Source of the DNA: a phage | Reading direction: 5' to 3' (one strand) | Assembly: GCA_024571205.1 (NCBI GenBank) | Contig: GCA_024571205.1_4523.1 | DNA length: 64,000 nt | In this document: piece after piece, positions 1 to 64,000 of the stretch | Layout of the letters: every line of letters starts with the position of its first letter | Numbering within the stretch: the first letter of the stretch is position 1 | Notes under the pieces: model-generated | What the model was told of the DNA's origin: nothing | Database searches by the model: none | The model's input: only the letters and a program-made list of their open reading frames with translations | Made by a program: the position numbers and the translations under genes

Positions 1-41
1 AAAAAAAAACCATCGCATCAATTAACGCGAGATGCAAAAAA

Positions 42-1202
42 ATGAATACTTTTAAAATCGGAACGAATTTTGATTTAGCTCTTCTTGATAAAATCGTAGA
101 GCTCAATAAAACCTATCCTAATAGCTTGATAAACGAAGTATATGGCTCTACAAGAGAAATGGCTTTTGTAGCAGCCAGACCTGATTTTAGGCTTCCTGAC
201 GTTGACAAAAAGATGTTAGAAGACTACGTTAAACGTTGTAACGAATTAGGTATTTGCTTTAACTATACACTCAACACGATAAATCCTGGTTCAAAAAGAG
301 AACTAGTTGAGTGGAAGAAGAAAGCTATTCAGGATTATGTTCAGTATCTTTGGTCAATAGGCGTATGGCGTATTACTATCGCTAACCCTGTTGTTATGGA
401 AATTGTTCGTGAAGTCAATAAAGATATTGAGATTGAAGTTTCAACAATTCTACATGTCGATGCTGTAACTCAAATCAAATACTTGCATGACCAATATAAC
501 ATCAAAAAAGTCTGTTGCGGAATTCATAAGAACCGTTCAGTTTCTTTCCTGAAGCGTGCAGCAGAGTTTTGCAATAAGAACAATATAATATTTGAAGTTC
601 TTGTAAATGAGTTCTGTTCTAATGCTGGTAAAGGGTATACAACACATTGTAGCTATCGTGACTCTTGCTATATTTTCCATAGTACTGATGTTACCGCTGA
701 TGATGCTAAATCCTTAAATGGATATCCAATGCAGCACTGTATTAAAGCTCGTGATACAGACCCATTTAACTGGCTGAGAACTCGTTTTGTTCGTCCTCAA
801 GATTTGAAACTTTATAATGATATTGGTATCACTCAATTCAAAGTTTCAGGACGTACAGGTAGCACAGACTACATTTTGAAAGTTCTTGAAGCATACGCTT
901 CTGAAAAGTTTGAAGGTAATTTGTTAGAACTGTGGAAGCCTTTAGAGACTATTTTCACTCTTGAAAATGAGACTGAGTTTTCACATACAGTAAATATTGA
1001 AACCTCTTTGTTAGATGGCTTTTTAGAAAAAAGGTGGTTCAGACATCCAGATTTTGATTGTGCTAATGAAATCTGTGGGTCAACGTGTACATATTGTGAA
1101 AGGTATTATAAACGTCAATTATCTAAAAACGGGTTAGCAGAAAACTCCATATCTATTATTGATATAACTAACTCTGATGACGCTTTGAGGTACCCTGAAT
1201 GA
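42..1202 (+). CDS. U32-family protein (peptidase U32 / Fe-S O2-independent hydroxylase family), 386 aa
   Basis: Long ORF; motifs YTLNT, ITIANPVVMEIVRE, IEIEVST and Cys-rich FEVLVNEFCS..HCS..SCY resemble the U32 TIM-barrel core (recalled E. coli YegQ/TrhP: VVVN..DPGLIMLVRE..EIFVHGALC); C-terminal CGSTCTYC. Only 41 nt upstream are in the window. Confidence 0.55.
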   Translation: MNTFKIGTNFDLALLDKIVELNKTYPNSLINEVYGSTREMAFVAARPDFRLPDVDKKMLEDYVKRCNELGICFNYTLNTINPGSKRELVEWKKKAIQDYVQYLWSIGVWRITIANPVVMEIVREVNKDIEIEVSTILHVDAVTQIKYLHDQYNIKKVCCGIHKNRSVSFLKRAAEFCNKNNIIFEVLVNEFCSNAGKGYTTHCSYRDSCYIFHSTDVTADDAKSLNGYPMQHCIKARDTDPFNWLRTRFVRPQDLKLYNDIGITQFKVSGRTGSTDYILKVLEAYASEKFEGNLLELWKPLETIFTLENETEFSHTVNIETSLLDGFLEKRWFRHPDFDCANEICGSTCTYCERYYKRQLSKNGLAENSISIIDITNSDDALRYPE

Positions 1203-1438
1203 TTTCTAGAAAAAGTTTTAATTATAAACTTAACGAAGAGATTTTGACTATGAAACTGAACACTAACGAACAAATTCTTAAAAAGGCCCTTATGGGCCTG
1301 TTTGAAACCAAAGCGGCTAAAGTGATTAAAGAACCTGTTCAATTGGAATACTACACTGATGCATTCCTTCATAGTGTTCTTGGAAGTATAGATTCTGAAG
1401 CTTTACGTTATATCAACATTGTCAAGAAATTCAAATAA
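1199..1438 (+). CDS. hypothetical protein, 79 aa
   Basis: ATGA start/stop overlap with upstream gene; soluble, no recognisable motif; internal GGCCC-TTAT-GGGCC hairpin at 1285-1298. Confidence 0.45.
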   Translation: MISRKSFNYKLNEEILTMKLNTNEQILKKALMGLFETKAAKVIKEPVQLEYYTDAFLHSVLGSIDSEALRYINIVKKFK

Positions 1439-1453
1439 GCTTTATGAATTGAG

Positions 1454-1480
1454 TATATAATAAATTGTATTGAGGTAAAC
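1454..1480 (+). promoter_or_regulatory. -10-like TATATAAT plus RBS GAGG ahead of the ThyA-like gene
   Basis: tatataat at 1454-1461, gaggtaaac before ATG 1481; no clean -35 seen. Confidence 0.3.
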
Positions 1481-2197
1481 ATGGGAAAACATAACACAAT
1501 GAAATATATCAAAGCCGCAGATTTTCAAACCGCATTTAAAGCAGTCAATCGTGAAATTTTAGAAAACCCCGAATTCGTAACTGATTCTCGTATTGGACGT
1601 TGTAATGAAATTGGGTCTATGACAGTAGTTGTTGACACTCCATCATCATTCAAAATGACCGACCCACGTATTAACCGCATCTCTTATGAATATGCCGAAG
1701 ACTTCTGGAAGTTTATGATTTCTGGTGGTACCAACGCAGAAGAAGCGTTTAAGGCATATCCTAATGTCGCTAAATTTATTTCTAAACCAAAATCAGATGT
1801 TTTGCCGGCGAACTTCAACACTTTCTATGGCCCTCGCATTGCGGCCCAATTACCAACTCTTCTAAAAGAACTTAAAGAAAAACCTAACTCTCGAAGAGTT
1901 GTGTTCCAAATTCTAGAAAGTTCTGATCAGGCTTTGCTTGATTCGGACGAAACACTTGAATATCCATGTACTGACTCAGTAACTTATTATATTCGTGATG
2001 GTAAGCTTTATACCCACTGTCATATGCGTTCTCAGAACTGTGCTGTTGTTATGCAGTTGGATTTTTATCTCCAAGGAAAATTACTTCATTATATCGCTAA
2101 CGAATGCGGTGTAGAAGTTGGTGATTATACTCATACCATGGTAAGCGCCCATGTGTTTGAACGTGATTTTGATTATGTTAAAGGATTCCTTGACTAA
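1481..2197 (+). CDS. ThyA-superfamily deoxypyrimidylate hydroxymethylase-like protein (gene 42 candidate, dCMP hydroxymethylase)
   Basis: 238 aa; NSRR, catalytic-type Cys in EYPCTDSVTYYIRDGK, RSQN and an Asp (QLD) at the position that is Asn in thymidylate synthase and Asp in dCMP hydroxymethylase; sits upstream of uvsX as gene 42 does in T4. Confidence 0.7.
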   Translation: MGKHNTMKYIKAADFQTAFKAVNREILENPEFVTDSRIGRCNEIGSMTVVVDTPSSFKMTDPRINRISYEYAEDFWKFMISGGTNAEEAFKAYPNVAKFISKPKSDVLPANFNTFYGPRIAAQLPTLLKELKEKPNSRRVVFQILESSDQALLDSDETLEYPCTDSVTYYIRDGKLYTHCHMRSQNCAVVMQLDFYLQGKLLHYIANECGVEVGDYTHTMVSAHVFERDFDYVKGFLD

Positions 2198-3096
2198 TGG
2201 CTATTTTCCGCGTACCAATCTTGAGTATGCGGTCTTATGAAACTGGACAGTATGCTATCCTTAAGGATGGCAACTTCCAACTTCATTTGCACCGTGCTAA
2301 TCCGGGTGATGTGATTACATATCCACGTAATGCATCTGATATTAAAGAATGCGAACGTCTTTTCCCAGAATTTAAGTTTGTTCCATTATGGTATAAAGAT
2401 AACGCGTATAACACTCGTAAATATTTCTGGACTGAAAATGAATTTGTGGTTGATTCATTAATTGATTATTATGATTGTGATTTTCTAATCACAGATATCA
2501 CTGGTTATGGCGGCGCTTTTGATGTAGAATTCAATTTCAATATCACTGCAGACCCTAATAAACCACGTTTTTATATTGACGAATTCTTAAAAACCGATAT
2601 GTTGTCAGTTAATCGTTCACTTCAAACTACCGTGTTGAATGAACGTCAAAAAGAAGTGCTGGTTAACGCAGGTGCAGATGGTAATAAGATTATCGTAACT
2701 CAGAAAGTTATACGTCCTTCCATCATGCAGCGTCTTGTAGGTGATTTGGCTCCTATTCATCTAGATGGTATTTTTCATCCATTTCGAATTAGTGACCCAT
2801 GTTATCGTTTTGAACAAGTGGTTGAATGTGCAATTCAATTAGGTCAACCGCTTTATATAACCGATCCAAATAATAGCTTCGACAGAAATAAGTATCCTGA
2901 AGAAGCGCTGATTCGAATTTTTAAACCAACTAAAACTGAGTACTATCAAATTCTTAAAGGACGCCCGAAGATTCAATATTTCGAAAATCCTGAAGAAGTA
3001 TTCCATCCAGGTCTTGGTGAGTTCATCTACTTTAATGCTTTAATTTCTTCACCATATAATATACCTAAATACGAAGATGTCGTAATCGAGGAATAA
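2197..3096 (+). CDS. hypothetical protein, 299 aa (in the slot where T4 has beta-glucosyltransferase)
   Basis: Start overlaps upstream stop (TAATG); no motif recognised. Confidence 0.6.
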   Translation: MAIFRVPILSMRSYETGQYAILKDGNFQLHLHRANPGDVITYPRNASDIKECERLFPEFKFVPLWYKDNAYNTRKYFWTENEFVVDSLIDYYDCDFLITDITGYGGAFDVEFNFNITADPNKPRFYIDEFLKTDMLSVNRSLQTTVLNERQKEVLVNAGADGNKIIVTQKVIRPSIMQRLVGDLAPIHLDGIFHPFRISDPCYRFEQVVECAIQLGQPLYITDPNNSFDRNKYPEEALIRIFKPTKTEYYQILKGRPKIQYFENPEEVFHPGLGEFIYFNALISSPYNIPKYEDVVIEE

Positions 3097-3097
3097 A

Positions 3098-3646
3098 ATG
3101 GCTAAAATTATTTTAGTAGACGGCCCAGATAATGCTGGTAAAACAACTTTCATTAATGACATAATGGAAATTAGTGAAAGATATGTAAAGATTGATTTTC
3201 CTAAACGAACAGTTGATGGACGTTTCGATGTTAAGTCTCGAAATGAAGTTGGCTGTTTCGAAACGATGTTGAATTATTTAGACCCTACTAAGATTTATCT
3301 GTTAGACCGTGGATATATTAGTAACTGGGTTTATGGACGTATTCGGCAAGATGCGGACTCTGTTCTTGATGTTTATGAACAGGACTATGTTCGTCTTTGC
3401 CAAAACCATGATGTGTTCACAATTATTTTAACACGTAATGAAATGACTGAAAGTTTTGAAGACGACCTTATTACTTTGTCTTCATTCGGTTTTAATACAG
3501 TCATTTCACATTTTGAAGAGTTTGCAATTCATAACAAAATCCAAACGTATCAATTACTTAATCATGATGGTGCTAACAAAATTATAGGATTTAATGCAAG
3601 CGAACGTAATGGTTTGATTACAGAAATCATCAAATGGGCTCGTTAA
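3098..3646 (+). CDS. P-loop kinase, thymidylate-kinase-like (nucleotide/nucleoside kinase family)
   Basis: Walker A GPDNAGKTT near N-terminus; LLDRGYISNWVYG resembles the TMPK DRx..S..Y motif; 182 aa. Confidence 0.6.
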   Translation: MAKIILVDGPDNAGKTTFINDIMEISERYVKIDFPKRTVDGRFDVKSRNEVGCFETMLNYLDPTKIYLLDRGYISNWVYGRIRQDADSVLDVYEQDYVRLCQNHDVFTIILTRNEMTESFEDDLITLSSFGFNTVISHFEEFAIHNKIQTYQLLNHDGANKIIGFNASERNGLITEIIKWAR

Positions 3647-3663
3647 GAGCCATTTAAAGTTTT

Positions 3664-3691
3664 AAATGCTGTATAACCCTTAGTATATAAT
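3664..3691 (+). promoter_or_regulatory. possible MotA-dependent middle promoter upstream of uvsX
   Basis: aaaTGCTgtA box about 12 nt upstream of -10 tatataat (3684-3691). Confidence 0.35.
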
Positions 3692-3744
3692 CGTCTTATC
3701 TTTTAAACATGAGTAAAATATAATGATGCCTATGGAAAAATACA

Positions 3745-4917
3745 ATGTCTGATTTAAAATCTCGTCTGATTAAAGCTTCTACTTCTAAAATGACTGCAGA
3801 CTTGACTAAGTCTAAGCTGTTTAATAATCGTGATGAAGTCCCTACTCGTATTCCGATGTTGAATATCGCACTAGGTGGTGCTCTGAATGCAGGATTGCAA
3901 TCAGGCTTAACTATTTTTGCTGCTCCTTCTAAACACTTTAAAACATTGTTTGGGCTGACTATGGTTGCAGCGTATATGAAGAAATATAAAGATGCAATCT
4001 GTTTGTTTTATGACTCGGAATTCGGTGCTTCAGAATCTTATTTTCGTTCAATGGGTGTTGATTTAGACCGTGTAGTTCATACTCCGATTCAATCTGTAGA
4101 ACAACTTAAAGTTGATATGACTAATCAGCTTGACGCTATTGAACGCGGTGATAAAGTTATTATCTTTATCGATTCAATCGGTAATACTGCATCTAAGAAA
4201 GAAACCGAAGATGCATTGAACGAGAAAGTCGTAGGTGATATGTCTCGTGCTAAGGCACTTAAATCTCTGTTCCGTATTGTGACTCCTTATCTGACTATTA
4301 AAGATATTCCGTGTGTTGCAATCAACCATACAGCAATGGAAATCGGCGGACTATATCCTAAAGAGATTATGGGTGGTGGTACAGGTATTCTTTACTCTGC
4401 TAACACTGTATTCTTTATCTCTAAACGTCAGGTTAAAGAAGGTACAGAATTGACCGGTTATGACTTCACGTTGAAAGCAGAAAAATCTCGTACAGTTAAA
4501 GAGAAATCTACTTTCCCAATCACGGTTAATTTTGACGGCGGTATCGATCCATTCAGTGGCTTGTTAGAAATGGCAACTGAAATTGGATTTGTTGTTAAGC
4601 CTAAAGCTGGTTGGTATGCTCGTGAATTCCTTGACGAAGAAACAGGTGAAATGATTCGTGAAGAGAAATCGTGGCGTGCTAAAGCTACTGATTGTGTAGA
4701 ATTCTGGGGACCGTTGTTTAAACACAAACCTTTCCGAGATGCAATTGAAACTAAATATAAACTAGGCGCTATCTCTTCTATTAAAGAAGTTGATGACGCT
4801 GTTAACGACCTTATTAATTGCAAAGCAACAACTAAAGTTCCGGTTAAAGCTTCTGATGCTCCGTCTGCAGCAGATATTGAAAACGACCTTGACGAAATGG
4901 AAGATTTCGATGAATAA
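3745..4917 (+). CDS. uvsX: UvsX RecA-like recombinase
   Basis: 390 aa; RecA-fold ATPase motifs and acidic C-terminal tail; T4 gene order uvsX-40-41. Confidence 0.92.
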   Translation: MSDLKSRLIKASTSKMTADLTKSKLFNNRDEVPTRIPMLNIALGGALNAGLQSGLTIFAAPSKHFKTLFGLTMVAAYMKKYKDAICLFYDSEFGASESYFRSMGVDLDRVVHTPIQSVEQLKVDMTNQLDAIERGDKVIIFIDSIGNTASKKETEDALNEKVVGDMSRAKALKSLFRIVTPYLTIKDIPCVAINHTAMEIGGLYPKEIMGGGTGILYSANTVFFISKRQVKEGTELTGYDFTLKAEKSRTVKEKSTFPITVNFDGGIDPFSGLLEMATEIGFVVKPKAGWYAREFLDEETGEMIREEKSWRAKATDCVEFWGPLFKHKPFRDAIETKYKLGAISSIKEVDDAVNDLINCKATTKVPVKASDAPSAADIENDLDEMEDFDE

Positions 4918-5251
4918 TCTCGATGATTTAAATCTAGAAATCGTTGATGAATCCCCTTCTTCGGAAGGGGAAGACATTCGCAAAGAACGAGTGTTTAATG
5001 AATCTCTTAAAATTATCCGTTCAGCAATGGAAAATGTCATTCAAGAGATTCTGATTACACTTGAAGATGGTTCTCATCATATAGTCTATATTACAAAACT
5101 AGACTGGGTTGATGGTAAAATCGTAATGGACTTTGCAGTTCTTGACCAGGACAGAAAAGCAGAACTTGCACCACATGTTGAAAAATGTGTTACAATGCAA
5201 GTACAACAAGCTTTTAATGAACGGACCAAGAAAAAATTTAAATTCTTTTAA
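4910..5251 (+). CDS. 40: gp40 head vertex assembly protein
   Basis: 113-aa ORF starting MNNLDD, overlaps uvsX stop by 8 nt; position between uvsX and 41. Confidence 0.6.
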   Translation: MNNLDDLNLEIVDESPSSEGEDIRKERVFNESLKIIRSAMENVIQEILITLEDGSHHIVYITKLDWVDGKIVMDFAVLDQDRKAELAPHVEKCVTMQVQQAFNERTKKKFKFF

Positions 5252-5260
5252 GGAGTTATC

Positions 5261-6703
5261 GTGGTAGAAATTATTTTGTCTCATCTAGTATATGACCAGG
5301 CTTATTTTTCTAAGGTCTGGCCTTATATGGATTCTGAGTATTTTGAGCGTGGACCGGCAAAAAATGTCTTTAAAATTATAAAGAGCCACGTTAACGAATA
5401 TAATGCAATGCCATCTATCAATGCATTAAAGGTGGCTTTAGATAACAGTTCTTTAACTGAAGCCGAATATAAAGGAACTTCGGACCTAATTGAAAAATTG
5501 GCTGATACTCCTGAAGACCACGAATGGTTGGTTAAAGAAACTGAGAAATATGTCCAGCAAAAAGCGATGTATAATGCTACATCCAAAATCATTGAGATTC
5601 AGTCTAATGCTGAACTACCTCCAGAACAACGTAACAAGAAAATGCCTGACGTAGGAGCTATTCCTGATATTATGCGTCAAGCACTTTCAATTTCGTTTGA
5701 TAGTTATGTTGGTCATGACTGGATGGAAGACTATGAAGCACGCTGGCTTTCTTATCTAAATAAAGCACGTAAGGTCCCGTTCAAATTAAACATTTTGAAT
5801 AAAATCACCAAAGGCGGTGCAGAAACAGGTACACTGAACGTTTTAATGGCCGGTGTTAACGTTGGTAAATCTTTAGGCCTTTGTTCACTTGCTGCAGATT
5901 ATCTTCAAACAGGACATAATGTTCTTTATATTTCCATGGAAATGGCTGAAGAAGTTTGTGCTAAGCGTATAGATGCAAACATGCTTGACGTATCACTCGA
6001 TGATATCGATGATGGTAATGTATCTTATGCTGAATATAAAGCCAAGATGGAAAAATGGCGTTCAAAATCAACATTAGGACGTTTAGTAGTCAAACAGTAT
6101 CCTACTGGTGGAGCTAATGCTAATACATTCCGTGCATTGCTTAATGAATTGAAACTCAAGAAGAACTTTGTGCCGTCTGTAATCATAGTCGATTACTTAG
6201 GTATTTGTGGGTCTTGTCGTATCAGAGTTTACACTGAAAATAGCTACACATTAGTTAAAGCTATCGCAGAAGAACTTCGTGCATTAGCAGTAGAATCTGA
6301 AACAGTTCTATGGACTGCAGCTCAAGTAGGACGTGCAGCATGGGATGCTTCAGACATGAACATGAGTGATATCGCAGAATCAGCAGGTTTACCAGCAACG
6401 GCAGATTTCATGTTGGCTGTAATTGAAACCGAAGAACTTGCACAAGCTGAACAACAACTTATCAAACAAATCAAATCACGATACGGTGATAAGAATAAGT
6501 GGAACAAGTTCTTGATGGGTGTACGTAAAGGCAATCAGAAATGGGTTGAGATTGAGCAAGAAGGCATGAACACACCTAACACGGTAAATGAAAACGCAGG
6601 TGCTCAGATGCGTCAGGCAGAGGTGAATCGCACGGAACGCGTAGGTAAAGCCAAAGCAACACGGGCGGACCTAGATAGCTTAGCCAATGAGTTAAAATTT
6701 TAA
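5261..6703 (+). CDS. 41: gp41 replicative DNA helicase (DnaB-like)
   Basis: GTG start after RBS AAGGAG; Walker A GVNVGKSLGL; N-terminus MVEIILSHL closely matches T4 gp41. Confidence 0.95.
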   Translation: MVEIILSHLVYDQAYFSKVWPYMDSEYFERGPAKNVFKIIKSHVNEYNAMPSINALKVALDNSSLTEAEYKGTSDLIEKLADTPEDHEWLVKETEKYVQQKAMYNATSKIIEIQSNAELPPEQRNKKMPDVGAIPDIMRQALSISFDSYVGHDWMEDYEARWLSYLNKARKVPFKLNILNKITKGGAETGTLNVLMAGVNVGKSLGLCSLAADYLQTGHNVLYISMEMAEEVCAKRIDANMLDVSLDDIDDGNVSYAEYKAKMEKWRSKSTLGRLVVKQYPTGGANANTFRALLNELKLKKNFVPSVIIVDYLGICGSCRIRVYTENSYTLVKAIAEELRALAVESETVLWTAAQVGRAAWDASDMNMSDIAESAGLPATADFMLAVIETEELAQAEQQLIKQIKSRYGDKNKWNKFLMGVRKGNQKWVEIEQEGMNTPNTVNENAGAQMRQAEVNRTERVGKAKATRADLDSLANELKF

Positions 6704-6706
6704 TAA

Positions 6707-6730
6707 AAAGGAGACTTCGGTCTCCTTTCG
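6707..6730 (+). terminator. intrinsic terminator hairpin (UUCG tetraloop)
   Basis: aaaGGAGACttcgGTCTCCttt directly after gene 41 stop. Confidence 0.6.
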
Positions 6731-6732
6731 GG

Positions 6733-6762
6733 GTTTACATCTTCCTCTAGGCATGATATGAT
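6733..6762 (+). promoter_or_regulatory. T4-early-type promoter
   Basis: GTTTAC at 6733, then tatgat -10 region; about 55 nt upstream of ATG 6792. Confidence 0.5.
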
Positions 6763-6791
6763 GAACTTACACCAACCAAGAGGAAAACATT

Positions 6792-7166
6792 ATGAATATG
6801 TCTCAAGCAATTTTTACTGCAATCACCGAAAACACAACTGTTGAAGTAGTTTCTCCACTGGCAACCTACGTTATTCTTGCTCCTAAAACTATTGTATCTC
6901 GTATGGAAAACATGGGCAAACGTATCGTACAAATAGTTGGAGCTGGAAATCAAAAACTTGATTATCTGCGAACCATCAAAGCTTATGAACATTTCCAACT
7001 CGAAAAAGGTTCTCCTATCCAGGTAGAACTCGTAAATGGTGATATCGTTCGAGCAATGTTCCATCATTTCTATGCATTGAATGACCCATCTAAAGCGGTT
7101 CGTTTAATTGCATACGACGCAAACCAAAACGAAATCAACGCAGATATATCTAAATTACGTTTTTAA
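6792..7166 (+). CDS. hypothetical protein, 124 aa
   Basis: ORF with RBS GAGGAAAA; first gene of the 41-61 variable region. Confidence 0.6.
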   Translation: MNMSQAIFTAITENTTVEVVSPLATYVILAPKTIVSRMENMGKRIVQIVGAGNQKLDYLRTIKAYEHFQLEKGSPIQVELVNGDIVRAMFHHFYALNDPSKAVRLIAYDANQNEINADISKLRF

Positions 7167-7195
7167 GTTTACTTCTCCAGTAGTTGTGTTATTAT
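7167..7195 (+). promoter_or_regulatory. T4-early-type promoter with flanking inverted repeat
   Basis: GTTTAC 7167-7172, 17-nt spacer, tattat 7190-7195; arms ttctccagtagttg (7173-7186) and caactactggagaa (7204-7217). Confidence 0.6.
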
Positions 7196-7221
7196 AGACC
7201 TATCAACTACTGGAGAACAAA

Positions 7222-7539
7222 ATGAAAACCATCGATTGTAAAGCAGAATTTAAGATTTTTTATCACGGTTCAAGTAGTTCAGCTAAAATCGAAAACATGC
7301 TTTGTCCTCCTGAAGAAACAGGAGTTCTGTCTGAAACCGGACGTAAGAAAAACTTGAATCGTGTATTCTTTACTGAAGATATCGGTTTAGCAAAGATTTA
7401 CGCAGGACGAGCAGCACGCTCTTATGGAGGTGAACCACGTCTCTATCGAGTAATTTCTCCGGTAGATGTAGTTCAAATGAATGATACTAAAGGTGCTAGC
7501 GTATACCACGCAACCTGGGCCTTCTGCGAGGAAATATGA
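7222..7539 (+). CDS. hypothetical protein, 105 aa
   Basis: ORF following a promoter; RBS GGAGAAC inside the downstream repeat arm. Confidence 0.6.
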   Translation: MKTIDCKAEFKIFYHGSSSSAKIENMLCPPEETGVLSETGRKKNLNRVFFTEDIGLAKIYAGRAARSYGGEPRLYRVISPVDVVQMNDTKGASVYHATWAFCEEI

Positions 7540-7748
7540 ACATTGTAGTATTTAAACCATCAACATACGAATTTGCATCAACTACACAATGGAAAGCTCT
7601 TATTCAGGAAGGATGGGAACTAATGATGGACTGCGAAGCATCTGAAAAGTTTCCACACGGCAAAGTGGACTTCGTTAAATTTGCTGTACGTCCGACCAAA
7701 CGTCAAATTCGTCAAGAAAAACGCAAATTTCGCAAAAGTTTAAAATAA
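7536..7748 (+). CDS. hypothetical protein, 70 aa, basic C-terminus
   Basis: ATGA overlap with upstream gene; C-terminal RQIRQEKRKFRKSLK. Confidence 0.5.
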   Translation: MNIVVFKPSTYEFASTTQWKALIQEGWELMMDCEASEKFPHGKVDFVKFAVRPTKRQIRQEKRKFRKSLK

Positions 7749-7750
7749 CC

Positions 7751-7780
7751 GTTTACAAGCACCACATACTGTGTTACTAT
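7751..7780 (+). promoter_or_regulatory. T4-early-type promoter
   Basis: GTTTAC 7751, 18-nt spacer, tactat 7775-7780; precedes ATG 7809. Confidence 0.6.
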
Positions 7781-7808
7781 CTTTCTATCAACTACAGAGG
7801 AAATTGAA

Positions 7809-8177
7809 ATGAAAAAATTAATCGCTTTAGCAATGGTATTCGGATTAACTGGATGTGGTGCTCATGGCTTTATTCCTAATAACGTAGGGCAACTGATTTA
7901 CAATCCAAATGTTAAACAGTATGAACAACCTAAAGTTGAAGTGGAAGACCCGGTTACTGTAGGTAATCGAATGATTCAAGCTGATGAACGTGCTCAAAGA
8001 TATCGTGACTCTGATACCGTAGCATTGTCAAAAGAACAACGTGTTCAAGAGCATTGTTTACAGGCCACTGAAATCGCATTTATTCGTTATGTTGAAACAA
8101 CAGGTAAAGAGCCTACTCAGCAACAAATCATGGCTAACTACGTCCAATGTATTGAACGTTTAAACAAATTTAATTAA
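7809..8177 (+). CDS. putative lipoprotein, 122 aa
   Basis: N-terminal signal peptide with lipobox LTGC. Confidence 0.65.
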   Translation: MKKLIALAMVFGLTGCGAHGFIPNNVGQLIYNPNVKQYEQPKVEVEDPVTVGNRMIQADERAQRYRDSDTVALSKEQRVQEHCLQATEIAFIRYVETTGKEPTQQQIMANYVQCIERLNKFN

Positions 8178-8180
8178 TTA

Positions 8181-8210
8181 GTTTACATCCAATTTAAAAC
8201 AAGATACTAT
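8181..8210 (+). promoter_or_regulatory. T4-early-type promoter
   Basis: GTTTAC 8181, 18-nt spacer, tactat 8205-8210; precedes ATG 8239. Confidence 0.6.
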
Positions 8211-8238
8211 AAACATATCAAATCAAGAGGAAATTATC

Positions 8239-8487
8239 ATGGAATTATTAGTAGTTAGTTCAGTAGCAGTTTTGATCGCAGGTATCGGTTCAATTATCAT
8301 TTACATGTTGCCTTGGGTTATCGCACTTATTCGTGGCACCAAAAGCACAACAGCAATCTTCTTCGTATCCTTACTCTTTAACTGGACGATGATTGGATGG
8401 ATTGGAACTTTAATTTGGTCTATCGCAGCAGAAAAGAAATCTGCCCAACAGACACAACAAGTAATTATTATTCGCGAAAAAGAATAA
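8239..8487 (+). CDS. small two-pass membrane protein, superinfection-immunity (Imm)-like
   Basis: 82 aa, two hydrophobic helices; motif YMLPWVIALIRG..IFFVSLLFNWTMIGWIGTLIWS resembles the Imm-type superinfection immunity family pattern as I recall it. Confidence 0.55.
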   Translation: MELLVVSSVAVLIAGIGSIIIYMLPWVIALIRGTKSTTAIFFVSLLFNWTMIGWIGTLIWSIAAEKKSAQQTQQVIIIREKE

Positions 8488-8491
8488 AACA

Positions 8492-8521
8492 GTTTACAAC
8501 GTTGATAGGTCATGTTACTAT
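8492..8521 (+). promoter_or_regulatory. T4-early-type promoter with flanking near-inverted repeat
   Basis: GTTTAC 8492, 18-nt spacer, tactat 8516-8521; arms gttgataggtc / gacttatcaac. Confidence 0.6.
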
Positions 8522-8548
8522 AGACTTATCAACTAATGGAGAACAAAA

Positions 8549-8707
8549 ATGAAACCTTCAAACTACGCAGTAAAAATTTGGAACGAAGTTAACGGTAATC
8601 GTGATGAATTTTTCAAAGTCATGATTGAGAAATTAGGTAAAAGTTTTAGCATTACAGAACGCAATTATTACGCTATTAAATCCACCCAATATAATCGTTA
8701 TGCTTAA
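8549..8707 (+). CDS. hypothetical protein, 52 aa
   Basis: Below the ORF-track cutoff; RBS GGAGAAC 7 nt before ATG; follows a promoter. Confidence 0.5.
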   Translation: MKPSNYAVKIWNEVNGNRDEFFKVMIEKLGKSFSITERNYYAIKSTQYNRYA

Positions 8708-8717
8708 GGAGAATATC

Positions 8718-9011
8718 ATGAAAAAGTTAACATTAGCAGCAATCTTACTAGCAGTGTCATGTGCACCAGCTCCAGTTACTGCCGGTTATGACAAAGACCT
8801 CTGTGAATGGTCAATGTCAGCAAATCAAGAAGATGTTGAACATCAAATCTTTGCCGATATCATGAACATCACTAAACGTGATCGCCCTAATATGGTTAAT
8901 AAAGTTGTAGAACAACTTCAGTCTGGTGGTATCATGCAGTACAACTATGTTTTGTATTGTGACCCTAATTTCGATAACAAAGATATCGTAACTGAAATCA
9001 CAGGTGAATAA
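8718..9011 (+). CDS. putative secreted protein or lipoprotein, 97 aa
   Basis: Start chosen at MKKLTL after RBS AAGGAG; signal peptide with AVSC lipobox-like cysteine. Confidence 0.6.
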   Translation: MKKLTLAAILLAVSCAPAPVTAGYDKDLCEWSMSANQEDVEHQIFADIMNITKRDRPNMVNKVVEQLQSGGIMQYNYVLYCDPNFDNKDIVTEITGE

Positions 9012-9663
9012 TATGATTTATTATATGCACAAAAATCCACCGTTTAAATACGGTAAATTTCCTGATGCACAATGTTATAATATAACGCCTGATGAAAATA
9101 ACCGTGGATATCTTATTGGCACAATTTTTGTAATTGTTAAAGATAACGAAATCGTTGCCTGGGCAGATTTTAAAGGTACAACACATGATGTTAATCCGGT
9201 GCCTTTCACATATTACAATATAATGGATTTGGCATACGATTATAATTGGTTTAATCATGACACGTTGGCTTATATTGAAGGTGTAGGATTTGATATCTCT
9301 TATTCTAGTTATTCATTATGTCCTATGAGCCGAGCACACGGTAAAGATACCTCATATTTTTCATTTAGGAAACGTGTGAACTTCAAACGTAGCACAGAGT
9401 ATGTCGGTGGAATATTTGTTAAAGATAATCGAATTACTCGTATTAGTTACCCTTTGAGCTGTGGCCAAAAAGATATTGACGTCGATTTAGACTTCACTGA
9501 AAATGTCATTAATCATATTGCTTCCGTATATTTTGACATCGATGAAAAAATTGTAGTGTGCGGTTACGAATTGCCACCGGAAGAAAAGATCGAAGCAATT
9601 GAAGTCGAATTAAAAGTTTCTATTGATGACCAAATCTTTAACGCATTTATGAATCGAGGTTAA
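9004..9663 (+). CDS. hypothetical protein, 219 aa
   Basis: Long ORF, AT-rich, no recognised motif. Confidence 0.6.
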   Translation: MNNMIYYMHKNPPFKYGKFPDAQCYNITPDENNRGYLIGTIFVIVKDNEIVAWADFKGTTHDVNPVPFTYYNIMDLAYDYNWFNHDTLAYIEGVGFDISYSSYSLCPMSRAHGKDTSYFSFRKRVNFKRSTEYVGGIFVKDNRITRISYPLSCGQKDIDVDLDFTENVINHIASVYFDIDEKIVVCGYELPPEEKIEAIEVELKVSIDDQIFNAFMNRG

Positions 9664-9664
9664 T

Positions 9665-9862
9665 ATGATTACTGCAACTTGTGCCGGCTCAAAAATTGAT
9701 GTGTTTCAATTGTTTGAAGAATATGAAATTGTTTCTAAGAACAAAGACTTTATTCAAGTTCGTGCTGACGATGGTACTGTCTGGAACATCCCCCATTATA
9801 ACGACGAGACCTATGAAGTCACAGATGCAAATGGTGACAAAGCAATCTTTGTGATTGATTAA
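9665..9862 (+). CDS. hypothetical protein, 65 aa
   Basis: Tightly packed downstream ORF (TAATATG junction). Confidence 0.5.
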   Translation: MITATCAGSKIDVFQLFEEYEIVSKNKDFIQVRADDGTVWNIPHYNDETYEVTDANGDKAIFVID

Positions 9863-9881
9863 ATATACTCAGGAGGTACCT

Positions 9882-10349
9882 ATGGGTATTATTAACACTG
9901 CAATAGATTCAGTTTATGCATATAAGTTTATTCGACTAATGCAAAAACCTTTTACCGAATGGAAAGCATACGAAGCCAAAATCATCGACGAACGTGGAAG
10001 TGTTCTTAAACGTCCTTCTACTCCTGAAGAGAAAGCGGCTTATACACCTTTCCATGCTTCAGTTCGTTCAATGAAACGAATGTTGAGCACTGTTCCCGGT
10101 CTTAATGGAATGGCCTCAATGATGTCCGCCTGGAGTGCTGTAGCATCCCGCTATAACATCACAGAAGAACAACAGAAAGAAATATTTAAAGAACTCCCTT
10201 TATTTGAGGATATGGTTGCTGGTGATTCAGGTGGCAGTCCTCAAGCTATTGCATCAGGAACTACTACAGGTGCAGTTGTAAATAAAGGTCCAGAACAAAT
10301 TCCTTCCAAGAAAAGAAAGCGAATTAAAGTAAATATCAATAAGTTGTGA
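9882..10349 (+). CDS. hypothetical protein, 155 aa
   Basis: Start moved to ATG 9882, which follows RBS AGGAGG; basic C-terminus KKRKRIK. Confidence 0.55.
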   Translation: MGIINTAIDSVYAYKFIRLMQKPFTEWKAYEAKIIDERGSVLKRPSTPEEKAAYTPFHASVRSMKRMLSTVPGLNGMASMMSAWSAVASRYNITEEQQKEIFKELPLFEDMVAGDSGGSPQAIASGTTTGAVVNKGPEQIPSKKRKRIKVNINKL

Positions 10350-10356
10350 TATGATG

Positions 10357-10376
10357 GCCTTATTAATTTAAGGCCT
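10357..10376 (+). promoter_or_regulatory. stem-loop immediately upstream of the gene 61 RBS
   Basis: GGCCTTA-ttaatt-TAAGGCC, then tctGGAGaatactATG. Confidence 0.4.
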
Positions 10377-10388
10377 CTGGAGAATACT

Positions 10389-11411
10389 ATGGCTGAATGG
10401 ATAGATAATGAATTTGCTTATCGTGCGTTTTCTCACCTACCTCGTTTTAGACAAATCAATAATTCAAGCACATTTAAATTAACGTTTCGTTGTCCAGTTT
10501 GTGGCGACTCTCAGACAGATGCAATGAAAGCCCGCGGATGGTATTATGGCGGTACTCCAGGTAATGTGCATTGCTATAACTGTCAATATCATAATACGAT
10601 TTCCGGATACTTAAAAGAGTATGACGAAGAGCTTTATCGTGAATATCTAATGGAAGTTCGTAAAGAAAAAGCTAGAATGGAACCAAAGATTGAAAAGGTT
10701 CCTGAACATAAACCAGAACCGGAGAAAAAGACTATAAATTCTTTGCCGTCTTGTTCTCGTCTGGACAAGTTGCCTGAAGAGCATCCTATTGTGAAATATG
10801 TTAAGTCTCGGTGTATTCCTAAAGAATCGTGGAACAGATTATGGTTCACATTAGAATGGCCTAAATTGGTCAACAAGATTCAACCAGGCACGTATAAGAA
10901 AGAGATTCCAGAACCGCGTTTAGTGATTCCTATTTTTAATAAAGACGGGAAGGCTGAGTCATTTCAAGGACGTGCACTTCGCAAAGATGCTCCTCAGAAA
11001 TATATAACTATTAAAGCGTTTGAGTCTGCAACAAAAATTTATGGTGTTGAACGTGTTAAGGAAGGAGACGTCTGGGTAATGGAAGGCCCTATTGATAGTT
11101 TATTCATACCCAATGCAATCGCTATTACAGGCGGTTCAATAGATTTAGATGTGGTACCATTTAAAGAACGTCGGGTATGGGTGATGGATAATGAACCTAG
11201 GCATCCGGATACTATAGCTCGTATGAAGCGATTAGTAGATGCAGGCGAACGTGTTATGTTCTGGGACCGAGCTCCATGGAGTTCAAAGGATGTGAATGAT
11301 ATGGTAATGAAAGAAAATGCAACACCACAAGAAATTTTAGAATATATGAAACAGAATATTTCAAGTGGGTTGCATGCTAAAATGAGATTATCTCGTTATT
11401 CGAAGATTTAA
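10389..11411 (+). CDS. 61: gp61 DNA primase
   Basis: N-terminal zinc ribbon CPVCGDS..CYNC and TOPRIM-like C-terminal part; strong match to recalled T4 gp61. Confidence 0.9.
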   Translation: MAEWIDNEFAYRAFSHLPRFRQINNSSTFKLTFRCPVCGDSQTDAMKARGWYYGGTPGNVHCYNCQYHNTISGYLKEYDEELYREYLMEVRKEKARMEPKIEKVPEHKPEPEKKTINSLPSCSRLDKLPEEHPIVKYVKSRCIPKESWNRLWFTLEWPKLVNKIQPGTYKKEIPEPRLVIPIFNKDGKAESFQGRALRKDAPQKYITIKAFESATKIYGVERVKEGDVWVMEGPIDSLFIPNAIAITGGSIDLDVVPFKERRVWVMDNEPRHPDTIARMKRLVDAGERVMFWDRAPWSSKDVNDMVMKENATPQEILEYMKQNISSGLHAKMRLSRYSKI

Positions 11412-11605
11412 ACAAGCCCTATAATAGCAAAGGCCAAATCAACTACAGTATCCAATGGAACAGAAGGAACTATAATACCATGGGCAACTAACAATGGTGC
11501 AATCCCGAAGTTCCATGAAATAATGCCACCTACAACTATTGCGGCGATAGCAGTTTTCTTTTTATTGCCTTTAATAGCGTTGATTAACGATGGAAGTTTA
11601 AACAT
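11408..11605 (-). CDS. small hydrophobic membrane protein, 65 aa, convergent with gene 61
   Basis: Minus-strand ORF with strong RBS (taAGGAGatatt-ATG); two hydrophobic segments; LPSLINAIKGNKKK motif loosely Imm-like. Confidence 0.5.
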   Translation of the reverse strand: MFKLPSLINAIKGNKKKTAIAAIVVGGIISWNFGIAPLLVAHGIIVPSVPLDTVVDLAFAIIGLV

Positions 11606-11693
11606 AATATCTCCTTAGTTACCTATTATTTATTACGCTTTATAAAATTAATGTTAGAATTAACTCTCTTATACTGAATTGAAAGGAAAAATA

Positions 11694-12215
11694 ATGGCGC
11701 ACTTTAATGAATGTTCACAACTTATTTCTGGTGTTGATAAAGCAGAAGAAGCTTATTTTAATGCTCTGATTCACGAAGATAAAGACCCACTGCAGGTAAT
11801 GCTTGATATGCAGAAATCTTTACAGGTTCGTCTGGCAAATGACAAGCCTGAACATAACAAACATCCTGATGAATTGGCTACTGCTGGTGATGTTGTTGAT
11901 TGGCTGCGTAATCAGAAAGATTATATTGATGATGAATTCCGTGAACTGCTGACTTCACTTGGTGGTATGAGCAATGGTGAAAAAGCCGCTAGCAGTGTAT
12001 GGAAGCCATGGAAAGCACAACATGCTGAATATCGAAATCGTCGTATCGATGAACTGTCTCCTGAAGACCAGCTTGAAATTAAATTTGAAATGATTGATAT
12101 TCTGCATTTCGTTCTAAATATGTTCCAAGGTCTTGGTCTTTCTGCTGAAGAAATCTTTAAACTTTACTACTTGAAAAACCAACACAACTTTGAACGTCAG
12201 GATAATGGTTACTAA
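11694..12215 (+). CDS. 56: gp56 dCTPase/dUTPase (dCTP pyrophosphatase)
   Basis: MAHFNEC start after RBS AGGAAA; MazG-like motifs; matches recalled T4 gp56. Confidence 0.85.
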   Translation: MAHFNECSQLISGVDKAEEAYFNALIHEDKDPLQVMLDMQKSLQVRLANDKPEHNKHPDELATAGDVVDWLRNQKDYIDDEFRELLTSLGGMSNGEKAASSVWKPWKAQHAEYRNRRIDELSPEDQLEIKFEMIDILHFVLNMFQGLGLSAEEIFKLYYLKNQHNFERQDNGY

Positions 12216-12221
12216 TTAAGT

Positions 12222-12229
12222 TATAAATA
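12222..12229 (+). promoter_or_regulatory. late promoter TATAAATA upstream of soc
   Basis: Exact TATAAATA about 30 nt upstream of soc ATG. Confidence 0.5.
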
Positions 12230-12260
12230 CACCTGTAATTAAACAACAAAGGAGTTAATT

Positions 12261-12497
12261 ATGGGTGGTTATGTAAACATCAAAACCTTTACGCATCCTG
12301 CTGGTGAAGGCAAAGAAGTTAAAGGTATGGAAGTTTCTGTTCCGTTTGAGATTTATTCAAACGAACATCGGATTGCAGATTCTCATTATCAGACTTTCCC
12401 GTCTGAAAAAGCTGCTTACACTACTGTGGTGACTGACGCAGCAGATTGGCGTACTAAGAACGCTGCAATGTTTACCCCTACACCAGTAAGTGGTTAA
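12261..12497 (+). CDS. soc: Soc small outer capsid protein
   Basis: 78 aa; YVNIKTF..HYQTFPSEKAAYTTV matches recalled T4 Soc. Confidence 0.8.
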   Translation: MGGYVNIKTFTHPAGEGKEVKGMEVSVPFEIYSNEHRIADSHYQTFPSEKAAYTTVVTDAADWRTKNAAMFTPTPVSG

Positions 12498-12505
12498 ATA
12501 ATTTA

Positions 12506-12531
12506 AGGAATCCTTCGGGATTCCTTTTTTC
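12506..12531 (+). terminator. intrinsic terminator (UUCG tetraloop)
   Basis: AGGAATCCttcgGGATTCCT followed by TTTTTT. Confidence 0.75.
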
Positions 12532-12540
12532 GTTTCTAGA

Positions 12541-12570
12541 GTTTACATCCACTAAAAACTATGTTAAGAT
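12541..12570 (+). promoter_or_regulatory. T4-early-type promoter
   Basis: GTTTAC 12541, 18-nt spacer, taagat; precedes ATG 12599. Confidence 0.55.
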
Positions 12571-12598
12571 ATTCTTACTTACTCAAGAGGAGAACATT

Positions 12599-12826
12599 AT
12601 GTTAAATCGTTGGATTAAACCTAATAACACATTAGGCGCTTTGATTGCACAAGAAGTTTCGTTGAAATACGGACTTGGATATTATGATGACGTAGTCGTA
12701 CACTCATTCATGATGGATGGTGAAGACGTCAAATTTAATGCCGAAATCCGTTGGGATGATGGTGGTGTTCGTTTTGTTCGAGGAACAATTAATGCTTACG
12801 ATACTGAAGAAGTTATTTGCTGTTAA
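12599..12826 (+). CDS. hypothetical protein, 75 aa
   Basis: RBS GAGGAGAA; follows a promoter. Confidence 0.55.
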   Translation: MLNRWIKPNNTLGALIAQEVSLKYGLGYYDDVVVHSFMMDGEDVKFNAEIRWDDGGVRFVRGTINAYDTEEVICC

Positions 12827-12839
12827 ACCAGGCGAAGGT

Positions 12840-13028
12840 ATGATGCCTATTCCTGATACACACGAAAAAAGTTGGGAATACATTGGTGACGGCATGATGG
12901 AAGAAGTTATTCGTCCTAAGTCTGCTTCAAGCTCTTCAAGTTATAATCATTCATACGTATCGTCTTGGCCTGGTGATTCCGGGTCAAGTTATTCTGATTG
13001 TGGTTCAAGCTCAGGGAGCTGCGAATGA
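12840..13028 (+). CDS. hypothetical Ser-rich small protein, 62 aa
   Basis: Start trimmed to ATG 12840 (the track N-extension overlaps the previous gene); C-terminus SASSSSSYNHSYVSS..GSSSGSCE. Confidence 0.45.
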   Translation: MMPIPDTHEKSWEYIGDGMMEEVIRPKSASSSSSYNHSYVSSWPGDSGSSYSDCGSSSGSCE

Positions 13029-13204
13029 ACAAGATAGTTAAATGGTTTAAAAGCTGGGACGATGGTGTCGGTCCAGAAGATTGGTTAGATGTTCTTGAAG
13101 AGAATATGGCTAAAGAATTCCAGAAACATGAAGAAAAGCTCGTCGAAGATGAAGGCGAACGTATTGTAAAACTTTATATGGGTGAACCATCGAGGAAATT
13201 ATAA
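13025..13204 (+). CDS. hypothetical protein, 59 aa
   Basis: ATGA overlap with upstream stop; start MNKIVKWFK. Confidence 0.45.
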   Translation: MNKIVKWFKSWDDGVGPEDWLDVLEENMAKEFQKHEEKLVEDEGERIVKLYMGEPSRKL

Positions 13205-13668
13205 TGGATGCTATGTTATTTAAAATGTATTTGCTTGAAGCCAAGTCATTTAAACATATACCAGTAGAAGATAAGACTCCACTAGAAATAGCTATTCTCA
13301 TTAACAAAAGTCTAAATAATCCGCAATATATCGTAGAAGAATTCTGCAAATTGCAGATTCCTAAAGGTTACAAAATTCGTGTAGAGCGAGTTGGAGCTAT
13401 TACTCATTCTAAAAATTCTCCGTTTAGTCTTGAAGAAGGCATAAAGGACTTAGGTTATGAATCTACAGAAAATGCTGTTTATGTGAATCCTGAAAAGCGT
13501 TTAGACCTGTTTGAAAAGCGAGACCATACGTATTTTGCCAAAAAATACTTTATTACATCATTAGCAGATTTAATCCATTTGCAACGAGCTATTTGGAAAT
13601 TTTTTAAGACAAAAGGTGTAGCACTAGAAACATTCTCTGAACCTGCTAGTTTTTATTTAGGTGAATAA
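13204..13668 (+). CDS. hypothetical protein, 154 aa
   Basis: ORF in a tightly coupled array. Confidence 0.6.
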   Translation: MDAMLFKMYLLEAKSFKHIPVEDKTPLEIAILINKSLNNPQYIVEEFCKLQIPKGYKIRVERVGAITHSKNSPFSLEEGIKDLGYESTENAVYVNPEKRLDLFEKRDHTYFAKKYFITSLADLIHLQRAIWKFFKTKGVALETFSEPASFYLGE

Positions 13669-13849
13669 TATGGACCTTATGAGTATGTTTGATGAGCCTG
13701 AAGTCAAGGCTCCTAAAGTGCATCATAGTGAACTTGTTGATGAACTAGATAGTATTATACAACGACACGGCTTTAGTTTACCTGTTGAAGCCCTGAAAGA
13801 CCTTGCCTCTTATTATGACGACCCTCCACCATGGAGTCCTTGGAAATGA
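13661..13849 (+). CDS. hypothetical protein, 62 aa
   Basis: Overlaps upstream stop; acidic. Confidence 0.45.
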   Translation: MNNMDLMSMFDEPEVKAPKVHHSELVDELDSIIQRHGFSLPVEALKDLASYYDDPPPWSPWK

Positions 13850-14010
13850 AAGAGAAATTTAAAGAGAAATTCTTACTAGAAATCAAGGAAAAAGACTTTG
13901 AGACATGGTATCGAATGGTGAAAGGGTTAACATTGCTTTTTAAAGCATCGTTATTCATGTTAGAACAACCTGGCCCTGATGGACCTTTAGTAGGAAAGCT
14001 TAAAAAGTAG
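13846..14010 (+). CDS. hypothetical protein, 54 aa
   Basis: ATGA overlap; below the ORF-track cutoff. Confidence 0.4.
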   Translation: MKEKFKEKFLLEIKEKDFETWYRMVKGLTLLFKASLFMLEQPGPDGPLVGKLKK

Positions 14011-14038
14011 TTTACATTCCCTCCTCTCGTGTTATGAT
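14010..14038 (+). promoter_or_regulatory. T4-early-type promoter
   Basis: GTTTAC 14010, 17-nt spacer, tatgat 14033-14038; precedes ATG 14066. Confidence 0.55.
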
Positions 14039-14065
14039 AGGCTTATCTTTAAATGGAGGTCTATC

Positions 14066-14647
14066 ATGACATGTCAATCTGAACTTCAAGAACGCGAATA
14101 TCTCGCAGCACTAATTGATGATAAATTCACTAAACAAGAACAAAACATTCTCTGGGCTTGCACTGATTATAAGGAAGACCCAGATTTCCACTATGAATTA
14201 GACCGTCTTGTTCGTAAGCATATGACTTCTACAGTACCAGTAGAACTCTACCGTGGTGTAACTCCAGAAGAAGTAGAACATCTTTCATTGTTATCTGTAG
14301 GATGCCATTGGTCTCCTGGACGAGTAACATCGTTTACAACAGACTTTGGTACGGCCAGACAGTTCTCTGGGAGTTGGGAATATCAAACGTACACTATTCT
14401 TAGTCTCAGGAATGCTCCGTTCATTTTCGATTACTACCAAAACATGGTTAACATTGTACTCGCCGGAAAGAACCCTAAGCATGTTATGGAAGAAAAACGT
14501 GTTGACGTCCTAGATATGATTGAATCTGAACAAGAATACATGGTCTCAGGTATCTCTAGATTTGAGATTGTAGAAATTGAAGACTTAGAATATGACCCTT
14601 TATCTCGGTTATACAAAATCATTCATTTGAAAATGTTGAATTTTTAG
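14066..14647 (+). CDS. Mod-type ADP-ribosyltransferase (R-S-E class), 193 aa
   Basis: R (ELYRGV), S-x-T (TSFTT) and E-x-E (EQEYMVSG) motifs; tandem paralog follows, as with T4 modB/modA. Confidence 0.75.
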   Translation: MTCQSELQEREYLAALIDDKFTKQEQNILWACTDYKEDPDFHYELDRLVRKHMTSTVPVELYRGVTPEEVEHLSLLSVGCHWSPGRVTSFTTDFGTARQFSGSWEYQTYTILSLRNAPFIFDYYQNMVNIVLAGKNPKHVMEEKRVDVLDMIESEQEYMVSGISRFEIVEIEDLEYDPLSRLYKIIHLKMLNF

Positions 14648-14676
14648 TGTACAAACTCTTCCGATGATGATACTAT
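14647..14676 (+). promoter_or_regulatory. T4-early-type promoter (GTGTAC variant)
   Basis: gtgtac, 18-nt spacer, tactat; precedes ATG 14705. Confidence 0.5.
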
Positions 14677-14704
14677 ACCTTTATCAACCACAGGAGAAAC
14701 CTAA

Positions 14705-15313
14705 ATGTTTATGCCGTATAACGAGTGTGAAATTGAAGAAATGGTTCGTCGTGCTCAATGCCCTGAATATCAAGATGAATTGCAGTACGAAATTGATAGT
14801 CAATTCAGCGACATTGAACAAAGTGTACTATGGCAGTGTATGGAAAACAAGCCTGATAGCATCCAACAAGATTTAAGTGCAATTGTTCGTAGAAATTGGA
14901 CGTCTTCTGTTCCTGAGACAATGTATCGTGGAATCTCTAAGAAAACTATGGCCACACTCGATGATAAAGGCATTGGTAGTATTATTAAATTTGACAGAGT
15001 AATGAGCTTTAGTCCAGTGTTCGGTGTAGCACGTAACTTTGCTTCGTATAATTTTTACGGAACATTTAATATGTTCTGCATCAAAGATGCACCATTTGCT
15101 TTCAACTTCCGTGAACATATGCTTAACATGATTCTGGCTGCGCCATCTTGTGAGTTCAATGGAGCTTTCCCTGAAGCGACAAGACGGTCTAATGCTAGAC
15201 TTATATCTGACGAATGTGAATTTATGCTCCCTATAGGGACTACACTGCGTGTAGATTCTATTATTCAAGATGGAAATTATACAATCTGGAATCTGTCTAT
15301 TGTCGGTTACTGA
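14705..15313 (+). CDS. Mod-type ADP-ribosyltransferase (R-S-E class), 202 aa
   Basis: TMYRGIS, MSFSP, ECEFMLP motifs; paralog of 14066-14647. Confidence 0.75.
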   Translation: MFMPYNECEIEEMVRRAQCPEYQDELQYEIDSQFSDIEQSVLWQCMENKPDSIQQDLSAIVRRNWTSSVPETMYRGISKKTMATLDDKGIGSIIKFDRVMSFSPVFGVARNFASYNFYGTFNMFCIKDAPFAFNFREHMLNMILAAPSCEFNGAFPEATRRSNARLISDECEFMLPIGTTLRVDSIIQDGNYTIWNLSIVGY

Positions 15314-15387
15314 CTGGATTGGAATAACCGGATGGAACTCAGAACCATTATAACACATAAAAAATTAAAGCATTTTACGAAAAAAGA

Positions 15388-15416
15388 GTGTACACTACCT
15401 GAGGGCATGATATTAT
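15388..15416 (+). promoter_or_regulatory. T4-early-type promoter (GTGTAC variant)
   Basis: gtgtac 15388, 17-nt spacer, tattat 15411-15416. Confidence 0.5.
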
Positions 15417-15466
15417 AAGCTTATCAGCTAAATGACCTTAACGTCCGTAAGACAGAGGAAAATATT

Positions 15467-16213
15467 ATGTTATCAAATAATAAAATTAACAAAATCAATC
15501 GTCGTCTTGACCACACCAGAGCTTCTGCGAAGAGACGCTCTAAGGATTTTAACTTAGACTTTAATTACCTTAAAAACATTCTTGATCAAAAGGTCTGCGC
15601 TTACTCAGGTGAATCTTTCAATAACTCTGTTGAAGGTGAGAAATTATCCTTAGAACGTTTTGATAACGATATCGGCTACATTAAAGGTAATGTTATCCCA
15701 GTTAAGAAAAAATATAACACGGCTCGTTCCGATTTAACATTAGAAGAACTTATCGAGAAACGTGATGCCATTGCAAGGCGTATCGCTAATCCTTCTGCCC
15801 GTAAAGTAGAGAAACTTAATCTCGACGAGAAGAAATGGGCCCAAATCAAAAAGGTTTATGATACTATTTTAAAAATCCGAGCAAAACGTGAAAATCGTGT
15901 TAAGCATATGACGAACATGATGAAAAATCAACCTTTATCTAACGAATCTAAACTTAGAATTGTTGCTTTGAAAGCACGCATTAATGGCTCGCATCAAGCA
16001 GAAGGCCATGAACTTACTAAACTCAACGTTCTTCTTAAAGGCTCTGACTGGAAAACTAAAACTAAATTAACTGACGCTGAATCGCTTTTCGATACATATG
16101 ATAAAGTTATCCAAGGTCTGCAACGTTTTGAAAAGATTGGTTTCATTGGTAAATTAAAATTGAAACGTGGCCTACCACTTAGCGCATCATTATTCCAACT
16201 GATTAAAGGTTAA
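15467..16213 (+). CDS. hypothetical basic protein, 248 aa (srd position)
   Basis: Lys/Arg-rich; lies between the mod genes and dda, where T4 has srd. Confidence 0.55.
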   Translation: MLSNNKINKINRRLDHTRASAKRRSKDFNLDFNYLKNILDQKVCAYSGESFNNSVEGEKLSLERFDNDIGYIKGNVIPVKKKYNTARSDLTLEELIEKRDAIARRIANPSARKVEKLNLDEKKWAQIKKVYDTILKIRAKRENRVKHMTNMMKNQPLSNESKLRIVALKARINGSHQAEGHELTKLNVLLKGSDWKTKTKLTDAESLFDTYDKVIQGLQRFEKIGFIGKLKLKRGLPLSASLFQLIKG

Positions 16214-16215
16214 TT

Positions 16216-16527
16216 ATGGTTTATGTATATGCAATAGTTTATCGAGATATGGAAGGATTTACTGTCCCAGTTCCACTTGATGAACATCGTCCTGCAGTAT
16301 TTTTTAGAAAGGATATTGCAGATAAAGTTTTCGATACTTTGAAAACACAGTATAAAACAGATTTAAAAATGGGAGTTCTAAGAATGGTCGAAACTCCGCG
16401 TAAGTTCTGGTTTAATAAGCTTGAAATGAAACACATTAAACTAGATGCGGAGACGCAAAGATTGTATCAACGAATTCTAGATACTGGCCGTATTGTTAGT
16501 ATTCCAATTGCAGGGACTTTACGATGA
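16216..16527 (+). CDS. hypothetical protein, 103 aa (dda.1 position)
   Basis: ORF directly upstream of and overlapping dda. Confidence 0.55.
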   Translation: MVYVYAIVYRDMEGFTVPVPLDEHRPAVFFRKDIADKVFDTLKTQYKTDLKMGVLRMVETPRKFWFNKLEMKHIKLDAETQRLYQRILDTGRIVSIPIAGTLR

Positions 16528-17837
16528 CATTTGATGATTTGACTGAAGGCCAGAAAAACGCCTTCAACGTTGTTATGAAAGCTATTAAAGAAAAGAAACA
16601 TCACGTAACTATTAACGGGCCTGCTGGTACAGGTAAAACAACCCTTACTAGATTCATCGTTGAAGCCCTTATTTCTGCCGGAGAATCAGGTATTATTTTA
16701 GCAGCCCCTACACATGCTGCTAAAAAGGTTCTAAGCAAACTTGCGGGTCAAGAAGCATCGACTATTCATAGCATTCTTAAAATCAACCCAACTACATACG
16801 AAGAAAACGTATTATTTGAACAGAAAAAGGTTCCAGACTTAGCCTTGTGTCGTGTACTGTTATTTGATGAAGCATCAATGTGTGACCGTTCTCTGTTTAA
16901 AATAATGTTAGCTAGTATCCCTAAATGGTGCACAGTAATTGGAATTGGTGACCGATGCCAGATTCGTCCGGTAGACCCAGGCGAATCCACTGCGTATCTA
17001 AGTCCTTTCTTCACTCACAAAGACTTCGTGCAATGCAACCTTACAGAAGTTAAACGTAGCAATGCACCAATTATTGATGTTGCGACTGATATTCGTAATG
17101 GCAAATGGATTTATGATAAAGTAGTTGATGGGCACGGTGTTCATGGATATACAGACCTTAAATCGTATATGATGAACTATTTTAATGTCGTTAAAACTCC
17201 TGAAGACCTTTTCGAAAATCGAATGATGGCATTCACAAATAAGTCGGTGGACAAGTTAAATTCAATTATTCGCCGAAAACTTCTTGAAACAGAAAAGCCA
17301 TTTATTAAAGACGAAGTCATTGTTCTACAAGAGCCGTTTACCAAGACGTATAAGCTAGATGGCAAAAATATGACCGAAATGCTTTTCAATAACGGGCAAT
17401 TCGTTCGTATTCGAGATGCTGTAGAAACGTCTACATTCGTTAAAGCACGTGGTGTTTCAGGCGAATATATGATACGATACTGGAATCTTACAGTAGAAAC
17501 ATATGGGGATGATGAAGAATACGTCCGCGAGGATATAAAGGTTATTTCTTCCGAAGAAGAGCTTTATAAATTCAATTTGTTTTTGGCTAAGACCGCAGAA
17601 ACATACAAATTCTGGAATAAAGGTGGTAAAGCTCCATGGAGTAAATTCTGGGATGCTAAACGCATGTTCACTAAGGTGAAGGCGCTACCTGTATCAACCT
17701 TCCATAAGGCTCAGGGTATGTCTGTTGACACGGCCTTTGTTTATACACCGTGTATCCATTATGCCGATTCAGAATTAGCTAAACAGCTATTGTATGTCGG
17801 CACAACTCGTGGTCGTTTTGACGTCCATTTTATTTGA
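16524..17837 (+). CDS. dda: Dda SF1 DNA helicase
   Basis: Walker A GPAGTGKTT; 437 aa; strong match to recalled T4 Dda. Confidence 0.9.
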   Translation: MTFDDLTEGQKNAFNVVMKAIKEKKHHVTINGPAGTGKTTLTRFIVEALISAGESGIILAAPTHAAKKVLSKLAGQEASTIHSILKINPTTYEENVLFEQKKVPDLALCRVLLFDEASMCDRSLFKIMLASIPKWCTVIGIGDRCQIRPVDPGESTAYLSPFFTHKDFVQCNLTEVKRSNAPIIDVATDIRNGKWIYDKVVDGHGVHGYTDLKSYMMNYFNVVKTPEDLFENRMMAFTNKSVDKLNSIIRRKLLETEKPFIKDEVIVLQEPFTKTYKLDGKNMTEMLFNNGQFVRIRDAVETSTFVKARGVSGEYMIRYWNLTVETYGDDEEYVREDIKVISSEEELYKFNLFLAKTAETYKFWNKGGKAPWSKFWDAKRMFTKVKALPVSTFHKAQGMSVDTAFVYTPCIHYADSELAKQLLYVGTTRGRFDVHFI

Positions 17838-17846
17838 GAGAAAATT

Positions 17847-18524
17847 ATGAGCACTGATGTTATTATAGACTTTGAAACATTCGGCAATACATCAAAAGCG
17901 GCTGTTATTGACCTTGCGGTTATTGCATATAATTCAGACCCTGAAGTTGTTGAATCATTCGAAGAACTTGTTCAACGAGGTAAGCGAATTAAATTTAATT
18001 TAGCTTCTCAAAAAGGGAAGCGAGTTTTCGCTAAATCCACCATGAAATGGTGGAAAGAACAATCGGCTGAAGCACGTAAAAACTTGGCCCCATCTGAAGA
18101 CGATGTCACTACGCTTGATGGCATTAAAATCTTTTTAGATTATTGTCGAGCTAATAAAGTTGACCAATGGAAATCACAAATGTGGTGCCGTGGTATGAGT
18201 TTTGACTTCCCAATCTTGGTCGATTTGATTCGTGACCTCTATCGTGATGAAGGTGTTCTTGAACCAGATATTGATACTGATAAATTAGAACCGGTTAAAT
18301 TCTGGGCTCAACGCGATATTCGTACGGCAATCGAAGCTTACTCGTTGACGCGAGGATTAAGTATGTGTCCGTTACCAATGGGTACGCTAAAAGGATTCGT
18401 TGCCCATGATAGTGTTCATGATTGTGCTAAAGATATTTTGATGTTAAAATATGCTCAGCGTTATGCGCTTGGCCTTGAAGATGTCCCTGAGAATCCTGAC
18501 CCGTTAAGTGTAAAACAGCGATAA
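17847..18524 (+). CDS. dexA: DexA exonuclease A (DnaQ-like 3'-5' exonuclease)
   Basis: 225 aa; IIDFETFG exonuclease motif I; position after dda. Confidence 0.85.
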   Translation: MSTDVIIDFETFGNTSKAAVIDLAVIAYNSDPEVVESFEELVQRGKRIKFNLASQKGKRVFAKSTMKWWKEQSAEARKNLAPSEDDVTTLDGIKIFLDYCRANKVDQWKSQMWCRGMSFDFPILVDLIRDLYRDEGVLEPDIDTDKLEPVKFWAQRDIRTAIEAYSLTRGLSMCPLPMGTLKGFVAHDSVHDCAKDILMLKYAQRYALGLEDVPENPDPLSVKQR

Positions 18525-18529
18525 AATCA

Positions 18530-18559
18530 GTTTACAACCAAGGATGGTTGGAGTATAAT
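18530..18559 (+). promoter_or_regulatory. T4-early-type promoter
   Basis: GTTTAC 18530, 18-nt spacer, tataat 18554-18559. Confidence 0.6.
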
Positions 18560-18590
18560 CTTTCTATCTTAACCAAACAGGAAAAACATT

Positions 18591-19085
18591 ATGAATATCA
18601 ATACTACGGCTACTTATATCCTGAAAGACGAAAAACAAATCAACTGGTACAGTGCTTCAGTGCGAGCTTATGAAAAGTTTTGCGAAATTTTAGGTGCCAC
18701 TCAAGGTAATAGTTTCACTATTGTTAACTTCATCAAACAAGTTGAAGGCCCTTGGTTATTCTTAGAAATTAAAAATTCATATGGTACAATTTCTACCACC
18801 GCCCTTCCAAGCACCGACTTTGAACTGTTGATTGAAGAAGTAGAACCCGTTAAAGATATCTGTATTGATATGGATATCGCTTGTATGTACGGTACTCTGA
18901 TTAAGCCTATTGAGCCTACCGATTTGTTGTGTAAATATGTTTCAATTCGACGCCCATTCGCTGGTCCAGTAAATGGATGGGTGACTGATCAGTGGATTGA
19001 AGACGGTGTTGAACTTCTGAACGTTGTTCATGCAGGTGATTTTAGTGTAGTTCCACGTAGTGCTGTGGTTAATATCCTTAATTAA
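18591..19085 (+). CDS. hypothetical protein, 164 aa, paralog family member A
   Basis: C-terminal GWVTDQWIEDGVELLNVVHAGDFSVV shared with the next two ORFs. Confidence 0.6.
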   Translation: MNINTTATYILKDEKQINWYSASVRAYEKFCEILGATQGNSFTIVNFIKQVEGPWLFLEIKNSYGTISTTALPSTDFELLIEEVEPVKDICIDMDIACMYGTLIKPIEPTDLLCKYVSIRRPFAGPVNGWVTDQWIEDGVELLNVVHAGDFSVVPRSAVVNILN

Positions 19086-19086
19086 T

Positions 19087-19117
19087 GTTGTACATCCAAG
19101 GACGGATGGAGTATAAT
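19087..19117 (+). promoter_or_regulatory. T4-early-type promoter (variant -35)
   Basis: gttgtac, 18-nt spacer, tataat 19112-19117. Confidence 0.5.
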
Positions 19118-19146
19118 GAATTCAACTTAAACAAAGAGAGAAAATT

Positions 19147-19632
19147 ATGAATCTTGGTATTATTGGTGAAATCGTTCGCGTATCTAACAAATCTCGTTCT
19201 AAAGCAGCAGGAAAATTGGTCGAAGTTGTAAGTATTCAACTTAAAGAAGGTGTTAAAGATGAAGATTCTGAGGTAAAAGTTCGTATTATTCCTAGTCTTG
19301 GGTCAATGGAAACCCAATTTGCTTATGTTCGTGCAAAGTTCTTGGAAACTCCTGTGAGTGGTGCTTTTGCTTCAAGAGAAAAAGTTGAATCCACAGAGCC
19401 TAATGCACAGTTCAAATGGGCCTTGTGTAAAGGTGTTGAATTCCAGACTGATAAAGAATTTGACTTCATCGATGAATACGGTTATCCAAGCAAAACTGAT
19501 ACTATGTGTGGCTTCATTAGTGACCAATGGGTAGAAGATGGTGAAAAGTTATACAATATCGTATTCTTAGGTGACTTCCGAGTTGTTAAAGAATCTGAAA
19601 TCACTCGCTATGTGTCTCCTCGTAAAGCTTAA
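19147..19632 (+). CDS. hypothetical protein, 161 aa, paralog family member B
   Basis: Shares N-terminal SRSKAAGKLVEV and C-terminal GFISDQWVEDGEKLYNIVFLGDF with member C. Confidence 0.65.
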   Translation: MNLGIIGEIVRVSNKSRSKAAGKLVEVVSIQLKEGVKDEDSEVKVRIIPSLGSMETQFAYVRAKFLETPVSGAFASREKVESTEPNAQFKWALCKGVEFQTDKEFDFIDEYGYPSKTDTMCGFISDQWVEDGEKLYNIVFLGDFRVVKESEITRYVSPRKA

Positions 19633-19641
19633 GGAATTATT

Positions 19642-20061
19642 ATGAATATTGTAAATCTCTCTACAGGTGATTACGTATATGTATCTGTTGCTTCTCGCTC
19701 TAAAGTTGCCGGGAAGTTGGTTGAAGTTCTTTCTGTGAGCGATCCGGTTTTTGGACGTAATGAAGTTAAAGTTCGTGACGCCGATGGTAACATTGGCTAT
19801 GTCTCAGGCCAATTCATTGAACCGGAAGAAAAAGCGTTCAAATGGGGACTATGCAGATCAGTTTCTGTTGAAAAAGACCATGAATTCACTATTGCTGCGG
19901 CAACTGATGGAACGCCATGGAAAACTAAGCAAATTGCTGGTTTTATTAGCGACCGTTGGGTAGAAGATGGTGTTAAGCTTTATAACATCGTTTTCGCTGG
20001 ACAGTTCATGGTAGTTCCTGAACTCCAAATTAAAAAATATAGCCCAGCTGCTTTCGCATAA
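19642..20061 (+). CDS. hypothetical protein, 139 aa, paralog family member C
   Basis: SRSKVAGKLVEV, GFISDRWVEDGVKLYNIVFAGQF. Confidence 0.65.
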   Translation: MNIVNLSTGDYVYVSVASRSKVAGKLVEVLSVSDPVFGRNEVKVRDADGNIGYVSGQFIEPEEKAFKWGLCRSVSVEKDHEFTIAAATDGTPWKTKQIAGFISDRWVEDGVKLYNIVFAGQFMVVPELQIKKYSPAAFA

Positions 20062-20065
20062 AGTT

Positions 20066-20094
20066 GTTTACTTCTCCTCTGGTTTTGATATTAT
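20066..20094 (+). promoter_or_regulatory. T4-early-type promoter with perfect flanking inverted repeat
   Basis: GTTTAC 20066-20071, 17-nt spacer, tattat 20089-20094; arms ttctcctctggtt (20072-20084) and aaccagaggagaa (20104-20116), the latter containing the RBS. Confidence 0.6.
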
Positions 20095-20120
20095 AACCAT
20101 ATTAACCAGAGGAGAATAAT

Positions 20121-20645
20121 ATGTTAGTTTACCGCGTAGAACGTAGTTTTTGTACTCAACGTGAATCATTACCAGGAATTGCTATCGAAGACGGTAAAGC
20201 CGTCAGAATTTGGGAAACCTCTTGGAATAAAGAACCACGCTCACCTTACGGTTGGTCTGGCACTGACAACTCTGAAGAAACATGGGAGTTCCTTGATAAA
20301 CATGGAATAATCTCAGGTAACTTCTACCATCACGGCGACAACTATAATGTCCCTAATCGTCCTACAGTAAATGAAGACAAACTTCTTGAACAAAATATCT
20401 TAAGATACCATAGAATTGAGTACACATTTGAATTGAGTGAAGATTGGGCTCAAGGGTTCTATTTTGGATTTGAAAGCGTTGACGCGGTTTATGCATGGTT
20501 TGATGACCAGGTGGATGTTGAACTCTTGAAAGCTAAAGGATACTACATCGCGGTCTATGAAGCACCTGATTTCATCCTCGGAAGTTGTCAATTAATGTTT
20601 AGACGTTCATTGGCAGAACAAGTTGATTTTATTTTGCTAAAATGA
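20121..20645 (+). CDS. hypothetical protein, 174 aa
   Basis: ORF after a promoter; RBS GAGGAG. Confidence 0.6.
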   Translation: MLVYRVERSFCTQRESLPGIAIEDGKAVRIWETSWNKEPRSPYGWSGTDNSEETWEFLDKHGIISGNFYHHGDNYNVPNRPTVNEDKLLEQNILRYHRIEYTFELSEDWAQGFYFGFESVDAVYAWFDDQVDVELLKAKGYYIAVYEAPDFILGSCQLMFRRSLAEQVDFILLK

Positions 20646-20674
20646 TGTACAACAACTATGGTCTATGATACTAT
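20645..20674 (+). promoter_or_regulatory. T4-early-type promoter (variant -35)
   Basis: atgtac, 18-nt spacer, tactat; inverted repeat ggtctat / atagacc around the -10. Confidence 0.5.
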
Positions 20675-20702
20675 AGACCTATCAAAACAAGAGGAGAATA
20701 TT

Positions 20703-20930
20703 ATGAAACGTCAAATCATTAAAAACGTAACTACTGATTCAAACATCGATGAGTTTGAAGATGTTCTGTTTAATCCTGATTTAGTTGTTGTACAGAAAAA
20801 CTGGACTGAATTTTTATGCTACACTGAAGTGGTTTACGTTTACGAAAAACTCGGTGATGAAATGCCTATCTATGGTATCTTCCGTGAAATCACTGAAAAC
20901 GGTACAACTTATTGGAAGGAAACTTACTAA
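20703..20930 (+). CDS. hypothetical protein, 75 aa
   Basis: Start trimmed to ATG 20703 after RBS GAGGAGAA (the track start lies inside the promoter). Confidence 0.55.
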
Positions 20931-21334
20931 TGGCTAATAAATTCCGCGTTAACTCATGGTACCAATTTAAAGATAAACGTGCCCAAGAAGAGTTTATTAA
21001 AAACCACACTGATAATGGGATTTATGCACGACGTCTTGGCATGGAACCATTTAAAGTATTAGATGTTGACCATCTTGGACGACCTACTAAAATTGTGACA
21101 TCTACTGGCATGGTTGGATACGCAACTGGTGGTGATATTCTTGATGAAAACTTTATCTGGCTCTCTACTAGTGAAGCAGAGTTTTTTGATGAAGTTGGAA
21201 ATCCATATCAAGCATCTGAAGAGCAAGAACAGATAGAAGATTTCACAGAATTCCCAGTAATGAAAGTTACTATCGAAAATAACGACCAGGCATGGTCTTT
21301 GTATCAAATGTTGAAAGCACATTTTAAGGAATAA
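20930..21334 (+). CDS. hypothetical protein, 134 aa
   Basis: TAATG overlap start at 20930. Confidence 0.55.
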
Positions 21335-21336
21335 TA

Positions 21337-21516
21337 ATGCCGTTATATGACTATAAATGTCAATCTGAAGATTGTGGCCATGAATATGAAAAAATTAAAA
21401 GGATTTCTGAACGAGAAAACGATGTTTGCCCTGAATGTCATCGTCTGTCTACTCGTCGGGTTTCTGCTCCTAAACATGTGAATGGTGGTTTTTACGACTT
21501 ACTTAAGAAGGGATAA
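21337..21516 (+). CDS. zinc-ribbon small protein, 59 aa
   Basis: YDYKCQSEDCGHEYE...CPECH: two CxxC pairs; below the ORF-track cutoff. Confidence 0.5.
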   Translation: MPLYDYKCQSEDCGHEYEKIKRISERENDVCPECHRLSTRRVSAPKHVNGGFYDLLKKG

Positions 21517-21518
21517 TT

Positions 21519-21941
21519 ATGGCTTTTAAAGGTTTTGAAGTTGGTAAGAAATATCGTATTATCAAAGGTCAAGAAGATAATTTCTTGAGAATTCTTAATA
21601 CAACTGGTAAACGTCTTAACACTACTCTGCATACAGTTTTATTATCAAGAGATTTTATTGTAGAAGAGATGATTGGCTACGGTGTTTCAATGATTGCCGC
21701 TGAAACCGATGGACCTGGACGTACAATCATTAGTATGCAAGGTGATATTCTGATTTATGGTGCAGAATTTAAATTCTTTGAAGAAGTTCCGGAATCAGAT
21801 ACAGCTGTCGATTTCAAAAAAGGCTCTATAGAATTTGTTGATGGTTCAGTGATCGTATCAGGTGATGTGGTCATTACGGTTAAAAGTGAACAAGGGCGTT
21901 TGGCTGCAATTGATGCACTTCAGAAAATTAAATTTAAATAA
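21519..21941 (+). CDS. hypothetical protein, 140 aa
   Basis: ORF ending at a strong terminator. Confidence 0.6.
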   Translation: MAFKGFEVGKKYRIIKGQEDNFLRILNTTGKRLNTTLHTVLLSRDFIVEEMIGYGVSMIAAETDGPGRTIISMQGDILIYGAEFKFFEEVPESDTAVDFKKGSIEFVDGSVIVSGDVVITVKSEQGRLAAIDALQKIKFK

Positions 21942-21959
21942 GGGCTTCGGCCCTTTTTG
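21941..21959 (+). terminator. intrinsic terminator (UUCG tetraloop)
   Basis: aGGGCttcgGCCC followed by TTTTT. Confidence 0.75.
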
Positions 21960-22004
21960 CTTTAGATTTCGGATGATAGAATACCTTCATAACGAGGAGA
22001 CAAC

Positions 22005-23822
22005 ATGATTAAAAATGAAATTAAGGTATTGTCAGATGTAGAACATATTAAGAAACGTAGTGGTATGTATATTGGTTCTTCTGCTAAAGAAGCCCACGAG
22101 CGTTTTTTGTTTGGTAAATATCAACAAGTTGAATATGTTCCTGGCCTGGTTAAATTAATCGATGAGATTATTGACAACTCGGTTGATGAAGCTATTCGTA
22201 CATCATTTAAGTTTGCAAATAAAATTGATGTGCAAATTAAAAATAATCAAGTTTCGGTGGAAGATAACGGACGTGGTATTCCTCAAGGTTTAGTTACCGA
22301 CCAAACAGGTGAACAAATTCCTGGGCCTGTAGCAGCCTGGACTATTCCAAAGGCCGGTGGTAACTTTGGTGATGACTCTGAACGCAAGACTGGTGGTATG
22401 AACGGCGTCGGGAGTAGTTTAACTAATATCTTCTCTACGTTGTTTACAGGCATCACGTCAGATGGCGAAAATGAAATCACTGTTAACTGTTCAAACGGAA
22501 TGGAAAACAAATCATGGTCTTCTAAGAAATCTAAAGGTAAAGGCACTAAAGTAATCTTCACTCCTGATTTCACTTCATTTGAAGAGCATAATTTATCTCA
22601 AATTTATTTAGATATTACTTTAGATCGACTTCAAACATTGGCAGTCGTTTATCCTGATATCAAGTTCACATTTAATGGTAAAAAGGTCGATGGTAATTTT
22701 AAACGATTTGCTAAACAATTTGGTGAAGATAACATCATTCAAGAAAATGATAAAGTCTCTATAGCATTCACAACATCACCAGATGGCTTCCGTCATTTAA
22801 CTTATGTGAATAACATCCATACTAAAAATGGTGGTCATCATGTTGAATGTGTAATGGATGATATCTGCGAACATCTTTTGCCAGGTATTAAAAAGAAATA
22901 TAAGGGTATTGAAGTCACTAAAGCTCGTGTTAAAGAATGCCTCACAATGTTGATGTTTATTCGAGACATGAGCAACATGCGTTTTGATTCTCAGACTAAA
23001 GAACGTTTAACGTCAACGTATGGTGATATTCGTAATCATATCCAATTAGATGCTAAGAAAATTGCCCAGGCACTTCTTAAAAACGAAGCCTTGATTATGC
23101 CTATTGTTGAAGCAGCATTAGCTCGTAAATTGGCAGCAGAAAAGGCTGCAGAAACTAAAGCAGCTAAAAAGGCAACTAAAGCTAAGGTTCATAAGCATAT
23201 TAAAGCTAACCAATGTGGTAAAGATGCAGATACGACATTGTTCTTAACAGAAGGTGATTCGGCAATTGGATATCTCATTGATGTTCGTGACCGTGAACTA
23301 CACGGTGGATTCCCATTACGTGGTAAGGTGATGAATAGCTGGGGTATGTCATATGCTGATATGATGAAGAACAAAGAGTTATTCGATATCTGTGCTATCA
23401 CAGGTCTTATTCTTGGTGAAAAGGCAGAGAATACGAACTATCGTAATATTGCAATTATGACCGATGCCGATCATGACGGTCTTGGAAGTATCTATCCGGC
23501 TTTGCTTGCTTTCTTTAGTAATTGGCCTGAATTGTTTGAACAAGGACGTATTCGCTTTGTTAAAACACCTGTAATTATTGCACAAATTGGCAAAACTCAA
23601 AAATGGTTTTATACTGTAGCTGAGTATGAAGAAGTTAAAGATACACTGCCTAAGCATAGTATTCGATACATCAAGGGATTAGGCTCCCTTGAAAAGTCAG
23701 AGTATCGTGAAATGATTCAGAACCCTGTGTACGACGTAGTTAAACTTCCTGAAAATTGGAAAGAACTCTTTGAAATGTTGTTGGGTGATGATTCAGAACT
23801 TCGTAAAGAATGGATGTCCTAA
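22005..23822 (+). CDS. 39: DNA topoisomerase II large (ATPase) subunit, fused gene 39 (39 plus 60 equivalent)
   Basis: 605 aa; GHKL ATPase and TOPRIM motifs; single uninterrupted ORF. Confidence 0.9.
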   Translation: MIKNEIKVLSDVEHIKKRSGMYIGSSAKEAHERFLFGKYQQVEYVPGLVKLIDEIIDNSVDEAIRTSFKFANKIDVQIKNNQVSVEDNGRGIPQGLVTDQTGEQIPGPVAAWTIPKAGGNFGDDSERKTGGMNGVGSSLTNIFSTLFTGITSDGENEITVNCSNGMENKSWSSKKSKGKGTKVIFTPDFTSFEEHNLSQIYLDITLDRLQTLAVVYPDIKFTFNGKKVDGNFKRFAKQFGEDNIIQENDKVSIAFTTSPDGFRHLTYVNNIHTKNGGHHVECVMDDICEHLLPGIKKKYKGIEVTKARVKECLTMLMFIRDMSNMRFDSQTKERLTSTYGDIRNHIQLDAKKIAQALLKNEALIMPIVEAALARKLAAEKAAETKAAKKATKAKVHKHIKANQCGKDADTTLFLTEGDSAIGYLIDVRDRELHGGFPLRGKVMNSWGMSYADMMKNKELFDICAITGLILGEKAENTNYRNIAIMTDADHDGLGSIYPALLAFFSNWPELFEQGRIRFVKTPVIIAQIGKTQKWFYTVAEYEEVKDTLPKHSIRYIKGLGSLEKSEYREMIQNPVYDVVKLPENWKELFEMLLGDDSELRKEWMS

Positions 23823-23850
23823 GCTCCTTTAGGAGCTTCATTTTAATTTT
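23822..23850 (+). terminator. possible terminator hairpin after gene 39
   Basis: AGCTCC-ttta-GGAGCT followed by tcattttaatttt. Confidence 0.45.
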
Positions 23851-23864
23851 AATAAGGCTTAATT

Positions 23865-24965
23865 ATGAAAGTTATGTTTATCCCATCTCGTGCAGTCCCA
23901 TTTAATCCTGAACGTGTACAAGGTGGTCTTGAAGCAGTACATTTAAATGTGTTGAAATATTTAGTTTCTATCGGTGCCGATATTGATTATATCGGTTTTG
24001 ATAATGACACATTTGGTGATTGGAAGGTTAATCATCATCCTGTTGGTCATCTGACTAAATTCAGTCTAGGTATGAGTTATACTATGGCTCGTAAGATTGT
24101 TGAACTAGCCGGCATTAATGAGTACGATTTCGTTGTTACAATGGAACCGACCAAACTAACCGTTCAGGCAATTAAAGACGCAGGTCTCTCTAAAGTTCAT
24201 AAGAATTTTATGGCAACACCATTTGAACCGGTATCTCGTGGTATTGTTCAAATTTGGGACCAGACTATTCAAATTCATAAGAACGGTGGTAAGAGTTATG
24301 CTCCTACTAAAGCCTTCCGTGAATTTGAACGCAAATATTGTTATATGACTTCAGGTCTGACTGACAAAATTGATTATGATTATTGGCGAGCAAATCCGTT
24401 GTTTGAAGCCGAAGATTATCCGGTTATTTGTTTGAATGAGAAACCTGAAGTTCTTCCGGCGACTGATCTGATTATTAGTGCACAACGTTATGACACTAAA
24501 ATGCGTCGTACTGATGTTGCTCTTGAAGCGATTAAAGCACTAGGCGAAAATGGTGCAGGATACTGTCCTAGTAAATGGGCACCACCGGCTAAGTATCCTG
24601 TTATTATTGATGCTCCACACAGTGAAATCATGGAACGTCTTAAAACAGCTAAAGCACTTATCAATACGTGTCCTGACACGGGTACGGTAGAGAATAGTTC
24701 TATTGAAGCCATCTCTAAAGGTGTCCCTGTGATTCAGTTAGTTTTTAAGGATTATCCGCACGCGACATTCGAATATGACCCAGATACTGTGCGTGTAGAA
24801 ATTGATTCCTCTACTCCTAAGAAAGAAGTAGTTGCGCTTTACACAAAAGCTGTATTAGAATTCACTGACACATACGAAGCTCGAGTTAAACGTGCTGAAG
24901 CCGTATGGAAGAAGTATAACAGAGATGCAGTTGTTGCGATGTGGGATAAAATCTTCACAGCGTAA
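23865..24965 (+). CDS. GT-B fold glycosyltransferase-like protein, 366 aa
   Basis: C-terminal GTVENSSIEAISKGVPVI resembles the GT-B E..(7)..E / EA..G.PVI donor-binding motif; N-terminal MKVMFIPS..GGLE; inserted between gene 39 and rIIA. Confidence 0.6.
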   Translation: MKVMFIPSRAVPFNPERVQGGLEAVHLNVLKYLVSIGADIDYIGFDNDTFGDWKVNHHPVGHLTKFSLGMSYTMARKIVELAGINEYDFVVTMEPTKLTVQAIKDAGLSKVHKNFMATPFEPVSRGIVQIWDQTIQIHKNGGKSYAPTKAFREFERKYCYMTSGLTDKIDYDYWRANPLFEAEDYPVICLNEKPEVLPATDLIISAQRYDTKMRRTDVALEAIKALGENGAGYCPSKWAPPAKYPVIIDAPHSEIMERLKTAKALINTCPDTGTVENSSIEAISKGVPVIQLVFKDYPHATFEYDPDTVRVEIDSSTPKKEVVALYTKAVLEFTDTYEARVKRAEAVWKKYNRDAVVAMWDKIFTA

Positions 24966-24981
24966 ATCCTGAATCGCCTGA

Positions 24982-25032
24982 GGCACTATTACACATAAGA
25001 TGATAGATTATATGGTCTTTAGTAATAGTGCC
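24982..25032 (+). promoter_or_regulatory. inverted repeat enclosing a -10-like element upstream of the rIIA.1-like ORF
   Basis: ggcactattac (24982-24992) / gtaatagtgcc (25022-25032) flanking gatagattatat. Confidence 0.35.
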
Positions 25033-25057
25033 CTAGGAATCTACTGAAGAGAATATT

Positions 25058-25258
25058 ATGAGAACGTATAACGTGGACTTGGAACTTTTTGATAAAGCAG
25101 TGCTCCGGGAATTCCGGCTTATCCAAAGATTTTTTGATATCGAATCAGCAGAGTCCTTTAAAGAACGCTTTAAAGAAATTCGATATAAAATACAAACCGA
25201 TACAGCTACTAAAGAAGAACTTCTTGAAGTAGCAGAAATTTTTAAACGTAACTTGTGA
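25058..25258 (+). CDS. hypothetical protein, 66 aa (rIIA.1 position)
   Basis: Small ORF immediately upstream of rIIA. Confidence 0.5.
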   Translation: MRTYNVDLELFDKAVLREFRLIQRFFDIESAESFKERFKEIRYKIQTDTATKEELLEVAEIFKRNL

Positions 25259-25270
25259 TGAGAGAAAAAT

Positions 25271-27484
25271 ATGATTATTGAAACGGCTAAAGAAACGATT
25301 ATTGGTTCAGGCGGTAAGAGCACAGCATTCACTATTCAAGGCAATAGCAAAGTTTATAAGATTTTGTCTAATGACCTTTATACAAACAAAGAATTGGCTT
25401 GTGTACGTGAATTAATTACAAACTGTATCGATGGACAAATTCTTAACGGTTGCACTGATAAGTTTATTGTTCAGGCTCCAGGTCGTTTAGACCCACGTTT
25501 TGTAGTTCGAGACTTTGGTCCTGGTATGAGTGATTTCACCATTAGAGGTAATGACGAAGAGCCAGGAATCTATAACTCATATTTTGCTTCAACTAAAACA
25601 TCGAGTAACGATTTCATCGGTGGATTCGGACTCGGCTCTAAAGCTCCGCTAGCATATACCGATACGTTTAACCTTACGTCTTATCACAATGGTGAAGTTC
25701 GTGGTTACGTAATCTACCAAGATGACACGGGTCCACAAATTAAGCCGACCTTTGTAGATAAGATGGGTCCTGATGACCGTACGGGTGTAGAAGTAGTCGT
25801 ACCGGTTAACCCGGAAGATTTTGAAAAGTTTGCATCCGAAATTGCATATGTTATGCGTCCTCTAGGTGATATTGCAGAAGTTCGTGGTGTTAAAGATATC
25901 AAATACTTCCCGGAATTTGACGATGTATATTTGGCCAAGGAAGCTCCATGGGGTGAACGTGGTAATATCATGGCTGTTTATGGTGGTATTGTATATCCGA
26001 TCGGAAGTGTTATTAAAGAACAAACATGGATGATGACGCGATGCACTACAGCTTATATTAAATTCCCTATGGGTGAACTAGATGTAGCCCCGTCTCGTGA
26101 AGCATTGTCATTTGATAAACGTACAGTAGCAAATATCCATAAACGTGTTGCAGAAATCGATGCTAAATTGTTCGCTGAAGATTCTAAGAAATGGATTGAT
26201 TGTAAATACCCACGCCATGTGTTCCGTGAAATTGATTCTCTTGGCTATACCGCTCGTAAATACATGGAAAAGGCCGGGTCCAATATTGAATCACTGAAAT
26301 ACTCTAAAGAACAACTAACTTATTCTGAGTTGTACAAACGTTTTAAAATGGGGCCTGAGTGGTGTAATCTTGGCGTCGTATACGATATCGTTGAATCCCC
26401 TCGTCTTCGTCGTATTCGTGAAAGTGGTAGCTCAACGACAACCATTTCAATTAACAGTTTGATTGGCATTAACATTAAAAACGTTGAAATTGTTATTGAC
26501 GACGTTAAGGGACGCGTTCCATTAATGCGAGCTCTTAATTCAATTGAAATGTCTAAAGACGAGGTTAAATTAACTGGTAAAGTTCCACGCGGTTTTGGTA
26601 AAAGTGTACTATTCGTTGACCCTACAGACGAAGATGCAATGAAACTTCTGGAACGCCTTAAAGTTATCTTTGATGGCGACAACATTAACATGTACAAGAC
26701 TTCAGAGCTTTTACAAATCGTTAAGCCATGGATTGAAGTCAGGAAACGGACTAATGAGCCTCGTCCTAAATCGCCAAGTGCTCATCGATTCTTTAAGAAT
26801 GAAAACGATGTTTGGGTATCAGAAGACCTCTTTATTTCGGCAAGTGAAGCAGATGAAATCCAAGGTTATGCTATAGTTCGTAATCGTTCTAATGCTGAAT
26901 GTCTTGACGCAGATAAAGGTTGGTTGAACTATGATTCTAATTTCTTGACTCGTATTGCCGATTTGTCAGGTATTAAAGAGTTCACTGTAGTTCGCCCACA
27001 GATTGCTAAGAAAGTTCGTAAACTTGGTGAAGTAGAATGTTTGTTTGAAAAATCAATTAACGACTATATTATGCTAATCGATAAAGTAGATTATGATGAG
27101 TATGTATCACCAAGTCGTAGAGCTCAACCTTATTTGAATCATATTACTCGTAATGAAGAGCTTAACTTCCTTAGTAAGTATTTTAGCTCTAAAAACAAAG
27201 AAATCAGTAAAGATTTTGCAAAACTCTCAACAGTAAATAATCGTTGGGGATGGAATCGATTCTCAGGTGCTACTAACAGAGAACTGAATAAAAAGTTAGA
27301 ACTATGTGCTAAAATTTTCGATAAGCTTAAAGATAACGCTTACGATAATGATGATAAAATGGTTATTGAATTCGAAACCAATTATCATATTGTGTCAGAA
27401 TACATGGGACGACGTGGTACTCTTTCTAAAGAACAGGTCGCTCAAATCGTTAAATTCATGAAGGCCGTGGAAGCGGCCAAATAA
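25271..27484 (+). CDS. rIIA: rIIA protein
   Basis: 737 aa; N-terminus MIIETAKETIIGSGGKS..VRELITNCIDG (GHKL-like), matches recalled T4 rIIA. Confidence 0.9.
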   Translation: MIIETAKETIIGSGGKSTAFTIQGNSKVYKILSNDLYTNKELACVRELITNCIDGQILNGCTDKFIVQAPGRLDPRFVVRDFGPGMSDFTIRGNDEEPGIYNSYFASTKTSSNDFIGGFGLGSKAPLAYTDTFNLTSYHNGEVRGYVIYQDDTGPQIKPTFVDKMGPDDRTGVEVVVPVNPEDFEKFASEIAYVMRPLGDIAEVRGVKDIKYFPEFDDVYLAKEAPWGERGNIMAVYGGIVYPIGSVIKEQTWMMTRCTTAYIKFPMGELDVAPSREALSFDKRTVANIHKRVAEIDAKLFAEDSKKWIDCKYPRHVFREIDSLGYTARKYMEKAGSNIESLKYSKEQLTYSELYKRFKMGPEWCNLGVVYDIVESPRLRRIRESGSSTTTISINSLIGINIKNVEIVIDDVKGRVPLMRALNSIEMSKDEVKLTGKVPRGFGKSVLFVDPTDEDAMKLLERLKVIFDGDNINMYKTSELLQIVKPWIEVRKRTNEPRPKSPSAHRFFKNENDVWVSEDLFISASEADEIQGYAIVRNRSNAECLDADKGWLNYDSNFLTRIADLSGIKEFTVVRPQIAKKVRKLGEVECLFEKSINDYIMLIDKVDYDEYVSPSRRAQPYLNHITRNEELNFLSKYFSSKNKEISKDFAKLSTVNNRWGWNRFSGATNRELNKKLELCAKIFDKLKDNAYDNDDKMVIEFETNYHIVSEYMGRRGTLSKEQVAQIVKFMKAVEAAK

Positions 27485-27493
27485 GGAAACATT

Positions 27494-28429
27494 ATGTACA
27501 ATATCAAATGCTTGTCCCAAGAAGAACAGTTAGAAGCTTACGGCCTGGTTGAATCAGGCAAATGGACCCGTCGGGAAATTGCTGATTACTTCAATATTTC
27601 CACTGACACTCTTCGTAAGATTGTTAAGAATTTTAAAGCTGAAGAGAAAGCCGCTGAATTTGAAGACGAAGAACAAGTCCAAGAAAATGATGAACCTATT
27701 ATTGGCGGACATCGTCCAGAAATCGTATGGAATGCATCATCTAAATTTATTTCAATCATTGAAGGACGCGTAGCATACAATGCGACCCCATCAAGTCATG
27801 CAAATTTTGAAGAAATTAAAGCTAATTTGGTCGCAGGAAACCTTAGTAAAGCTGTCGAACTTATTAACATCAAGAAAGCTATTACTAAGTTTGTTGACGG
27901 TAATGTTACTATTGAAGGTGGTAGTTTATTTTATCAAGGTATAGAAATTCGTTCAGGACTGGTTAATCGTATTATTGATTCTATGGAAAAAGGCGAAGAC
28001 TTTAAATTCTATCTGCCGTTCCTTGAAAACCTGTTAGAAAACCCAAGCGAAAAAGCTGTACAACGTTTATTCGACTTCTTGGTTGCAAATGATATTGAAA
28101 TCACCGAAGACGGGTATTTCTATGCGTGGAAAGTAGTTCGTAAAGACTATTTAGATTGTTATAGCGGTACATTTGATAACTCCCCAGGTAAAGTTGTTTC
28201 AATGCCTCGTACTCGAGTTAACGACGATGATACTCAAACCTGTTCTCGCGGTCTCCACGTTTGTGCTAAATCTTATATTCGCCACTTTGGTTCAAGCTCA
28301 GATAAAGTTGTTAAGGTTAAAGTTCATCCACGCGATGTTGTATCCATCCCGGTTGACTACGGTGATGCTAAGATGCGTACTTGTCGTTATGAAGTAATTT
28401 CAGACGTTACTGAATTATTTGCAGAATAA
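27494..28429 (+). CDS. rIIB: rIIB protein
   Basis: 311 aa; MYNIKCL..., C-terminal PRTRVNDDDTQTCSRGLHVC matches recalled T4 rIIB. Confidence 0.9.
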   Translation: MYNIKCLSQEEQLEAYGLVESGKWTRREIADYFNISTDTLRKIVKNFKAEEKAAEFEDEEQVQENDEPIIGGHRPEIVWNASSKFISIIEGRVAYNATPSSHANFEEIKANLVAGNLSKAVELINIKKAITKFVDGNVTIEGGSLFYQGIEIRSGLVNRIIDSMEKGEDFKFYLPFLENLLENPSEKAVQRLFDFLVANDIEITEDGYFYAWKVVRKDYLDCYSGTFDNSPGKVVSMPRTRVNDDDTQTCSRGLHVCAKSYIRHFGSSSDKVVKVKVHPRDVVSIPVDYGDAKMRTCRYEVISDVTELFAE

Positions 28430-28434
28430 TAATT

Positions 28435-28457
28435 GGGGACTTCGGTCCCCTTTTTTC
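28435..28457 (+). terminator. intrinsic terminator (UUCG tetraloop)
   Basis: GGGGACttcgGTCCCC followed by TTTTTT. Confidence 0.8.
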
Positions 28458-28470
28458 TTTAGGGGTAATT

Positions 28471-28758
28471 ATGATTCATCCATTTGACGTATCAGAATCC
28501 AAAATTGCTAATCTTCGTGGTCATCATAAGTGTAAATCAGTTTATTGTGCTAAATTGGTAAAACATCCTGGTGATGCACACTACGGCTGGTTAGAATGCG
28601 ACGAAGTTGTTATTGAAATCCCACAGGTAGATGCTAACTATCTTGAAGAAGGAGACCGCATTTATTTTGGCGAACTACACATCAGAGGTATCTATGGTAA
28701 AGACGAACTTGGGACTGTTGAGACTGAAGAATCTTCCGACATTTATCCTGTCGAATGA
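28471..28758 (+). CDS. hypothetical protein, 95 aa
   Basis: ORF with RBS AGGGGTAA. Confidence 0.55.
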   Translation: MIHPFDVSESKIANLRGHHKCKSVYCAKLVKHPGDAHYGWLECDEVVIEIPQVDANYLEEGDRIYFGELHIRGIYGKDELGTVETEESSDIYPVE

Positions 28759-28774
28759 GTTTTTGACTAGTGAA

Positions 28775-29251
28775 ATGAAAGTGAAGATTGCTGACACCGC
28801 TCGGTATTCCCTGAGCCAAAATCCAGACCAAAACAAAGAAGATGTAGTTCGACGGTGTAAGGTTGCAGTTTTTGCAGAGTATGTAGTAGCAAATTGGCTA
28901 GACGGATATGTTAATAAAGGTAATGAAGACGTAGAAGACCCGTACACATATGCATGGGACGTGTTAGCTCATCCTAAATACTGCGGGTTGCGTGTCGAAG
29001 TCAAGACGCACCAGATAGATTCTAAATGGATTTCTGTTACCACAGGATACAGTGGTGATTATCCGGGTGGCAACGGAATCAACATAGGGCCCTTCCTTAA
29101 TCATCGAGTCGCTGACTGTATTATTATATTGAATGTCAAAGAAACCTCACCTGACGTCTTCTCTTATTCTATAAAGTTCGTGGGAGACCATGAAGACCTA
29201 AAGAAAATCGTCCGCAAGAGCAACTACAACGGGTGGTATCTTCATCTTTAA
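28775..29251 (+). CDS. hypothetical protein, about 158 aa (denB region)
   Basis: Start trimmed to ATG 28775, because the track N-extension overlaps the upstream ORF. Confidence 0.5.
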   Translation: MKVKIADTARYSLSQNPDQNKEDVVRRCKVAVFAEYVVANWLDGYVNKGNEDVEDPYTYAWDVLAHPKYCGLRVEVKTHQIDSKWISVTTGYSGDYPGGNGINIGPFLNHRVADCIIILNVKETSPDVFSYSIKFVGDHEDLKKIVRKSNYNGWYLHL

Positions 29252-29263
29252 TTTCATAAAAGT

Positions 29264-29293
29264 GTTTACAACTAAGTAGGACTATGATACAGT
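29264..29293 (+). promoter_or_regulatory. T4-early-type promoter with inverted repeat
   Basis: GTTTAC 29264; taggacta / tagtccta arms flank the -10 region. Confidence 0.5.
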
Positions 29294-29319
29294 AGTCCTA
29301 TCTAAAAGAGGATAACATC

Positions 29320-29583
29320 ATGAAATTTAAATTTTTCTACGCAAAACATAAAGTAACAGGCGAATTTGTTTCAATGTACAACACGGCAGATGACGAAGGG
29401 ATGATTTATACCCATTTAGGTCTATCTCATTGGGACTCAGACGTGCCTTATATGTCATCTGAAGCCGAAATAACTCGTTTAGTTAATGGACATATGAACG
29501 ACCATTTTGGTGTTATTCTTTCTAAAGACCTTAAAGAGGTTATCAACAAAGGATATATGGAACTCACGGAAGTTGAGATATGA
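29320..29583 (+). CDS. hypothetical protein, 87 aa
   Basis: ORF after a promoter; RBS AGAGGATAA. Confidence 0.55.
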   Translation: MKFKFFYAKHKVTGEFVSMYNTADDEGMIYTHLGLSHWDSDVPYMSSEAEITRLVNGHMNDHFGVILSKDLKEVINKGYMELTEVEI

Positions 29584-29775
29584 GCTCTAAAATGTGGATA
29601 GGAATATGGTTGCTTAGTATCCCAATGATTTGTATAATATTTTCAATTGTGTTGAGGTACTTATGAAAAATGCACTTCTTATTGTACTAAGAACATTTTG
29701 TGATACGGTTTTTTACATTGCATGTTCGTTCACTGGAACATGGTTGGCTTTAACATATTTTAATGTAATTTAATT

Positions 29776-29805
29776 GTTTACAACACAGTAGGATTATGGT
29801 ATAGT
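29776..29805 (+). promoter_or_regulatory. T4-early-type promoter with inverted repeat
   Basis: GTTTAC 29776, 18-nt spacer, tatagt 29800-29805. Confidence 0.5.
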
Positions 29806-29834
29806 AGTCCTACTTAAACATGAGGAATACAAAA

Positions 29835-30035
29835 ATGGCTAAGCTTTTTAAAGATGTTGAAATTGGTGAAAAATTTGTCCTGAATAATGGACAGCAGCTT
29901 ATTCGTGTAGCTTCTATAGCTGGACAAACTCATAACTGCATCGCCCCAACGTGTTGGACCCGATTCTTTATCGAGGATGACACTGAATGTTTAACTGTTG
30001 AAGAGCTTTTTGAACGTTCTGATATGGCCGAATAA
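29835..30035 (+). CDS. hypothetical protein, 66 aa
   Basis: Start trimmed to ATG 29835 after RBS GAGGAATA. Confidence 0.55.
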   Translation: MAKLFKDVEIGEKFVLNNGQQLIRVASIAGQTHNCIAPTCWTRFFIEDDTECLTVEELFERSDMAE

Positions 30036-30037
30036 AA

Positions 30038-30067
30038 TTGTACAAACTCTTGAGAGCAGAGTATAAT
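30038..30067 (+). promoter_or_regulatory. T4-early-type promoter (variant -35) with inverted repeat
   Basis: ttgtac, 18-nt spacer, tataat 30062-30067; arms gagagca / tgctctc. Confidence 0.5.
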
Positions 30068-30111
30068 GCTCTCATGGATTACAAAAACATTAATCAATTG
30101 AGGAAATTAGC

Positions 30112-30558
30112 ATGTCCAAATATTTAACTCGTAAAGACCTTCTGGCAGTTGGCGGTGAAGTTGTTGCAGTAGTTCGTAATGGCGAATACGGTTCTGAAGT
30201 TTCTAAAGAGTTTCGTTCTCGTGAAGGTTTTTACTTCTTTGTTAAAGGTTCATCTGACTGGCGACAAGTAGCAGCACGATTCTTTGTAGGACGTCAACGT
30301 TCTAAACAAGGGTTGGATGCAATTCTTTCTCACATTCGTCAAGGCCGTTCGCAACTAGCCCGTACCATGGGCACTAATAATATTGAATATGACGTAATCT
30401 TTGTTTCAGCCAAGAACATGAAACCCCTGACTACTGGTTATGGTAAAGGTCAATTGGCTCTGGCATTCACTCGCAACCATACATCAGAATATCAAACACT
30501 CACTGAAATGAACCGTCTTCTGGCAGATAATTTCAAATTTATTCTGCAGAGTTACTAA
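30112..30558 (+). CDS. ndd: Ndd nucleoid disruption protein
   Basis: 148 aa; [31 protein letters not shown] and C-terminal [12 protein letters not shown] match recalled T4 Ndd. Confidence 0.75.
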
Positions 30559-30565
30559 TTTATAC

Positions 30566-30597
30566 AGGCCTATTAAGTTAGGCCTTTAATTTATTTG
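30566..30597 (+). terminator. possible terminator hairpin
   Basis: AGGCCT-attaagtt-AGGCCT followed by ttaatttattt. Confidence 0.4.
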
Positions 30598-30610
30598 TGA
30601 GGTAATTAAA

Positions 30611-30757
30611 ATGGTATCATGGATTATTGCATTGTTGTGTTGGTCGTTTTTATTCGTTAACACTTTAGTTACAGGCGAAACAACGGTATTTCAACAGGCC
30701 GTATCACAAGGTACCTTAGCGGTCTTAGCTCTTTTTAACGTGTTAAAAGGCGAGTAA
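30611..30757 (+). CDS. small hydrophobic peptide, 48 aa
   Basis: RBS GAGGTAA; hydrophobic WIIALLCWSFLFV; below the ORF-track cutoff. Confidence 0.4.
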   Translation: MVSWIIALLCWSFLFVNTLVTGETTVFQQAVSQGTLAVLALFNVLKGE

Positions 30758-30897
30758 TGATTAAGAAAATCTTAGCAGGAGCCTTCGGGCTCTTGTTGTT
30801 GCTTACGGTTCTGTACTACGGTGTGATGTTTGGACTAATCCAAGTAGTGCTTTTCATTTCAGATGTTATAATGGATATTCGTTCATTAATATGGTGA
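30757..30897 (+). CDS. small hydrophobic peptide, 46 aa
   Basis: TAATG overlap; LAGAFGLLLLLTVLYYGVMFGL. Confidence 0.4.
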   Translation: MIKKILAGAFGLLLLLTVLYYGVMFGLIQVVLFISDVIMDIRSLIW

Positions 30898-30901
30898 AAA
30901 T

Positions 30902-32227
30902 ATGCAATTGAATTCTCGTAATCTAAAAAGTATTATTGATAACGAAGCCTTAGCATATGCGATGTACACCGTTGAAAACCGTGCAATCCCAAACATGATT
31001 GATGGATTTAAGCCGGTTCAACGTTTTGTGGTCCATCGTGCGTTAGATTTGGCTCGTGGTAATAAAGAAAAATTTCATAAACTTGCGTCAATTGCAGGCG
31101 GTGTTGCAGATTTAGGTTATCACCATGGTGAATCTTCTGCACAAGATGCAGGTGCATTGATGGCTAACACATGGAACAACAACTATCCACTGTTAGATGG
31201 CCAAGGCAACTTTGGTTCTAGAACAGTCCAAAAAGCTGCAGCATCTCGTTATATTTTTGCTCGTGTAAGTAAAAATTTCTATAACGTATATAAAGATACT
31301 GAATATGCTCCAGCTCATGAAGATAAAGAACACGTTCCACCAAAATTCTATCTTCCTATTATTCCGACAGTTCTTTTGAATGGTGTATCTGGTATTGCAA
31401 CCGGTTACGCAACAAATATTCTGCCTCATAGTTTTAAATCGGTAAAAAAGGCTGTATTACAAGCTCTTCAAGGTAAAAATGTCACTAAGCCAAAAGTTGA
31501 ATTCCCGGAATTCCATGGTGAAGTACATGAAGTTGATGGGCGTTATGAGATTCACGGAACATATAAGTTCACATCTCGTACTCAAATGCAGATAACTGAA
31601 ATCCCATATAAATTCGACCGTGAAACGTATGTGAGTAAGGTTCTTGACCCGTTGGAAGACAAAGGTCTAATCTCATGGGAAGATGATTGTGGTGAACACG
31701 GCTTTGGGTTTAAGGTGAAGTTCCGTAAAGAGTACTCGCTTCCAGATGACGAAGAGCTACGTCATGAAAAAATCATGAAAGATTTTAGTCTCATCGAACG
31801 TCGTTCACAAAACATCACAGTGATTAATGAAAAGGGTAAATTAGCGGTCTACGATAATGTAGTAGACTTAATCAAAGATTTTGTTGAAGTCCGTAAGACT
31901 TACGTTCAGAAACGTATTGACAACAAAATCATTGAATCTGAAAAAGCATTTAAACTGGCTTTTGCTAAGGCACGCTTCATCAAAAAAGTTATCAGTGGCG
32001 AAATCGTGATTCAGGGCAAGACTCGTAAAGCTTTGACTGAAGAGCTAGCACAAATCGAAATGTACAAAGAACATGTCGATAAACTGGTGGGTCTTAACAT
32101 CTTCCATATCACTTCCGACGAAGCACGTAAACTAGCAGAAGAAGCTAAAGCTAAGAAAGAAGAAAATGAGTATTGGAAGTCTACTGATGTTGTGACAGAG
32201 TACACTAAAGACTTGGAGGCACTTTGA
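30902..32227 (+). CDS. 52: DNA topoisomerase II medium subunit gp52 (GyrA-like)
   Basis: 441 aa; N-terminal MQLNSRNLKSIIDNEALAYAMYT..; catalytic Tyr region. Confidence 0.9.
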   Translation: MQLNSRNLKSIIDNEALAYAMYTVENRAIPNMIDGFKPVQRFVVHRALDLARGNKEKFHKLASIAGGVADLGYHHGESSAQDAGALMANTWNNNYPLLDGQGNFGSRTVQKAAASRYIFARVSKNFYNVYKDTEYAPAHEDKEHVPPKFYLPIIPTVLLNGVSGIATGYATNILPHSFKSVKKAVLQALQGKNVTKPKVEFPEFHGEVHEVDGRYEIHGTYKFTSRTQMQITEIPYKFDRETYVSKVLDPLEDKGLISWEDDCGEHGFGFKVKFRKEYSLPDDEELRHEKIMKDFSLIERRSQNITVINEKGKLAVYDNVVDLIKDFVEVRKTYVQKRIDNKIIESEKAFKLAFAKARFIKKVISGEIVIQGKTRKALTEELAQIEMYKEHVDKLVGLNIFHITSDEARKLAEEAKAKKEENEYWKSTDVVTEYTKDLEAL

Positions 32228-32303
32228 GTGCCCTAGCCTTAGGATTTCTCGGTGCAATAGCTGCACTAGTGATTTGGCTGTATTGGTTGGACAAACATGA
32301 TTA

Positions 32304-32324
32304 GGGAGCTTCGGCTCCCTTTTG
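32304..32324 (+). terminator. intrinsic terminator (UUCG tetraloop)
   Basis: GGGAGCttcgGCTCCC followed by TTTTgtg. Confidence 0.6.
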
Positions 32325-32345
32325 TGCATTTTTTCTCACAAAACA

Positions 32346-32374
32346 GTTTACATGTGCTTCAAACATGATATTAT
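32346..32374 (+). promoter_or_regulatory. T4-early-type promoter
   Basis: GTTTAC 32346, 17-nt spacer, tattat 32369-32374; conserved leader atagacctatcaa. Confidence 0.6.
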
Positions 32375-32413
32375 AGACCTATCAAAACAAAACAGCCAAA
32401 TTGGAGAAATAAA

Positions 32414-32629
32414 ATGTCTAAAATGAAATTAACCCAAAACACAACTACTCGTTTCGGTAAAGTTAAACCTGGTATGAATGCTCTCCGTAAAGCACTTGTT
32501 GAAGAATTAAATTTCTTAGAAGTTGAAATCAATTCTTTAGTGGTTCGCGGTTCAAATGGACATCATTTAGAAAAGCTTCGTTCTAAAAAGGCAAAACTTA
32601 TTAGCCTTATTAAAGAAATGAGTTTGTAA
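32414..32629 (+). CDS. hypothetical protein, 71 aa
   Basis: RBS TGGAGAAATAA; follows a promoter. Confidence 0.55.
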   Translation: MSKMKLTQNTTTRFGKVKPGMNALRKALVEELNFLEVEINSLVVRGSNGHHLEKLRSKKAKLISLIKEMSL

Positions 32630-32666
32630 ATTTTACCAGGGCTTTTGAAAAAGAGCCCAAAATAAA

Positions 32667-32695
32667 GTTTACTTTTGCTTCAAACATGATATTAT
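32667..32695 (+). promoter_or_regulatory. T4-early-type promoter
   Basis: GTTTAC 32667, 17-nt spacer, tattat 32690-32695; leader nearly identical to 32346 promoter. Confidence 0.6.
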
Positions 32696-32731
32696 AGACC
32701 TATCAAACAAATACTAATTTGGAGAAATAAA

Positions 32732-33364
32732 ATGTCTAAAGTTACTTACATCATCAAAGCTTCTGAAAACGCTCTGAATGAAAAAACTGCTGCAATAATG
32801 GTTTATATCATTAAGAACAACTTCACCACTGCTGCCAATGTCCGTGAAGCTCTGAAAGCGGAATACAATGCATCGGTTGTTAACTCTAACATTGGTGTAT
32901 TGATTAAGAAAGGTTTAGTCGAAAAATCCGGTGATGGACTTGTGGCAACCGGCGAAGCAATGGATATTATCCAAAAAGCTGCAGACCTCTTTGCCCAAGA
33001 AAATGCTCCAGAACTTCTTCAGAAACGTAACACCAGAAAAGCACGTGGAGTTACTCCTGAAATGCATGAATTAGCAAACTTTGTTTTTGAAAATATTAAA
33101 GATAAAGTTGAAGTTAAAGAAATCGGTGAAAACCGTAGTAACTTAGAAGTTCGATTCGCTAAACGAGTTCTAGGCATTCGCCAAATTGAAATTCGACGAG
33201 ATGGCGCTCTTAGAATCTTTGCATACAACATGTCAGAAACTGAATCAAAGCTGTTTACTTCTCTTGAAAATGATGTTAAGATTAAGATCGGTGGTAAATA
33301 TACTTACATTGACTTCCCTAATGTGTCTAAAGAAATCATTACCCTTGTAACTAACGTACTGTGA
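32732..33364 (+). CDS. motA: MotA middle-transcription activator
   Basis: 210 aa; MSKVTYIIKAS..SNIGVLIKKGLVEKSGDGL matches recalled T4 MotA. Confidence 0.85.
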   Translation: MSKVTYIIKASENALNEKTAAIMVYIIKNNFTTAANVREALKAEYNASVVNSNIGVLIKKGLVEKSGDGLVATGEAMDIIQKAADLFAQENAPELLQKRNTRKARGVTPEMHELANFVFENIKDKVEVKEIGENRSNLEVRFAKRVLGIRQIEIRRDGALRIFAYNMSETESKLFTSLENDVKIKIGGKYTYIDFPNVSKEIITLVTNVL

Positions 33365-33374
33365 GGAATACATA

Positions 33375-33704
33375 ATGAATAAGCTGAATATTATTAACGA
33401 ACTTCGTAAATGTGCAGAACCTACTCAGGAAGGATGGGATATTTGGTACCACGGGGCTTATTTAGGGACAATTGTAAAGATTAAAGCAGGCCAATATACG
33501 GTTATTCGTGAAAATAATGACGCGCCATTTGGCCTTCGTAAAAACTACATGGCAGCGATCAGTTCATTTGTTGATGCAGCTTACGAAATCTATAAAGAAG
33601 ATTATAAAGAATATCAGCAGTCACAACCGGTTATTCGTTCGATTGGTGTAAATAAACAAGCACAAAAATCTATTTGGCAACGTATTAAGGAATGGTTTAA
33701 ATGA
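33375..33704 (+). CDS. hypothetical protein, 109 aa
   Basis: ORF between motA and asiA. Confidence 0.55.
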
Positions 33705-34162
33705 AAACTTTTAAAGAACGTTTAGCTCTGTTAGATAAAGCTTTGTCGCGTGAGACTCCGGAAAGTCTGGCTGCTAAATTAGCTTCTTACGGTGGTGAAT
33801 ATACAGAACAAAATGTTTTAGACGAAGTTCCTGAAATCTGTTGGCAGACTCTGTATTGGGATGAAAACCAAAAGTATCAACGACGAATTGTCTGCGCAGC
33901 CAACCGTTTTAAATTAAAAGATGGACGAACTCTTATTATTCCAGGTGCTCGTCATTATTCTAAAGATATGGCAGAAGTTTTAGATGTAGTTAAACCTCAA
34001 TTAGTTACTCAACAAGTTTGTGATGATGACCAAGGGTTTATTGACCAATATAGTAATTATTGGACACGTGAAGAAGCAATGATTATTGCAACTTACGCTG
34101 GACAAGTACGTATTGAACGTGGTGGTAATGAAAAAGAACTTTACTCTGAGGACCTTTACTAA
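33701..34162 (+). CDS. hypothetical protein, 153 aa
   Basis: ATGA overlap with upstream gene. Confidence 0.6.
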
Positions 34163-34443
34163 TGAATCTTAAACAACTCCAGATTGATGCTATTGAAGCC
34201 CACATTAATCATATCAAACGCCTGAATGTTATGATGGAAGAAAATTATGGTATGTATGCTAATCAGCCTGGTTGGGATGCTTTAGATCATCCTTATTTGG
34301 TTAATTTATGTAAAGGTGATACGTTAGCAATTATTCGTGATGGGTTAAAACCTTTCTTGCGCGACATGTATATTAAAATGAACGAAGAAATTATTAGCTC
34401 GTTGCAATATCAATTAAGGAAATTAGATGATGAGAATAATTGA
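34162..34443 (+). CDS. hypothetical protein, 93 aa
   Basis: TAATG overlap; in the arn region of T4. Confidence 0.55.
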   Translation: MNLKQLQIDAIEAHINHIKRLNVMMEENYGMYANQPGWDALDHPYLVNLCKGDTLAIIRDGLKPFLRDMYIKMNEEIISSLQYQLRKLDDENN

Positions 34444-34654
34444 TTCTAAAGCAGATTATTTTAATTCTGTTAATGATAAGAATAAAGCTTTAATTCGCCA
34501 CTTTATTACTGAGATGGGTTATACTGACTCTAAAGATTTGAAAGAGCACATTATCGAATGTTCTGTGGCTAAAAAGTTTTCTTTCACAGACAAATGTTTA
34601 AATGAGGTTATAAATCATTATGAACAATCTTGTAGCAAAACACGATTTCAATAA
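34427..34654 (+). CDS. hypothetical protein, 75 aa
   Basis: Overlapping start; weak support. Confidence 0.45.
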   Translation: MMRIIDSKADYFNSVNDKNKALIRHFITEMGYTDSKDLKEHIIECSVAKKFSFTDKCLNEVINHYEQSCSKTRFQ

Positions 34655-34728
34655 GGCTTCTGTCCATAAGGACAAGAAGAAATCAGAACTTCAATCTAAA
34701 CGCAAACAAAAACATAAGGGTAAAGACT

Positions 34729-35028
34729 ATGCTTACTAAAATCAAAGAAAATCCTGCCACTGAACTTGTTATTCGATGTGAAGAACTTGCAGAGCTTTAT
34801 CAGGTTAACCGAGAAGTGTGTCGTAGTGTTATCGTAGATATGGAAGATGAAGTCTGTTCTCGTATTCCTTTTAGTGTCGATTTCAACCATATGAAGCCTG
34901 GTGAAATCACTATCGTCTTTGGTTCTGACTATACTGAAGAACGGGCTCTTAATGTCCTAGAATATGAAATGTCGTTCTTTGACATACAGGACTACATTGA
35001 TAGTTATAAGGAACAATATGAGTCATAA
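34729..35028 (+). CDS. hypothetical protein, 99 aa
   Basis: RBS AAGGGTAAAG. Confidence 0.55.
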   Translation: MLTKIKENPATELVIRCEELAELYQVNREVCRSVIVDMEDEVCSRIPFSVDFNHMKPGEITIVFGSDYTEERALNVLEYEMSFFDIQDYIDSYKEQYES

Positions 35029-35179
35029 TCTTCAGAACGTAGTAGAGGCCGAACGTGAGCGTGAGGCTTTAATCTATGATGAACTATTGGCCTCGTTCTT
35101 AGCCTTACACTCGTACGAACAGGAAGACTACATTGATTACGTTAAAAGCGTAGAAAAAGCCGTTTACAATCAACACTGA
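35018..35179 (+). CDS. hypothetical protein, 53 aa
   Basis: Start trimmed to ATG 35018 after RBS AAGGAACA; overlaps the upstream stop by 11 nt. Confidence 0.45.
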   Translation: MSHNLQNVVEAEREREALIYDELLASFLALHSYEQEDYIDYVKSVEKAVYNQH

Positions 35180-35225
35180 TAATGGTACTATACTCCTAAC
35201 AATTAAGTGGAATGAATAAAACGTT

Positions 35226-35498
35226 ATGAATAAAGACATTGAAATCGTACGTGAAATTATTACTATTGCTTCTATTTTGATTAAATTCTCTAGGGAAGAT
35301 ATTGTTGAAGACCGAGCAAATTTCATCGGATTCTTGAATGAGATTGGAATTAAAAAAGATGGTCGGCAGCTAAATCAGAATTCGTTCAGAAAACTAATTA
35401 CAAATTTAACTGCCGAAGAAAAGAAAACACTGATTAGTGAATTCAATGAAGGTTTTGAAAATATTTATCGCCATTTGACGATGTATTCTAACAACTAA
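35226..35498 (+). CDS. asiA: AsiA anti-sigma-70 factor
   Basis: 90 aa; MNKDIEIVREIITIASILIKFSREDIV matches recalled T4 AsiA. Confidence 0.88.
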   Translation: MNKDIEIVREIITIASILIKFSREDIVEDRANFIGFLNEIGIKKDGRQLNQNSFRKLITNLTAEEKKTLISEFNEGFENIYRHLTMYSNN

Positions 35499-36158
35499 TT
35501 ATTTAGCCCGCCCTAATATCCTTGCTGCTTGGTTGCATATTGCAGCCAAGCGTTCTTCATTTAGCACATCCGATCCCTTATACCAATACATAGAAACAGT
35601 TCCCGCATATATGTTATCCAAATTGAAGTAAGGACAACTATACATATACGCCAGTTCCGGAGTTTTTGATTTGGTAGGTAAGAAAGCAAAATCTGTTTTA
35701 GAAGTAAAGTGAAGTCCACTTAAATGGACCGAATATTCTGCTGTCGTTTTATCAACAGGAAATCCTCCCATAGATTTTTCAGTTACTGTGCTAGGTAACT
35801 TACCTTCATACGCAATAAGGTCGACGAAATAATTTAGATTTTTAGGTCTGAAAGAATACACCGAACTAAAATCCGCCCTTGATGTGACGTGGACTATTTG
35901 TAGTTGTTCTAAAGCCGCAGATTCAAATCGTGTATTTCTTTCTTTTTGAATTACTTCTGTGTAAGTATCATATTTCGACCTCACGTAATAATCCATAAAA
36001 ATATTCCCTTTGTACCATATTAGTGCCATTAGGAACAAAAGAACTACAACAGCAACTCTTGAAATAAGAATATTTCCAGAGGCGTTATCTTTGAAAATGC
36101 GGTCTAGCAACCCAAATAAAATATCACTAGGCGAAAATGATACTTTTGGTGCTGCCAT
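35499..36158 (-). CDS. t: holin T
   Basis: Start set at MAAPKVSFSPSD (second ATG, preceded by GGAGG); matches recalled T4 holin. Confidence 0.85.
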   Translation of the reverse strand: MAAPKVSFSPSDILFGLLDRIFKDNASGNILISRVAVVVLLFLMALIWYKGNIFMDYYVRSKYDTYTEVIQKERNTRFESAALEQLQIVHVTSRADFSSVYSFRPKNLNYFVDLIAYEGKLPSTVTEKSMGGFPVDKTTAEYSVHLSGLHFTSKTDFAFLPTKSKTPELAYMYSCPYFNLDNIYAGTVSMYWYKGSDVLNEERLAAICNQAARILGRAK

Positions 36159-36177
36159 ATTACCTCCCATTTATCAA

Positions 36178-36185
36178 TATTTATA
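36178..36185 (-). promoter_or_regulatory. late promoter TATAAATA for t
   Basis: Minus strand reads caatTATAAATAttgataaatGGGAGGtaatATG. Confidence 0.55.
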
Positions 36186-36203
36186 ATTGAGAGGTATTAT
36201 CGT

Positions 36204-36983
36204 TTAAATCCAGGAGCCGTAGATTGTGCCTGTAGCACCCCATGACGGTGAACTTCCGAATACTGCTCTGCCAGGAGCACCACCGCCAGATCTAGATAAG
36301 TGATTACCCCATCCATCTCCGCCACGACCTCCAGCATCACCGCCATTGCCTCCGCCGAATTGGGAAGTGTAACCGGCCCCGCCCGGGGCGTCATAACTAG
36401 CATTACCACCCGGCCAATTAACGCCACCTCCGCCGATGCCAAATGGTCTACCACCACCGCCACCTGCTGTAGCATTTGGCGCCCAGCTATTCTGTAATGA
36501 CACTGCACCACCTCCGCCACCGCCTGATGCAATAACACCATAGTTCCAAATACGAAGTCTTCCGCCGATATCATTTTGGATTACATCGCCACCATTAGTG
36601 CCTGGGTTTCCGTTTACAGTACCGTTACCACCTCGTCCCCACATATGAACTCCACCATGAATATTCAAAGTAACATATTCATTTGGCGTATCGCCATACA
36701 TAAAGAATAATGGAACATCTTTACTATATGATACCAAATTTCCGGTGATATTAAACACTATAGGTGCACTACCTGCCTCAAAACATCTATCTCGGAACCA
36801 TTGACCGTTGAAGTTATGGTCTGCTCCAAGTGTGTGAATTATTTCTCTTGAACGGCCCGCGAATTGGGACATCCATGAAGGGTTTCCTAAACGAAGTTCC
36901 CTTGAAGCAGCCGTCATCCATCTTTGTCCCGTTTCAGCAACGGCTGAAGTCCCAATCCAACCAGGGATTCCTACTACTGCCAT
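36204..36983 (-). CDS. 38: gp38 receptor-recognising adhesin of the long tail fibre (T2/T6 type, glycine-rich motifs)
   Basis: 259 aa with several poly-Gly segments ([34 protein letters not shown]); position between 37 and t. Confidence 0.8.
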
Positions 36984-36993
36984 ATAAACCTCC

Positions 36994-37009
36994 AGGGCCC
37001 GAAGGCCCT
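36994..37009. promoter_or_regulatory. GC hairpin between genes 37 and 38
   Basis: AGGGCC-cgaa-GGCCCT; a T-run follows on the + strand, the gp38 RBS GGAGG follows on the - strand. Confidence 0.5.
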
Positions 37010-37013
37010 TTTA

Positions 37014-40000
37014 TTATTTTATCAATGATTTAATTAATGCTTTCAATTCGGTAATTTCAGATTTCAATTCCTTGATTTCATCTGTATGCTCGTTTATTGC
37101 AGCTGTATTTAAACCAATAATACCGTTATAGTTCAAACGAAGCAGTCCGGTCTCTTTATCTTCAGAAACAAGTTCAGGTAATACTTCTTGAACTTCCTGA
37201 GCAATTAAACCTGCGGACGGTTTAACTTCGTCTGTAACAGAGTTTTTAAGCAGATAAGTATAACCGCCCAATAGTTTAGATTTCTCTTGAGCGTTCTTAA
37301 TAAGCTTAATTTCCGACTTACAACGAATATCAGAACGAATATAAACGTCGTTAACATCAATGTTATCACGAACATACATACCTGCATTACAGTGGAAGTT
37401 AACATCACCGAATGTCTGAGCTAAACCAGGTCTAAAACTAAACACACCTTGGCCGTTTGCATATGCGTTGAAAATACCATCGTTTTCCCAAAGCAAACCG
37501 GTATCGTTATCTCCAAGTACAATACACGGCCCGCCCCATGCAGGGTCACCACCACCAGCTGATACTCTACTGCTCTTAAGTAAGCTTGGAGCATAAAAAG
37601 TACCGTTATGATGGAATTCATATACAGCTTGTGGGTCGTAACCGTTTTCCTGATTACCTACACGAATAATACCTTGTGCCCATGTATTAGTAATGCGTCG
37701 CATACCAAAATCTACACCAGATATGTATCCTTCATTAGTAATACCGGATTTTCCTTTAATAATAGGATAATAACTATCATTACCAACATTACCAAAATCT
37801 ACAAATACCGGTGCTTCTTGATTCCATTGATTTCCCCAACCACCGCCCTGGTGTGCGGCCCATTGTGTACCGTTTATATGGAGGCGGTCTCTATTAAAAT
37901 TAAATGTTCCTTGGCCTTGAGGAGAAAGTGATATTTCTCCGTTATTTGTTATATATACACCGCCTTGTGTAACATAACTGTAAAAACCTAGACCATTGTC
38001 GGCACCGCCTTTACCAATATACCAATTATTGGCCCCGGCCGTATCAGAACGAATAAATGATGAATCACTGGTCAAAGGAGGATTAAGAACTATTCCAGCG
38101 GCATCTTTATTAATCCAAAGAGTGCCGGTCATCGTGTCGCCTTCTTTCGAAACACGAGTCGCAATAGCATCGCGAATATTTGTAGTATCACCGGCAGAAG
38201 TAAACGTTTTCCAGATATCAGACCAGATATTACCATTGCGAGCAATAGTAGCTTCACCGCCGCCAACAGAAACGTTATCTGGGAAGTTAACAGTACCGTC
38301 TTGATTAAAACGAGACGTATGGCCTTGTGATCCATCTTCTTTCAGATGATGAATAACGAATGTACCCGAATTAATTTCAGTACCTAAAGACCAAACGGCT
38401 TTACCATTTAAAAACTTCTGTTTAACAATAGGATAATATTTGCTTACAGCATCATCATCAATTTCCTGGAAAATAGGAGCCGCTTGGGCATATTGAATAT
38501 CATATCCACCTGCGCCAGCGCCATGTCCAACAAATTTAATATATCCGTTTGCTGCGAACGTATTGTAACTTGATTGTAAATCTGGAATAGTAACTTTACC
38601 AGTATCTAAAGCCAAACTAAACGGGCGAAGTGGGCCGATATCACCATTTTTGCCTTCGCCATAAGCAGTTGGAATAATATGAAGACTTCCTTCTGAACGT
38701 CTAAAAATGGCTCCATAATCTGCGTTCCAAATACGAAGAGCATTCACTGCTCCAGATGAAATTTCACCTGTTGTGTGAACTCCTCTATCTCCAGCAGTAA
38801 CACCAGATGATTCAAATGAACCATTAACGTTCATTTCTACTTCGCCAGTAGTAAGTCTTTGAATATAGCTCATCCAGCTAGTTGCATCAGAAATTTCCAT
38901 AACGTTTTTACGGATACCTCCGCTTGGATCAACAAACGTATTACCCCAAACTTTAATATCCATATTATCAACCGAGCTGTATCCTGTTGTGTTGCCTCTA
39001 AACATTAGTGTAGAAGAATTATTTCTACCATCTATATTTACAGAACCGCCAATAACGTCAATATTACCAGGAGTAACTAACAAACCGCCGTGAGTATTAA
39101 TGTTTGTAGTACCCTTGCCGCGGAAATAATGATGATAGTTACCGCCTTGATAATATCCCAAAAGAGTCTGACCATCTCCAAACGCGTTATTATCGTGATA
39201 TGTCACAACAGTAGCAAGAGCATAGTTTTCAGTTGGAGGAGTAGTTAAATCGGTTCCATTAGTAGAATATCCAGCTACAAATTTTCTTAGGCTAGTTGTT
39301 TCGCTAGGATTAAATAAAAACGTTTTTGTTCCATTATTAACGCTGAAATAATATCCGTCTTGATGCCATTTAAATCCAGTATCATTATCTCCTAAAGCAA
39401 TGCTAGATGGTCCTAATATTGAATAATCTTTATTACCTGGTGTTAAACCGATAGAAATTGAGTGACTTGATTTAATTCCGCCGCTCCAGGTAAATGACCA
39501 AAGATAAGCATCTAATCCATCTCCACTATACCAAGTTATTCCATCATTATCTTTAACTTCATGGAAAATACCAGAACCAACGGCATTACGCATGACACGA
39601 AGATGATTAATAGCAGTAGTGCTTTCAGACAATGGAACATTGTCTGCCATCGAATAGATGTCATAATCACCCGTAGATTTATTATTAGTAATGACTTTGT
39701 TGGTTAGAATTTGTGGAGACGAAATAGATTTCCATGCTGATACTTCAGGTGAAGTAAATAGTCCACTGCCTGAAAATGCATAAGTGCTTTCGCTACCAGC
39801 GGCATAGTCTTGAACCCTGATATTAAGTACTTGTGTAGTTAAACCATCATTAGCCGGGGCATAAATGATTCCGCGTTCGCGACTATTGTTATCGAAAAAA
39901 CGAACATGTGCTGTGCCTGAACTTTTTGTAATAAGTTCACCGCCTTCAGTCATAATCTGCCCGGCGGCAATAATATCGCGAGTTACTCGAGCAATACCAG

Positions 40001-40265
40001 TTAAATTAAAATTACCCGTCTGTGTGAAGACGCCATTTAAAGTATAATCACCAGTTTGGTTGTAATTGCCAGTATGAATAACATTCCCGTCAATACTACC
40101 ACCTTTAGCAAAACCTAGATCAATAATATTTCCTTGGTCATCTTTAGTAAAAAGTACACGGTCTTTTAAGTTTATAGCCAATTCACCTTCGGCTAATACT
40201 GAAGCGGCAGGACGTGCTCCTGCAGTTTTGCTTCTTTTAAATTGTATTTGTTTTAAAGTAGCCAT
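37014..40265 (-). CDS. 37: gp37 long tail fibre distal subunit
   Basis: 1083 aa; C-terminal coiled-coil/intramolecular chaperone-like segment; gene order 34-35-36-37-38. Confidence 0.85.
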   Translation of the reverse strand: MATLKQIQFKRSKTAGARPAASVLAEGELAINLKDRVLFTKDDQGNIIDLGFAKGGSIDGNVIHTGNYNQTGDYTLNGVFTQTGNFNLTGIARVTRDIIAAGQIMTEGGELITKSSGTAHVRFFDNNSRERGIIYAPANDGLTTQVLNIRVQDYAAGSESTYAFSGSGLFTSPEVSAWKSISSPQILTNKVITNNKSTGDYDIYSMADNVPLSESTTAINHLRVMRNAVGSGIFHEVKDNDGITWYSGDGLDAYLWSFTWSGGIKSSHSISIGLTPGNKDYSILGPSSIALGDNDTGFKWHQDGYYFSVNNGTKTFLFNPSETTSLRKFVAGYSTNGTDLTTPPTENYALATVVTYHDNNAFGDGQTLLGYYQGGNYHHYFRGKGTTNINTHGGLLVTPGNIDVIGGSVNIDGRNNSSTLMFRGNTTGYSSVDNMDIKVWGNTFVDPSGGIRKNVMEISDATSWMSYIQRLTTGEVEMNVNGSFESSGVTAGDRGVHTTGEISSGAVNALRIWNADYGAIFRRSEGSLHIIPTAYGEGKNGDIGPLRPFSLALDTGKVTIPDLQSSYNTFAANGYIKFVGHGAGAGGYDIQYAQAAPIFQEIDDDAVSKYYPIVKQKFLNGKAVWSLGTEINSGTFVIHHLKEDGSQGHTSRFNQDGTVNFPDNVSVGGGEATIARNGNIWSDIWKTFTSAGDTTNIRDAIATRVSKEGDTMTGTLWINKDAAGIVLNPPLTSDSSFIRSDTAGANNWYIGKGGADNGLGFYSYVTQGGVYITNNGEISLSPQGQGTFNFNRDRLHINGTQWAAHQGGGWGNQWNQEAPVFVDFGNVGNDSYYPIIKGKSGITNEGYISGVDFGMRRITNTWAQGIIRVGNQENGYDPQAVYEFHHNGTFYAPSLLKSSRVSAGGGDPAWGGPCIVLGDNDTGLLWENDGIFNAYANGQGVFSFRPGLAQTFGDVNFHCNAGMYVRDNIDVNDVYIRSDIRCKSEIKLIKNAQEKSKLLGGYTYLLKNSVTDEVKPSAGLIAQEVQEVLPELVSEDKETGLLRLNYNGIIGLNTAAINEHTDEIKELKSEITELKALIKSLIK

Positions 40266-40273
40266 AAGTCCTC

Positions 40274-40930
40274 TTAATAATAGCCGAAATCTTGAACAGA
40301 ATCCTTAATAACAATTTGGTCAAATCGTGGAACATGCGAGGGTTGAGATGCAGGATTCTGTGAGAAAAAGTTTGGGGCGGTTAGCGCGCCGGTCATCGTA
40401 TCTCCTGAACGGAGTACACGACTGTTTGCATTAGCATTAACTGTATTTATTTGACTATCAACATAATCTTTGCGAGTAAGGTCGTAATTATTTAAAGGTG
40501 CTAACGTTGTGGCTCTGAATTGAGATGCTTCAATAACGCCTTTAGAACTTATATTACCGGTGCGAGTATCAATTACAGCGGTTCTTTCACCTGTACCTTG
40601 AGATGATTTAAACCCAATACCATACCACGAAACAATATCCATGTTTGTTTGGTCGAATGTCGCGGCGTCACCACCACCAGAAAAAATACCATTCGTTTGG
40701 TCATCTGCTGTTTTGACTGCAACACCTTCATTAAAGATTACCTTTTTGAGATATGCCCCACCGTTTGCTTTAGATACGAAATCGTTATCAGCAGCCTGTG
40801 GTTTATTGTATTCAGTATATAATTTAAATGTTTTGTATAAGATGTCATCGCCAGCTGGCATTAAAGGAAAATTGCCTTGATGCCATATGACGGAACCACC
40901 AATTGTACTTCCGGCTTTTAAATCGGCCAT
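40274..40930 (-). CDS. 36: gp36 long tail fibre distal connector
   Basis: 218 aa, upstream of 37. Confidence 0.8.
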   Translation of the reverse strand: MADLKAGSTIGGSVIWHQGNFPLMPAGDDILYKTFKLYTEYNKPQAADNDFVSKANGGAYLKKVIFNEGVAVKTADDQTNGIFSGGGDAATFDQTNMDIVSWYGIGFKSSQGTGERTAVIDTRTGNISSKGVIEASQFRATTLAPLNNYDLTRKDYVDSQINTVNANANSRVLRSGDTMTGALTAPNFFSQNPASQPSHVPRFDQIVIKDSVQDFGYY

Positions 40931-40956
40931 TTCGTGTCTCCTTATTAATATTAAAG

Positions 40957-40964
40957 TATTTATA
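40957..40964 (-). promoter_or_regulatory. late promoter TATAAATA for gene 36
   Basis: Minus strand TATAAATA about 28 nt upstream of the gene 36 ATG. Confidence 0.55.
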
Positions 40965-40972
40965 CGCGAAAA

Positions 40973-40988
40973 GGAGACCGAAGTCTCC
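40973..40988 (-). terminator. terminator hairpin after gene 35 (UUCG tetraloop; functions on both strands)
   Basis: GGAGACttcgGTCTCC followed by TTTT on the - strand and tttatt on the + strand. Confidence 0.55.
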
Positions 40989-40989
40989 T

Positions 40990-42114
40990 TTATTCTGTAT
41001 ACTCTTTAAACTCTTGTCCAAATACCTTACCTGTATCAACAGATAACTGAGTAGGCAAATCCATTATATCATTGTCGGTTAATGATTCATCAATGTAATT
41101 AACGCGAATACCGTTTAGGCCGAACTCTGCTGGTTTTGCTATACTTCCGTTGCATGATACTTCGGTGAAAATGACATTTCGTAAACCACCTTGACCGACT
41201 GGGGCCGTACGATAACAATATACTGTAAAGCCGTCAGCTTCGGCTGGTATTTCGACATACTCTTCATATAACTTCCATTCACCAGCAGTTCCATCAAAGT
41301 TTATATCTTTAGATGATATAGGAGAGCTAGATGGAGTCTTAAAGAAACGAATTGAAAGTCTTGTGGTTCCTTCCTCTAATAATTCTTCATCAGCCATTAA
41401 TTGAAATTTCAGATAAAGAAAATCTGTAGGCTTTAATCTATAGTTTGCTAGAGGAGTAACAAGGGATGACGTAGGCATCCTTTTTATTTCATTGTTAGTT
41501 CCTCCAACAGGAGATAAAAACGTTTCCAATGCTTCGTATGTACGACTAGGGTAGCCGGTAGCACCTATATCAGCAATAGAGTCATAAACTATATCCAATG
41601 GGGTCCCATAATCTGCAATTGTTTTCTTATTACTGTATTTTATATGTTCTAACGCAATAGAATTTTTACCAGACACATAAAACGCCGAATATGAAATATC
41701 AACAAGATTAGCAACTTCAATCGAAGGTATAACTGAACTCCCTGCGGCTTTAAACCATGCAATTATTTCGGGTGGTAAATTAAATTTGTTATTAGAAATA
41801 AATGCGAAAATGAAATTATTTGCATACGTATTAACAAACGAAATAAATGCAGCTGAAGTGGCATTATTTGTTGGTGCAAAATTGTATAATTTACTATCAA
41901 CTATAGTCCCATTTTCCGGATTTATCACCCTAACATTTAGCCCAATACCAAAAGACTGCAGTCCTAAAGGCTCGTTTTGGAACAAAATATATGGATTAGA
42001 TGTTGAAAGCGGGCATGAACCCGCTATACTTAACTTAAATCTAACCGAATTGCTTTCCGATAAAAATGGCGTTTGGACGTATCCTTGTCCAAACCTTGCC
42101 ATAAATTTTTCCAT
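40990..42114 (-). CDS. 35: gp35 long tail fibre hinge connector
   Basis: 374 aa; between 34 and 36. Confidence 0.8.
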   Translation of the reverse strand: MEKFMARFGQGYVQTPFLSESNSVRFKLSIAGSCPLSTSNPYILFQNEPLGLQSFGIGLNVRVINPENGTIVDSKLYNFAPTNNATSAAFISFVNTYANNFIFAFISNNKFNLPPEIIAWFKAAGSSVIPSIEVANLVDISYSAFYVSGKNSIALEHIKYSNKKTIADYGTPLDIVYDSIADIGATGYPSRTYEALETFLSPVGGTNNEIKRMPTSSLVTPLANYRLKPTDFLYLKFQLMADEELLEEGTTRLSIRFFKTPSSSPISSKDINFDGTAGEWKLYEEYVEIPAEADGFTVYCYRTAPVGQGGLRNVIFTEVSCNGSIAKPAEFGLNGIRVNYIDESLTDNDIMDLPTQLSVDTGKVFGQEFKEYTE

Positions 42115-42122
42115 ATAACCTC

Positions 42123-45100
42123 TTATTCAACCCATATAAATTTAACGGTTTTGTTGACCGGGTCCGGAACAATTCTCACATTTCCTAATTGTAAGAAGTC
42201 TCGAACAGTAAGGTTTCCGATTACCGCGTTATCAGATGGGATAGCACCGACATCGCTAGGTGAAGGTGGGTTGCCGCTATCAAACACCATTGCAAATGAC
42301 GTCCAAGCGTCTTTGTTTTTCTGCCAGGTACGAGTGTAGCGAATACTACCACCATTTGCACCTGTAGGATAACAAATCCAATCCTGATAAAGCGAATCTA
42401 AACTATTACCAAATTGGGTCAAAGTACCAGGATATTTAATCTCTTGGTCACGGTTACCTTGGTTATCACGAGTCCAATACCCCGGGAATTGACTATATGT
42501 TGCAGAATCATTGATATCAATAGACCAAAAACCTACAGTAGAAGCAGTTGGCTTATCAGTATAAACGGTTGTTGTTTTAACACCATTAGAAATAATTCTG
42601 TTGTTTACAGTTAATCCACCAGTAGTTATTGTTGCACCACTTGTGATTTGAACACCATTATCCAAACGAACAAGACCAGTGGCATTGTTAATCGTGATTG
42701 GACGTAAGTTATTAAATGTCCCGGTTTGGTCACCTGAGTTAGTTAATGCGATATAAGAACTGTTGCCAGCGTTATAAAGCATAACACCATAGTTACCATT
42801 AATAGCTCTGAATGCAATAGGAGAACGAGAAACAATTTCACCTGTAGCAGTAATAGACCCGGTAAATGTCGAAACACCTGTAACGTTTAAACCATTTGTA
42901 GAAACAACACCAGCAGAATAAAGCGTTCCATTAACATTGAATGATACTTTACTGTCTGCGGCACGCTGAGAATAGAAATGATAGCCGGTTGTATCGCCAG
43001 CTTCAAATACTGTATCACGTCCACCAGTGGTAACGCTATTACCCCATACTCTAACAACAAAATCCTCTTTATTACTAAGAGGTTGGGTTCCTTTGGTGAA
43101 AAAGATTTCAGAACCACTAGAGTCATTGAGAGTTAATCTACGAGTAATAGATGCCTCGGAACCAAAAGAAGCAGTGCTTGTAGATACTAAAGGGGCACTC
43201 AGGTTGGTCTGCTTAGTAAGACTTAAAGAACCATTAACAGTCTGGTCGATGTCTCGACGGATGAACTGAAGAGAATCTAGCCCATCTAACAAATTGCTAT
43301 CTACGGCTTTAGCTTTCAATGGGAGATAGTTAGCAAGCACACGGTTTAATTCATATGGTGAAATAGCATAACCGTTTTTAGCGTATATGTCCAGGTCCTG
43401 CGTATTACCTTGGGTATCGTCACCAACAAATGTAATAGAGCCAGATGAAGTTCTTACAAATCCACGTTGAGATGTTGTTGCTTCCCATGTTGCTTCAGAT
43501 TGGACGATCCATTTTAAATTCTTAGGTGATACAGCGGTATTAGCAGAAGTTCCTGTTACAGTTTCTGCCTGAGTAGCAACCTTAATTACACCTTCAGACG
43601 TTTCAGTGGACTTAGTCCCTAAAAGCTTTTTAGGAGTAATAAGAACATCATCTAAAGTTCCTGCATTAGATTCTGCCTGGGTCGCTACGCGAAGTGTACC
43701 ACGCTGTGTTTCATTTGCTTTAGAAATATCAAGAGTATAATGGTTCCATAAGGTTCCTTCTTCAATAAGTCCGGAATCAGAATTAACACTGGTACGGCCA
43801 GAAGAATCAAAATGAGTTTTAATTTTCAGTGGAGTCGAGATACGAATATCATCAGTTCCAGTATCAAATTCAACTTGCGTAGCAATTTCGGCTATGCCGG
43901 ATAATCCTTCCGTAGCTTTCCTATCATTTAACGTCTTAGGCGTTACTGCTCTAGTATAATCAGCCCCAGCGTCAGTTTCTGCTTGCGTAGCAATTTCAAT
44001 TAAACCAATACGTCCATCGGTAGAAGTTTTCTTATGCAGAGTTTCAGGAGTCACTACAGCATTAGCCCAGCCGGTTTGCGATTCACCAGCGATAACTTCA
44101 CTTTCAATAGCAAGAATTACTGCACCCTGTTGAGTAGGGGTAGCTTTATACTGGTCAAGAGCCTTTGGAGAAATAGTTAAATTATCTACGGCTTTGTTAT
44201 AAACGTTAGTCCCGGCATTACCACGAATAGTAGCAGCTGTAGTACCAGTCGTAGATGTGTATTTTACAATACCAGATAAAACTTCAGAACCTTGACGTGC
44301 ATCCAATTTCTTAGGAGTAATAATAGTAGTATCATCAGTCCCAGCGTTAGTTTCTGCTTGCGTAGCAATTTCAGCGACACCTCTACGTGTTTCTGTTGCA
44401 GTACGTTCATTTAATTTCTTAGGAGAAATAATTAAATCATCCTGGAAAGCAAAATCGGTGTTCTGATTAACTTGTGTAGTTGTTGCAATACGGGCAATAC
44501 CACGCCGAGTTTCGGTTGCCGTACGATTTGCTAATGTTTCAGGCGTAATAGCAAGTTCTTTACCCGGAGAATTTTCTAAATCAACATTAGCTTGAGCCTG
44601 AGATGCTAGAGCAATAACACCTACTCGAGCTCTAGTTACATCACTAGTTGCATCAACACGTTCTACTGTGACAACATTTTGTTGTACAACCCAATAACTA
44701 GTTAAAGTGGACGTATCTTCGATGTATGCCAATTCAAGAACTGGAACATAAGATGTATCCCCATTGAATTCCAATTCAGGTACAGAAACCCATTGTGTTT
44801 CAGGTGGATAAGAAGAACGTTTAGGAAACTGGAGCAAGTTAATATTTGTTGCTATAACATCACCGACAGCCGCTTTAATTTTTACAGTTTGCCCTTTTCT
44901 CATATAATTCAGAGAAATTTTAACTGTATCACCGTTTGAAATACTAGTAGGCAAATTAAGATTTACCGTAGAAGACGTAGCGTTGTCGGTACCAAAAATG
45001 AGAACTTCTTCATTAGGACGAAGATTTGTATCGTTTCTAATAATACGAAGTCTTGCTTTCTGGTCGCCTTCCCATACACGCCATAAACTATTGGCGGCAT

Positions 45101-45956
45101 CATATACAAAAAATGCATCTGCAGAAGTACGTCCTTCAGCACGATGGGTGCCTATTTCTTTAATTGATGTCGTATCATCAAAAGTTTCAACAATCGTATG
45201 GTACAATGGGTTTAATTTGTCCAAATCAACAAGATTAATAATATCTCCATTGTTAGCATTACGCGGAAGTTTAATGTTGATTGGTTCACCTGAAGTAAAG
45301 CGTCGTATAATAAAATCATTTGCTTGGGCCTGATAAGCTGCTGCCGGAGTTACGGTAACAGTATTACGTCCATAATCCGAAATATACATCTGCCACAAAC
45401 GATTACTAAAAACAAAAACAATCTGGGATTTAGGATGGGTCATTAAAACAGAACGAACTTGTTGACCTCTAAAATTGACAATACTTTGAACTGGAGCTAT
45501 GATTTGGACTTTAACATATCCTACACGTCCACCTATATCAGATAAAATTAACGTATCACCGTCTAATGGGTTAGGAGGAAGAGTGAAATTAATATCAGTG
45601 CCTGCCGAAGTATCAACAGATATAGAGTTACCTACAGATAATTGGAAATCACCACCTGAAACAGTAATCCATTGGGCATCAGTACGGACTGCTTTCCATT
45701 TAACAGAGTCAAAGGTGCCCGCTGGTGCCGGAATATCACTTAAAGCCTGATAAAAACGATTATCATAAAGAACAATAAAATCTTTAGTATACGCGCGCAA
45801 CGCGTCATAATTCTGTACGGTGTTTTCTTGCACTAAGAAGTCAACGTTCACGCCATCGGTGCCAACTGTGCGGTCAGCAAGCGCAACGTTAACTATCTTA
45901 TCACCGCCTGCGTCAAGACCATCTTCGGCCCTGAACTTACGTTTGATGTCAACCAT
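42123..45956 (-). CDS. 34: gp34 long tail fibre proximal subunit
   Basis: 1277 aa; internal tandem repeats of ATETRRG.A.IAT.AE.NAGTDD..ITPKKL. Confidence 0.85.
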   Translation of the reverse strand: MVDIKRKFRAEDGLDAGGDKIVNVALADRTVGTDGVNVDFLVQENTVQNYDALRAYTKDFIVLYDNRFYQALSDIPAPAGTFDSVKWKAVRTDAQWITVSGGDFQLSVGNSISVDTSAGTDINFTLPPNPLDGDTLILSDIGGRVGYVKVQIIAPVQSIVNFRGQQVRSVLMTHPKSQIVFVFSNRLWQMYISDYGRNTVTVTPAAAYQAQANDFIIRRFTSGEPINIKLPRNANNGDIINLVDLDKLNPLYHTIVETFDDTTSIKEIGTHRAEGRTSADAFFVYDAANSLWRVWEGDQKARLRIIRNDTNLRPNEEVLIFGTDNATSSTVNLNLPTSISNGDTVKISLNYMRKGQTVKIKAAVGDVIATNINLLQFPKRSSYPPETQWVSVPELEFNGDTSYVPVLELAYIEDTSTLTSYWVVQQNVVTVERVDATSDVTRARVGVIALASQAQANVDLENSPGKELAITPETLANRTATETRRGIARIATTTQVNQNTDFAFQDDLIISPKKLNERTATETRRGVAEIATQAETNAGTDDTTIITPKKLDARQGSEVLSGIVKYTSTTGTTAATIRGNAGTNVYNKAVDNLTISPKALDQYKATPTQQGAVILAIESEVIAGESQTGWANAVVTPETLHKKTSTDGRIGLIEIATQAETDAGADYTRAVTPKTLNDRKATEGLSGIAEIATQVEFDTGTDDIRISTPLKIKTHFDSSGRTSVNSDSGLIEEGTLWNHYTLDISKANETQRGTLRVATQAESNAGTLDDVLITPKKLLGTKSTETSEGVIKVATQAETVTGTSANTAVSPKNLKWIVQSEATWEATTSQRGFVRTSSGSITFVGDDTQGNTQDLDIYAKNGYAISPYELNRVLANYLPLKAKAVDSNLLDGLDSLQFIRRDIDQTVNGSLSLTKQTNLSAPLVSTSTASFGSEASITRRLTLNDSSGSEIFFTKGTQPLSNKEDFVVRVWGNSVTTGGRDTVFEAGDTTGYHFYSQRAADSKVSFNVNGTLYSAGVVSTNGLNVTGVSTFTGSITATGEIVSRSPIAFRAINGNYGVMLYNAGNSSYIALTNSGDQTGTFNNLRPITINNATGLVRLDNGVQITSGATITTGGLTVNNRIISNGVKTTTVYTDKPTASTVGFWSIDINDSATYSQFPGYWTRDNQGNRDQEIKYPGTLTQFGNSLDSLYQDWICYPTGANGGSIRYTRTWQKNKDAWTSFAMVFDSGNPPSPSDVGAIPSDNAVIGNLTVRDFLQLGNVRIVPDPVNKTVKFIWVE

Positions 45957-45990
45957 GGTAGTCCTCTTATCATTATGTGTTCTATTTTAC

Positions 45991-45998
45991 TATTTATA
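45991..45998 (-). promoter_or_regulatory. late promoter TATAAATA for gene 34
   Basis: Minus strand TATAAATA about 35 nt upstream of the gene 34 ATG. Confidence 0.55.
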
Positions 45999-46005
45999 AA
46001 TGAAG

Positions 46006-46035
46006 TAAAAGTCCTGTTTACGCTTTCAAGTGAGT
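46006..46035 (+). promoter_or_regulatory. T4-early-type promoter
   Basis: GTTTAC 46006, 18-nt spacer, tactat 46030-46035; precedes rnh. Confidence 0.6.
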
Positions 46036-46077
46036 GTGTTACTATAGACACGTTGACTAACTGAACAAGAGGTTCAT

Positions 46078-46995
46078 ATGGATTTAGAAATGATGTTAGA
46101 TGAAGATTACAAAGAAGGTATTGCACTTGCCGACTTTAGTAACATTGCATTGGCTGCTGCATTAAACAACTTTGAAGATGGTGATAAAATTACTATTCCA
46201 ATGGTTCGCCATGTAATCTTGAATTCAATTCGTAAAAACGTAGTGATGTTTCGTAAACAAGGTTATACGAAATTTGTATTGTGTATGGATAATGCTACTT
46301 CTGGCTATTGGCGTCGTGACTTTGCTTACTACTACAAGAAAAATCGTAAAACCGATCGTGAAGCTTCGAAGTGGGATTGGGAAGGATATTTCACTGCACT
46401 TCGTCAAGTTGTTGATGAGCTCAAGAAATATATGCCTTATGTTGTAATGGACATTGATAAGTATGAAGCGGATGACCACATTGGTGTTCTCTCTAAACAT
46501 TTATCTCTGGCTGGATATAAGGTATGTATCGTTGCATCAGATGGTGACTTTACCCAATTACACAAATATCCAAATGTTAAACAGTGGTCACCGCCCCAGA
46601 AAAAGTGGGTCAAAACTAAGAATGGTTCTGCTGAAATTGATTGCATGACTAAAATTCTTAAAGGTGACCGTAAGGATGGTGTTGCATCTGTTCGAGTTCG
46701 TGGTGACTTCTGGTTTACTCGAGTTGAAGGTGAACGAACTCCAAGCATGAAAACTTCAATTATTGAAGCAATTGCTAATGACCGTTCTCAAGCTGAAGTA
46801 TTATTAAGCCCTGAAGAATATAAACGTTATCAAGAAAACCTGGTTCTCATTGATTTCGATTATATCCCTGATAATATTGCTTCAAATATTATAGAGTATT
46901 ATAACTCATACAAACCACAACCTAAAGGCAAGATTTATTCATATTTTGTGAAATCTGGTCTTTCCAAATTAACAAGTGTAATTAACGAATTCTGA
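46078..46995 (+). CDS. rnh: RNase H (5'-3' exonuclease, FEN-1 family)
   Basis: 305 aa; flap endonuclease acidic motifs; position next to gene 34. Confidence 0.9.
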   Translation: MDLEMMLDEDYKEGIALADFSNIALAAALNNFEDGDKITIPMVRHVILNSIRKNVVMFRKQGYTKFVLCMDNATSGYWRRDFAYYYKKNRKTDREASKWDWEGYFTALRQVVDELKKYMPYVVMDIDKYEADDHIGVLSKHLSLAGYKVCIVASDGDFTQLHKYPNVKQWSPPQKKWVKTKNGSAEIDCMTKILKGDRKDGVASVRVRGDFWFTRVEGERTPSMKTSIIEAIANDRSQAEVLLSPEEYKRYQENLVLIDFDYIPDNIASNIIEYYNSYKPQPKGKIYSYFVKSGLSKLTSVINEF

Positions 46996-47002
46996 GGTAA
47001 AC

Positions 47003-47272
47003 ATGGCTAAGAAAGAAGCAGTCGAATTTAATCAAGATGTACACGGTGACGAACTGGCTAAACTAGTCAAGGAAGCTTCCGATAACAAACTTAAAATCTC
47101 TGGCTACAACGAACTGATTAAAGACATTCGTACTCGTGCTAAAGAAGAGCTTGGCGTCGATGGAAAAATGTTTAATCGTCTGTTGGCTCTTTATCATAAA
47201 GATGCTCGTGACCAATTTGAAGCTGAAAACGAAGAGGTGGTAGAGCTTTATGACACTGTTTTCACTAAGTGA
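47003..47272 (+). CDS. dsbA: DsbA double-stranded DNA binding protein
   Basis: 89 aa; MAKKEAVEF..KISGYNELIKDIRTRAKEELGVDGKMFNRLLALYHKD matches recalled T4 DsbA. Confidence 0.8.
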   Translation: MAKKEAVEFNQDVHGDELAKLVKEASDNKLKISGYNELIKDIRTRAKEELGVDGKMFNRLLALYHKDARDQFEAENEEVVELYDTVFTK

Positions 47273-47588
47273 TATTAAACCGGCCGATGAGGCCGATCTC
47301 TCTGAAAAAGAGTTAGCTATTAAACATGATAAAGACGATATTGCTAAATTGCTTGATCGCCAAGAAAATGGGTTCATTATCGAATCTATGGTCGAACAAT
47401 TCGGTATGTCTTATTTAGAAGCAACAACTGCTTTCTTGGAAGAGAACTCCATCCCCGAAACTCAGTTCGCTAAATTTATTCCTACAGGAATTGTTGAAAA
47501 AATTACAAGCGAAGCAATTGACGAAAACATGCTTCGCCCATCAGTTGCTCGTGGCGAAAAAACTAATACGTTAGATTTCTTATTATGA
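47250..47588 (+). CDS. 33: gp33 late transcription co-activator
   Basis: 112 aa; C-terminal IPETQFAKFIPTGIVEKITSEAIDENMLRPSVARGEK. Confidence 0.8.
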   Translation: MTLFSLSDIKPADEADLSEKELAIKHDKDDIAKLLDRQENGFIIESMVEQFGMSYLEATTAFLEENSIPETQFAKFIPTGIVEKITSEAIDENMLRPSVARGEKTNTLDFLL

Positions 47589-48238
47589 TTAAAATACGCA
47601 TGCCTCCTGACGGAGAACGTTATATTAACGGAAAATCGGTATACAAACTATACTTGATGTGCAAACAACATTTTAATGGTCGGTATGACGTAATCAAATA
47701 TAACTGGTGCATGCGTGTTTCGGATAATGCGTATCAAAAACGCCGAGATAAATATTTCTTTGAGAAACTAGCAGAGAAATATAAGTTAAAGGAACTCACC
47801 TTGATATTCATCAGTAACTTAGTTGCTAACCAAGACGCGTGGATTGGTGAGATATCAGACGCTGATGCATTAGTTTTCTATAGGGAATATATTGGACGTC
47901 TCAAACAAGCCAAGGAGACGTTTGCTGAAGATGTACGTAACATCTACTATTTCAGTAAGAAAGTGGAAGTTAGTGCGCTTCAAGAGATATTTGATTATAA
48001 TAATAAAGTTCAGTCGAGCTACATATTTAAATTGCTACAAAGCAATATAATTTCATTTGAAACCTTCTTGTTGTTGGATTCATTCTTGAATATTATAGAT
48101 AAGCACGACGAACTCACCGACAATTTAGTCTGGCAAAATTATTCTACCAAATTAAAGGCATATCGAAAAATACTTCAAATCGATGGAAATGCTGCTAAGA
48201 AATTGTTCATAGAAACAATCAAATCATGTAAGTATTAA
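47585..48238 (+). CDS. 59: gp59 helicase loader
   Basis: 217 aa; MIKIRMPPDGERYINGKSVYKLY..; closely matches recalled T4 gp59. Confidence 0.9.
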   Translation: MIKIRMPPDGERYINGKSVYKLYLMCKQHFNGRYDVIKYNWCMRVSDNAYQKRRDKYFFEKLAEKYKLKELTLIFISNLVANQDAWIGEISDADALVFYREYIGRLKQAKETFAEDVRNIYYFSKKVEVSALQEIFDYNNKVQSSYIFKLLQSNIISFETFLLLDSFLNIIDKHDELTDNLVWQNYSTKLKAYRKILQIDGNAAKKLFIETIKSCKY

Positions 48239-48267
48239 GCTTTATTTCTTGTGTGTTAAAATTACTT

Positions 48268-48275
48268 TATAAATA
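48268..48275 (+). promoter_or_regulatory. late promoter TATAAATA upstream of gene 32
   Basis: Exact TATAAATA in the gene 32 leader. Confidence 0.5.
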
Positions 48276-48282
48276 AATCATA

Positions 48283-48354
48283 CCAGCTACGAGGTATAAG
48301 TGTCGTAGCAACCAACTGTAAATAAATTAAATAATCTAAATAAAGGTAAATATA
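48283..48354 (+). promoter_or_regulatory. gene 32 translational operator candidate (stem-loop plus AU-rich unstructured tract)
   Basis: GCTACGA-ggtataagtg-TCGTAGC at 48286-48309, then AU-rich aaataaattaaataatctaaataaa before the ATG. Confidence 0.45.
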
Positions 48355-49257
48355 ATGTTTAAACGTAAATCTACTGCTGACCTCGCTGCTCAAATGGCTA
48401 AACTGAACGGTAACAAAGGTTTCTCTTCAGAAGATAAAGGCGAATGGAAGCTGAAGCTAGATGCATCAGGTAATGGTCAAGCGGTAATTCGTTTCTTGCC
48501 AGCAAAAACTGATGATGCACTACCATTTGCAATTCTTGTTAACCACGGTTTCAAGAAAAATGGTAAATGGTATATTGAAAATTGCTCTTCTACACATGGT
48601 GATTACGACTCTTGTCCTGTATGTCAGTACATTAGTAAAAATGACCTGTACAATACCAACAAAACTGAATATTCTCAACTGAAACGTAAAACTTCTTATT
48701 GGGCTAATATTCTGGTTGTTAAAGACCCTCAAGCTCCAGATAACGAAGGTAAAGTATTTAAATATCGTTTCGGTAAAAAGATTTGGGACAAAATCAATGC
48801 AATGATTGCAGTTGATACCGAAATGGGTGAAACTCCAGTTGATGTTACTTGTCCGTTTGAAGGTGCTAACTTCGTTCTGAAAGCTAAGCAGGTTTCTGGT
48901 TTTAGCAACTATGACGAATCTAAATTCTTGGGTCAATCTGAAATTCCTCGTATTAATGACGAAGCATTCCAGAAAGAACTATACGACCAGATGGTAGACC
49001 TTACTACTTTGACGGCTAAAGACCAGTTCAAATCTTTTGAAAAATTAAATGAATCTTTCGCTAAGGTTCTTGGTACTGCCGCTCTTGGTGGTGCAGCAGC
49101 CGCAGCAGCTTCTGTTGCAGATAAAGTTGCTTCTGACCTTGACGATTTTGATAAAGACATGGAAGCCTTTAGTTCTGCAAAAACTGAAGATGACTTCATG
49201 AGCTCTACCTCATCCTCTGATGATGGCGACCTCGATGACCTGTTAGCTGGTCTATAA
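48355..49257 (+). CDS. 32: gp32 single-stranded DNA binding protein
   Basis: 300 aa; zinc-binding [11 protein letters not shown], acidic C-terminus; closely matches T4 gp32. Confidence 0.95.
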
Positions 49258-49263
49258 TAAATC

Positions 49264-49286
49264 GGGAGACTTCGGTCTCCCTTTTG
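49264..49286 (+). terminator. intrinsic terminator (UUCG tetraloop)
   Basis: GGGAGACttcgGTCTCCC followed by TTTT. Confidence 0.8.
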
Positions 49287-49312
49287 AGTATCTGTAAATT
49301 ACTGAAAAAGTT

Positions 49313-49341
49313 GTTTACTTCTTCCATGGATGTGTTAGTAT
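49313..49341 (+). promoter_or_regulatory. T4-early-type promoter
   Basis: GTTTAC 49313, 17-nt spacer, tagtat; leader atagacctatcaa. Confidence 0.6.
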
Positions 49342-49370
49342 AGACCTATCAACAACATGAGGAAATCAAA

Positions 49371-49763
49371 ATGGAAATCGGAAAATCTTATATCATTAAC
49401 CCTTTATTTAAAGACGACTTTGTTCAAGAAGCACCACATAATAACGCTAAGATGTTAAAATTGATTGAACTCCATGGGCCTAGTTTTGTTGTAAACGGAA
49501 TGGAACCTGATTATGATAGCGATACGCCAAACGTAGTAAGTGTAACTATGGAAGATGGTACTGTATGTTCTGCCGGTGGTGAAATTGGAACTTATTTTGA
49601 GATTTATCCTGACGAGTTCAAATACTTTACTGAGGTAGATTTAGTAAAGCCTCAAACTACTAACGAAGGTATAACTTTAGGTGTAACAAAAATCCATTGT
49701 ATCGTAGATGAAACCAACGTCGACGAAATCATCGAACTTTTGCAAAAAACTTTTAAAAAGTAG
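49371..49763 (+). CDS. hypothetical protein, 130 aa
   Basis: ORF after a promoter; RBS TGAGGAAA. Confidence 0.6.
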   Translation: MEIGKSYIINPLFKDDFVQEAPHNNAKMLKLIELHGPSFVVNGMEPDYDSDTPNVVSVTMEDGTVCSAGGEIGTYFEIYPDEFKYFTEVDLVKPQTTNEGITLGVTKIHCIVDETNVDEIIELLQKTFKK

Positions 49764-49792
49764 TGTACAATCAGATAGGGTTATGTTATAGT
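49764..49792 (+). promoter_or_regulatory. T4-early-type promoter (GTGTAC variant) with inverted repeat
   Basis: gtgtac 49764, 17-nt spacer, tatagt; arms ataggg / ccctat. Confidence 0.5.
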
Positions 49793-49825
49793 AGCCCTAT
49801 CAAATCAAAAGTGAAGGAGAATAAA

Positions 49826-50074
49826 ATGAGATTGCAACGTCAGAGCATCAAAGATTCTGAAGTTAGAGGTAAATGGTACTTCAACATCGTCGGTAAAGAC
49901 GCTGAACTCCTTGAACAAGCTGAAGAAGCTTTACGTGAAATGGGTTGGAACGAAGAATGTGATGGATGTCCACTCTATGAAGATGGTGAAAGTGCAGGAT
50001 TCTGGATTTGCCACTCTGACGTTGAAATGTTCAAAGCTGATTGGAAGGTTGTTAAGAAAAATCTGAGGAAATAA
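49826..50074 (+). CDS. hypothetical protein, 82 aa
   Basis: Start trimmed to ATG 49826 after RBS AAGGAGAA. Confidence 0.55.
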   Translation: MRLQRQSIKDSEVRGKWYFNIVGKDAELLEQAEEALREMGWNEECDGCPLYEDGESAGFWICHSDVEMFKADWKVVKKNLRK

Positions 50075-50076
50075 AA

Positions 50077-50664
50077 ATGCTTAAATTAGTATTCGCATGC
50101 GCACCATCTAAAACAGTTGATGATAAACTGGAATATGCTTTTGGATTAGGTGATGGACTTCCATGGAAGCATATCAAACAAGATATGAGTAACTTTGTTG
50201 CTCGCACTAAAAACACTGTATTGGTTATGGGTGCTAAGACTTTTGCATCATTACCTCGTCTACTACCAGATCGTACTCATGTGGTTGTCACTGATATGGC
50301 CAGAAAACTGCCTAGGACTAAAACTGATGAACTTGCACGGTTCTATATCACCCAAGCAGAATTTATTACCCTGGTGACTGGTAGTGAAATTAACTTGTTC
50401 AGCCCTTCAACAGACGTACCGTTTAAACTTTCTACTGAACATGTTGATGTATCTGTTATCGGCGGTCCTGCCTTATTAAAACAAGCACTGCCTTATGCCG
50501 ATGAAATTGTGATGACTAAAATCATTAAGAAATGTCGTGTTAATTCCGATGTTCAACTTGATAAAGATTTCATCCAAGATATTATGCTTCAACGTTCTAT
50601 GGTAGAATCTCATTACTACAGAATCGATGAACTCACCGAAATTACTGAGAGCGTATATAAATGA
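50077..50664 (+). CDS. frd: dihydrofolate reductase
   Basis: 195 aa; FGLGDGLPW, VIGGPALL motifs; matches recalled T4 Frd. Confidence 0.9.
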   Translation: MLKLVFACAPSKTVDDKLEYAFGLGDGLPWKHIKQDMSNFVARTKNTVLVMGAKTFASLPRLLPDRTHVVVTDMARKLPRTKTDELARFYITQAEFITLVTGSEINLFSPSTDVPFKLSTEHVDVSVIGGPALLKQALPYADEIVMTKIIKKCRVNSDVQLDKDFIQDIMLQRSMVESHYYRIDELTEITESVYK

Positions 50665-51521
50665 AACAATACCAATACCTGATTAATGATATCCTAGAAA
50701 ATGGCTACGAAACAGACAACCGTACAGGCACAGGAACAATTGCCCTGTTCGGAACTAAATTACGTTGGGACCTGACTAAAGGATTCCCTGCAGTAACAAC
50801 TAAGAAATTAGCATGGAAAGCTTGTATTGCCGAGTTACTGTGGTTCATGTCCGGTTCTACTAATGTTAATGAATTACGTCTTCGTACTCATGGTAGTCTA
50901 ATTGAAGGTAAAACTATTTGGGACGATAATTACGAAAATCAGGCAAAAGACCTTGGTTATCATAGTGGTGAACTTGGTCCTATATATGGTAAACAATGGC
51001 GTGATTTCGGTGGTGTGGACCAATTAGTTGAAACAATCGACCGTATTAAAAAATTACCAACTGATCGTCGTCAAATTGTTTCTGCCTGGAACCCTGCCGA
51101 AATTGACCAAATGGCTCTTCCTCCTTGTCATATGTTCTATCAATTTAATGTGCGTAATGGTCATCTTGATTTACAATGGTATCAACGCAGTGTAGATGTT
51201 TTCTTGGGCCTGCCGTTCAACATTGCCTCGTACGCTGCCTTGACGCATATTGTGGCTAAGATGTGTAATCTTATCCCGGGTGATTTAGTATTCTCAGGCG
51301 GCAATACGCATATCTACAGCAACCATGTAGAGCAGTGCAAAGAAGTTCTTCGTCGTGAGCCTAAAGAACTGTGTGAACTTAAAATTGATTGGCCTGAAGG
51401 ATTCTCTGATTGGAGCACGACATTACAGCTTCATTGGGTAACAGAGCATATGAATCCGAGTGATTTCATTCTTAAAAATTACGAATCTCATCCAACTATC
51501 AAAGCTAAAATGGCGGTATAA
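50661..51521 (+). CDS. td: thymidylate synthase (uninterrupted, no intron)
   Basis: 286 aa; PPCHMFYQFNV..., RSVDVFLGLPFNIASYA; continuous ORF. Confidence 0.95.
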   Translation: MKQYQYLINDILENGYETDNRTGTGTIALFGTKLRWDLTKGFPAVTTKKLAWKACIAELLWFMSGSTNVNELRLRTHGSLIEGKTIWDDNYENQAKDLGYHSGELGPIYGKQWRDFGGVDQLVETIDRIKKLPTDRRQIVSAWNPAEIDQMALPPCHMFYQFNVRNGHLDLQWYQRSVDVFLGLPFNIASYAALTHIVAKMCNLIPGDLVFSGGNTHIYSNHVEQCKEVLRREPKELCELKIDWPEGFSDWSTTLQLHWVTEHMNPSDFILKNYESHPTIKAKMAV

Positions 51522-51776
51522 ATGATTTTACGTTTTATTAATTCATATGGCACCACAATTTTTGAAATGAAAAATCCAAGTGAACTGGATATCCCTTCAC
51601 CAAATAGTGAAATCACGGTTAAAGGTGAACGATTCGTTTGTTATTCACATGAACGAATTTATGAATATCGTGAATTTTGTGGTGGTTACGGTATGGAAAA
51701 AGAACCATTGGTTTATTTCGATATCACGGTCTTGACTCCTAAAGAATACAAAGAAATTATTGCTAAGAATAATTAA
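51522..51776 (+). CDS. hypothetical protein, 84 aa
   Basis: ORF between td and nrdA. Confidence 0.5.
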   Translation: MILRFINSYGTTIFEMKNPSELDIPSPNSEITVKGERFVCYSHERIYEYREFCGGYGMEKEPLVYFDITVLTPKEYKEIIAKNN

Positions 51777-51865
51777 CGCTTCAGTTTAAAAGTGTATAAT
51801 AAATTAACGGGATAAATACTATCCCCCGTTTGGAGTAATGTCTATCAACCTATACCGAGGAATAT

Positions 51866-54121
51866 ATGCAAGTAACTAAGAGCAGTGGGGTATCCCAAAA
51901 TTTTGATGCACAGAAAATTATTCAAGTATTAACGTGGCAATGTGAAGGAACACAAATCGACCCATATGAATTGTACGAAGAAATTAAGACCCATCTTGTT
52001 GACGGGATGAGCACCAAAGATATTCAGAAGATTTGTATTAAAGTTGCAGCCAACTCGATTTCTGTCGAAGAACCTGATTATCAATATGTTGCCGCTAAAG
52101 GATTAATGTTTGCACTTCGTAAAGATGTGTACGGACAGTTTGAACCTCCTGCTTTTATCGACCATATCTCGTATTGTGTTAATGAAGGCAAATACGATCC
52201 TGAGTTGTTGTCTAGATATTCTGCAGAAGAAATCATTTATCTTGATTCTCGGATTAAACATGAGCGAGATTTTGATCTGACTTATGCTGGTGCTATGCAG
52301 CTTAAAGAAAAATACCTGGTTAAAGATAAAACAACTGGGAAGATTTATGAAACTCCACAGTTTGCTATCATGGCTATCGGTATGGCCTTACATCAAGACG
52401 AAACTCATGACCGTTTGAAACATATTATTCGTTTTTATGATGCCGTTTCTACTCATCAAGTTTCATTGCCTACTCCAATTATGGCAGGTGCTCGTACTCC
52501 AACTCGCCAGTTCTCTAGTTGTGTAGTTATTGAAGCCGGCGATTCGTTAAAATCTATTAACAAAACTTCAGCATCAATTATTGAATATATTTCTAAACGA
52601 GCTGGTATCGGTATCAACGTTGGTATGCTTCGTGCAGAAGGTTCTAAGATCGGTATGGGTGAAGTTCGACATACAGGTGTTATTCCATTCTGGAAACATT
52701 TCCAAACTGCAGTAAAATCTTGTTCTCAAGGTGGTATTCGTGGTGGTGCTGCTACAGCGTATTATCCAATGTGGCACTTAGAAGTAGAGAACCTATTAGT
52801 TCTGAAAAATAACAAAGGCGTGGATGAAAACCGTATTCGACATATGGACTACGGAATTCAGATTAATGACCTCATGATGGAACGCCTTGGTAAAAATGAT
52901 TATATTACTTTATTTAGCCCTCACGAAATGTCAGGCGAACTATATTACTCATTCTTTGAAGATCAAGATAAATTCCGTGAGCTTTATGAGAAAGCTGAAA
53001 AAGACCCAACAATCAGAAAGAAAAGAATCAAAGCACTAGAACTCTTTGAATTGTTCATGACTGAACGTTCTGGTACTGCTCGAATTTATCCACAGTTTGT
53101 TGATAACACGAATAACTACACTCCATTTATTCGTGAAAAAGCTCCAATTCGTCAGAGTAACTTATGTTGTGAAATCGCTATTCCAACTAATGATGTGAAT
53201 GGCCCTGATGCTGAAATTGGTTTATGCACGTTATCTGCTTTTGTATTAGATAAATTTGATTGGCAAGACCAAGATAAAATTAATGAACTTGCTGAAGTAC
53301 AAGTACGTGCACTTGATAACCTGTTAGACTATCAAGACTATCCGGTTCCAGAAGCTTTAAAAGCCAAAAAGCGTCGAAATCTCGGTGTTGGTGTGACGAA
53401 CTATGCTGCATGGTTAGCTTCTAACTTTGCTTCATATGAAGACGCTAACGATTTGACTCATGAATTGTTTGAGAGATTGCAATATGGCCTTATCAAAGCA
53501 TCAATCAAACTCGCCAAAGAAAAAGGATGTTGCGAGTATTATTCAGACACTAAATGGTCTAGAGGCGAATTACCTATCGACTGGTACAATAAAAAGATTG
53601 ACCAAATCGCAGCCCCGAACTACGTCTGTGACTGGGAAGAACTTCGAGCTGAACTCAAAGAACACGGAATTCGTAACTCAACGTTGTCTGCACTCATGCC
53701 ATGCGAATCAAGCAGCCAGGTCTCAAATAGCACAAACGGTATTGAACCACCTCGTGGCCCAGTAAGTATTAAAGAATCTAAAGAAGGTAATTTCCGTCAA
53801 GTAGTTCCTAATATTGAACACAACATGGGTCTTTATGACTATGCGTGGAAACTTGCTAAGAAAGGTAATAAACCTTATTTGACCCAAGTTGCTATCATGT
53901 TGAAATGGGTGTGCCAATCTGCTTCTGCTAATACTTACTATGATCCTGCAGTATTTGAGAAAGGTAAAGTGCCAATGTCAGTAATGCTTGACGATCTGCT
54001 TTACTTCTGGTACTTTGGCGGAAAAAACCTCTACTATCATAACACTCGTGATGGGTCAGGTACAGATGACTATGAATTAGAAACACCTAAAGCTGAAGAT
54101 TGTTCTGCTTGTAAGCTTTAA
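51866..54121 (+). CDS. nrdA: ribonucleotide reductase large subunit (class Ia)
   Basis: 751 aa; catalytic NLCCEI and C-terminal Tyr/Cys motifs. Confidence 0.95.
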   Translation: MQVTKSSGVSQNFDAQKIIQVLTWQCEGTQIDPYELYEEIKTHLVDGMSTKDIQKICIKVAANSISVEEPDYQYVAAKGLMFALRKDVYGQFEPPAFIDHISYCVNEGKYDPELLSRYSAEEIIYLDSRIKHERDFDLTYAGAMQLKEKYLVKDKTTGKIYETPQFAIMAIGMALHQDETHDRLKHIIRFYDAVSTHQVSLPTPIMAGARTPTRQFSSCVVIEAGDSLKSINKTSASIIEYISKRAGIGINVGMLRAEGSKIGMGEVRHTGVIPFWKHFQTAVKSCSQGGIRGGAATAYYPMWHLEVENLLVLKNNKGVDENRIRHMDYGIQINDLMMERLGKNDYITLFSPHEMSGELYYSFFEDQDKFRELYEKAEKDPTIRKKRIKALELFELFMTERSGTARIYPQFVDNTNNYTPFIREKAPIRQSNLCCEIAIPTNDVNGPDAEIGLCTLSAFVLDKFDWQDQDKINELAEVQVRALDNLLDYQDYPVPEALKAKKRRNLGVGVTNYAAWLASNFASYEDANDLTHELFERLQYGLIKASIKLAKEKGCCEYYSDTKWSRGELPIDWYNKKIDQIAAPNYVCDWEELRAELKEHGIRNSTLSALMPCESSSQVSNSTNGIEPPRGPVSIKESKEGNFRQVVPNIEHNMGLYDYAWKLAKKGNKPYLTQVAIMLKWVCQSASANTYYDPAVFEKGKVPMSVMLDDLLYFWYFGGKNLYYHNTRDGSGTDDYELETPKAEDCSACKL

Positions 54122-54176
54122 GACTTTTGATTATAATTTACTCATGGATGAGTTAATAACTAAGTGAGAAAATATA

Positions 54177-55355
54177 ATGAGTACAGTTTTTAACACGCAA
54201 CAAGTCGATGTTTTGAATGAACCGATGTTCTTTGGTTCTGGTCTTGGCCTCGCACGGTATGATATTCAGCGTCATAAAGTTTTCGAAGAACTTATAGAAA
54301 AATCCTTGTCATTTTTCTGGCGTCCAGAAGAGGTAAACTTGATGTTGGACTCTGCGCAGTTCAATAAGCTTCCTCAGTTCCAACAGGACATCTTTACAAA
54401 CAATCTTAAGTATCAATCATTATTAGATTCTATCCAAGGCAGGGCCCCATCTGCGGTACTTATGGCACTGATTTCTGACCCTTCATTAGATACATGGGTC
54501 GCAACATGGACATTCAGTGAAACTATTCACTCTCGTTCGTATACTCATATTATGCGAAATCTTTATACTGATCCATCGAAGGTATTTGATGAAATTGTAT
54601 TAGATGAAGCTATTATGAAACGCGCTGAATCCATTGGACGTTATTATGATGACGTTTTGATTAAAACCCGTGAATGGGAAAATGCTAAAGAAATTTTTAA
54701 GTGTTTTTCCGAAAATGAATATGATTTAGATGCATATTCAAATAGTCTTATGCACATTGAAGAATGTAAACATGACCTAATGAAGTCTCTTTATCTCTGT
54801 TTGCATGTTATCAACGCCTTAGAAGCTATTCGTTTTTACGTATCATTTGCATGTACTTTCAACTTCCATAAAAATATGGAAATTATGGAAGGCAATGCAA
54901 AGATTATGAAGTTCATTGCTCGTGACGAACAACTCCATCTCAAGGGTACTCAGTACATTATCCGTCAACTTCAATCTGGTACTGACGGTGATGAGTGGGT
55001 TCAAATTGCTAAAGAATGTGAACAAGAAGCAGTTGACATTTTTATGGAAGTAAATAGTCAAGAGAAGGAATGGGCTGCACACCTTTTTAAAGATGGTACA
55101 TGTCCAGGTATCAATACTCAGAGTATGTGTGCTTTTGTTGATTACTTGACTGTGTCTCGTATGAAACAGTGCGGTTTGCCATGCCCAATCACTGACGCTC
55201 CGACCAAGCATCCGTATCCTTGGATTCGTGAATATCTGAACTCTGATTTAGTTCAAGCAGCTCCTCAGGAAGTTGAAATCAGTTCTTATCTTGTTGCACA
55301 AATTGATAATGATGTAGACCAAAATGTAATCAATTCATACAAAAAATATTTCTAA
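54177..55355 (+). CDS. nrdB: ribonucleotide reductase small subunit (uninterrupted, no intron)
   Basis: 392 aa; di-iron ligands and tyrosyl-radical region; continuous ORF. Confidence 0.95.
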   Translation: MSTVFNTQQVDVLNEPMFFGSGLGLARYDIQRHKVFEELIEKSLSFFWRPEEVNLMLDSAQFNKLPQFQQDIFTNNLKYQSLLDSIQGRAPSAVLMALISDPSLDTWVATWTFSETIHSRSYTHIMRNLYTDPSKVFDEIVLDEAIMKRAESIGRYYDDVLIKTREWENAKEIFKCFSENEYDLDAYSNSLMHIEECKHDLMKSLYLCLHVINALEAIRFYVSFACTFNFHKNMEIMEGNAKIMKFIARDEQLHLKGTQYIIRQLQSGTDGDEWVQIAKECEQEAVDIFMEVNSQEKEWAAHLFKDGTCPGINTQSMCAFVDYLTVSRMKQCGLPCPITDAPTKHPYPWIREYLNSDLVQAAPQEVEISSYLVAQIDNDVDQNVINSYKKYF

Positions 55356-55359
55356 GGAC

Positions 55360-55381
55360 GGGACTTCGGTCCCACTTTATT
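55360..55381 (+). terminator. possible terminator hairpin (UUCG tetraloop)
   Basis: GGGACttcgGTCCC followed by actttatt (weak T-run). Confidence 0.45.
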
Positions 55382-55792
55382 ATGAAAGATATTGCCGCCG
55401 AATATTCCTTTATTAAATATATAGAATTGGAGCTATTAGAAGATGCAACAATTAAAACCATTGATGCCCCTAATAAGAAAAATGTCATATACGCTATTGC
55501 TATAGATGACGAACTTGTGTATATTGGTAAAACCAAGAATTTAAAGAAACGCATTAACTATTATCGAACAGCCATAAATCGAAAAGACCAGACTTCAGAT
55601 TCAAGAAAATCACTTATGATTTTGGATGCCTTAATGCAAGGCAAAAAGGTTGAATTCTGGGCCCGCCAATGTTTTGACCTTTCAGTCACTAACGAACTTG
55701 GTTCAATGACCATTGCAACAATGGACCTTGAAGAACCACTTTTTATCAAAAAGTTCAACCCGCCTTGGAATATCCAACATAAGAAAAAGTAG
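55382..55792 (+). CDS. denA: endonuclease II (GIY-YIG family)
   Basis: 136 aa; GIY-YIG-like VIYAIAI..VYIGKTKNLKKRINYYR; T4 gene order nrdB-denA-rnlA. Confidence 0.75.
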   Translation: MKDIAAEYSFIKYIELELLEDATIKTIDAPNKKNVIYAIAIDDELVYIGKTKNLKKRINYYRTAINRKDQTSDSRKSLMILDALMQGKKVEFWARQCFDLSVTNELGSMTIATMDLEEPLFIKKFNPPWNIQHKKK

Positions 55793-55821
55793 TTTACATA
55801 CCACAAGGATTGTGGTACAAT
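55792..55821 (+). promoter_or_regulatory. T4-early-type promoter with inverted repeat
   Basis: GTTTAC 55792, 18-nt spacer, tacaat; arms accaca / tgtggt. Confidence 0.55.
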
Positions 55822-55839
55822 TTAAAAAAAACTAACTGA

Positions 55840-56973
<1,134 letters not shown>

Positions 56974-56975
56974 TG

Positions 56976-57005
56976 GTTTACAAACACCAAGGATGGTGTT
57001 ACTAT
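56976..57005 (+). promoter_or_regulatory. T4-early-type promoter with inverted repeat
   Basis: GTTTAC 56976, 18-nt spacer, tactat; arms acacc / ggtgt. Confidence 0.55.
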
Positions 57006-57035
57006 GGTTTTTATCAACAACACGAGGAGAAAATT

Positions 57036-57536
57036 ATGAATATGCAATTGATTACTAACGATATGGTTGTGGCAGCATTTGGTGATTCTACAGATGGAAT
57101 CCGGGTCTTTAAGAAAGGACGTCCAGTTGGTTATCTTACTGACCTCCGTGTTACACTGGCCAAAAATCTTAAAAAGAAAGTAAAACAAAAAGAGTATTCC
57201 ACCCGATACGCTGAAGAGAAACGCGAAGCGATGCCAGAAGCAGTTAATGCCATGGTAGAATTTCTTCAAAACAATTTGACTAAATACGACGCTAATGTGT
57301 TCATTAATATTAGTCAACCAAACGTACATATCGCAGGTATAAAATTCTACATCATTTGCGACCCTCTTACCGACAAATTCAACCGTCTCGGAATTTCAAG
57401 CCCGTATCATACAGCAGAAGAGTTGTGTGTATTGTTTGAATCGTACAAAATCCAGTGTGATGGTTTGAAAACCGTTCTTATCAATGGATTATCCCGAGAT
57501 GAAATCATTGAGATTATTAAAACATGCTTAAAGTAA
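57036..57536 (+). CDS. alc: Alc-like protein (inhibitor of transcription from cytosine-containing DNA)
   Basis: 166 aa from ATG 57036 after RBS GAGGAGAA; position between rnlA and pseT as in T4. Call rests mainly on position and size. Confidence 0.6.
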   Translation: MNMQLITNDMVVAAFGDSTDGIRVFKKGRPVGYLTDLRVTLAKNLKKKVKQKEYSTRYAEEKREAMPEAVNAMVEFLQNNLTKYDANVFINISQPNVHIAGIKFYIICDPLTDKFNRLGISSPYHTAEELCVLFESYKIQCDGLKTVLINGLSRDEIIEIIKTCLK

Positions 57537-57880
57537 ATCCGATTTATGCTATAGTAGCAGCTTTTGCTCTAGTTTCTACGGTAACAATAGTGGTCTTAAA
57601 CAACAAAGTTGATTCGTTGAATACTGAATTGGCCTCTGTTAAAGAGGCTGCTAAAAACAATGCTAAAGTATTAGACGACTTCAAAGTTCAATATCAGTCA
57701 ATCGAAGAAATGACTTATAAGAACCGTGTTTTAGTTGACCAACTTAAGGCTGAAAATGAAAAGCTCCGTAAGGATTCGAAGAAGAAGAACGTGGTGGCAA
57801 GTAAACCAGGATTGGTCGAAAAACAAATCAACAGGTCCTTCGATTCCTTTGCAGAAGACCTCAGGAAGCTCTCAGAATGA
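57524..57880 (+). CDS. i-spanin-like protein (N-terminal TM helix plus coiled coil)
   Basis: 118 aa; hydrophobic IYAIVAAFALVSTVTIVVL then heptad-rich region; overlaps the downstream lipoprotein gene. Confidence 0.6.
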   Translation: MLKVNPIYAIVAAFALVSTVTIVVLNNKVDSLNTELASVKEAAKNNAKVLDDFKVQYQSIEEMTYKNRVLVDQLKAENEKLRKDSKKKNVVASKPGLVEKQINRSFDSFAEDLRKLSE

Positions 57881-58167
57881 TTAAATTAACCGCAGTTGTA
57901 TTATCTATTGGCATTTTGGCTGGATGTGCCCAGGATGTGCCCTTAAGCCCTAAAGAAACTTTACATCCGCAATGGCCTGAATCTATTGCTGAATATAACC
58001 AGAAATGGCAAGTAAAGGTTATTGATGGTAATCCATGGGTTGGAATGCCATTTGAAGACTCTCAAGAATTTCGTATCTGGTTAAACGACGTAAAAAGATA
58101 TGTACATGACCAGAAGACTATGTTATGTTATTATCGTAGTGGTTTAAAAGAGGAAAAATGCCAATGA
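57877..58167 (+). CDS. o-spanin-like outer-membrane lipoprotein
   Basis: 96 aa; signal peptide with lipobox LAGC; ATGA overlap with the i-spanin-like gene. Confidence 0.6.
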   Translation: MIKLTAVVLSIGILAGCAQDVPLSPKETLHPQWPESIAEYNQKWQVKVIDGNPWVGMPFEDSQEFRIWLNDVKRYVHDQKTMLCYYRSGLKEEKCQ

Positions 58168-58382
58168 CTAAAGAACAGCATGAATACATTAAAGGGCTTA
58201 TCTATGAATCTGAAATGGCGGCTATGATTTATGGGCGCCAGATTCAACGATTAGAATCTTTGCCTCCGACTAATGACCGCTTGTTAGTTCAGTCTCGTGC
58301 TAATCTGAAAAATGAATACCAAAACAAGTGGGCAGTAGCGACTAAAGCTCTTCATGAGTATATCGAATCTTTAGTAAAATAG
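58158..58382 (+). CDS. hypothetical protein, 74 aa
   Basis: Overlapping ORF in the pseT-upstream array. Confidence 0.5.
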   Translation: MPMTKEQHEYIKGLIYESEMAAMIYGRQIQRLESLPPTNDRLLVQSRANLKNEYQNKWAVATKALHEYIESLVK

Positions 58383-58411
58383 TTTACAAACTCTCAGGAG
58401 CAGAGTATAAT
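58382..58411 (+). promoter_or_regulatory. T4-early-type promoter with inverted repeat
   Basis: GTTTAC 58382, 18-nt spacer, tataat 58406-58411; arms ggagca / tgctcc. Confidence 0.55.
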
Positions 58412-58439
58412 GCTCCTATGGATAATTGAGGAAATCTAA

Positions 58440-58738
58440 ATGAAAATATTACTAGAGAATTACATCAAACGGTCTGATGAGTATATTGATATCTGCCGTG
58501 GAACGTCACTTGACAATTATGACAAAGATGCTGCAAAGGCACTAGATGAAGCAGGTAAAGCTCTTCGTAAAGCGGCTAAAGAAAAAGGGTTGGATTTGCA
58601 ACAACTCAAAAGTCATATGATTAAATTTATTTCTTCAAACGTTAGAAGTACGTCAATTAATAAAAACGTTGCTGAAATTAATAAAGACCGGCGCGAGCAT
58701 AACATTCGTATTCTTGAAACTTTCTTAGGAATAAAATA

Positions 58739-58739
<1 letters not shown>
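58440..58739 (+). CDS. hypothetical protein, 99 aa
   Basis: RBS TGAGGAAAT. Confidence 0.55.
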
Positions 58740-59825
<1,086 letters not shown>

Positions 59826-59826
<1 letters not shown>

Positions 59827-60017
59827 TGAAACGATTATATGAAGTGATTGAGGCCATCGAACAGCATAAAGAATATTTGTTTGTAGCCTGGCCTTTAGTA
59901 AATGGACAGTTCGGTATTGATGTGCTGGACTATGAGCATGAAGAACGTTTGGACGGTGGTATATTTGATAACGTCGACCAGGCAATTGAATGGTTAAATG
60001 AAAACTATGTACGATAA
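59826..60017 (+). CDS. hypothetical protein, 63 aa
   Basis: TAATG overlap with pseT. Confidence 0.45.
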
Positions 60018-60222
60018 ACATCATGAAATCGAAGATGAAGCATACAAAATGCTTCGTAAACTAGTGGGACTTAATATGAGTTCTACATTAATCAACAAGC
60101 TTACCGAAATTCGTAACGACCTGAATACTCGTTACAAAGGCGAATATCATGTAGAGTTTGTTCCTGTAGGCGAACCGACCGAGCAATTTGTTGTTCGAGT
60201 TAAAGTAAATACTGTACACTGA
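59998..60222 (+). CDS. hypothetical protein, 74 aa
   Basis: Overlapping small ORF. Confidence 0.45.
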   Translation: MKTMYDKHHEIEDEAYKMLRKLVGLNMSSTLINKLTEIRNDLNTRYKGEYHVEFVPVGEPTEQFVVRVKVNTVH

Positions 60223-60229
60223 GGTAATT

Positions 60230-60505
60230 ATGTTCCCTAAATATTCTGAAATTGTAAAGGTCGTTTTTAGTCAGATTATCGCAAATCATTTCTTTGATAA
60301 GCTGGATACTGCTACTGAGCTTAAGGTCCACTCTGAACTACTCTACGTTTTGAATACTCTGGTGCCTGACCAAGTGGATTCTGTGTCTGTTACATTGCTG
60401 CCCAGCTCGGCTCATTCGATTGTTGTGTTTGGTCTTGATGCTGAACTAGTAATTCAGTGTGAAGTTGATTTCGATTCACAAGAAATTAAATGTTTTGCAA
60501 TTTAA
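60230..60505 (+). CDS. hypothetical protein, 91 aa
   Basis: RBS GAGGTAATT. Confidence 0.5.
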   Translation: MFPKYSEIVKVVFSQIIANHFFDKLDTATELKVHSELLYVLNTLVPDQVDSVSVTLLPSSAHSIVVFGLDAELVIQCEVDFDSQEIKCFAI

Positions 60506-60535
60506 GTTTACAACATGGTGGAGTTGTGATACTAT
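60506..60535 (+). promoter_or_regulatory. T4-early-type promoter
   Basis: GTTTAC 60506, 18-nt spacer, tactat 60530-60535. Confidence 0.55.
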
Positions 60536-60563
60536 AACTCTACCAACAAATGAGGAAATTGAA

Positions 60564-60800
60564 ATGCTAAGTGAAAATCCAATTACAGTACACGAATTTC
60601 AGATTAAAGTAAAAGAATTTGCTCAAGCACTCATCAATAAAGTGTCTGAACGTTTCCAAGATGCAACATTACGAGTTATTCAAGAATCTCCACGTTCTTT
60701 TCTCATAATCGTTAATCCTAAAGATGGTGACCAAATTACTAATCTTAAATTAGGCAGTGATGGTCTTGTTGAAGCAACTCGAGTATATGGAACACTATAA
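60564..60800 (+). CDS. hypothetical protein, 78 aa
   Basis: Start trimmed to ATG 60564 after RBS TGAGGAAAT (the track start lies inside the promoter). Confidence 0.5.
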   Translation: MLSENPITVHEFQIKVKEFAQALINKVSERFQDATLRVIQESPRSFLIIVNPKDGDQITNLKLGSDGLVEATRVYGTL

Positions 60801-60920
60801 TGAGAGCTATCTCATTACTATCGAGAATGGTCATAAATCTGAGCACTACCAACTTAGCCTGTCTAATCCGGTTAAAGGTATTGTTGAATCAGAATCTGTT
60901 TATATCTCCTAAGGATTGTT

Positions 60921-61913
60921 ATGTTACCTGTTGTCGGAAAACTTATTTCTCCAAAAGAACTGGCTGAGATTATTCCTTTGTCGGAAGCTTACGCATCACA
61001 AGTGGCTTCTCATCGCGAACAAGTTAATTCGATTATGAATGGTGAAGACCCACGCAAACTTATTGTTGTAGGTCCTTGTTCAATTCATGACCCTATTGCT
61101 GCTGTTGAATACGGCAAACGTCTGGCTGAACTTCAAACTCGTCTTCCTAATGTTCTGTTAGTGATGCGCGTTTATTTTGAAAAGCCTCGAACTACCGTAG
61201 GTTGGAAAGGTCTTGTAAATGATCCATATCTTGACGGAAGTTTTGATATGAACCACGGTCTTATAGTTGCACGAACATTGTGTCGTAAACTTCTACGTAT
61301 GGGACTTCCATTAGCAACTGAAGTATTAGACCCATTCACGATTAAGTATCTTTCTGGTATTTTCTCATGGGTTGCTATTGGCGCCCGTACGACTGAAAGT
61401 CAGACACATCGTGAAATTGCTTCAGGTCTACCGATGTGCGTAGGCTTCAAGAACGCAACCAATGGTTCTATTAAAGTAGCTACAGACGCGATGTATAGTG
61501 CCGCCTGGCCTCATCGGTATATTGGTATGGACGTCGATGGTACTGTAGGCATTGTTGAAGCTGAAGGTAATCAGAATACGCATATCGTATTGCGTGGCGG
61601 GACCAACGGCCCGAACTATCATTCTTCTGATATTCAAGAAGCTTCTAACAAAGCAAGGGCAGTAGGTCTGAATCATTATGTAATGGTTGACTGTAGCCAT
61701 GCAAACGCTGAAGGGCATTATAGCAATCAAATTGGTATTGGTAAAAATTTAGCAGCTAATGATTTGGTCAAAGGAATTATGATAGAATCGTTCCTACATG
61801 AAGGAAATCAAAAAATTTCTGATAATATGTCCTATGGCGTTTCCGTTACCGATGCGTGCATCAGTTGGGAACAAACTAAAGAGCTGTTAACTTATATTAA
61901 TAAGGTTCAATAA
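60921..61913 (+). CDS. 3-deoxy-D-arabino-heptulosonate-7-phosphate (DAHP) synthase, class I (AroG/AroF/AroH-like)
   Basis: 330 aa; KLIVVGPCSIHDP, VMRVYFEKPRTTVGWKGLVNDP, GARTTESQTHREIASGL, MIESFLHEGNQ match the recalled E. coli AroG core nearly motif for motif. Confidence 0.85.
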   Translation: MLPVVGKLISPKELAEIIPLSEAYASQVASHREQVNSIMNGEDPRKLIVVGPCSIHDPIAAVEYGKRLAELQTRLPNVLLVMRVYFEKPRTTVGWKGLVNDPYLDGSFDMNHGLIVARTLCRKLLRMGLPLATEVLDPFTIKYLSGIFSWVAIGARTTESQTHREIASGLPMCVGFKNATNGSIKVATDAMYSAAWPHRYIGMDVDGTVGIVEAEGNQNTHIVLRGGTNGPNYHSSDIQEASNKARAVGLNHYVMVDCSHANAEGHYSNQIGIGKNLAANDLVKGIMIESFLHEGNQKISDNMSYGVSVTDACISWEQTKELLTYINKVQ

Positions 61914-62494
61914 TGAAAGCTAGCACATACCTTCAGATTGCATATCTGATTTCTCAAGAATCAAAATGTTGTTCATGGAAAGTTGGTGCCGTCATTGAAA
62001 AAGATGGACGCATTATCTCTACTGGATATAACGGTTCACCTGCAGGTGGCGTTAACTGTTGCGAACATGCATCTGAAAATGGTTGGTTGAAGAATAAACC
62101 AATCCCAGTCATCGTTGCTGGACATAAAGAAGGCACTACAGCATTTGGACGGGTAGATAATTTTGTTTTAGCCAAAGAACATCGAGCTGCTCATAGTGCA
62201 TGGTCTGCTAATAATGAAATCCATGCAGAATTGAATGCAATTTTGTTTGCCGCTCGTAAAGGTAATTCTATTGAAGGTGCTACGTTATATACGACGCTTT
62301 CTCCATGTCCTGATTGTACTAAAGCTATTACGCAGTCAGGTATTAAAAAGGTCGTATACGCAGAATTATACGACCGATCTCCTGAAAATTGGGCAGATAT
62401 TCTAAAACAAGCTGGTATTGAAGTAATTCAGTACTCTCGTAATAATCTTCGTTCTCTGAATTGGGAACAAATCCGAAACTTTTGTGGTGAATAA
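61913..62494 (+). CDS. cd: dCMP deaminase
   Basis: 193 aa; zinc-binding HAELNAI and SPCPDC motifs. Confidence 0.9.
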   Translation: MKASTYLQIAYLISQESKCCSWKVGAVIEKDGRIISTGYNGSPAGGVNCCEHASENGWLKNKPIPVIVAGHKEGTTAFGRVDNFVLAKEHRAAHSAWSANNEIHAELNAILFAARKGNSIEGATLYTTLSPCPDCTKAITQSGIKKVVYAELYDRSPENWADILKQAGIEVIQYSRNNLRSLNWEQIRNFCGE

Positions 62495-62495
62495 T

Positions 62496-62792
62496 ATGAT
62501 TTTAACTGAACAAAAAACTATGGTTCTTCGTGAACGTATTAAAACTATTCTGTCTGTAGGCGTTCATTGTGTTGTATTTGAAAAGGCTAACGGTGATGTA
62601 CGCACTATGTTTGCTTCGCGCGATGAACTTGAAGTCAAATATGAAAATAACAATCCGGCAACAGAAGTTCGTTATGAACCTCGTGAATCAGTTCGAGCAT
62701 TCGATACCAAGTTAGGTCAGTGGCGTTCTTTCCGCCTTGATAAAGTAATTTCGGTTGATGGTACTCCGGTCGAACGTTTGCTTCTTATGTAA
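62496..62792 (+). CDS. hypothetical protein, 98 aa
   Basis: Start trimmed to ATG 62496 (TAATATG junction with cd). Confidence 0.5.
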   Translation: MILTEQKTMVLRERIKTILSVGVHCVVFEKANGDVRTMFASRDELEVKYENNNPATEVRYEPRESVRAFDTKLGQWRSFRLDKVISVDGTPVERLLLM

Positions 62793-62849
62793 TATGCTTT
62801 ACGAATAGTATGGTATTATTAATCTATCGTCAAACAACAAGGAAATAAG

Positions 62850-63182
62850 ATGTCTGAAGTACAACTCCCAATTCGTGCTGTTGGTGAATATGTCATTCTG
62901 GTTTCTGAACCCGCTCAAGCAGGTGATGAAGAAGTTACCGAATCAGGACTTGTGATTGGTAAACGTGTTCAAGGTGAAGTTCCTGAACTATGTGTAGTTC
63001 ATTCTGTAGGTCCTGATGTTCCTGAAGGTTTTGTTGAAGTCGGTGATTTGACTCCACTACCAGTTGGACAAATTCGAAATGTTCCACATCCATTTGTGGC
63101 TTTAGGTCTTAAACAACCTAAAGAAATTAAACAGAAATTCGTAACATGCCACTATAAAGCTATTCCGTGTCTTTATAAGTGA
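62850..63182 (+). CDS. 31: gp31 co-chaperonin (GroES-like)
   Basis: 110 aa; [34 protein letters not shown] nearly identical to recalled T4 gp31. Confidence 0.92.
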
Positions 63183-63306
63183 TATAAATAACTATATGAA
63201 GAGAACACTCTTCTAAGCGGTAGCCTACAACTGAGAGACTTGTCGAAAGAAGGTGAAATTCAGACGAACGTGGCTACTAAATATTATCTCGAATTGAGAA
63301 TTTAAA

Positions 63307-63555
63307 ATGATTAAACAATTACAACACGCTCTTGAACTGCAACGCCATGCATGGAATAATGGTCACGAAAACTACGGCGCGTCAATTGATGTTGAAGCCG
63401 AAGCACTGGAAATCTTACAGTATTTCAAACATCTGAATCCAGCACAGGCCGATCTTCGTGATGTACTGGCTCAGAAAGATGAATTGAAATATGCTAAGCC
63501 TCTGGCTTCAGCAGCTCGTAAAGCAGTTCGTCATTTTGTTATTACCCTGAAGTAA
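63307..63555 (+). CDS. rIII: rIII lysis-inhibition accessory protein
   Basis: 82 aa; MIKQLQHALELQR.AWNNGHENYGASIDVEAEALEIL matches recalled T4 rIII. Confidence 0.85.
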   Translation: MIKQLQHALELQRHAWNNGHENYGASIDVEAEALEILQYFKHLNPAQADLRDVLAQKDELKYAKPLASAARKAVRHFVITLK

Positions 63556-63577
63556 GTTAAATCGAGGAGCCGTCGAA

Positions 63578-63781
63578 TTGTCTGATTATCGATTTGCGAA
63601 TCGGTATGTTTTAGAAGTACCGCCCCGACAATTTTACGGTGTACCTCTTGAATGTTATTCTTATAGCGGCAAGTGCATGCTACCCCGAGGTGATGGCCAA
63701 TCGGGAGTACGCCTCAAGGCCTATATATCCATCAGTATATATCTTATCCTCGAGAAATCGAACCCGGAACCTTTAAGCTAA
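63578..63781 (+). CDS. possible small ORF, 67 aa (weak)
   Basis: ORF without a clear RBS in an otherwise unassigned 370-bp region. Confidence 0.3.
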   Translation: MSDYRFANRYVLEVPPRQFYGVPLECYSYSGKCMLPRGDGQSGVRLKAYISISIYLILEKSNPEPLS

Positions 63782-63925
63782 CGGTGTGCAACAGATAAGA
63801 GCTATAAGGTATGATGACGGGTTTATGGTTATCCTGTCGTTAAATATCCAAAACCTATGTTCCCCATGAGGGCTTGCGCAGGCAATGTCAATAAGTCCTG
63901 CATTTTCATTTAAAGAGAATTTATA

Positions 63926-64000
63926 ATGGCAAAACAAGCTAAAGCAAAGAAAGCAGTTGAAAAGAAAGTTGATGGTACCTCTAAACGCGCTGGATACAAG
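63926..64000 (+). CDS. 5' end of a CDS truncated by the window edge (Lys-rich N-terminus)
   Basis: ATG 63926 with upstream AAAGAGAA; MAKQAKAKKAVEKKVDGTSKRAGYK; runs off the window. Confidence 0.4.
   Translation, partial: MAKQAKAKKAVEKKVDGTSKRAGYK

Follow-up and report, generated by a model that had tools for sequence, protein, structure and literature searches.

Three early promoters of a T4-type phage (at 7167, 14010 and 20066) are embedded in inverted repeats that pair the Shine-Dalgarno/AUG region of the following gene in a stable helix of 11–17 bp, and the promoter's own transcript is in each case predicted to start between the arms, without the 5' arm. The sequence points, with a probability of roughly 0.6, to an early-promoter version of the gating hairpin of the T4 genes e, soc, 49 and I-TevI, which would confine translation to the promoter's own transcripts. 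The repeats as a class are the already described promoter-early stem-loops (PeSLs) of T4-type phages (Arbiol et al. 2010, PMC2839356; Comeau et al. 2014, PMC4122927), while the version that masks the ribosome-binding site (RBS) is seemingly undescribed. The masking subset, though not systematic, is real.

Early Promoters and Measures

The window is a stretch of 64,000 nucleotides from a Mosigvirus, an RB69-like T4-type phage, with 100% identity to Escherichia phage PECP20 in a comparison of 6 kb. A scan with the generic sigma-70 consensus was uninformative (60 sites versus 55 expected), so that the T4-type early-promoter motif GTTTAC-N17/18-TAnnnT was required; scanned in the form [GT]T[GT]TAC-N17/18-TAnnnT, it gave 26 early-promoter-like sites on the early strand, all with the -35 and -10 boxes 17–18 bp apart that are typical for sigma-70-like PeSL promoters, and each followed 50–80 nt downstream by a Shine-Dalgarno sequence and an ATG. 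Start sites were predicted from the -10 spacing only, as the A about 7 nt past the -10 box; the seventh base past the box is an A in 24 of the 26 promoters. For most of 595 promoter instances in T4-like phages, the 30 nt upstream have an A+T content of 60–80%. Promoter features are absent from the RefSeq T4 record, hence mapped T4 start sites are not readable there, and no genome-wide T4 start-site map was found in the searchable full-text literature.

Folding z-scores compare the segment from the -35 box to the ATG with dinucleotide shuffles. Masking is measured through the cost of opening the translation start (kcal/mol) in read-through RNA versus the promoter's own RNA, and a difference of at least 8 kcal/mol is considered strong masking for the promoter-gene pairs of T4-like phages. 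The 64 kb window gave no match at or above the gathering score with any curated Rfam covariance model, and gp61 used as an anchor recovered only 2 related loci.

Hairpins Masking the Translation Start

The sites with strong (first three) or weak (last two) masking are listed below.

20066–20123, + strand: motB.2 early promoter in an RBS-masking hairpin, 13 bp perfect repeat; -35 box GTTTAC 20066–71; 5' arm TTCTCCTCTGGTT 20072–84, in the spacer; -10 box TATTAT 20089–94, in the loop; predicted start A 20101; 3' arm AACCAGAGGAGAA 20104–16, including the Shine-Dalgarno sequence GAGGAG; ATG 20121
7167–7224, + strand: promoter in a masking hairpin for ORF 7222–7539, 14 bp perfect repeat; -35 box 7167–72; 5' arm 7173–86; -10 box TATTAT 7190–95, in the loop; predicted start A 7202; 3' arm 7204–17 with GGAG; ATG 7222
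14010–14073, + strand: promoter of a modB-like gene; arms 14028–14043 / 14058–14073
6733–6794, + strand: weak masking, difference 4.2 kcal/mol; spacer TTCCTCT 6742–48 paired with the Shine-Dalgarno sequence AGAGGAA 6779–85; ATG 6792
49313–49373, + strand: weak, interrupted pairing, difference 4.7 kcal/mol; spacer TTCTTCCATG versus CATGAGGAA 5' of frd.2 (ATG 49371)

The ORF at 20121 is the ortholog of RB69 motB.2. Its read-through RNA folds with -29.4 kcal/mol (z -3.7), against -2.4 kcal/mol for the RNA begun at the promoter itself, and the opening of the translation start costs 19.6 and 3.3 kcal/mol, respectively; in the homologs of other phages the masking is retained with different arms. ORF 7222–7539 corresponds to phrog_2110, of unknown function, and shows opening costs of 19.5 kcal/mol in read-through RNA versus 3.2 kcal/mol in its own RNA; the long stem is confined to this lineage, and the relatives carry a 5–6 bp TCTCC/GGAGA pairing with a difference of 1–4.5 kcal/mol. 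The corresponding values for the modB-like gene are 18.2 and 4.5 kcal/mol, and the pairing between -10 box and AUG is kept with covariation in 27 of 35 members of the modB family, including T4 modB. At all three sites the promoter is of the early sigma-70 type (GTTTAC-N17-TATTAT or TATGAT) and the 5' arm falls within the -35/-10 spacer or the -10 box; thus, it cannot be present in an RNA begun 6–8 nt past the -10 box.

The sequence-only reading, in which the RBS is hidden in read-through RNA and freed by a start inside the hairpin, had suggested the folding of leaders with and without the upstream arm as a check, and this supports it at 7167, 14010 and 20066, where the opening cost falls from 18–20 to 3–4.5 kcal/mol. 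The arrangement is thus found, by sequence, at two of the sites it listed (7167 and 20066) and at 14010, which it did not list, and not elsewhere. Its generalization to a systematic device gating each small early gene fails: strong masking is found in 3 of the 26 promoters and weak masking in 2 more, likewise new (difference 4.2–4.7 kcal/mol), and the other 21 differ by at most 3.8 kcal/mol. The 6733 site scores 56 bits against the alc-derived model; a UUCG-loop hairpin (6710–25) lies just 5' of this promoter.

PeSL-Type Stems and Spacer Hairpins

Most of the remaining repeats straddle the -10 box or lie in the spacer.

8492–8533, + strand: PeSL-type stem, GTTGATAGGTC 8501–11 / GACTTATCAAC 8523–33; z -4.3, opening difference 1.6
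20645–20679, + strand: PeSL-type stem, cef promoter, GGTCTAT 20660–66 / ATAGACC 20673–79; z -2.1, opening difference 1.4
29264–29301, + strand: PeSL-type stem, TAGGACTA 29277–84 / TAGTCCTA 29293–300, ending at the predicted start site; z -4.2 for the segment upstream of the start, opening difference 3.5
29776–29814, + strand: PeSL-type stem, paralog of 29264, AGTAGGATTAT / GTAGTCCTACT with G.U pairs; z -3.3
30038–30074, + strand: PeSL-type stem, TGAGAGCA 30051–58 / TGCTCTCA 30067–74; ATG 30112
49763–49801, + strand: PeSL-type stem, frd.1-like gene, GATAGGGTTAT 49774–84 / GTAGCCCTATC 49791–801; z -4.7, upstream segment z -8.0
58382–58417, + strand: PeSL-type stem, AGGAGCA 58396–402 / TGCTCCT 58411–17
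60506–60545, + strand: PeSL-type stem with G.U pairs, TGGTGGAGTTGTG / TATAACTCTACCA; z -5.4; the T4 counterpart lies between cd.3 and cd.2
18530–18559, + strand: spacer hairpin with AGGA loop, AACCA-AGGA-TGGTT
19088–19117, + strand: spacer hairpin, motB promoter, CATCC-AAGGAC-GGATG
55792–55821, + strand: spacer hairpin, rnlA promoter, TACCACAA-GGA-TTGTGGTA, arms 55799–806 / 55810–17; z -2.5
56976–57005, + strand: spacer hairpin, alc promoter, AACACCA-AGGA-TGGTGTT, arms 56983–89 / 56994–57000
24977–25037, + strand: stable non-promoter hairpin, 11 bp core GGCACTATTAC / GTAATAGTGCC plus flanking pairs

All ten inverted repeats claimed beforehand are present, in place or a few bases off, and nine of them lie in GTTTAC-N17/18-TAnnnT promoters; the tenth, at 24982–25032, has no promoter motif and is set outside the device, being a hairpin of -28.5 kcal/mol (z -4.1) located directly 3' of the stop codon of ORF 23865–24965. 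The only good + strand terminator nearby is a UUCG-loop hairpin at 12505–12526, outside the promoters. The -10 box is in the loop, as proposed, for the repeats 7173/7217 and 20072/20116 and for the stems at 8501, 29277, 30051, 49774 and 58396, but the two at 55799–806/55810–17 and 56983–89/56994–57000 belong wholly to the -35/-10 spacer, apart from the overlap of the rnlA -10 box with the end of the 3' arm. The RBS was expected in the downstream arm throughout; it is there at 7173/7217 (GGAG) and 20072/20116 (GAGGAG) but not at the other eight listed sites. In particular, the repeats at 8501, 29277, 30051, 49774 and 58396 end at about +1, and the Shine-Dalgarno sequence follows 5–30 nt downstream, outside the arm. 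The -10-straddling stems at 20645, 29776 and 60506 and the spacer hairpins at 18530 and 19088 are additions to the original list.

Some cassettes are paralogous (30038/58382, 29264/29776 and 7167/8492); the 30038 stem is paralogous to the one at 58382 and to the stem at the T4 motB promoter, and the differences among them are compensatory. The orthologs of the 49763 stem covary, with duplexes of -15.4 kcal/mol for cognate and -9.1 kcal/mol for non-cognate arms. The alc gene is unmasked in this lineage (difference 3.8 kcal/mol), though masked in most other T4-like phages; the masking device is therefore dispensable.

Excess, Conservation and Action as RNA

About half of the early promoters lie in hairpin-forming repeats, which is beyond chance: the mean folding z is -1.87 over the 26 promoters (t-test p 1e-4), with z at or below -2 in 13 of them, and the orthologous stems covary. 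In T4-like phages, such z-scores are found for 25.7% of the 595 segments lying upstream of a start site. Strong masking is found in 17.6% of the 595 promoter-gene instances versus 1.4% among 700 control genes without a promoter (odds ratio 15, p 6e-27), an enrichment at promoter-proximal genes whose p-values are optimistic, since instances from related phages are not phylogenetically independent. Among the control genes of the window, soc alone exceeds the threshold; it is the known case with a late promoter and serves as a positive control. By family, masking is conserved in 26 of 37 members for alc, 27 of 35 for modB/modA and 17 of 18 for motB.2, through several architectures; the T4 genes that show it include modB, motB.2, alc, 30.8 and ndd.4.

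The arms co-evolve, cognate duplexes being 3–7 kcal/mol stabler than non-cognate ones (permutation p 2e-4), with equal stabilities in a hairpin-less family used as a negative control. In the covariance-model alignment both sides have changed in 182 cells versus 76 in shuffles, and the covariation score is 0.336 versus 0.158 in shuffles and at most 0.088 with the partners slid, values obtained from an alignment that is itself fitted to the structure. MAFFT followed by RNAalifold predicted no pairs in 24 alc promoter regions, because the arms lose their register when aligned by sequence; it was replaced by the alignment-free comparison of cognate and non-cognate duplexes and by the covariance-model alignment. 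The interior mismatches on the sense strand are 65 G.T and 18 A.C (p 2e-7), and folding is better for the sense than for the antisense strand (p 5e-15); this G.U bias, together with the covariation, indicates that the repeats act as RNA.

Relation to Known Systems

PeSLs are known from RB49/phi1, PST/T4 and nt-1/KVP40 (PMC2839356, PMC4122927), and none is reported in these papers for RB69-like phages. The window sites resemble them in having a strong early promoter of the sigma-70 type preceded by AT-rich DNA, and in lying between genes, after the stop codon of one and before the Shine-Dalgarno sequence and ATG of the next; the PST/T4 PeSL promoter consensus TTTACW-N17-TAYWAT fits them. In contrast, in the published subclasses the stem is upstream of the transcription start and is read as a terminator/attenuator and recombination site; neither PMC2839356 nor PMC4122927 describes a 3' arm that is formed by the Shine-Dalgarno/AUG region and has a translational role. 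The searchable full-text literature, which does not extend to older subscription works, yielded no description of early-promoter hairpins that mask an RBS.

Hairpins that sequester the RBS are described for T4 e, soc, 49 and I-TevI in the review by Uzan and Miller (2010, PMC3014915). There, the Shine-Dalgarno/AUG region is paired in long read-through transcripts and a promoter within the structure gives a transcript without the 5' arm, which is translatable; the soc gene of the window (ATG 12261) matches this gating behaviour by the opening-cost metric. The embedded promoter of these T4 genes is late (gp55, TATAAATA), and their expression is delayed to late infection. In the window, TATAAATA is present only at soc (12223–30) and not at the masked early genes, which have an early sigma-70 promoter and are immediate-early host-takeover genes (modB and motB.2; alc elsewhere), so that the predicted effect would be the mirror image, i.e., expression limited to the earliest phase. 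RBS-sequestering hairpins inside longer transcripts are also known for Aeh1 mobE and T4 segB (Gibb and Edgell 2009, as cited in PMC3014915), which in contrast are homing endonuclease genes.

A different, trans-acting control is the RegB endoribonuclease, which is not a hairpin and whose targets are GGAG motifs within early Shine-Dalgarno sequences (Durand et al. 2006, PMC1702504). The masked Shine-Dalgarno sequences at 7212–15 and 20111–14 consist of GGAG followed by an A-rich tract, which is the RegB/S1 consensus. RegB is blocked by secondary structure, and the Shine-Dalgarno sites of T4 motB.2 and modB are cleaved in vivo, while modB RNA is resistant in vitro (PMC1702504); the two results fit together if RegB acts in vivo on the short promoter-proximal RNA, and masking and RegB cleavage may be linked.

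Alternative Explanations

All the stems, including the three that pair a Shine-Dalgarno sequence, could be PeSL terminators or attenuators, or hairpins protecting the 3' ends of upstream transcripts, and the Shine-Dalgarno complementarity a by-product of pyrimidine-rich spacers. Stems of this type have been proposed as terminators, and a GC-rich RB49 stem lowered lacZ read-through (PMC2839356); in addition, 12 of the 17 stem-bearing promoters of the window have the stem wholly upstream of the start, with the translation start untouched, and such stems covary equally strongly. This explanation is nevertheless unlikely. The promoter stems all lack a following U-run and were not called as terminators on the + strand, so that the GC-rich hairpin plus U-run of an intrinsic (Rho-independent) terminator is not found at the promoters, and masking is 15-fold enriched over control genes. 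Moreover, in alc, modB and motB.2 the 3' arm is always at the Shine-Dalgarno/AUG region while the 5' arm shifts between spacer and -10 box, a constraint that is unexpected for a pure terminator.

Two further explanations are far less probable. A role at the DNA level, as cruciforms or palindromic protein sites tuning the promoters or as recombination sites, agrees with PeSLs being documented recombination points that yield mini-circles (PMC2839356, PMC4122927) and with a remark in the T4 record that an earlier report gave the 14-nt loop of one such promoter hairpin in inverted orientation. It is hardly likely, as loops of 17–30 nt disfavour cruciform extrusion, and the mismatch bias (G.T 65 versus 18) and better folding (p 5e-15) of the sense strand point to RNA; the arm sequences vary freely among sites and lineages with complementarity retained, which argues against a sequence-specific protein site, and a palindromic binding site was discarded also for the G.U bias on the sense strand. 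Translational coupling, in which the downstream gene of a polycistronic RNA is translated only once the ribosome of the upstream gene melts the stem, is slightly less probable still. The spacing between the stop codon upstream and the 5' arm is indeed short (6 nt at 7167, 10 nt at 20066 and 17 nt at 14010), but the footprint of a terminating ribosome reaches roughly 9–10 nt beyond the stop codon and would open at most 3–4 of the 14 bp at 7167, leaving the stems at 20066 and 14010 closed; furthermore, coupling leaves unexplained the constant placement of the promoter between the arms.

Proposed Mechanism

For the early-promoter gate, the gene following a masking hairpin would probably be translated only from its own promoter. 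A read-through RNA with both arms would form the helix of 11–17 bp and hide the translation start from 30S subunits; the RNA begun at the embedded promoter, some 20 nt 5' of the AUG, would lack the 5' arm and have an open translation start, so that translation would essentially occur only during the firing of that promoter. The masked gene would accordingly be translated in the first minutes of infection and be silent in delayed-early and middle read-through transcripts. The exposed GGAG would also be a RegB target, which structure would block, and its cutting would lead to a short protein pulse. Ribosomes unwinding the stem from the upstream gene, or binding co-transcriptionally, could weaken the block in vivo. 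The PeSL stems, whose start site lies downstream of them and which are thus absent from the own transcript, would fold only in read-through RNA from upstream.

A broader and rather doubtful reading considers the early-promoter cassette a combined transcription-translation switch with interchangeable forms, either direct pairing or an AGGA-loop spacer hairpin acting in trans. In the first form, the spacer or -10 box would pair with the Shine-Dalgarno/AUG region, and this may give the immediate-early pulse of alc, modB and motB.2; in the second, the conserved AGGA loop, by analogy with CsrA-type sites, could recruit a host or phage RNA-binding protein. If so, the PeSL stems would be primarily translational insulators that tie gene output to the own promoter, which would explain their maintenance by compensatory evolution.

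Implications

For annotation, the masked genes are a warning that protein output may not be predictable from RNA abundance over them, and for synthetic operons the arrangement would offer a compact design rule in which the promoter choice sets translation. T4 serves as the reference for the timing of phage gene expression, and the limitation of immediate-early proteins to the first minutes, despite read-through, is credited mainly to RegB and promoter shut-off. If the early-promoter gate is true, it would add a cis-acting timer for alc, modB and motB.2, the mirror image of the lysozyme (e) case, and would provide the widespread PeSL stems with a molecular role that can be tested.

Early Promoters and Their Stems

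Across 6 kb surrounding the finding, the window shares 100% identity with Escherichia phage PECP20 and ~96–97% with Mosigvirus (RB69-like) phages such as Shf125875; its promoter regions are 70–85% identical to those of T4, and no higher. Early transcription follows the + strand in the order dexA, motB, motB.2, cef, goF, 39, rIIA, rIIB onwards. ORF 20121 is the ortholog of RB69 motB.2, ORF 14066 is an ADP-ribosyltransferase of the ModB/ModA type, ORF 57036 is Alc, and ORFs 7222 and 6792 are of unknown function.

Scanning of the + strand with the T4-type early motif [GT]T[GT]TAC-N17/18-TAnnnT identified 26 sites, each 50–80 nt upstream of a Shine-Dalgarno sequence and an ATG. In 24 of them, an A occupies the seventh position past the -10 box, which fits a conserved start site inside a recurrent TATCAA motif. 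In most early promoters (e.g., 7200–7208, 8526–8533, 20679–20686, and 49799–49806), a (C)TATCAA block at the predicted start site (~+1 to +8) adds a further conserved element to the early-promoter cassette. Compared with dinucleotide shuffles, the segments from the -35 box to the ATG have a mean folding z of -1.87 (p 1e-4, 26 promoters), with z <= -2 in 13 cases, and can be divided according to their stems.

Stem classes of the early promoters (+ strand, named by -35 box start)
7167, 20066, 14010 (strong), 6733, 49313 (weak): class A, 3' arm over the Shine-Dalgarno sequence or AUG
8492, 20645, 29264, 29776, 30038, 49763, 58382, 60506: class B, stem straddling the -10 box and ending at ~+1
18530, 19088, 55792, 56976: class C, small spacer hairpin
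Nine promoters: stemless

Stem-loops at early promoters of T4-type phages (PeSLs) were reported from RB49/phi1, later also from PST/T4 and nt-1/KVP40, with attenuation of upstream transcription and modular recombination as proposed roles (PMC2839356, PMC4122927); the general observation of a stem at an early promoter is therefore not new. The sequence-only reading had placed the -10 region of many early promoters in the loop of an inverted repeat whose downstream arm carries the ribosome-binding site. All ten sites that it listed were read and the longest stem was searched at each; an inverted repeat is present at every one.

Inverted repeats at the listed sites (+ strand)
7173–86/7204–17: 14 bp, 3' arm including the Shine-Dalgarno sequence
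20072–84/20104–16: 13 bp, 3' arm including the Shine-Dalgarno sequence
8501/8533, 29277/29300, 30051/30074, 49774/49801, 58396/58417: straddling the -10 box, terminating at the predicted start site
55799/55817, 56983/57000: small hairpins within the -35/-10 spacer
24982–25032: strong hairpin after a stop codon, without a recognisable promoter

The -10 box lies in the loop at 7173, 20072, and the five straddling sites and not at the two spacer hairpins, and the Shine-Dalgarno sequence is found within the 3' arm only at the first two sites; at the five straddling sites it is 5–30 nt downstream of the stem. The observation is thus partly confirmed, and the tenth site is not an early-promoter hairpin: the structure at 24977–25037 (-28.5 kcal/mol, z -4.1, 11-bp core, 29-nt loop), in which neither promoter nor U-run was found, lies between rIIA.1 and the directly adjoining stop codon of ORF 23865–24965 (phrog_8302, unknown function).

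Hairpins with a UUCG tetraloop are located directly 5' of the early promoters 12541 (12505–12526, AAGGAATCC-TTCG-GGATTCCTT, then a T-run) and 6733 (6710–6725, GGAGAC-TTCG-GTCTCC, then TTTCGGGG) and are likely to be genuine terminators; this arrangement also occurs 3' of gene 41 in related phages (loci L151–L153).

Predicted Masking of the Translation Start

For each promoter, the opening cost, i.e., the free energy required to release the region around the AUG (-14 to +5) from pairing, was compared between the RNA from the predicted start site and an RNA that also carries 120 nt of upstream leader.

Opening-cost difference (kcal/mol)
20066: 16.4
7167: 16.2
14010: 13.7
49313: 4.7
6733: 4.2
Remaining 21 promoters: <=3.8

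Independent folds concur, with long RNAs of -25 to -29 kcal/mol (z -2.6 to -3.7) holding the Shine-Dalgarno sequence within a helix, and short RNAs essentially without structure at the strongly masked promoters. Strong masking with relief is predicted at 7167, 20066, and 14010, the last absent from the earlier list, and not at most of the 26 promoters; the proposed mechanism fits these three, and the claim that the device is systematic is not supported.

Among 30 control + strand genes without an early promoter, soc alone (ATG 12261) exceeds 8 kcal/mol, with a difference of 8.9 kcal/mol; its late promoter TATAAATA at 12223–30 is enclosed by weak AU-rich pairing over the translation start (12213–12263), which is the known T4 arrangement conserved in the window and a useful positive control. 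The primase gene 61 (ATG 10389) has a hairpin, GGCCTTA-TTAATT-TAAGGCC, just 5' of its Shine-Dalgarno sequence (10343–10388) and downstream of a TATGAT -10-like box; its opening-cost difference is 5.2 kcal/mol, and it is possibly another masking case, tied to a middle promoter.

Masking in Related Phages

A total of 150 loci were taken from IMG/VR by five anchors (gp39, gp61, RnlA, gp52, and ORF 7222), together with three T4 segments; the pooled scan covered 137 sources, namely 136 loci, annotated-record loci included, and the window. In homologs of the 20121 protein, masking is retained although the sequence differs.

Arms of the motB.2 hairpin
Window: 5' TTCTCCTCTGGTT / 3' AACCAGAGGAGAA
Second group: 5' TTCTCCTCATG / 3' CATGAGGAGAA
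T4: 5' TTCCTCGG.TAGTTGTGGT / 3' ACCATAGCTACTGAGGA, -23.7 kcal/mol
Other groups: 5' ATGATGACCTC (the -10 box and discriminator) / 3' GAGGTCATCAT (through the AUG)

Differences of at least 8 kcal/mol were found in 17.6% of 595 unique promoter-gene instances vs 1.4% of 700 promoterless control genes cut at -22, and of at least 12 kcal/mol in 10.6% vs 0.6% (enrichment odds ratio 15, p 6e-27). The downstream proteins form 133 families, 19 of which include one or more masked members. Families with consistent masking are motB.2 (17/18), modB/modA (27/35), the 37-residue protein corresponding to T4 ndd.4 (9/15), and alc (26/37), where comparison of loci L044–L081 identified the mask of these T4-like variants, T4 included, as a spacer/Shine-Dalgarno helix. 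In T4, the genes with a masking structure are modB, motB.2, alc, 30.8, and ndd.4; the 14-bp stem of 7167 is confined to the lineage of the window.

In the window (57012–57036) and in L043, a locus with 96% identical RnlA, alc is unmasked and has a spacer hairpin with an AGGA loop instead; the hairpin type is swapped in this particular lineage. Such hairpins, whose stems covary around a conserved AGGA loop, occur at 18536–18549, 19093–19108, 55799–55817, and 56983–57000, and at the T4 rIIA.1 promoter (T4 segment L002, upstream of 2403). AGGA is enriched in the spacers (65 observed vs 34 +/- 5 expected, 461 unique spacers). Of the 65, 36 are at spacer position 8; 39 cases, representing 18 gene families, have AGGA in a loop closed by a stem of 4 bp or longer. 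A GGA within a hairpin loop resembles the CsrA binding motif.

Co-Evolution of the Arms

Sequence alignment with RNAalifold was unsuccessful in detecting arm covariation, as the arms shift register. In an alignment-free test, the duplex energy of each pre-start segment was determined with its own leader and with those of other family members.

Cognate vs non-cognate duplex energy (kcal/mol)
motB.2: -17.9 vs -10.4
alc: -17.6 vs -10.6
37-residue family: -16.4 vs -11.3
modB: -12.9 vs -9.7
Hairpin-less family (negative control): -2.16 vs -2.12

Each of the four masked families has a permutation p of 2e-4; the hairpin-less control showed no cognate/non-cognate difference (p 0.35). A covariance model seeded with alc gave 94 matches, with 72% paired cells vs 57% in shuffles, and 182 both-side-changed cells vs 76. 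The covariation score is 0.336 vs 0.158 shuffled and <=0.088 with partners slid. As the alignment was fitted to the structure and comes from related sequences, these figures are supportive, not exact.

Level of Action and Alternative Explanations

Interior mismatches of otherwise perfect stems are biased on the sense strand towards G.T (65 vs 18 A.C, p 2e-7), also in stems clear of the ribosome-binding site (43 vs 13), folding is more favourable for the sense than for the antisense strand (p 5e-15), and arm sequences vary freely; for these reasons the hairpins are considered to act in sense RNA and, since the arms include sequence upstream of the start site, the RNA concerned is the read-through RNA. 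This pattern argues for hairpins formed in that RNA, and the strand bias contradicts a DNA-level role of the inverted repeats as protein-binding palindromes or cruciforms. A function as terminator or in 3'-end protection is the best idea for class B stems; it leaves unexplained why class A arms always hit the translation start, and U-runs, expected of a terminator, are absent at the stems. Enforced translational coupling with the upstream gene was also considered, but the 5' arms start 6–17 nt past the upstream stop, mostly outside the reach of the terminating ribosome.

In T4, 14 nt at 133300–133313 (5301–5314 of the T4 segment L004) are recorded as 'inverted complement of previously reported sequence' that 'corrects the early promoter'; they are exactly the loop (TTGTGATATTATAG, including the -10 box) of a promoter hairpin with arms GGTAGAG / CTCTACC, whose related site in the window is 60516–60545. 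Either a sequencing artefact at the hairpin or a real inversion between its arms accounts for this.

Relation to Known Gates and Significance

Hairpins sequestering the ribosome-binding site and enclosing a promoter are textbook cases for T4 e, soc, 49, and I-TevI; the embedded promoter of these gates is late (PMC3014915), whereas that of the masking subset is early. Early-gene stems with the Shine-Dalgarno sequence or AUG as 3' arm are not described in PMC2839356, PMC4122927, or the two 2010 T4 reviews, and a full-text literature search for them retrieved nothing, although key older papers fall outside its coverage and prior notice is possible.

RegB cleaves GGAG in early Shine-Dalgarno sequences and is blocked by structure (Durand et al. 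2006, PMC1702504). The T4 motB.2 and modB sites are cleaved in vivo, and modB RNA in vitro shows structured behaviour and resists RegB (PMC1702504); this contrast would be explained if the in vivo substrate were the short promoter-proximal RNA.

The promoter stems as a general class are a known element, and the interpretation offered by the sequence-only reading is partly supported: the masking subset is, from comparative sequence evidence, a real and conserved early-promoter variant of the known translational gate, with gating as its predicted effect. The 5' arm is placed where the embedded promoter cannot transcribe it, the read-through RNA is able to form a stable helix across the translation start, and this helix is kept by compensatory change and concentrated at promoter-proximal genes. 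On read-through RNA, 30S binding would be blocked, so that translation would track the early promoter of each gene; masking, together with RegB cutting of exposed GGAG, would yield a brief immediate-early pulse of host-takeover proteins. The masking subset occurs in T4 itself and is readily testable.

Follow-up and report, generated by a model that had tools for sequence, protein, structure and literature searches.

The window, which is the whole stretch of 64,000 nucleotides of phage DNA that was analysed, derives from a Mosigvirus, and its early region (1..27.5 kb) is collinear gene for gene, in reverse orientation, with positions 1 to ~27.6 kb of RB69 (NC_004928). The ORF list of the window contained a 366-aa open reading frame (ORF) with an ATG start, whose exact interval is given in Table 1 together with those of its neighbours and of the modification genes elsewhere in the window. 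Pfam and PHROG assignments revealed a fused gene for the large subunit of topoisomerase II upstream of the ORF, and rIIA.1, rIIA, and rIIB downstream of it, in agreement with an earlier sequence-only reading that had located the ORF between gene 39 and rIIA. Full-length conservation in phages and a crystallised protein with 98% identity demonstrate that this is a real gene and not a chance ORF.

Table 1. Coordinates of the features discussed in the text (positions in the window)
Feature	Position	Strand	Basis and remarks
U32-peptidase-like protein (RB69 p050), cluster edge	42..1202	+	Pfam Peptidase_U32; 99.2% identity to RB69p050
Small ORF (RB69 p049)	1199..1438		
ThyA homolog, 5-hydroxy-dCMP synthase (RB69 p048/gp48)	1481..2197	+	Pfam Thymidylat_synt; 98.7% identity to gp48
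299-aa ORF (RB69 p047+p046 fused)	2197..3096	+	97-100% identical to RB69 p047 and p046
Thymidylate-kinase-like nucleotide kinase, 182 aa (RB69 p045)	3098..3646	+	PHROG 761; 98.4% identity to RB69p045
uvsX (RB69 p044)	3745..4917		
gp56-type dCTPase / NTP pyrophosphohydrolase, supplies dCMP, removes dCTP	11679..12215	+	PHROG 173; position corresponds to RB69p028 (gene 56)
Fused topoisomerase II large subunit gene 39 (unsplit 39+60 form), 605 aa	22005..23822		Pfam DNA_gyraseB/HATPase_c/Toprim, PHROG 543; upstream of the 366-aa ORF
Terminator-like hairpin, AAGCTCC-TTTA-GGAGCTT with T-rich tail	23821..23838	+	Predicted, consensus match; between the gene 39 stop and the ribosome-binding site of the 366-aa ORF
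366-aa ORF	23865..24965	+	ATG start; ORF list of the window
rIIA.1	25058..25258		Pfam T4_RIIA1; downstream of the 366-aa ORF
rIIA	25271..27484		Pfam and PHROG; downstream of the 366-aa ORF

For transcription, neither a T4 late nor a MotA-type promoter was found directly upstream of the 366-aa ORF, and the nearest MotA-like box lies at 21956, upstream of gene 39, suggesting that transcripts of gene 39 probably run on through the predicted hairpin into this gene. The GC3 of the ORF (0.275) is like that of its neighbours and its overall GC content is unremarkable, so a recent foreign acquisition was rejected as detectable. No tRNA genes were found in the 64-kb window. The description of the gene as inserted at this site, given in the sequence-only reading, is fair in that Dhakavirus JS98, which carries the modification cluster, has an rIIA.1-39 gap of just 588 bp with an unrelated 111-aa ORF, and a search of this gap for a relic of the 366-aa gene found none. 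The accompanying picture of T4 was incomplete, as T4 carries not gene 60 alone but genes 60, 60.1, and mobA between rIIA.1 and gene 39. Taken together, the JS98 gap and the T4 genes at the same junction indicate that the gene 39/rIIA.1 junction is a plastic site.

Identity, fold and donor-site residues of the 366-aa protein

Sequence comparison revealed that the 366-aa protein is 99.2% identical to RB69 ORF003c (RB69p003, gp3, NP_861693), with only 3 of 366 residues differing (E16/D, N85/H, and T327/I), positions 16 and 327 being outside the conserved columns. The link to the RB69 transferase gene beside rIIA, which had been drawn in the sequence-only reading, is thereby established as one between orthologs. 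In addition, a PDB sequence search recovered 9iqz/9ir0 at 98% identity (phmmer, E=2.6e-248), and a full-length match was obtained to PHROG 8302 (E=1.6e-222). Foldseek matches gave the titles of these two entries, released 2025-07-16, as 'phage HY126 glycosyltransferase' (9iqz) and 'phage HY126 glycosyltransferase with UDP' (9ir0), and on the strength of the latter title the window's protein can be expected to bind UDP like its 98%-identical ortholog. RB69 ORF003c and the HY126 enzyme have in common with the window's gene the length of 366 aa, the gene 39/rIIA.1 position, and the accompanying cluster. The gene is already known as the RB69 ORF003c/HY126-type transferase with a solved structure, and the present study adds annotation, not a new gene. 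Public records mostly label the protein of this family 'hypothetical', with one 'ATP-binding protein', and some Acinetobacter phage records label a family member 'putative DNA alpha-glucosyltransferase'; these labels could be updated.

The GT-B glycosyltransferase fold proposed earlier was borne out by a structure model built from an 11-sequence MSA (pLDDT 91), which superimposed on 9iqz with a TM of 0.97 (range 0.95-0.97 with the HY126 structures). The model and structure matches displayed two Rossmann-like domains and the inter-domain cleft that define GT-B, and the expected Rossmann-like N-terminus was present in GT4-like form (MKVMFIPSRAVPFNPERVQGGLEAV...). After the HY126 enzyme, all strong structural matches were GT-B enzymes, mostly of the retaining GT4 type, including sucrose-phosphate synthase 6kih (score 25.4, rank 2), BshA (24.9, rank 3), and PimA-family enzymes and WaaG (20-23), with MshA recovered via Foldseek only; T4 AGT (18.1, rank 34) and T4 BGT (15.4, rank 59) followed. 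For sequence profiles, no match of the 366-aa protein was found in Pfam at E<=1, including GT4/Glycos_transf_1, or in NCBIfam at E<=10, and distant family members gave only sub-threshold GT4-conflict matches. Alignment of the family profile with a Pfam-positive GT4 protein by hhalign extended over the full length with 98.2% probability.

The C-terminal string GTVENSSIEAISKGVPVI, which had been taken for a GT-B donor-binding motif, is present at residues 273-290, but it does not form a canonical EX7E. E281, within 'EAISKGVPVI', corresponds to the canonical second Glu, whereas T272 stands opposite the first Glu of the GT4 partner in the hhalign alignment, and the family-invariant E276 is off-register, lying 5 residues and not 8 before E281. 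The missing first Glu was counted against the assignment of the protein as second transferase. In the family alignment, E281, G286, P288, and Q207-R208-D210-R214 show little or no variation. N267-T268-C269 and H299-A300-T301 are likewise invariant, and together with Q207, R208, D210, and R214 they cluster at the GT-B nucleotide-sugar site.

The bacterial retaining GT4 enzymes (PimA, BshA, MshA, WaaG, and sucrose-phosphate synthase) are only 10-15% identical to the 366-aa protein, and the family differs from them in the two acidic positions just described and in its proposed acceptor, which is DNA-linked. T4 AGT (GT72) and BGT (GT63) are structurally farther than these bacterial enzymes and have no detectable sequence similarity to the 366-aa protein (blastp with word size 2 and no filters; best E 1.5 for agt and 13 for bgt), in line with the earlier view that the gene is distinct from both. 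Moreover, the T4 enzymes, which act on DNA and are the closest functional analogues, put glucose from UDP-glucose on the hydroxymethyl oxygen of hmC, whereas the pathway of the 366-aa enzyme is one of 5-hydroxycytosine and arabinofuranose; unlike AGT and BGT, it probably glycosylates a sugar and not the base.

The modification cluster and the acceptor base

RB69-type phages have been reported to make 5-hydroxycytosine (5hoC) with arabinose ether-linked at C5 (PMC13326640, PMC13390438), and the original assignment of ara-hmC to RB69 (PMC6024577) was explicitly called erroneous by PMC13390438. The window carries the corresponding synthase gene. Alignment with T4 gp42 revealed that the ThyA homolog has 'RSQN' where gp42 has 'RSND', i.e., Asn at the E. 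coli D169 position (D169N), and 'QLD' with Asp at the N177 position (N177D). The D169N signature has been proposed as diagnostic for 5hodCMP synthase among ThyA homologs (PMC13326640 sec. 28), and RB69 gp48 was shown experimentally to make 5hodCMP (Lee et al., PMC13326640). Near-identical structures of the ThyA homolog (9iqc/9ir2/9iqu) belong to the same PDB deposition series as the HY126 transferase. Because the window's ThyA homolog combines the D169N signature with near-identity to the validated gp48 (Table 1), the acceptor base in this phage is, judging from its genes, 5-hydroxycytosine and not hmC. The sequence-only reading was thus mistaken in naming hmC as the acceptor, and correct in expecting a sugar other than glucose, which is arabinose (PMC6024577, PMC13326640).

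For the supply of precursors, the true start of the gp56-type gene probably lies a few codons downstream of the TTG that opens the listed ORF. The UDP-arabinose genes of RB69 (p051, p052:53, and p055, at 27.7-30.6 kb in RB69), a set consisting of an A5P isomerase, a bifunctional kinase/uridylyltransferase, and a HAD phosphatase, map by collinearity just beyond the left edge of the window, which begins inside the p050 region. The p050 protein itself was tabled as a putative 'sugar or heterocycle reductase' (PMC13326640 Table 1). The orphan genes at 2197-3646, previously suggested as the donor-synthesis route, correspond instead to RB69 p047+p046, a candidate first transferase, and to the thymidylate-kinase-like p045. 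The 299-aa ORF (RB69 gp46:47) has been put forward in print as a candidate for the arabinosyltransferase that attaches the first, base-proximal (alpha) sugar (PMC13326640 Table 1), and the 182-aa kinase gene always adjoins it in related loci. No glycosyltransferase signal was found in the 299-aa family by profile search against PDB, where no entry of any kind was similar, by Pfam on 24 members, or by hhalign against the 366-aa family, and TH1_063, its homolog in Shewanella phage Thanatos, showed UDP-xylose pyrophosphorylase activity in vitro (PMC12838424). For these two reasons, the division of labour between the 299-aa and 366-aa proteins is not secure.

Distribution of the two families and the number of sugars

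The tblastn search for the 366-aa gene matched 212 phage records (coverage >=80% in 210), comprising ~156 Mosigvirus records with one copy each, 55 records of Acinetobacter T4-like phages with two copies, and 1 stray record. The 299-aa gene was detected in 349 phage records from many genera, including Thanatos, and in 136 protein clusters. The 366-aa family is narrow, with 5 clusters in a word-indexed search of 5.8 billion proteins, 12 members when 1.84 billion representatives were scanned exhaustively by HMM (7 of them beyond the word search), and 7 loci in IMG/VR. Thanatos lacks it, as do ~137 further records with the 299-aa gene; among the phages that have retained synthase, 299-aa gene, and kinase but not this family are Dhakavirus and Klebsiella, Enterobacter, Serratia, Proteus, and Yersinia phages. 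Among Mosigvirus records at >=95% identity, ~156 carry the 366-aa gene and 154 the 299-aa gene, these being totals that are not record-matched.

In each of the six Acinetobacter-type loci whose flanks were long enough, the genes came in the order ThyA-like gene, 299-aa ORF, kinase, two tandem family members, and gp40/41. The members of this pair (DLP3 gp77/gp76; Maestro 078/077) belong to the same family and pathway as the window's protein, are full-length, and have all of its invariant residues. They form a tandem duplicate in the cluster directly after the kinase gene, whereas the window's gene is a single copy ~20 kb away. The two paralogs are 56% identical to each other and 41-43% identical to the window's protein; as they are closer to each other than to the latter, the duplication is lineage-specific and function cannot be transferred one to one from DLP3 gp77. 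One metagenomic T4-like contig had a family member beside dsbA and ligase, and a 37%-identical member, P0009, was found in a structural/late block (M23 peptidase, gp13-like, DUF4815, and terminase), away from any ThyA-like gene on its 21-kb contig.

Previous studies have characterised the DNA of several of these phages. The DNA of Thanatos is reported to be mono-arabinosylated, and the phage to have one ara-GT (PMC13326640 sec. 26). In RB69 DNA, both mono-arabinosyl and beta-D-Araf-(1->3)-alpha-D-Araf-5-hydroxy-dC occur, and DLP3 adds a third, beta-1,5-linked Araf (PMC13326640 sec. 23). The Mosigviruses RB69 (PMC13326640), NP (PMC13390438), and Bas46/47 (PMC12923530) are di-arabinosylated (mono- plus di-Ara), and the Acinetobacter phages DLP3 and Maestro are tri-arabinosylated. 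Copy number of the 366-aa family therefore tracks sugar number, with 0, 1, and 2 copies corresponding to 1, 2, and 3 sugars, over the handful of phages for which DNA chemistry has been measured. An order of action has also been published, in which the in-cluster glycosyltransferase (RB69 gp46:47) acts first and is followed by the enzyme encoded between rIIA and the topoisomerase gene (PMC13326640, PMC13390438). Furthermore, DLP3 gp76 and gp77, whose places in the cluster match those of the family members Maestro 077 and 078, together extend RB69 DNA to tri-Ara in vitro with UDP-Araf, each being inactive alone (PMC13326640 sec. 26); they are the only enzymes marked as experimentally confirmed in PMC13326640. 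Addition of a third arabinose to RB69 DNA by this pair supports a chain-extending role on DNA-linked arabinose. A deletion of Bas46 Aat is mentioned in PMC13216743.

Proposed second-sugar transfer and the alternatives

The 366-aa enzyme is most likely a UDP-sugar-dependent GT-B glycosyltransferase of the RB69 ORF003c/HY126 type that adds the second (beta-1,3) arabinofuranose in the arabinosyl-5-hydroxycytosine pathway of Mosigviruses. Gene identity, fold, and pathway context are established, as is UDP binding through the title of the ortholog's PDB entry; we infer the second-sugar step and the DNA-linked acceptor from the phyletic pattern and the published proposal. Where the sequence-only reading saw the one DNA sugar transferase of the phage, there are two candidates, and the 366-aa enzyme most likely acts second, as the one that extends the chain. 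In the proposed sequence of events, the gp56 dCTPase and the ThyA-like 5hodCMP synthase would convert dC to 5-hydroxy-dC at the nucleotide level, and after replication a first transferase, for which the 299-aa ORF is the published candidate, would put alpha-D-arabinofuranose on the C5 oxygen. The soluble 366-aa enzyme would then move a second D-arabinofuranose from UDP-Araf to O3 of the first, giving beta-D-Araf-(1->3)-alpha-D-Araf-5hodC, the form of most RB69-type cytosines. As the structural neighbours are retaining enzymes and the added sugar ends up beta-linked, general glycobiology suggests a retaining mechanism with UDP-D-Araf in the 1,2-cis (beta) form as donor. The thicker sugar coat may alter the set of restriction, CRISPR, and glycosylase defences to which the DNA is exposed.

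Alternatively, the 366-aa enzyme could itself be the first, base-proximal arabinosyltransferase onto modified cytosine, with the 299-aa ORF serving another role such as sugar-nucleotide synthesis; this is also what the sequence-only reading amounts to once hmC is replaced by 5hoC. ORF003c was indeed proposed as the arabinosyltransferase by Thomas et al. 2018 (PMC6024577), the title 'glycosyltransferase' in the HY126 deposition series is carried by the 366-aa protein only, and both the lack of sequence similarity of the 299-aa family to any glycosyltransferase and the pyrophosphorylase activity of TH1_063 are consistent with this assignment. However, Thanatos DNA is pentosylated/arabinosylated (PMC13326640, PMC12838424) in a phage that lacks the 366-aa family, so another enzyme must perform the first transfer there. 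The ~137 further records that keep the synthase, the 299-aa gene, and the kinase without this family, the small number of its members in the exhaustive scan, and the scaling of its copy number with sugar number likewise argue against a first-transferase role, which is thus considered unlikely.

It is quite improbable that the 366-aa enzyme is an obligate structural or sequential partner of the other transferase, or that it acts on 5hodCMP/5hodCTP before replication. The joint requirement for gp76 and gp77 in DLP3 would fit an obligate partnership, but Mosigviruses have one family member, ~20 kb from the other candidate glycosyltransferase, with no hint of an obligate complex. The DLP3 pair used virion DNA as substrate, and the action of T4 AGT and BGT on DNA also speaks against a nucleotide acceptor. 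That the physiological acceptor is not DNA at all, e.g., a virion or host glycoconjugate, is hardly tenable, because in spite of the late-block location of P0009 and of nearest structural neighbours that glycosylate lipids, small molecules, and polysaccharides, T4-like phages with enough flank have the gene beside or co-occurring with the 5hoC cluster (as in all the Acinetobacter-type loci above), the Mosigvirus record counts of the two genes nearly coincide, and the paralog pair works on DNA in vitro (PMC13326640).

Arabinosylated 5-hydroxycytosine, a hypermodification of phage DNA that was resolved only recently, changes how susceptible the DNA is to restriction enzymes, CRISPR-Cas, DNA glycosylases, and type IV systems. 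As Mosigviruses are common phage-therapy candidates, knowing the gene that sets sugar number would help host-range prediction and phage engineering, for which the corrections made here are of use, namely 5hoC in place of hmC as the base, the 366-aa enzyme as the probable second transferase, and the orphan genes as a candidate first transferase and a kinase.

Members of the 366-aa family were located at the gene 39/rIIA.1 junction in Mosigviruses, in tandem pairs within the cluster in Acinetobacter phages, beside dsbA/ligase, and in a structural block. As a tentative idea, the family might be a small self-contained, horizontally mobile module for chain extension, entering varied plastic regions and stepping phages from mono- to di- to tri-arabinosylation as host defences change. 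The structural-block member could mark a use outside the 5hoC pathway.

Gene integrity and functional label of the 299-aa family

The 299-aa gene beside the ThyA-like 5hodCMP synthase gene was present in the window as one uninterrupted ORF, whereas the RB69 reference record gives the same gene as two ORFs, p047 and p046. The intact ORF of the window is thus independent evidence for the published interpretation of the split in RB69 as a sequencing error. For the 299-aa family (the window ORF and its homologs, alignment A3), searches against Pfam, a PDB profile search and an hhalign comparison with the 366-aa GT-B family all failed to reveal sequence-level likeness to any glycosyltransferase. 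In addition, TH1_063, the homolog in Thanatos, has been reported to act as a UDP-xylose pyrophosphorylase in vitro (PMC12838424). Taken with the lack of glycosyltransferase similarity, this report renders the published label of first arabinosyltransferase insecure for the family.

Table. Coordinates of the features considered in the window and comparison loci
Feature	Locus	Coordinates	Identity	Setting
299-aa ORF	window	2197..3096 (+)		
Terminator-like hairpin	window	23821..23838		directly 3' of the gene 39 stop
11-bp inverted repeat	window	~24981..25034		spacer between the 366-aa ORF and rIIA.1
rIIA.1–gene 39 gap, 588 bp	L004 (Dhakavirus JS98)	2437..3024		
Second 366-aa family copy, partial	L010 (Acinetobacter phage Acj9-like)	8846..9412	35% over ~190 aa	
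P0010, diverged 366-aa family member	L012	3040..4224	34%	short T4-like contig
P0009, 366-aa family member	L014	10001..11140	37%	21-kb metagenomic contig

Relatives of the 366-aa glycosyltransferase

Two family members were found in metagenomic contigs. P0009 was located in a structural/late block with genes for an M23 peptidase, a gp13-like protein, a DUF4815 protein and the large terminase; the ThyA-like, 299-aa and kinase genes were all absent from its vicinity on the contig, and P0009 may serve outside the context of the known cluster. P0010 adjoined the dsbA and DNA ligase genes, indicating a third distinct insertion site of the family. Within the phage collection, the sole match beyond Mosigvirus and Acinetobacter phages was one record with a name starting 'Tegunavirus', which carried a homolog of the window's 366-aa ORF at below 60% identity. 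The second family copy in the Acj9-like phage matched only in part, consistent with a paralog previously described as split or degraded (PMC6024577). Nearly all public records list homologs of the 366-aa ORF as 'hypothetical'; one homolog is named 'ATP-binding protein' and several in Acinetobacter phages 'putative DNA alpha-glucosyltransferase'; the evidence now available is at odds with both names.

The rIIA.1–gene 39 junction and flanking signals

In JS98, the gap between rIIA.1 and gene 39 contained a 111-aa ORF that lacks an annotation; it runs on the same strand as the genes and is unrelated to the 366-aa ORF of the window. A search for T4 late and MotA-type promoters directly upstream of the latter found none. 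The two flanks of the ORF carried a terminator-like hairpin on the gene 39 side and, towards rIIA.1, an inverted repeat whose arms, GGCACTATTAC ... GTAATAGTGCC, enclose a loop of ~32 nt.

Follow-up and report, generated by a model that had tools for sequence, protein, structure and literature searches.

Introduction

The C-terminal half of gp38, the adhesin of T2/T6-type phages, is defined by an array of five GRM and four HVS segments, and its C-terminal extremity is universally conserved (Trojet, 2011; PMC3157838). The same study described the modular evolution of the gp37–gp38 locus. Specificity has been placed in the segments between the glycine-rich motifs by several reports (Trojet, 2011; Lutz, 2025, PMC12032242; Terasaki, 2026, PMC12892980; bioRxiv 10.64898/2026.04.02.716166). 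Known receptors include FadL for T2 gp38, Tsx for T6 gp38, OmpC of O157 for PP01 gp38 (PDB 9V85), and Salmonella OmpC for S16 gp38 (PDB 6F45). The 9V85 construct, in which the receptor-binding domain of PP01 gp38 is fused to sfGFP, revealed a β-helix domain, a polyglycine-II sandwich, and five receptor loops, A–E (Terasaki, 2026).

Another group of T-even phages has been linked to OmpF. The BASEL supplementary table records OmpF dependence for Bas38, Bas46, and Bas47, and FL33 is OmpF-dependent with a weaker effect of TolC (PMC12032242). Furthermore, an RB-TnSeq preprint (10.64898/2026.07.23.740414) reported that, among outer-membrane proteins, infection of O157:H7 backgrounds by RB51, Bas38, Bas47, K20, CEV1, and RB68 is determined by ompF, and that OmpF-binding T-evens on O157:H7 also need the group 4 capsule. 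Bidirectional mutagenesis showed that a single HVS3 substitution in RB51/RB68 gp38, Q206L, switches the receptor from OmpF to OmpW (bioRxiv 10.64898/2026.04.02.716166).

In this study, a gp38 gene was analyzed within a 64,000-nucleotide stretch of phage DNA (the window). At a probability of roughly 0.86, it is the gene 38 of a T-even phage, a Mosigvirus, and its product is a T2/T6-type gp38 adhesin, for which OmpF is the most likely porin.

Results

Gene 38 encodes a glycine-rich protein with alternating conserved and variable segments

Gene 38 was located at positions 36204–36983 on the minus strand as an ATG-start open reading frame of 259 codons plus stop. These coordinates and this length had been given in the first-pass annotation, which left the strand unstated, and the ORF matches them exactly. 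A Shine–Dalgarno sequence, GGAGG, is read at 36989–36993 (minus strand), 5 nt before the ATG. Glycine accounts for 64 of the 259 residues (24.7%), compared with 3–13% in the window's 24 other long ORFs, and it is unevenly distributed, rising from 11.3% in residues 1–115 to 37.6% in residues 116–240. The glycine runs comprise G6 at residues 154–159, G5 at 174–178, G4 at 184–187, and G3 at both 210–212 and 233–235, together with nine GG pairs. Because of the GGN codons of gp38, the GC content reaches 55–57% at 36200–36650, compared with 37.7% for the whole window. Three further ORFs lie in or beside this glycine-rich sequence, of 125 aa (36197–36574, minus strand), 65 aa (36300–36497, plus strand), and 58 aa (36010–36186, plus strand); they are most likely artefacts of stop-poor GGN-rich sequence rather than genes.

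The conservation of gp38 was evaluated using 22 unique sequences from reference phages and IMG/VR loci; the IMG/VR scan contributed 13 related loci, which was sufficient for a conservation profile. The N-terminal attachment domain (residues 1–42; 36858–36983, minus strand), delimited by Pfam PF21721, is predicted to dock on the tip of the gp37 trimer. It precedes a conserved body (residues 46–115; 36639–36848, minus strand), which corresponds in the 9V85 alignment to the β-helix domain of the PP01 and S16 structures and has the lowest entropy within the protein (0.38 bits). The specificity region, which was delimited from the conservation pattern, covers residues 116–240 (36264–36638, minus strand), and the alignments place a conserved C-terminal motif at residues 241–259 (36207–36263, minus strand).

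Within residues 116–240, the mean entropy was 0.40 bits for glycine columns and 1.27 bits for non-glycine columns (22 sequences; Mann–Whitney p=6.6e-9). The alternation of glycine blocks with variable segments noted in the first-pass annotation is thus real and far beyond chance. Segment boundaries were drawn by us from the conservation string, giving GRM1 116–121, GRM2 130–159, GRM3 174–187, GRM4 210–222, and GRM5 233–240, interleaved with HVS1 122–129, HVS2 160–173, HVS3 188–209, and HVS4 223–232. The C-terminal half of gp38 therefore contains the five GRM and four HVS segments of the definition of Trojet (2011). That the inter-glycine segments set specificity, as had also been proposed, is established in the literature cited above, and the conservation pattern of the 22 sequences fits it.

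gp38 belongs to the phage tail fibre adhesin family

The first-pass annotation had read gp38 as a T2/T6-type adhesin, and profile searches bore this out. The Pfam family GP38 'phage tail fibre adhesin' (PF05268) matched residues 47–259 over profile positions 1–218 of 218, with an E value of 4e-83 and 279 bits against a cutoff of 25. In addition, Gp38_N (PF21721) matched residues 1–42 over 40/40 profile positions (E=8e-21, 74 bits), and PHROG 2056, 'tail fiber protein; host specificity', was matched at E=1e-109. Among PDB entries, the best match was the PP01 gp38 receptor-binding domain in 9V85 (E=3e-73, residues 39–258), and chain D of 6F45, gp38 of Salmonella phage S16, matched residues 8–259 (E=2e-48). 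The alignment with T2 and T6 gp38 that had been proposed as a check was run: both align end to end, at 51% and 66% identity, respectively, and PP01 gp38 reaches 67.5% over the receptor-binding domain. T2 and T6 gp38 share with gp38 here the family, the length, the plan of glycine motifs and variable segments, and the position after gene 37, but their variable segments differ. PP01 and S16 gp38 likewise belong to the same family and have the same domain plan.

A single-sequence AlphaFold2 model of gp38 was unusable (mean pLDDT 31, pTM 0.17). Homology to 9V85 and 6F45 implies that gp38 would fold into a polyglycine-II sandwich whose receptor loops lie at the distal end. The N-terminal domain occurs in at least three sequence types among the relatives, and these do not track receptor type. 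The type found here accompanies a gp37 tip of the Bas38 type. The attachment domains of Bas46, FL33, and RB68 are of a type unlike that of gp38 here, and T6 combines another N-terminal type with a shorter, different gp37 tip.

Near-identical homologues of this gp38 are annotated inconsistently, as chaperone or catalyst in some records and as 'adhesin' or 'receptor-recognizing protein' in others. The label 'long tail fiber assembly chaperone/catalyst' in CAU_ECP01, Shf125875, OLB35, KMB38, SQ17, and Bp7, together with a gene slot that is the same as that of T4 gene 38, could be taken to mean that gp38 is a T4-type assembly chaperone, or 'catalyst', that is absent from the virion. However, similarity to T4 gp38 is absent, the best BLASTP hit having an E value of 2.0 over 14 aa; alignment with the T4 chaperone, which would have spoken against the adhesin reading, was thus not found. 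The two proteins also fall into different PHROGs, 2056 for gp38 here and 105 ('tail fiber assembly') for T4 gp38, the latter being matched by T4 gp38 only, and no Pfam tail-assembly-chaperone profile matched gp38. Moreover, according to the T4 RefSeq note, the 'gp38' of the T2 subfamily is the adhesin and is unrelated to T4 gp38, crystal structures of gp38 homologues show them as receptor-binding proteins of the gp37 tip (6F45, 9V85), and gp37 here has its own intramolecular chaperone. The gp38 analyzed here and T4 gp38 have in common nothing but the gene number and a location flanked by gene 37 and t; T4 gp38 has an unrelated sequence and family, is 183 aa long, is not glycine-rich, and is not in the virion. 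A T4-chaperone identity, which we regard as scarcely credible, was rejected on the BLASTP result and the separate PHROGs, and the chaperone labels on the homologues are a transfer of name by gene number from the unrelated T4 protein. gp38 is accordingly treated below as a T2/T6-type adhesin.

gp37 carries a self-chaperone domain and matches the S16 partner

Gene 38 immediately follows gene 37 and precedes the holin gene t, and its same-strand neighbours are gp34, gp35, gp36, and gp37 upstream and t downstream. Gene 37, which encodes the distal long-tail-fibre subunit of 1083 aa, occupies 37014–40265 (minus strand) as an ORF annotated as gp37 in Bas38 and CAU_ECP01. The protein ends in a C-terminal intramolecular chaperone (Peptidase_S74) domain, assigned to residues 978–1083 from Ser978 (SDIRCK; 37017–37334, minus strand), where Pfam PF13884 matched residues 978–1033 (E=1e-11). 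Furthermore, residues 909–1083 matched the portion of S16 gp37 that was crystallised in complex with gp38 (6F45; E=1.4e-30), and no T4 gp37 needle-tip structure matched gp37 in the PDB search; the tip and its chaperone domain are thus of the S16/T2 type. In the middle of gp37, the Pfam profile 'Gp34_trimer' matched residues 452–549, and the gp34 structures 4UXE and 5NXF matched residues 418–561, a module common to the proximal and distal fibre subunits.

Between the gene 37 stop codon (37014–37016) and the gene 38 Shine–Dalgarno sequence lies a hairpin, AGGGCC-UUCG-GGCCCU (36994–37009, minus strand), with a perfect stem, a C(UUCG)G tetraloop, and a folding energy of −12.3 kcal/mol, which abuts the Shine–Dalgarno sequence. 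Its plus strand resembles a terminator formed by a hairpin and a T-run, and its stability does not exceed that of shuffled versions of the 51-nt context (z=−0.66). A late-promoter-like motif, TATAAATA, upstream of gene 36 (40957–40964, minus strand) is the likely start of a g36–g37–g38 late transcript, and the motif does not occur directly upstream of gene 38. Because the window contains 7 copies of TATAAATA, no more than the 7.1 expected by chance, late-promoter assignments were made from intergenic position only. A sigma-70 promoter scan of 35300–37300 gave sites no more frequent than in shuffles.

The same motif also occurs at 36178–36185, just upstream of holin gene t. The t ORF (35499–36170, minus strand) encodes 223 aa and starts with MGGNMAAPKVSF, and t is annotated as 660 nt in Bas38 and CAU_ECP01, about 12 nt (4 codons) shorter. 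Translation of t therefore probably begins at the second ATG (MAAPKVSF..., 35499–36158).

The phage is a Mosigvirus with an adhesin cassette shared with Tequatrovirus

Gene 38 matched 371 records of the phage collection at the DNA level and 760 at the protein level. The exact genome is absent from this collection and the gp38 is present: the protein is 100% identical to PECP20 gp38 (OQ873415), and the gene is 99.9% identical in nucleotides to those of PECP20 and CAU_ECP01 (PQ572755), both isolated on O157:H7. Over positions 28000–48000, the best records were CAU_ECP01 (96.1% nucleotide identity), PECP20 (95.2%), AlbertHofmann (92.8%), and PhAPEC2 (91.6%), the last two of which are Mosigvirus. 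The GC content of the window is the same as that given for two Mosigvirus phages, Bas46 and Bas47. Since the closest records include AlbertHofmann and PhAPEC2 and the GC content agrees, the phage is a Mosigvirus. PECP20 and CAU_ECP01 share its gene order and genus-level backbone, with 95–96% nucleotide identity over 20 kb; they differ not in gp38 but in the surrounding 20 kb, which is 4–5% different, mostly in gp34 (87%) and gp35 (92%). No tRNA genes were detected in the 64-kb window by ARAGORN.

Comparison with Bas38 (AugustSocin), which like FL33 and RB68 is a Tequatrovirus, whereas the phage here is a Mosigvirus, gave a mosaic profile. Nucleotide identity was 65–78% for ndd, gp52, motA, gp36, gp35, and gp34, compared with 99.6% for asiA, 98.7% for t, and 97.4% for gene 38, whose first 135 nt are 100% identical. 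The last 375 nt of gene 37 are 99.5% identical and the remainder of that gene 88–90%. The resulting asiA–t–g38–g37 3′ end cassette spans about 35226–37388 at 97–100% identity. Because the cassette is so much closer to Bas38 than its flanks are, these comparisons indicate that gene 38, together with the gp37 tip and the neighbouring genes, was exchanged recently between Mosigvirus and Tequatrovirus, which fits the modular evolution known for this locus (Trojet, 2011).

Two side observations concern the proximal half-fibre. Most genes are 98–100% identical to those of CAU_ECP01, compared with 92.4% for gp35 and 87.1% for gp34 (40990–45956), which suggests that a second mosaic boundary may lie there. 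In gp35 (40990–42114), a marginal match to the Pfam profile ILEI (interleukin-like EMT inducer) covers residues 58–131, with 29.2 bits against a cutoff of 27, and possibly reflects a shared β-rich fold.

The receptor loops of gp38 match those of OmpF-dependent phages

Pairwise comparison placed gp38 close to adhesins of known receptor. Amino acid identity was 98.8% to Bas38, with three differences (A54E, I183L, and R220W), and 98.5% to Bas47 (AlbertHofmann), with four. Bas46 (ChristianSchoenbein) reached 95.8%, with one difference (I183L) within residues 37–259. FL33 gp38 was 93.8% identical, its 16 differences including residues 197–202, between loops C and D, and deposited RB68 gp38 was 91.8% identical overall. 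The five PP01 loops, A–E, map to gp38 residues 122–127, 163–172, 186–190, 205–209, and 223–231. All five are identical in Bas38, Bas46, Bas47, and deposited RB68, and all five differ from those of PP01 (OmpC), T6 (Tsx), AV119 (OmpA), and T2 (FadL). Furthermore, the position of the OmpF/OmpW switch, residue 206 in RB51/RB68, aligns with gp38 residue 208 in HVS3 (loop D), and the codon there, CAA (36360–36362, minus strand), encodes glutamine, the OmpF-type state. Because all five loops agree with the OmpF group and differ from the other four adhesins, and because residue 208 is Gln, OmpF is very probably the receptor of this gp38 allele; the first-pass annotation had left the receptor unnamed. 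The literature searched contained no receptor reports for PECP20 or CAU_ECP01.

The best structural match and the O157:H7 hosts of PECP20 and CAU_ECP01 would both accord with OmpC, the receptor of the O157:H7 phage PP01. The identity to PP01 is high in the conserved body only, however. Loop D reads YTSQ-F in gp38 here vs. NTGTGY in PP01, another loop differs from the PP01 sequence N-PGAG-YS, and the PP01 loop residues that differ include the OmpC cross-linkers G208, Y209, and Y230. The loops are instead identical to those of OmpF-typed phages, and O157:H7 is also infected by OmpF-binding T-evens. As the loops of PP01 and S16 gp38 all differ from those of gp38 here, a different porin is predicted, and a PP01-like OmpC receptor was rejected on the five differing loops; we consider it very unlikely.

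The comparison with RB68 raised a second alternative, that gp38 uses OmpW, or OmpF together with another porin, as reported for a laboratory stock of that phage. The receptor-binding half of gp38 is identical to that of deposited RB68 (residues 83–259), and RB68 is reported to be OmpW-specific on K-12 (10.64898/2026.04.02.716166). However, it is L206 that confers the OmpW phenotype, whereas the equivalent residue 208 is Gln here, as in the deposited RB68 record, and both RB68(L206Q) and RB51 bind OmpF. An RB68-like OmpW receptor was therefore rejected on sequence grounds, and an OmpW or dual specificity is judged to be improbable. As a separate observation, the deposited RB68 gp38 (NC_027979) has Gln206 and the preprint ascribes the OmpW specificity of the RB68 stock to Leu206; the deposited sequence and the laboratory stock thus appear to differ at the switch residue.

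With OmpF as the predicted receptor, two residues deserve attention. gp38 has I183 and R220 where Bas38 and Bas47 have L183 and W220, and since one substitution (Q206L) is enough to switch the receptor, such small differences could matter. R220 is also present in the OmpF-typed Bas46 and FL33, and I183 in deposited RB68. Given that the closest relatives come from O157:H7 and that the capsule is needed there, binding of gp38 to OmpF may not be the whole of adsorption. There is a slim chance that this allele, which combines I183 and R220 with a Mosigvirus fibre, recognises a surface component additional to or different from that of its OmpF-typed relatives, such as an O157:H7-specific OmpF loop variant or the group 4 capsule. 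The allele also lies a single nucleotide change in codon 208 away from OmpW specificity, which would make it a natural example of single-mutation porin switching.

Discussion

Family membership, architecture, genomic context, and loop identity to typed OmpF binders are covered directly by the sequence evidence, and from homology we infer how gp38 folds, that it sits at the tip of the fibre, and which receptor it binds. A mechanism of adsorption can be proposed from the structures 6F45 and 9V85 and from the genetics of Trojet (2011), with the downstream steps as published for such phages. In this model, trimerisation of gp37 would be assisted by the intramolecular chaperone domain at its own C-terminus; this domain, as in its family, would then be auto-cleaved near Ser978, removing about 106 residues and exposing the tip. 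One gp38 monomer would then cap the exposed gp37 tip through its N-terminal ~42 residues, as suggested by 6F45. The glycine-rich motifs of gp38 would pack into a rigid polyglycine-II sandwich, which would present the hypervariable loops (approximately residues 122–129, 160–173, 188–209, and 223–232) distally, where they would contact extracellular loops of a porin, most likely OmpF. Reversible binding of gp38 to OmpF would be followed by binding of the short tail fibres to the LPS core and then by tail contraction.

The gp38 described here is already known, in that its sequence matches a deposited one exactly and that the family, the structure, and the receptor specificity of the allele group have been published. 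The present analysis adds the OmpF call, the observation that the published OmpF/OmpW switch residue is the OmpF-type Gln208 in this allele, and evidence of recent cassette exchange between Mosigvirus and Tequatrovirus. The OmpF prediction points to loss of ompF or ompR and to changes in envZ as likely resistance routes, and allele typing of this kind is useful for selecting phages for cocktails that target E. coli, O157:H7 among them. In T2/T6-type phages, host range is determined mainly by gp38, and typing of its alleles predicts the receptor. For the allele analyzed here, a single A-to-T change in codon 208 (CAA to CTA) would separate the predicted OmpF binder from OmpW specificity.

Follow-up and report, generated by a model that had tools for sequence, protein, structure and literature searches.

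The gene 32 leader of an RB69-like T-even phage matches the autogenous translational operator of RB69

The closest described counterpart of the element considered here is the gene 32 leader of phage RB69, which structure probing, gp32 footprints and repression assays showed to be an autogenous translational operator (Borjac-Natour, Petrov & Karam 2004, Virol J 1:4; PMC535899). In that study, the RB69 segment from A(-45) to A(-1) is hypersensitive to DMS and DEPC and insensitive to RNase V1, and is thus single-stranded, the putative pseudoknot segment is sensitive to RNase V1, and the failure of U(-20) and G(-10) to react with DEPC and T1 led the authors to propose a weak hairpin between A(-21) and U(-8). 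They further report that RB69 gp32 strongly protects the RNA from U(-14) to G(-61), the latter being the 5' limit of the footprint, that the purified protein represses translation of its own mRNA in vitro, and that deletion of pseudoknot elements, or missense mutation of gp32, leads to approximately 4-fold higher expression (PMC535899). Work on the T4 operator came earlier (McPheeters, Stormo & Gold 1988; Shamoo et al. 1993; both as cited in PMC535899), and the operators of T4, T2 and RB69, together with the processing of T4 gene 32 mRNA by RNase E at -71, are summarised by Uzan & Miller 2010 (PMC3014915). For T2/T6 there is an NMR structure of the gene 32 pseudoknot, 2TPK (Holland et al. 1999, cited in PMC3014915), and the two stems are described in that review as coaxially stacked.

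The sequence analysed here, a 64,000-nucleotide stretch of phage DNA (hereafter the window; GenBank assembly GCA_024571205.1), belongs to an RB69-like Mosigvirus. Over the gene 59-32 region its identity is 99.7% with Escherichia phage PECP20 and 97-98% with other Mosigvirus phages; with RB69 it falls to 93.7%, and with T4-type phages to about 78-83%. The genes for gp59 and gp33 lie upstream of gene 32 and Frd.2 lies downstream, as in T4 and RB69, and this 33-59-32 order is the T-even block. RB69 has the same order, without the segG insert that in T4 is found between genes 59 and 32, where TATAAATA stands at -158 (leader positions are counted from the A of the gene 32 start codon as +1, window position 48355). 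From about 48251 to the AUG, a span comprising the late promoter, the pseudoknot, the A+U-rich tract and the Shine-Dalgarno sequence, the leader is identical to that of RB69 (AY301284); three substitutions, at 48248, 48249 and 48251, lie upstream of the operator. The individual positions named in the RB69 study (A-45, C-42, G-61, U-20, G-10, U-14, U-8 and A-21) are occupied by the same bases in the window.

Because it is identical, base for base, to the RB69 operator that has been tested experimentally, we regard the leader as real but ordinary: the element is already known, its exact sequence having been characterised in RB69 in 2004. We put at about 0.93 the probability that it is the autogenous translational operator of gene 32 in a T-even phage of the RB69 type. 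Translational autoregulation by gp32, which a first-pass annotation had proposed from the letters of the sequence, is supported by the RB69-identical leader, by a second helix in the folded element and by the alignment with T4. The late promoter, the pseudoknot, the operator tract, gene 32 and its terminator can now be annotated with confidence in the window (Table 1).

Table 1. Features of the gene 32 locus, in window coordinates.
Feature	Position	Strand	Basis or remark
gp59	47585-48238		upstream of gene 32
T4-type late promoter TATAAATA (promoter positions -13 to -6)	48268-48275	+	sequence; invariant in six Mosigvirus; same motif annotated as late promoter in phage SA35RD
Pseudoknot stem 1 (S1), 5' arm AUACC	48280-48284	+	pairs with 48293-48297; architecture scan and covariation
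Loop 1, single A	48285	+	invariant A in 8/8 leaders
Pseudoknot stem 2 (S2), 5' arm GCUACGA	48286-48292	+	pairs with 48303-48309; covariation
S1, 3' arm GGUAU	48293-48297	+	directly after S2 5' arm, no junction base; G(-61) = 48294
Loop 2 AAGUG	48298-48302	+	length 3 to 7 nt across lineages
S2, 3' arm UCGUAGC	48303-48309	+	covariation
A+U-rich tract with UAAA/UUAAA repeats, A(-45) to A(-1)	48310-48354	+	composition; RB69 probing of identical segment
AACUGU motif, immediately 3' of pseudoknot	48314-48319	+	conserved ACUGU core; invariant in Mosigvirus
Weak 4-bp hairpin AUCU/AGGU, A(-21) to U(-8), including the Shine-Dalgarno GG	48334-48347	+	centroid fold; same hairpin proposed for RB69
Shine-Dalgarno AAAGG	48342-48346	+	8 nt before AUG
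Gene 32 (gp32, 300 aa)	48355-49257	+	Pfam gp32 PF08804, E 1e-60; ATG at 48355
Intrinsic terminator after gene 32 (GGGAGAC-UUCG-GUCUCCC, then UUUU)	49264-49289	+	terminator scan (49264-49281); annotated terminator in ATK47 and SA35RD

The repressor encoded by the window is intact. Over the aligned regions it shares 93% identity with RB69 gp32 and 83% with T4 gp32; residues 1-75 are the same as in RB69, and the approximately 20 differing positions fall mostly within residues 190-236, with T76N, W168F and V177A in the core domain. The parts associated with cooperative binding are present, namely the N-terminal KRKST, the Zn ligands H64, C77, C87 and C90, and the acidic C-terminus. The roles of the KRKST basic motif, of the Zn-binding core and of the acidic C-terminal domain are well established for gp32. 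Gene 32 is very probably both the repressor gene and the gene that is regulated, and we infer, from the identity with RB69 and the homology with T4, that the gp32 of the window phage would act on this leader as RB69 gp32 does on its own. When in excess over the available single-stranded DNA, gp32 would nucleate at the pseudoknot and then spread cooperatively in the 3' direction along the UAAA tract until the Shine-Dalgarno sequence and the AUG are covered, so that ribosome binding would be blocked and free gp32 would be held at a set level.

The 7-bp stem-loop that had been singled out in the first-pass annotation is present, GCTACGA pairing with TCGTAGC across a 10-nt loop, but it is not a separate hairpin, because it constitutes S2 of an H-type pseudoknot located at -75 to -46. 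Pairing compatible with a pseudoknot was looked for and found between AUACC and GGUAU, the latter lying inside the loop of the reported stem, and the architecture scan gives the element as two stems and two loops with the composition listed in Table 1. Nearest-neighbour energies, with the helices taken singly, are approximately -4.1 kcal/mol for S1 and -8.6 kcal/mol for S2. The T2/T6 pseudoknot is likewise of the H-type and resembles that of the window in having a single nucleotide in loop 1 and 7 bp in stem 2, whereas the T2-type leader L013 has UGACC/GGUCA as S1 and a loop 2 of 7 nt (UACAUCG) as compared with 5 nt in the window. As for T4, the window leader aligns with its gene 32 operator through the pseudoknot, the tract and the start codon, and the architecture is the same in both, S1 5' arm, a single A, S2 5' arm, S1 3' arm, loop 2 and S2 3' arm, followed by the UUAAA/UAAA tract. 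The T4 pseudoknot differs from that of the window at 4 of 30 positions, and three of the substitutions fall in the helices with pairing kept: from window to T4, a C-G pair in S2 becomes U-A and an A-U pair in S1 becomes G.U. The T4 S1 has 4 bp, including the G.U pair (UGCC/GGUA), as against 5 bp in the window, and the T4 tract is 7 nt shorter.

Downstream of the pseudoknot, the A+U-rich run with UUAAA and AUAAA that had been described before the start codon is there, with one copy of the former and two of the latter. Its 45 nt are 84% A+U and contain six UAAA and five UAAAU, and the density of these repeats sets the tract apart from the rest of the phage DNA: on both strands of the 64 kb, at least five TAAA per 45 nt are found only at the gene 32 tract, the mean being 0.52. 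The mean predicted unpaired probability is 0.66 in the tract versus 0.37 in the pseudoknot segment. We propose that the tract is the track along which gp32 binds cooperatively over the ribosome-binding site. RNA of the RB69 type differs here from that of T4 by an extra weak hairpin over the Shine-Dalgarno sequence.

Several other leaders proved in the architecture scan to have the same layout, 61-75 nt upstream of the AUG: those of T4-type phages (L009, L010), T2-type phages (L013, L014), Klebsiella phage Marfa (L017), a relative (L032), Serratia phage CHI14 (L021), Escherichia phage EcS1 (L022, assigned from a partial match) and Erwinia phage Cronus (L023). Covariation was evaluated in eight distinct leaders (T4, T2-type, RB69-type, Marfa, a Marfa-like contig, CHI14, EcS1 and Cronus). 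Standard pairs occupy 100% of the 90 pair cells, a figure that is in part selected because the eight leaders were chosen by a scan for that very architecture. Changes on both sides of a pair, which are compensatory, occur in 7 of the 12 pairs (3 of 5 in S1 and 4 of 7 in S2), and the covariation score of 0.61 compares with 0.22 in shuffles, none of 500 of which reached 0.61. When the partners were slid by 1-3 columns, only 20-50% of the cells were paired and at most one double change was seen. Outside the helices, the eight leaders have in common the unpaired bases CCAG, the A of loop 1 and CA on the 3' flank; these common bases, taken with the slid-partner control, argue that the leaders are orthologous. 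The computational support for the pseudoknot thereby extends to Marfa, CHI14, EcS1 and Cronus; a broader study among T4 relatives was described as still needed in the 2010 review (PMC3014915). Two further leaders (L030, L031), both without ACTGT, carry an S2-like helix (GGUGUAG/CUACAUC) with a 21-nt loop and a candidate S1 that differs (UGAC/GUCA or AAUGA/UCAUU), which may represent a divergent pseudoknot geometry.

At shorter evolutionary distance, TATAAATA and the 30-nt pseudoknot are invariant across six Mosigvirus genomes, in which 18% of third codon positions are variable in gene 59 and 28% in gene 32. The tract varies at 7 of its 45 positions in the same genomes and is A+U-rich throughout. 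The density of UAAA, the conservation of TATAAATA and the pseudoknot, and the covariation of both stems across genera are beyond chance. Statistics on the single sequence are weak: TATAAATA occurs 7 times in the window, with 7.1 expected, and there are 98 perfect 7-bp stems with loops of 3-12 nt as against about 54 in shuffles, so that, with counts near or modestly above chance, neither motif is evidence alone. The minimum free energy of the 100-nt leader (z = -0.86) is uninformative, because pseudoknots are beyond the reach of the folding tool and the greater part of the leader is expected to lack structure. A scan of 47000-50000 against Rfam 15, at E-values up to 10, returned four chance matches, none of them on the leader; Rfam 15 has no family for the element, and for this reason it gives no independent model score.

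The late-type TATAAATA noted by the earlier annotation upstream of gene 32 is indeed in place, and its position relative to the pseudoknot bears on where the RNA starts. In late promoters of the T4 type this motif occupies positions -13 to -6 (PMC1524935), which predicts +1 at 48281 +/-1, the second base of S1. The late mRNA would then begin with the pseudoknot, at its 5' edge. In T4, the 5' end that lies beside the pseudoknot results instead from RNase E cleavage at -71, which is 4 nt 5' of S1, and in the T2-type leader TATAAATA is 17 nt upstream of S1 as compared with 4 nt in the window. The distance from TATAAATA to the 5' end of the S1 region is 3-5 nt in the RB69-type leaders and in CHI14, EcS1 and Cronus (L021, L022, L023).

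A folded element at the end of a transcript could serve mainly as a stabiliser or processing determinant of the unusually long-lived gene 32 mRNA, with no nucleation site for gp32. Among T4 mRNAs, that of gene 32 has the highest stability, RNase E cleaves all of its T4 species at the -71 site next to S1, and since the late promoter of the window would start the RNA on S1, the pseudoknot would be at the extreme 5' end in both phages. Such a role is, however, compatible with that of an operator rather than exclusive of it, and the footprints and deletions speak for gp32 binding: the region protected by RB69 gp32 and by T4 gp32 alike takes in the 3' part of the pseudoknot and extends to G(-61) (PMC535899), and removal of the pseudoknot elements results in the approximately 4-fold derepression mentioned above. 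We therefore consider it highly improbable that stabilisation or processing is the main role of the element in place of gp32 nucleation; a role in mRNA stability additional to that of the operator is plausible. The reading of the stem-loop as a rho-independent terminator ending gene 59 transcription can be discounted almost entirely, in spite of its location between genes 59 and 32 and of the label 'rho-independent terminator; discovered using WebGeSTer' given to the homologous 34 nt in the SA35RD record, and we reject it because AACCAACUGUAAAU, and no U-run, follows directly 3' of the stem, while the terminator scan finds nothing at the leader stem yet finds the true terminator after gene 32, the covarying S1 helix would be left unexplained, and in T4 the polycistronic transcripts continue into gene 32, with processing at -71 (PMC3014915). 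The annotated segment of SA35RD (OL960577.1 148379-148412; L203 702-735) corresponds to window 48286-48319, that is, to S2 and its flank. Since the stem is without a U-run, this label is probably wrong and covers a mis-annotated gene 32 operator, and it should probably be corrected.

Within the operator, the AACUGU motif immediately 3' of the pseudoknot recurs in nearly every gene 32 leader of enterobacterial T4-like phages. Its ACUGU core is present between -21 and -50 in 24 of 26 distinct gene 32 leaders from enterobacterial T4-like phages (L003-L032), mostly as AACTGT(A/T)AA, and ACTGT occurs 45 times in these 26 x 90 nt, where the background in the window is 0.079 per 90 nt. The leaders devoid of a pseudoknot (L004-L008, L011-12, L015-16, L025) contain three or four copies of ACTGT, spaced 13 and 10 nt apart. 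In these leaders the gene 59 stop abuts gene 32, and the copies lie in three reading frames of the gp59 C-terminus; their presence in different frames suggests that they are under selection at the nucleotide level. In the distant marine-type loci (L033-L082) ACTGT shows no enrichment and stays at background. We found no mention of the motif in the portions of PMC535899 and PMC3014915 that are cited in this work. It is conceivable, if rather unlikely, that the operator holds determinants that have gone unrecognised, with AACUGU(A/U)AA as a sequence-specific cue for gp32 or another factor, and the 5'-terminal pseudoknot as a conserved end state reached by a late start on S1 in the RB69-type phages, CHI14, EcS1 and Cronus and by RNase E cleavage in T4.

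Other signals in the vicinity of the leader can be noted separately. The minus strand has just two, an ORF of 43 aa that starts with TTG (48262-48393) and a weak sigma-70-like match, both of which were set aside, as nothing else backs either. The T4 middle-promoter pattern GCTT(N13-15)TATAAT, taken from the SA35RD record, is matched by GCTT at 48239-42 and, 14 nt further on, TAAAAT at 48257-62, with a predicted start at about 48269; this candidate middle promoter (48239-48262) is kept in 5 of 6 Mosigvirus, and mar005P1 has TAGAAT in its place. A second match to the pattern, annotated in SA35RD, lies inside gene 59 (window 47977-48001). Finally, SA35RD carries a C to T change at 48279 that gives AAAUUAUACC where the window and RB69 have AAAUCAUACC, and which regenerates the AAUUAU context that surrounds the -71 site of RNase E cleavage in T4 (GAAUUAUGCC).
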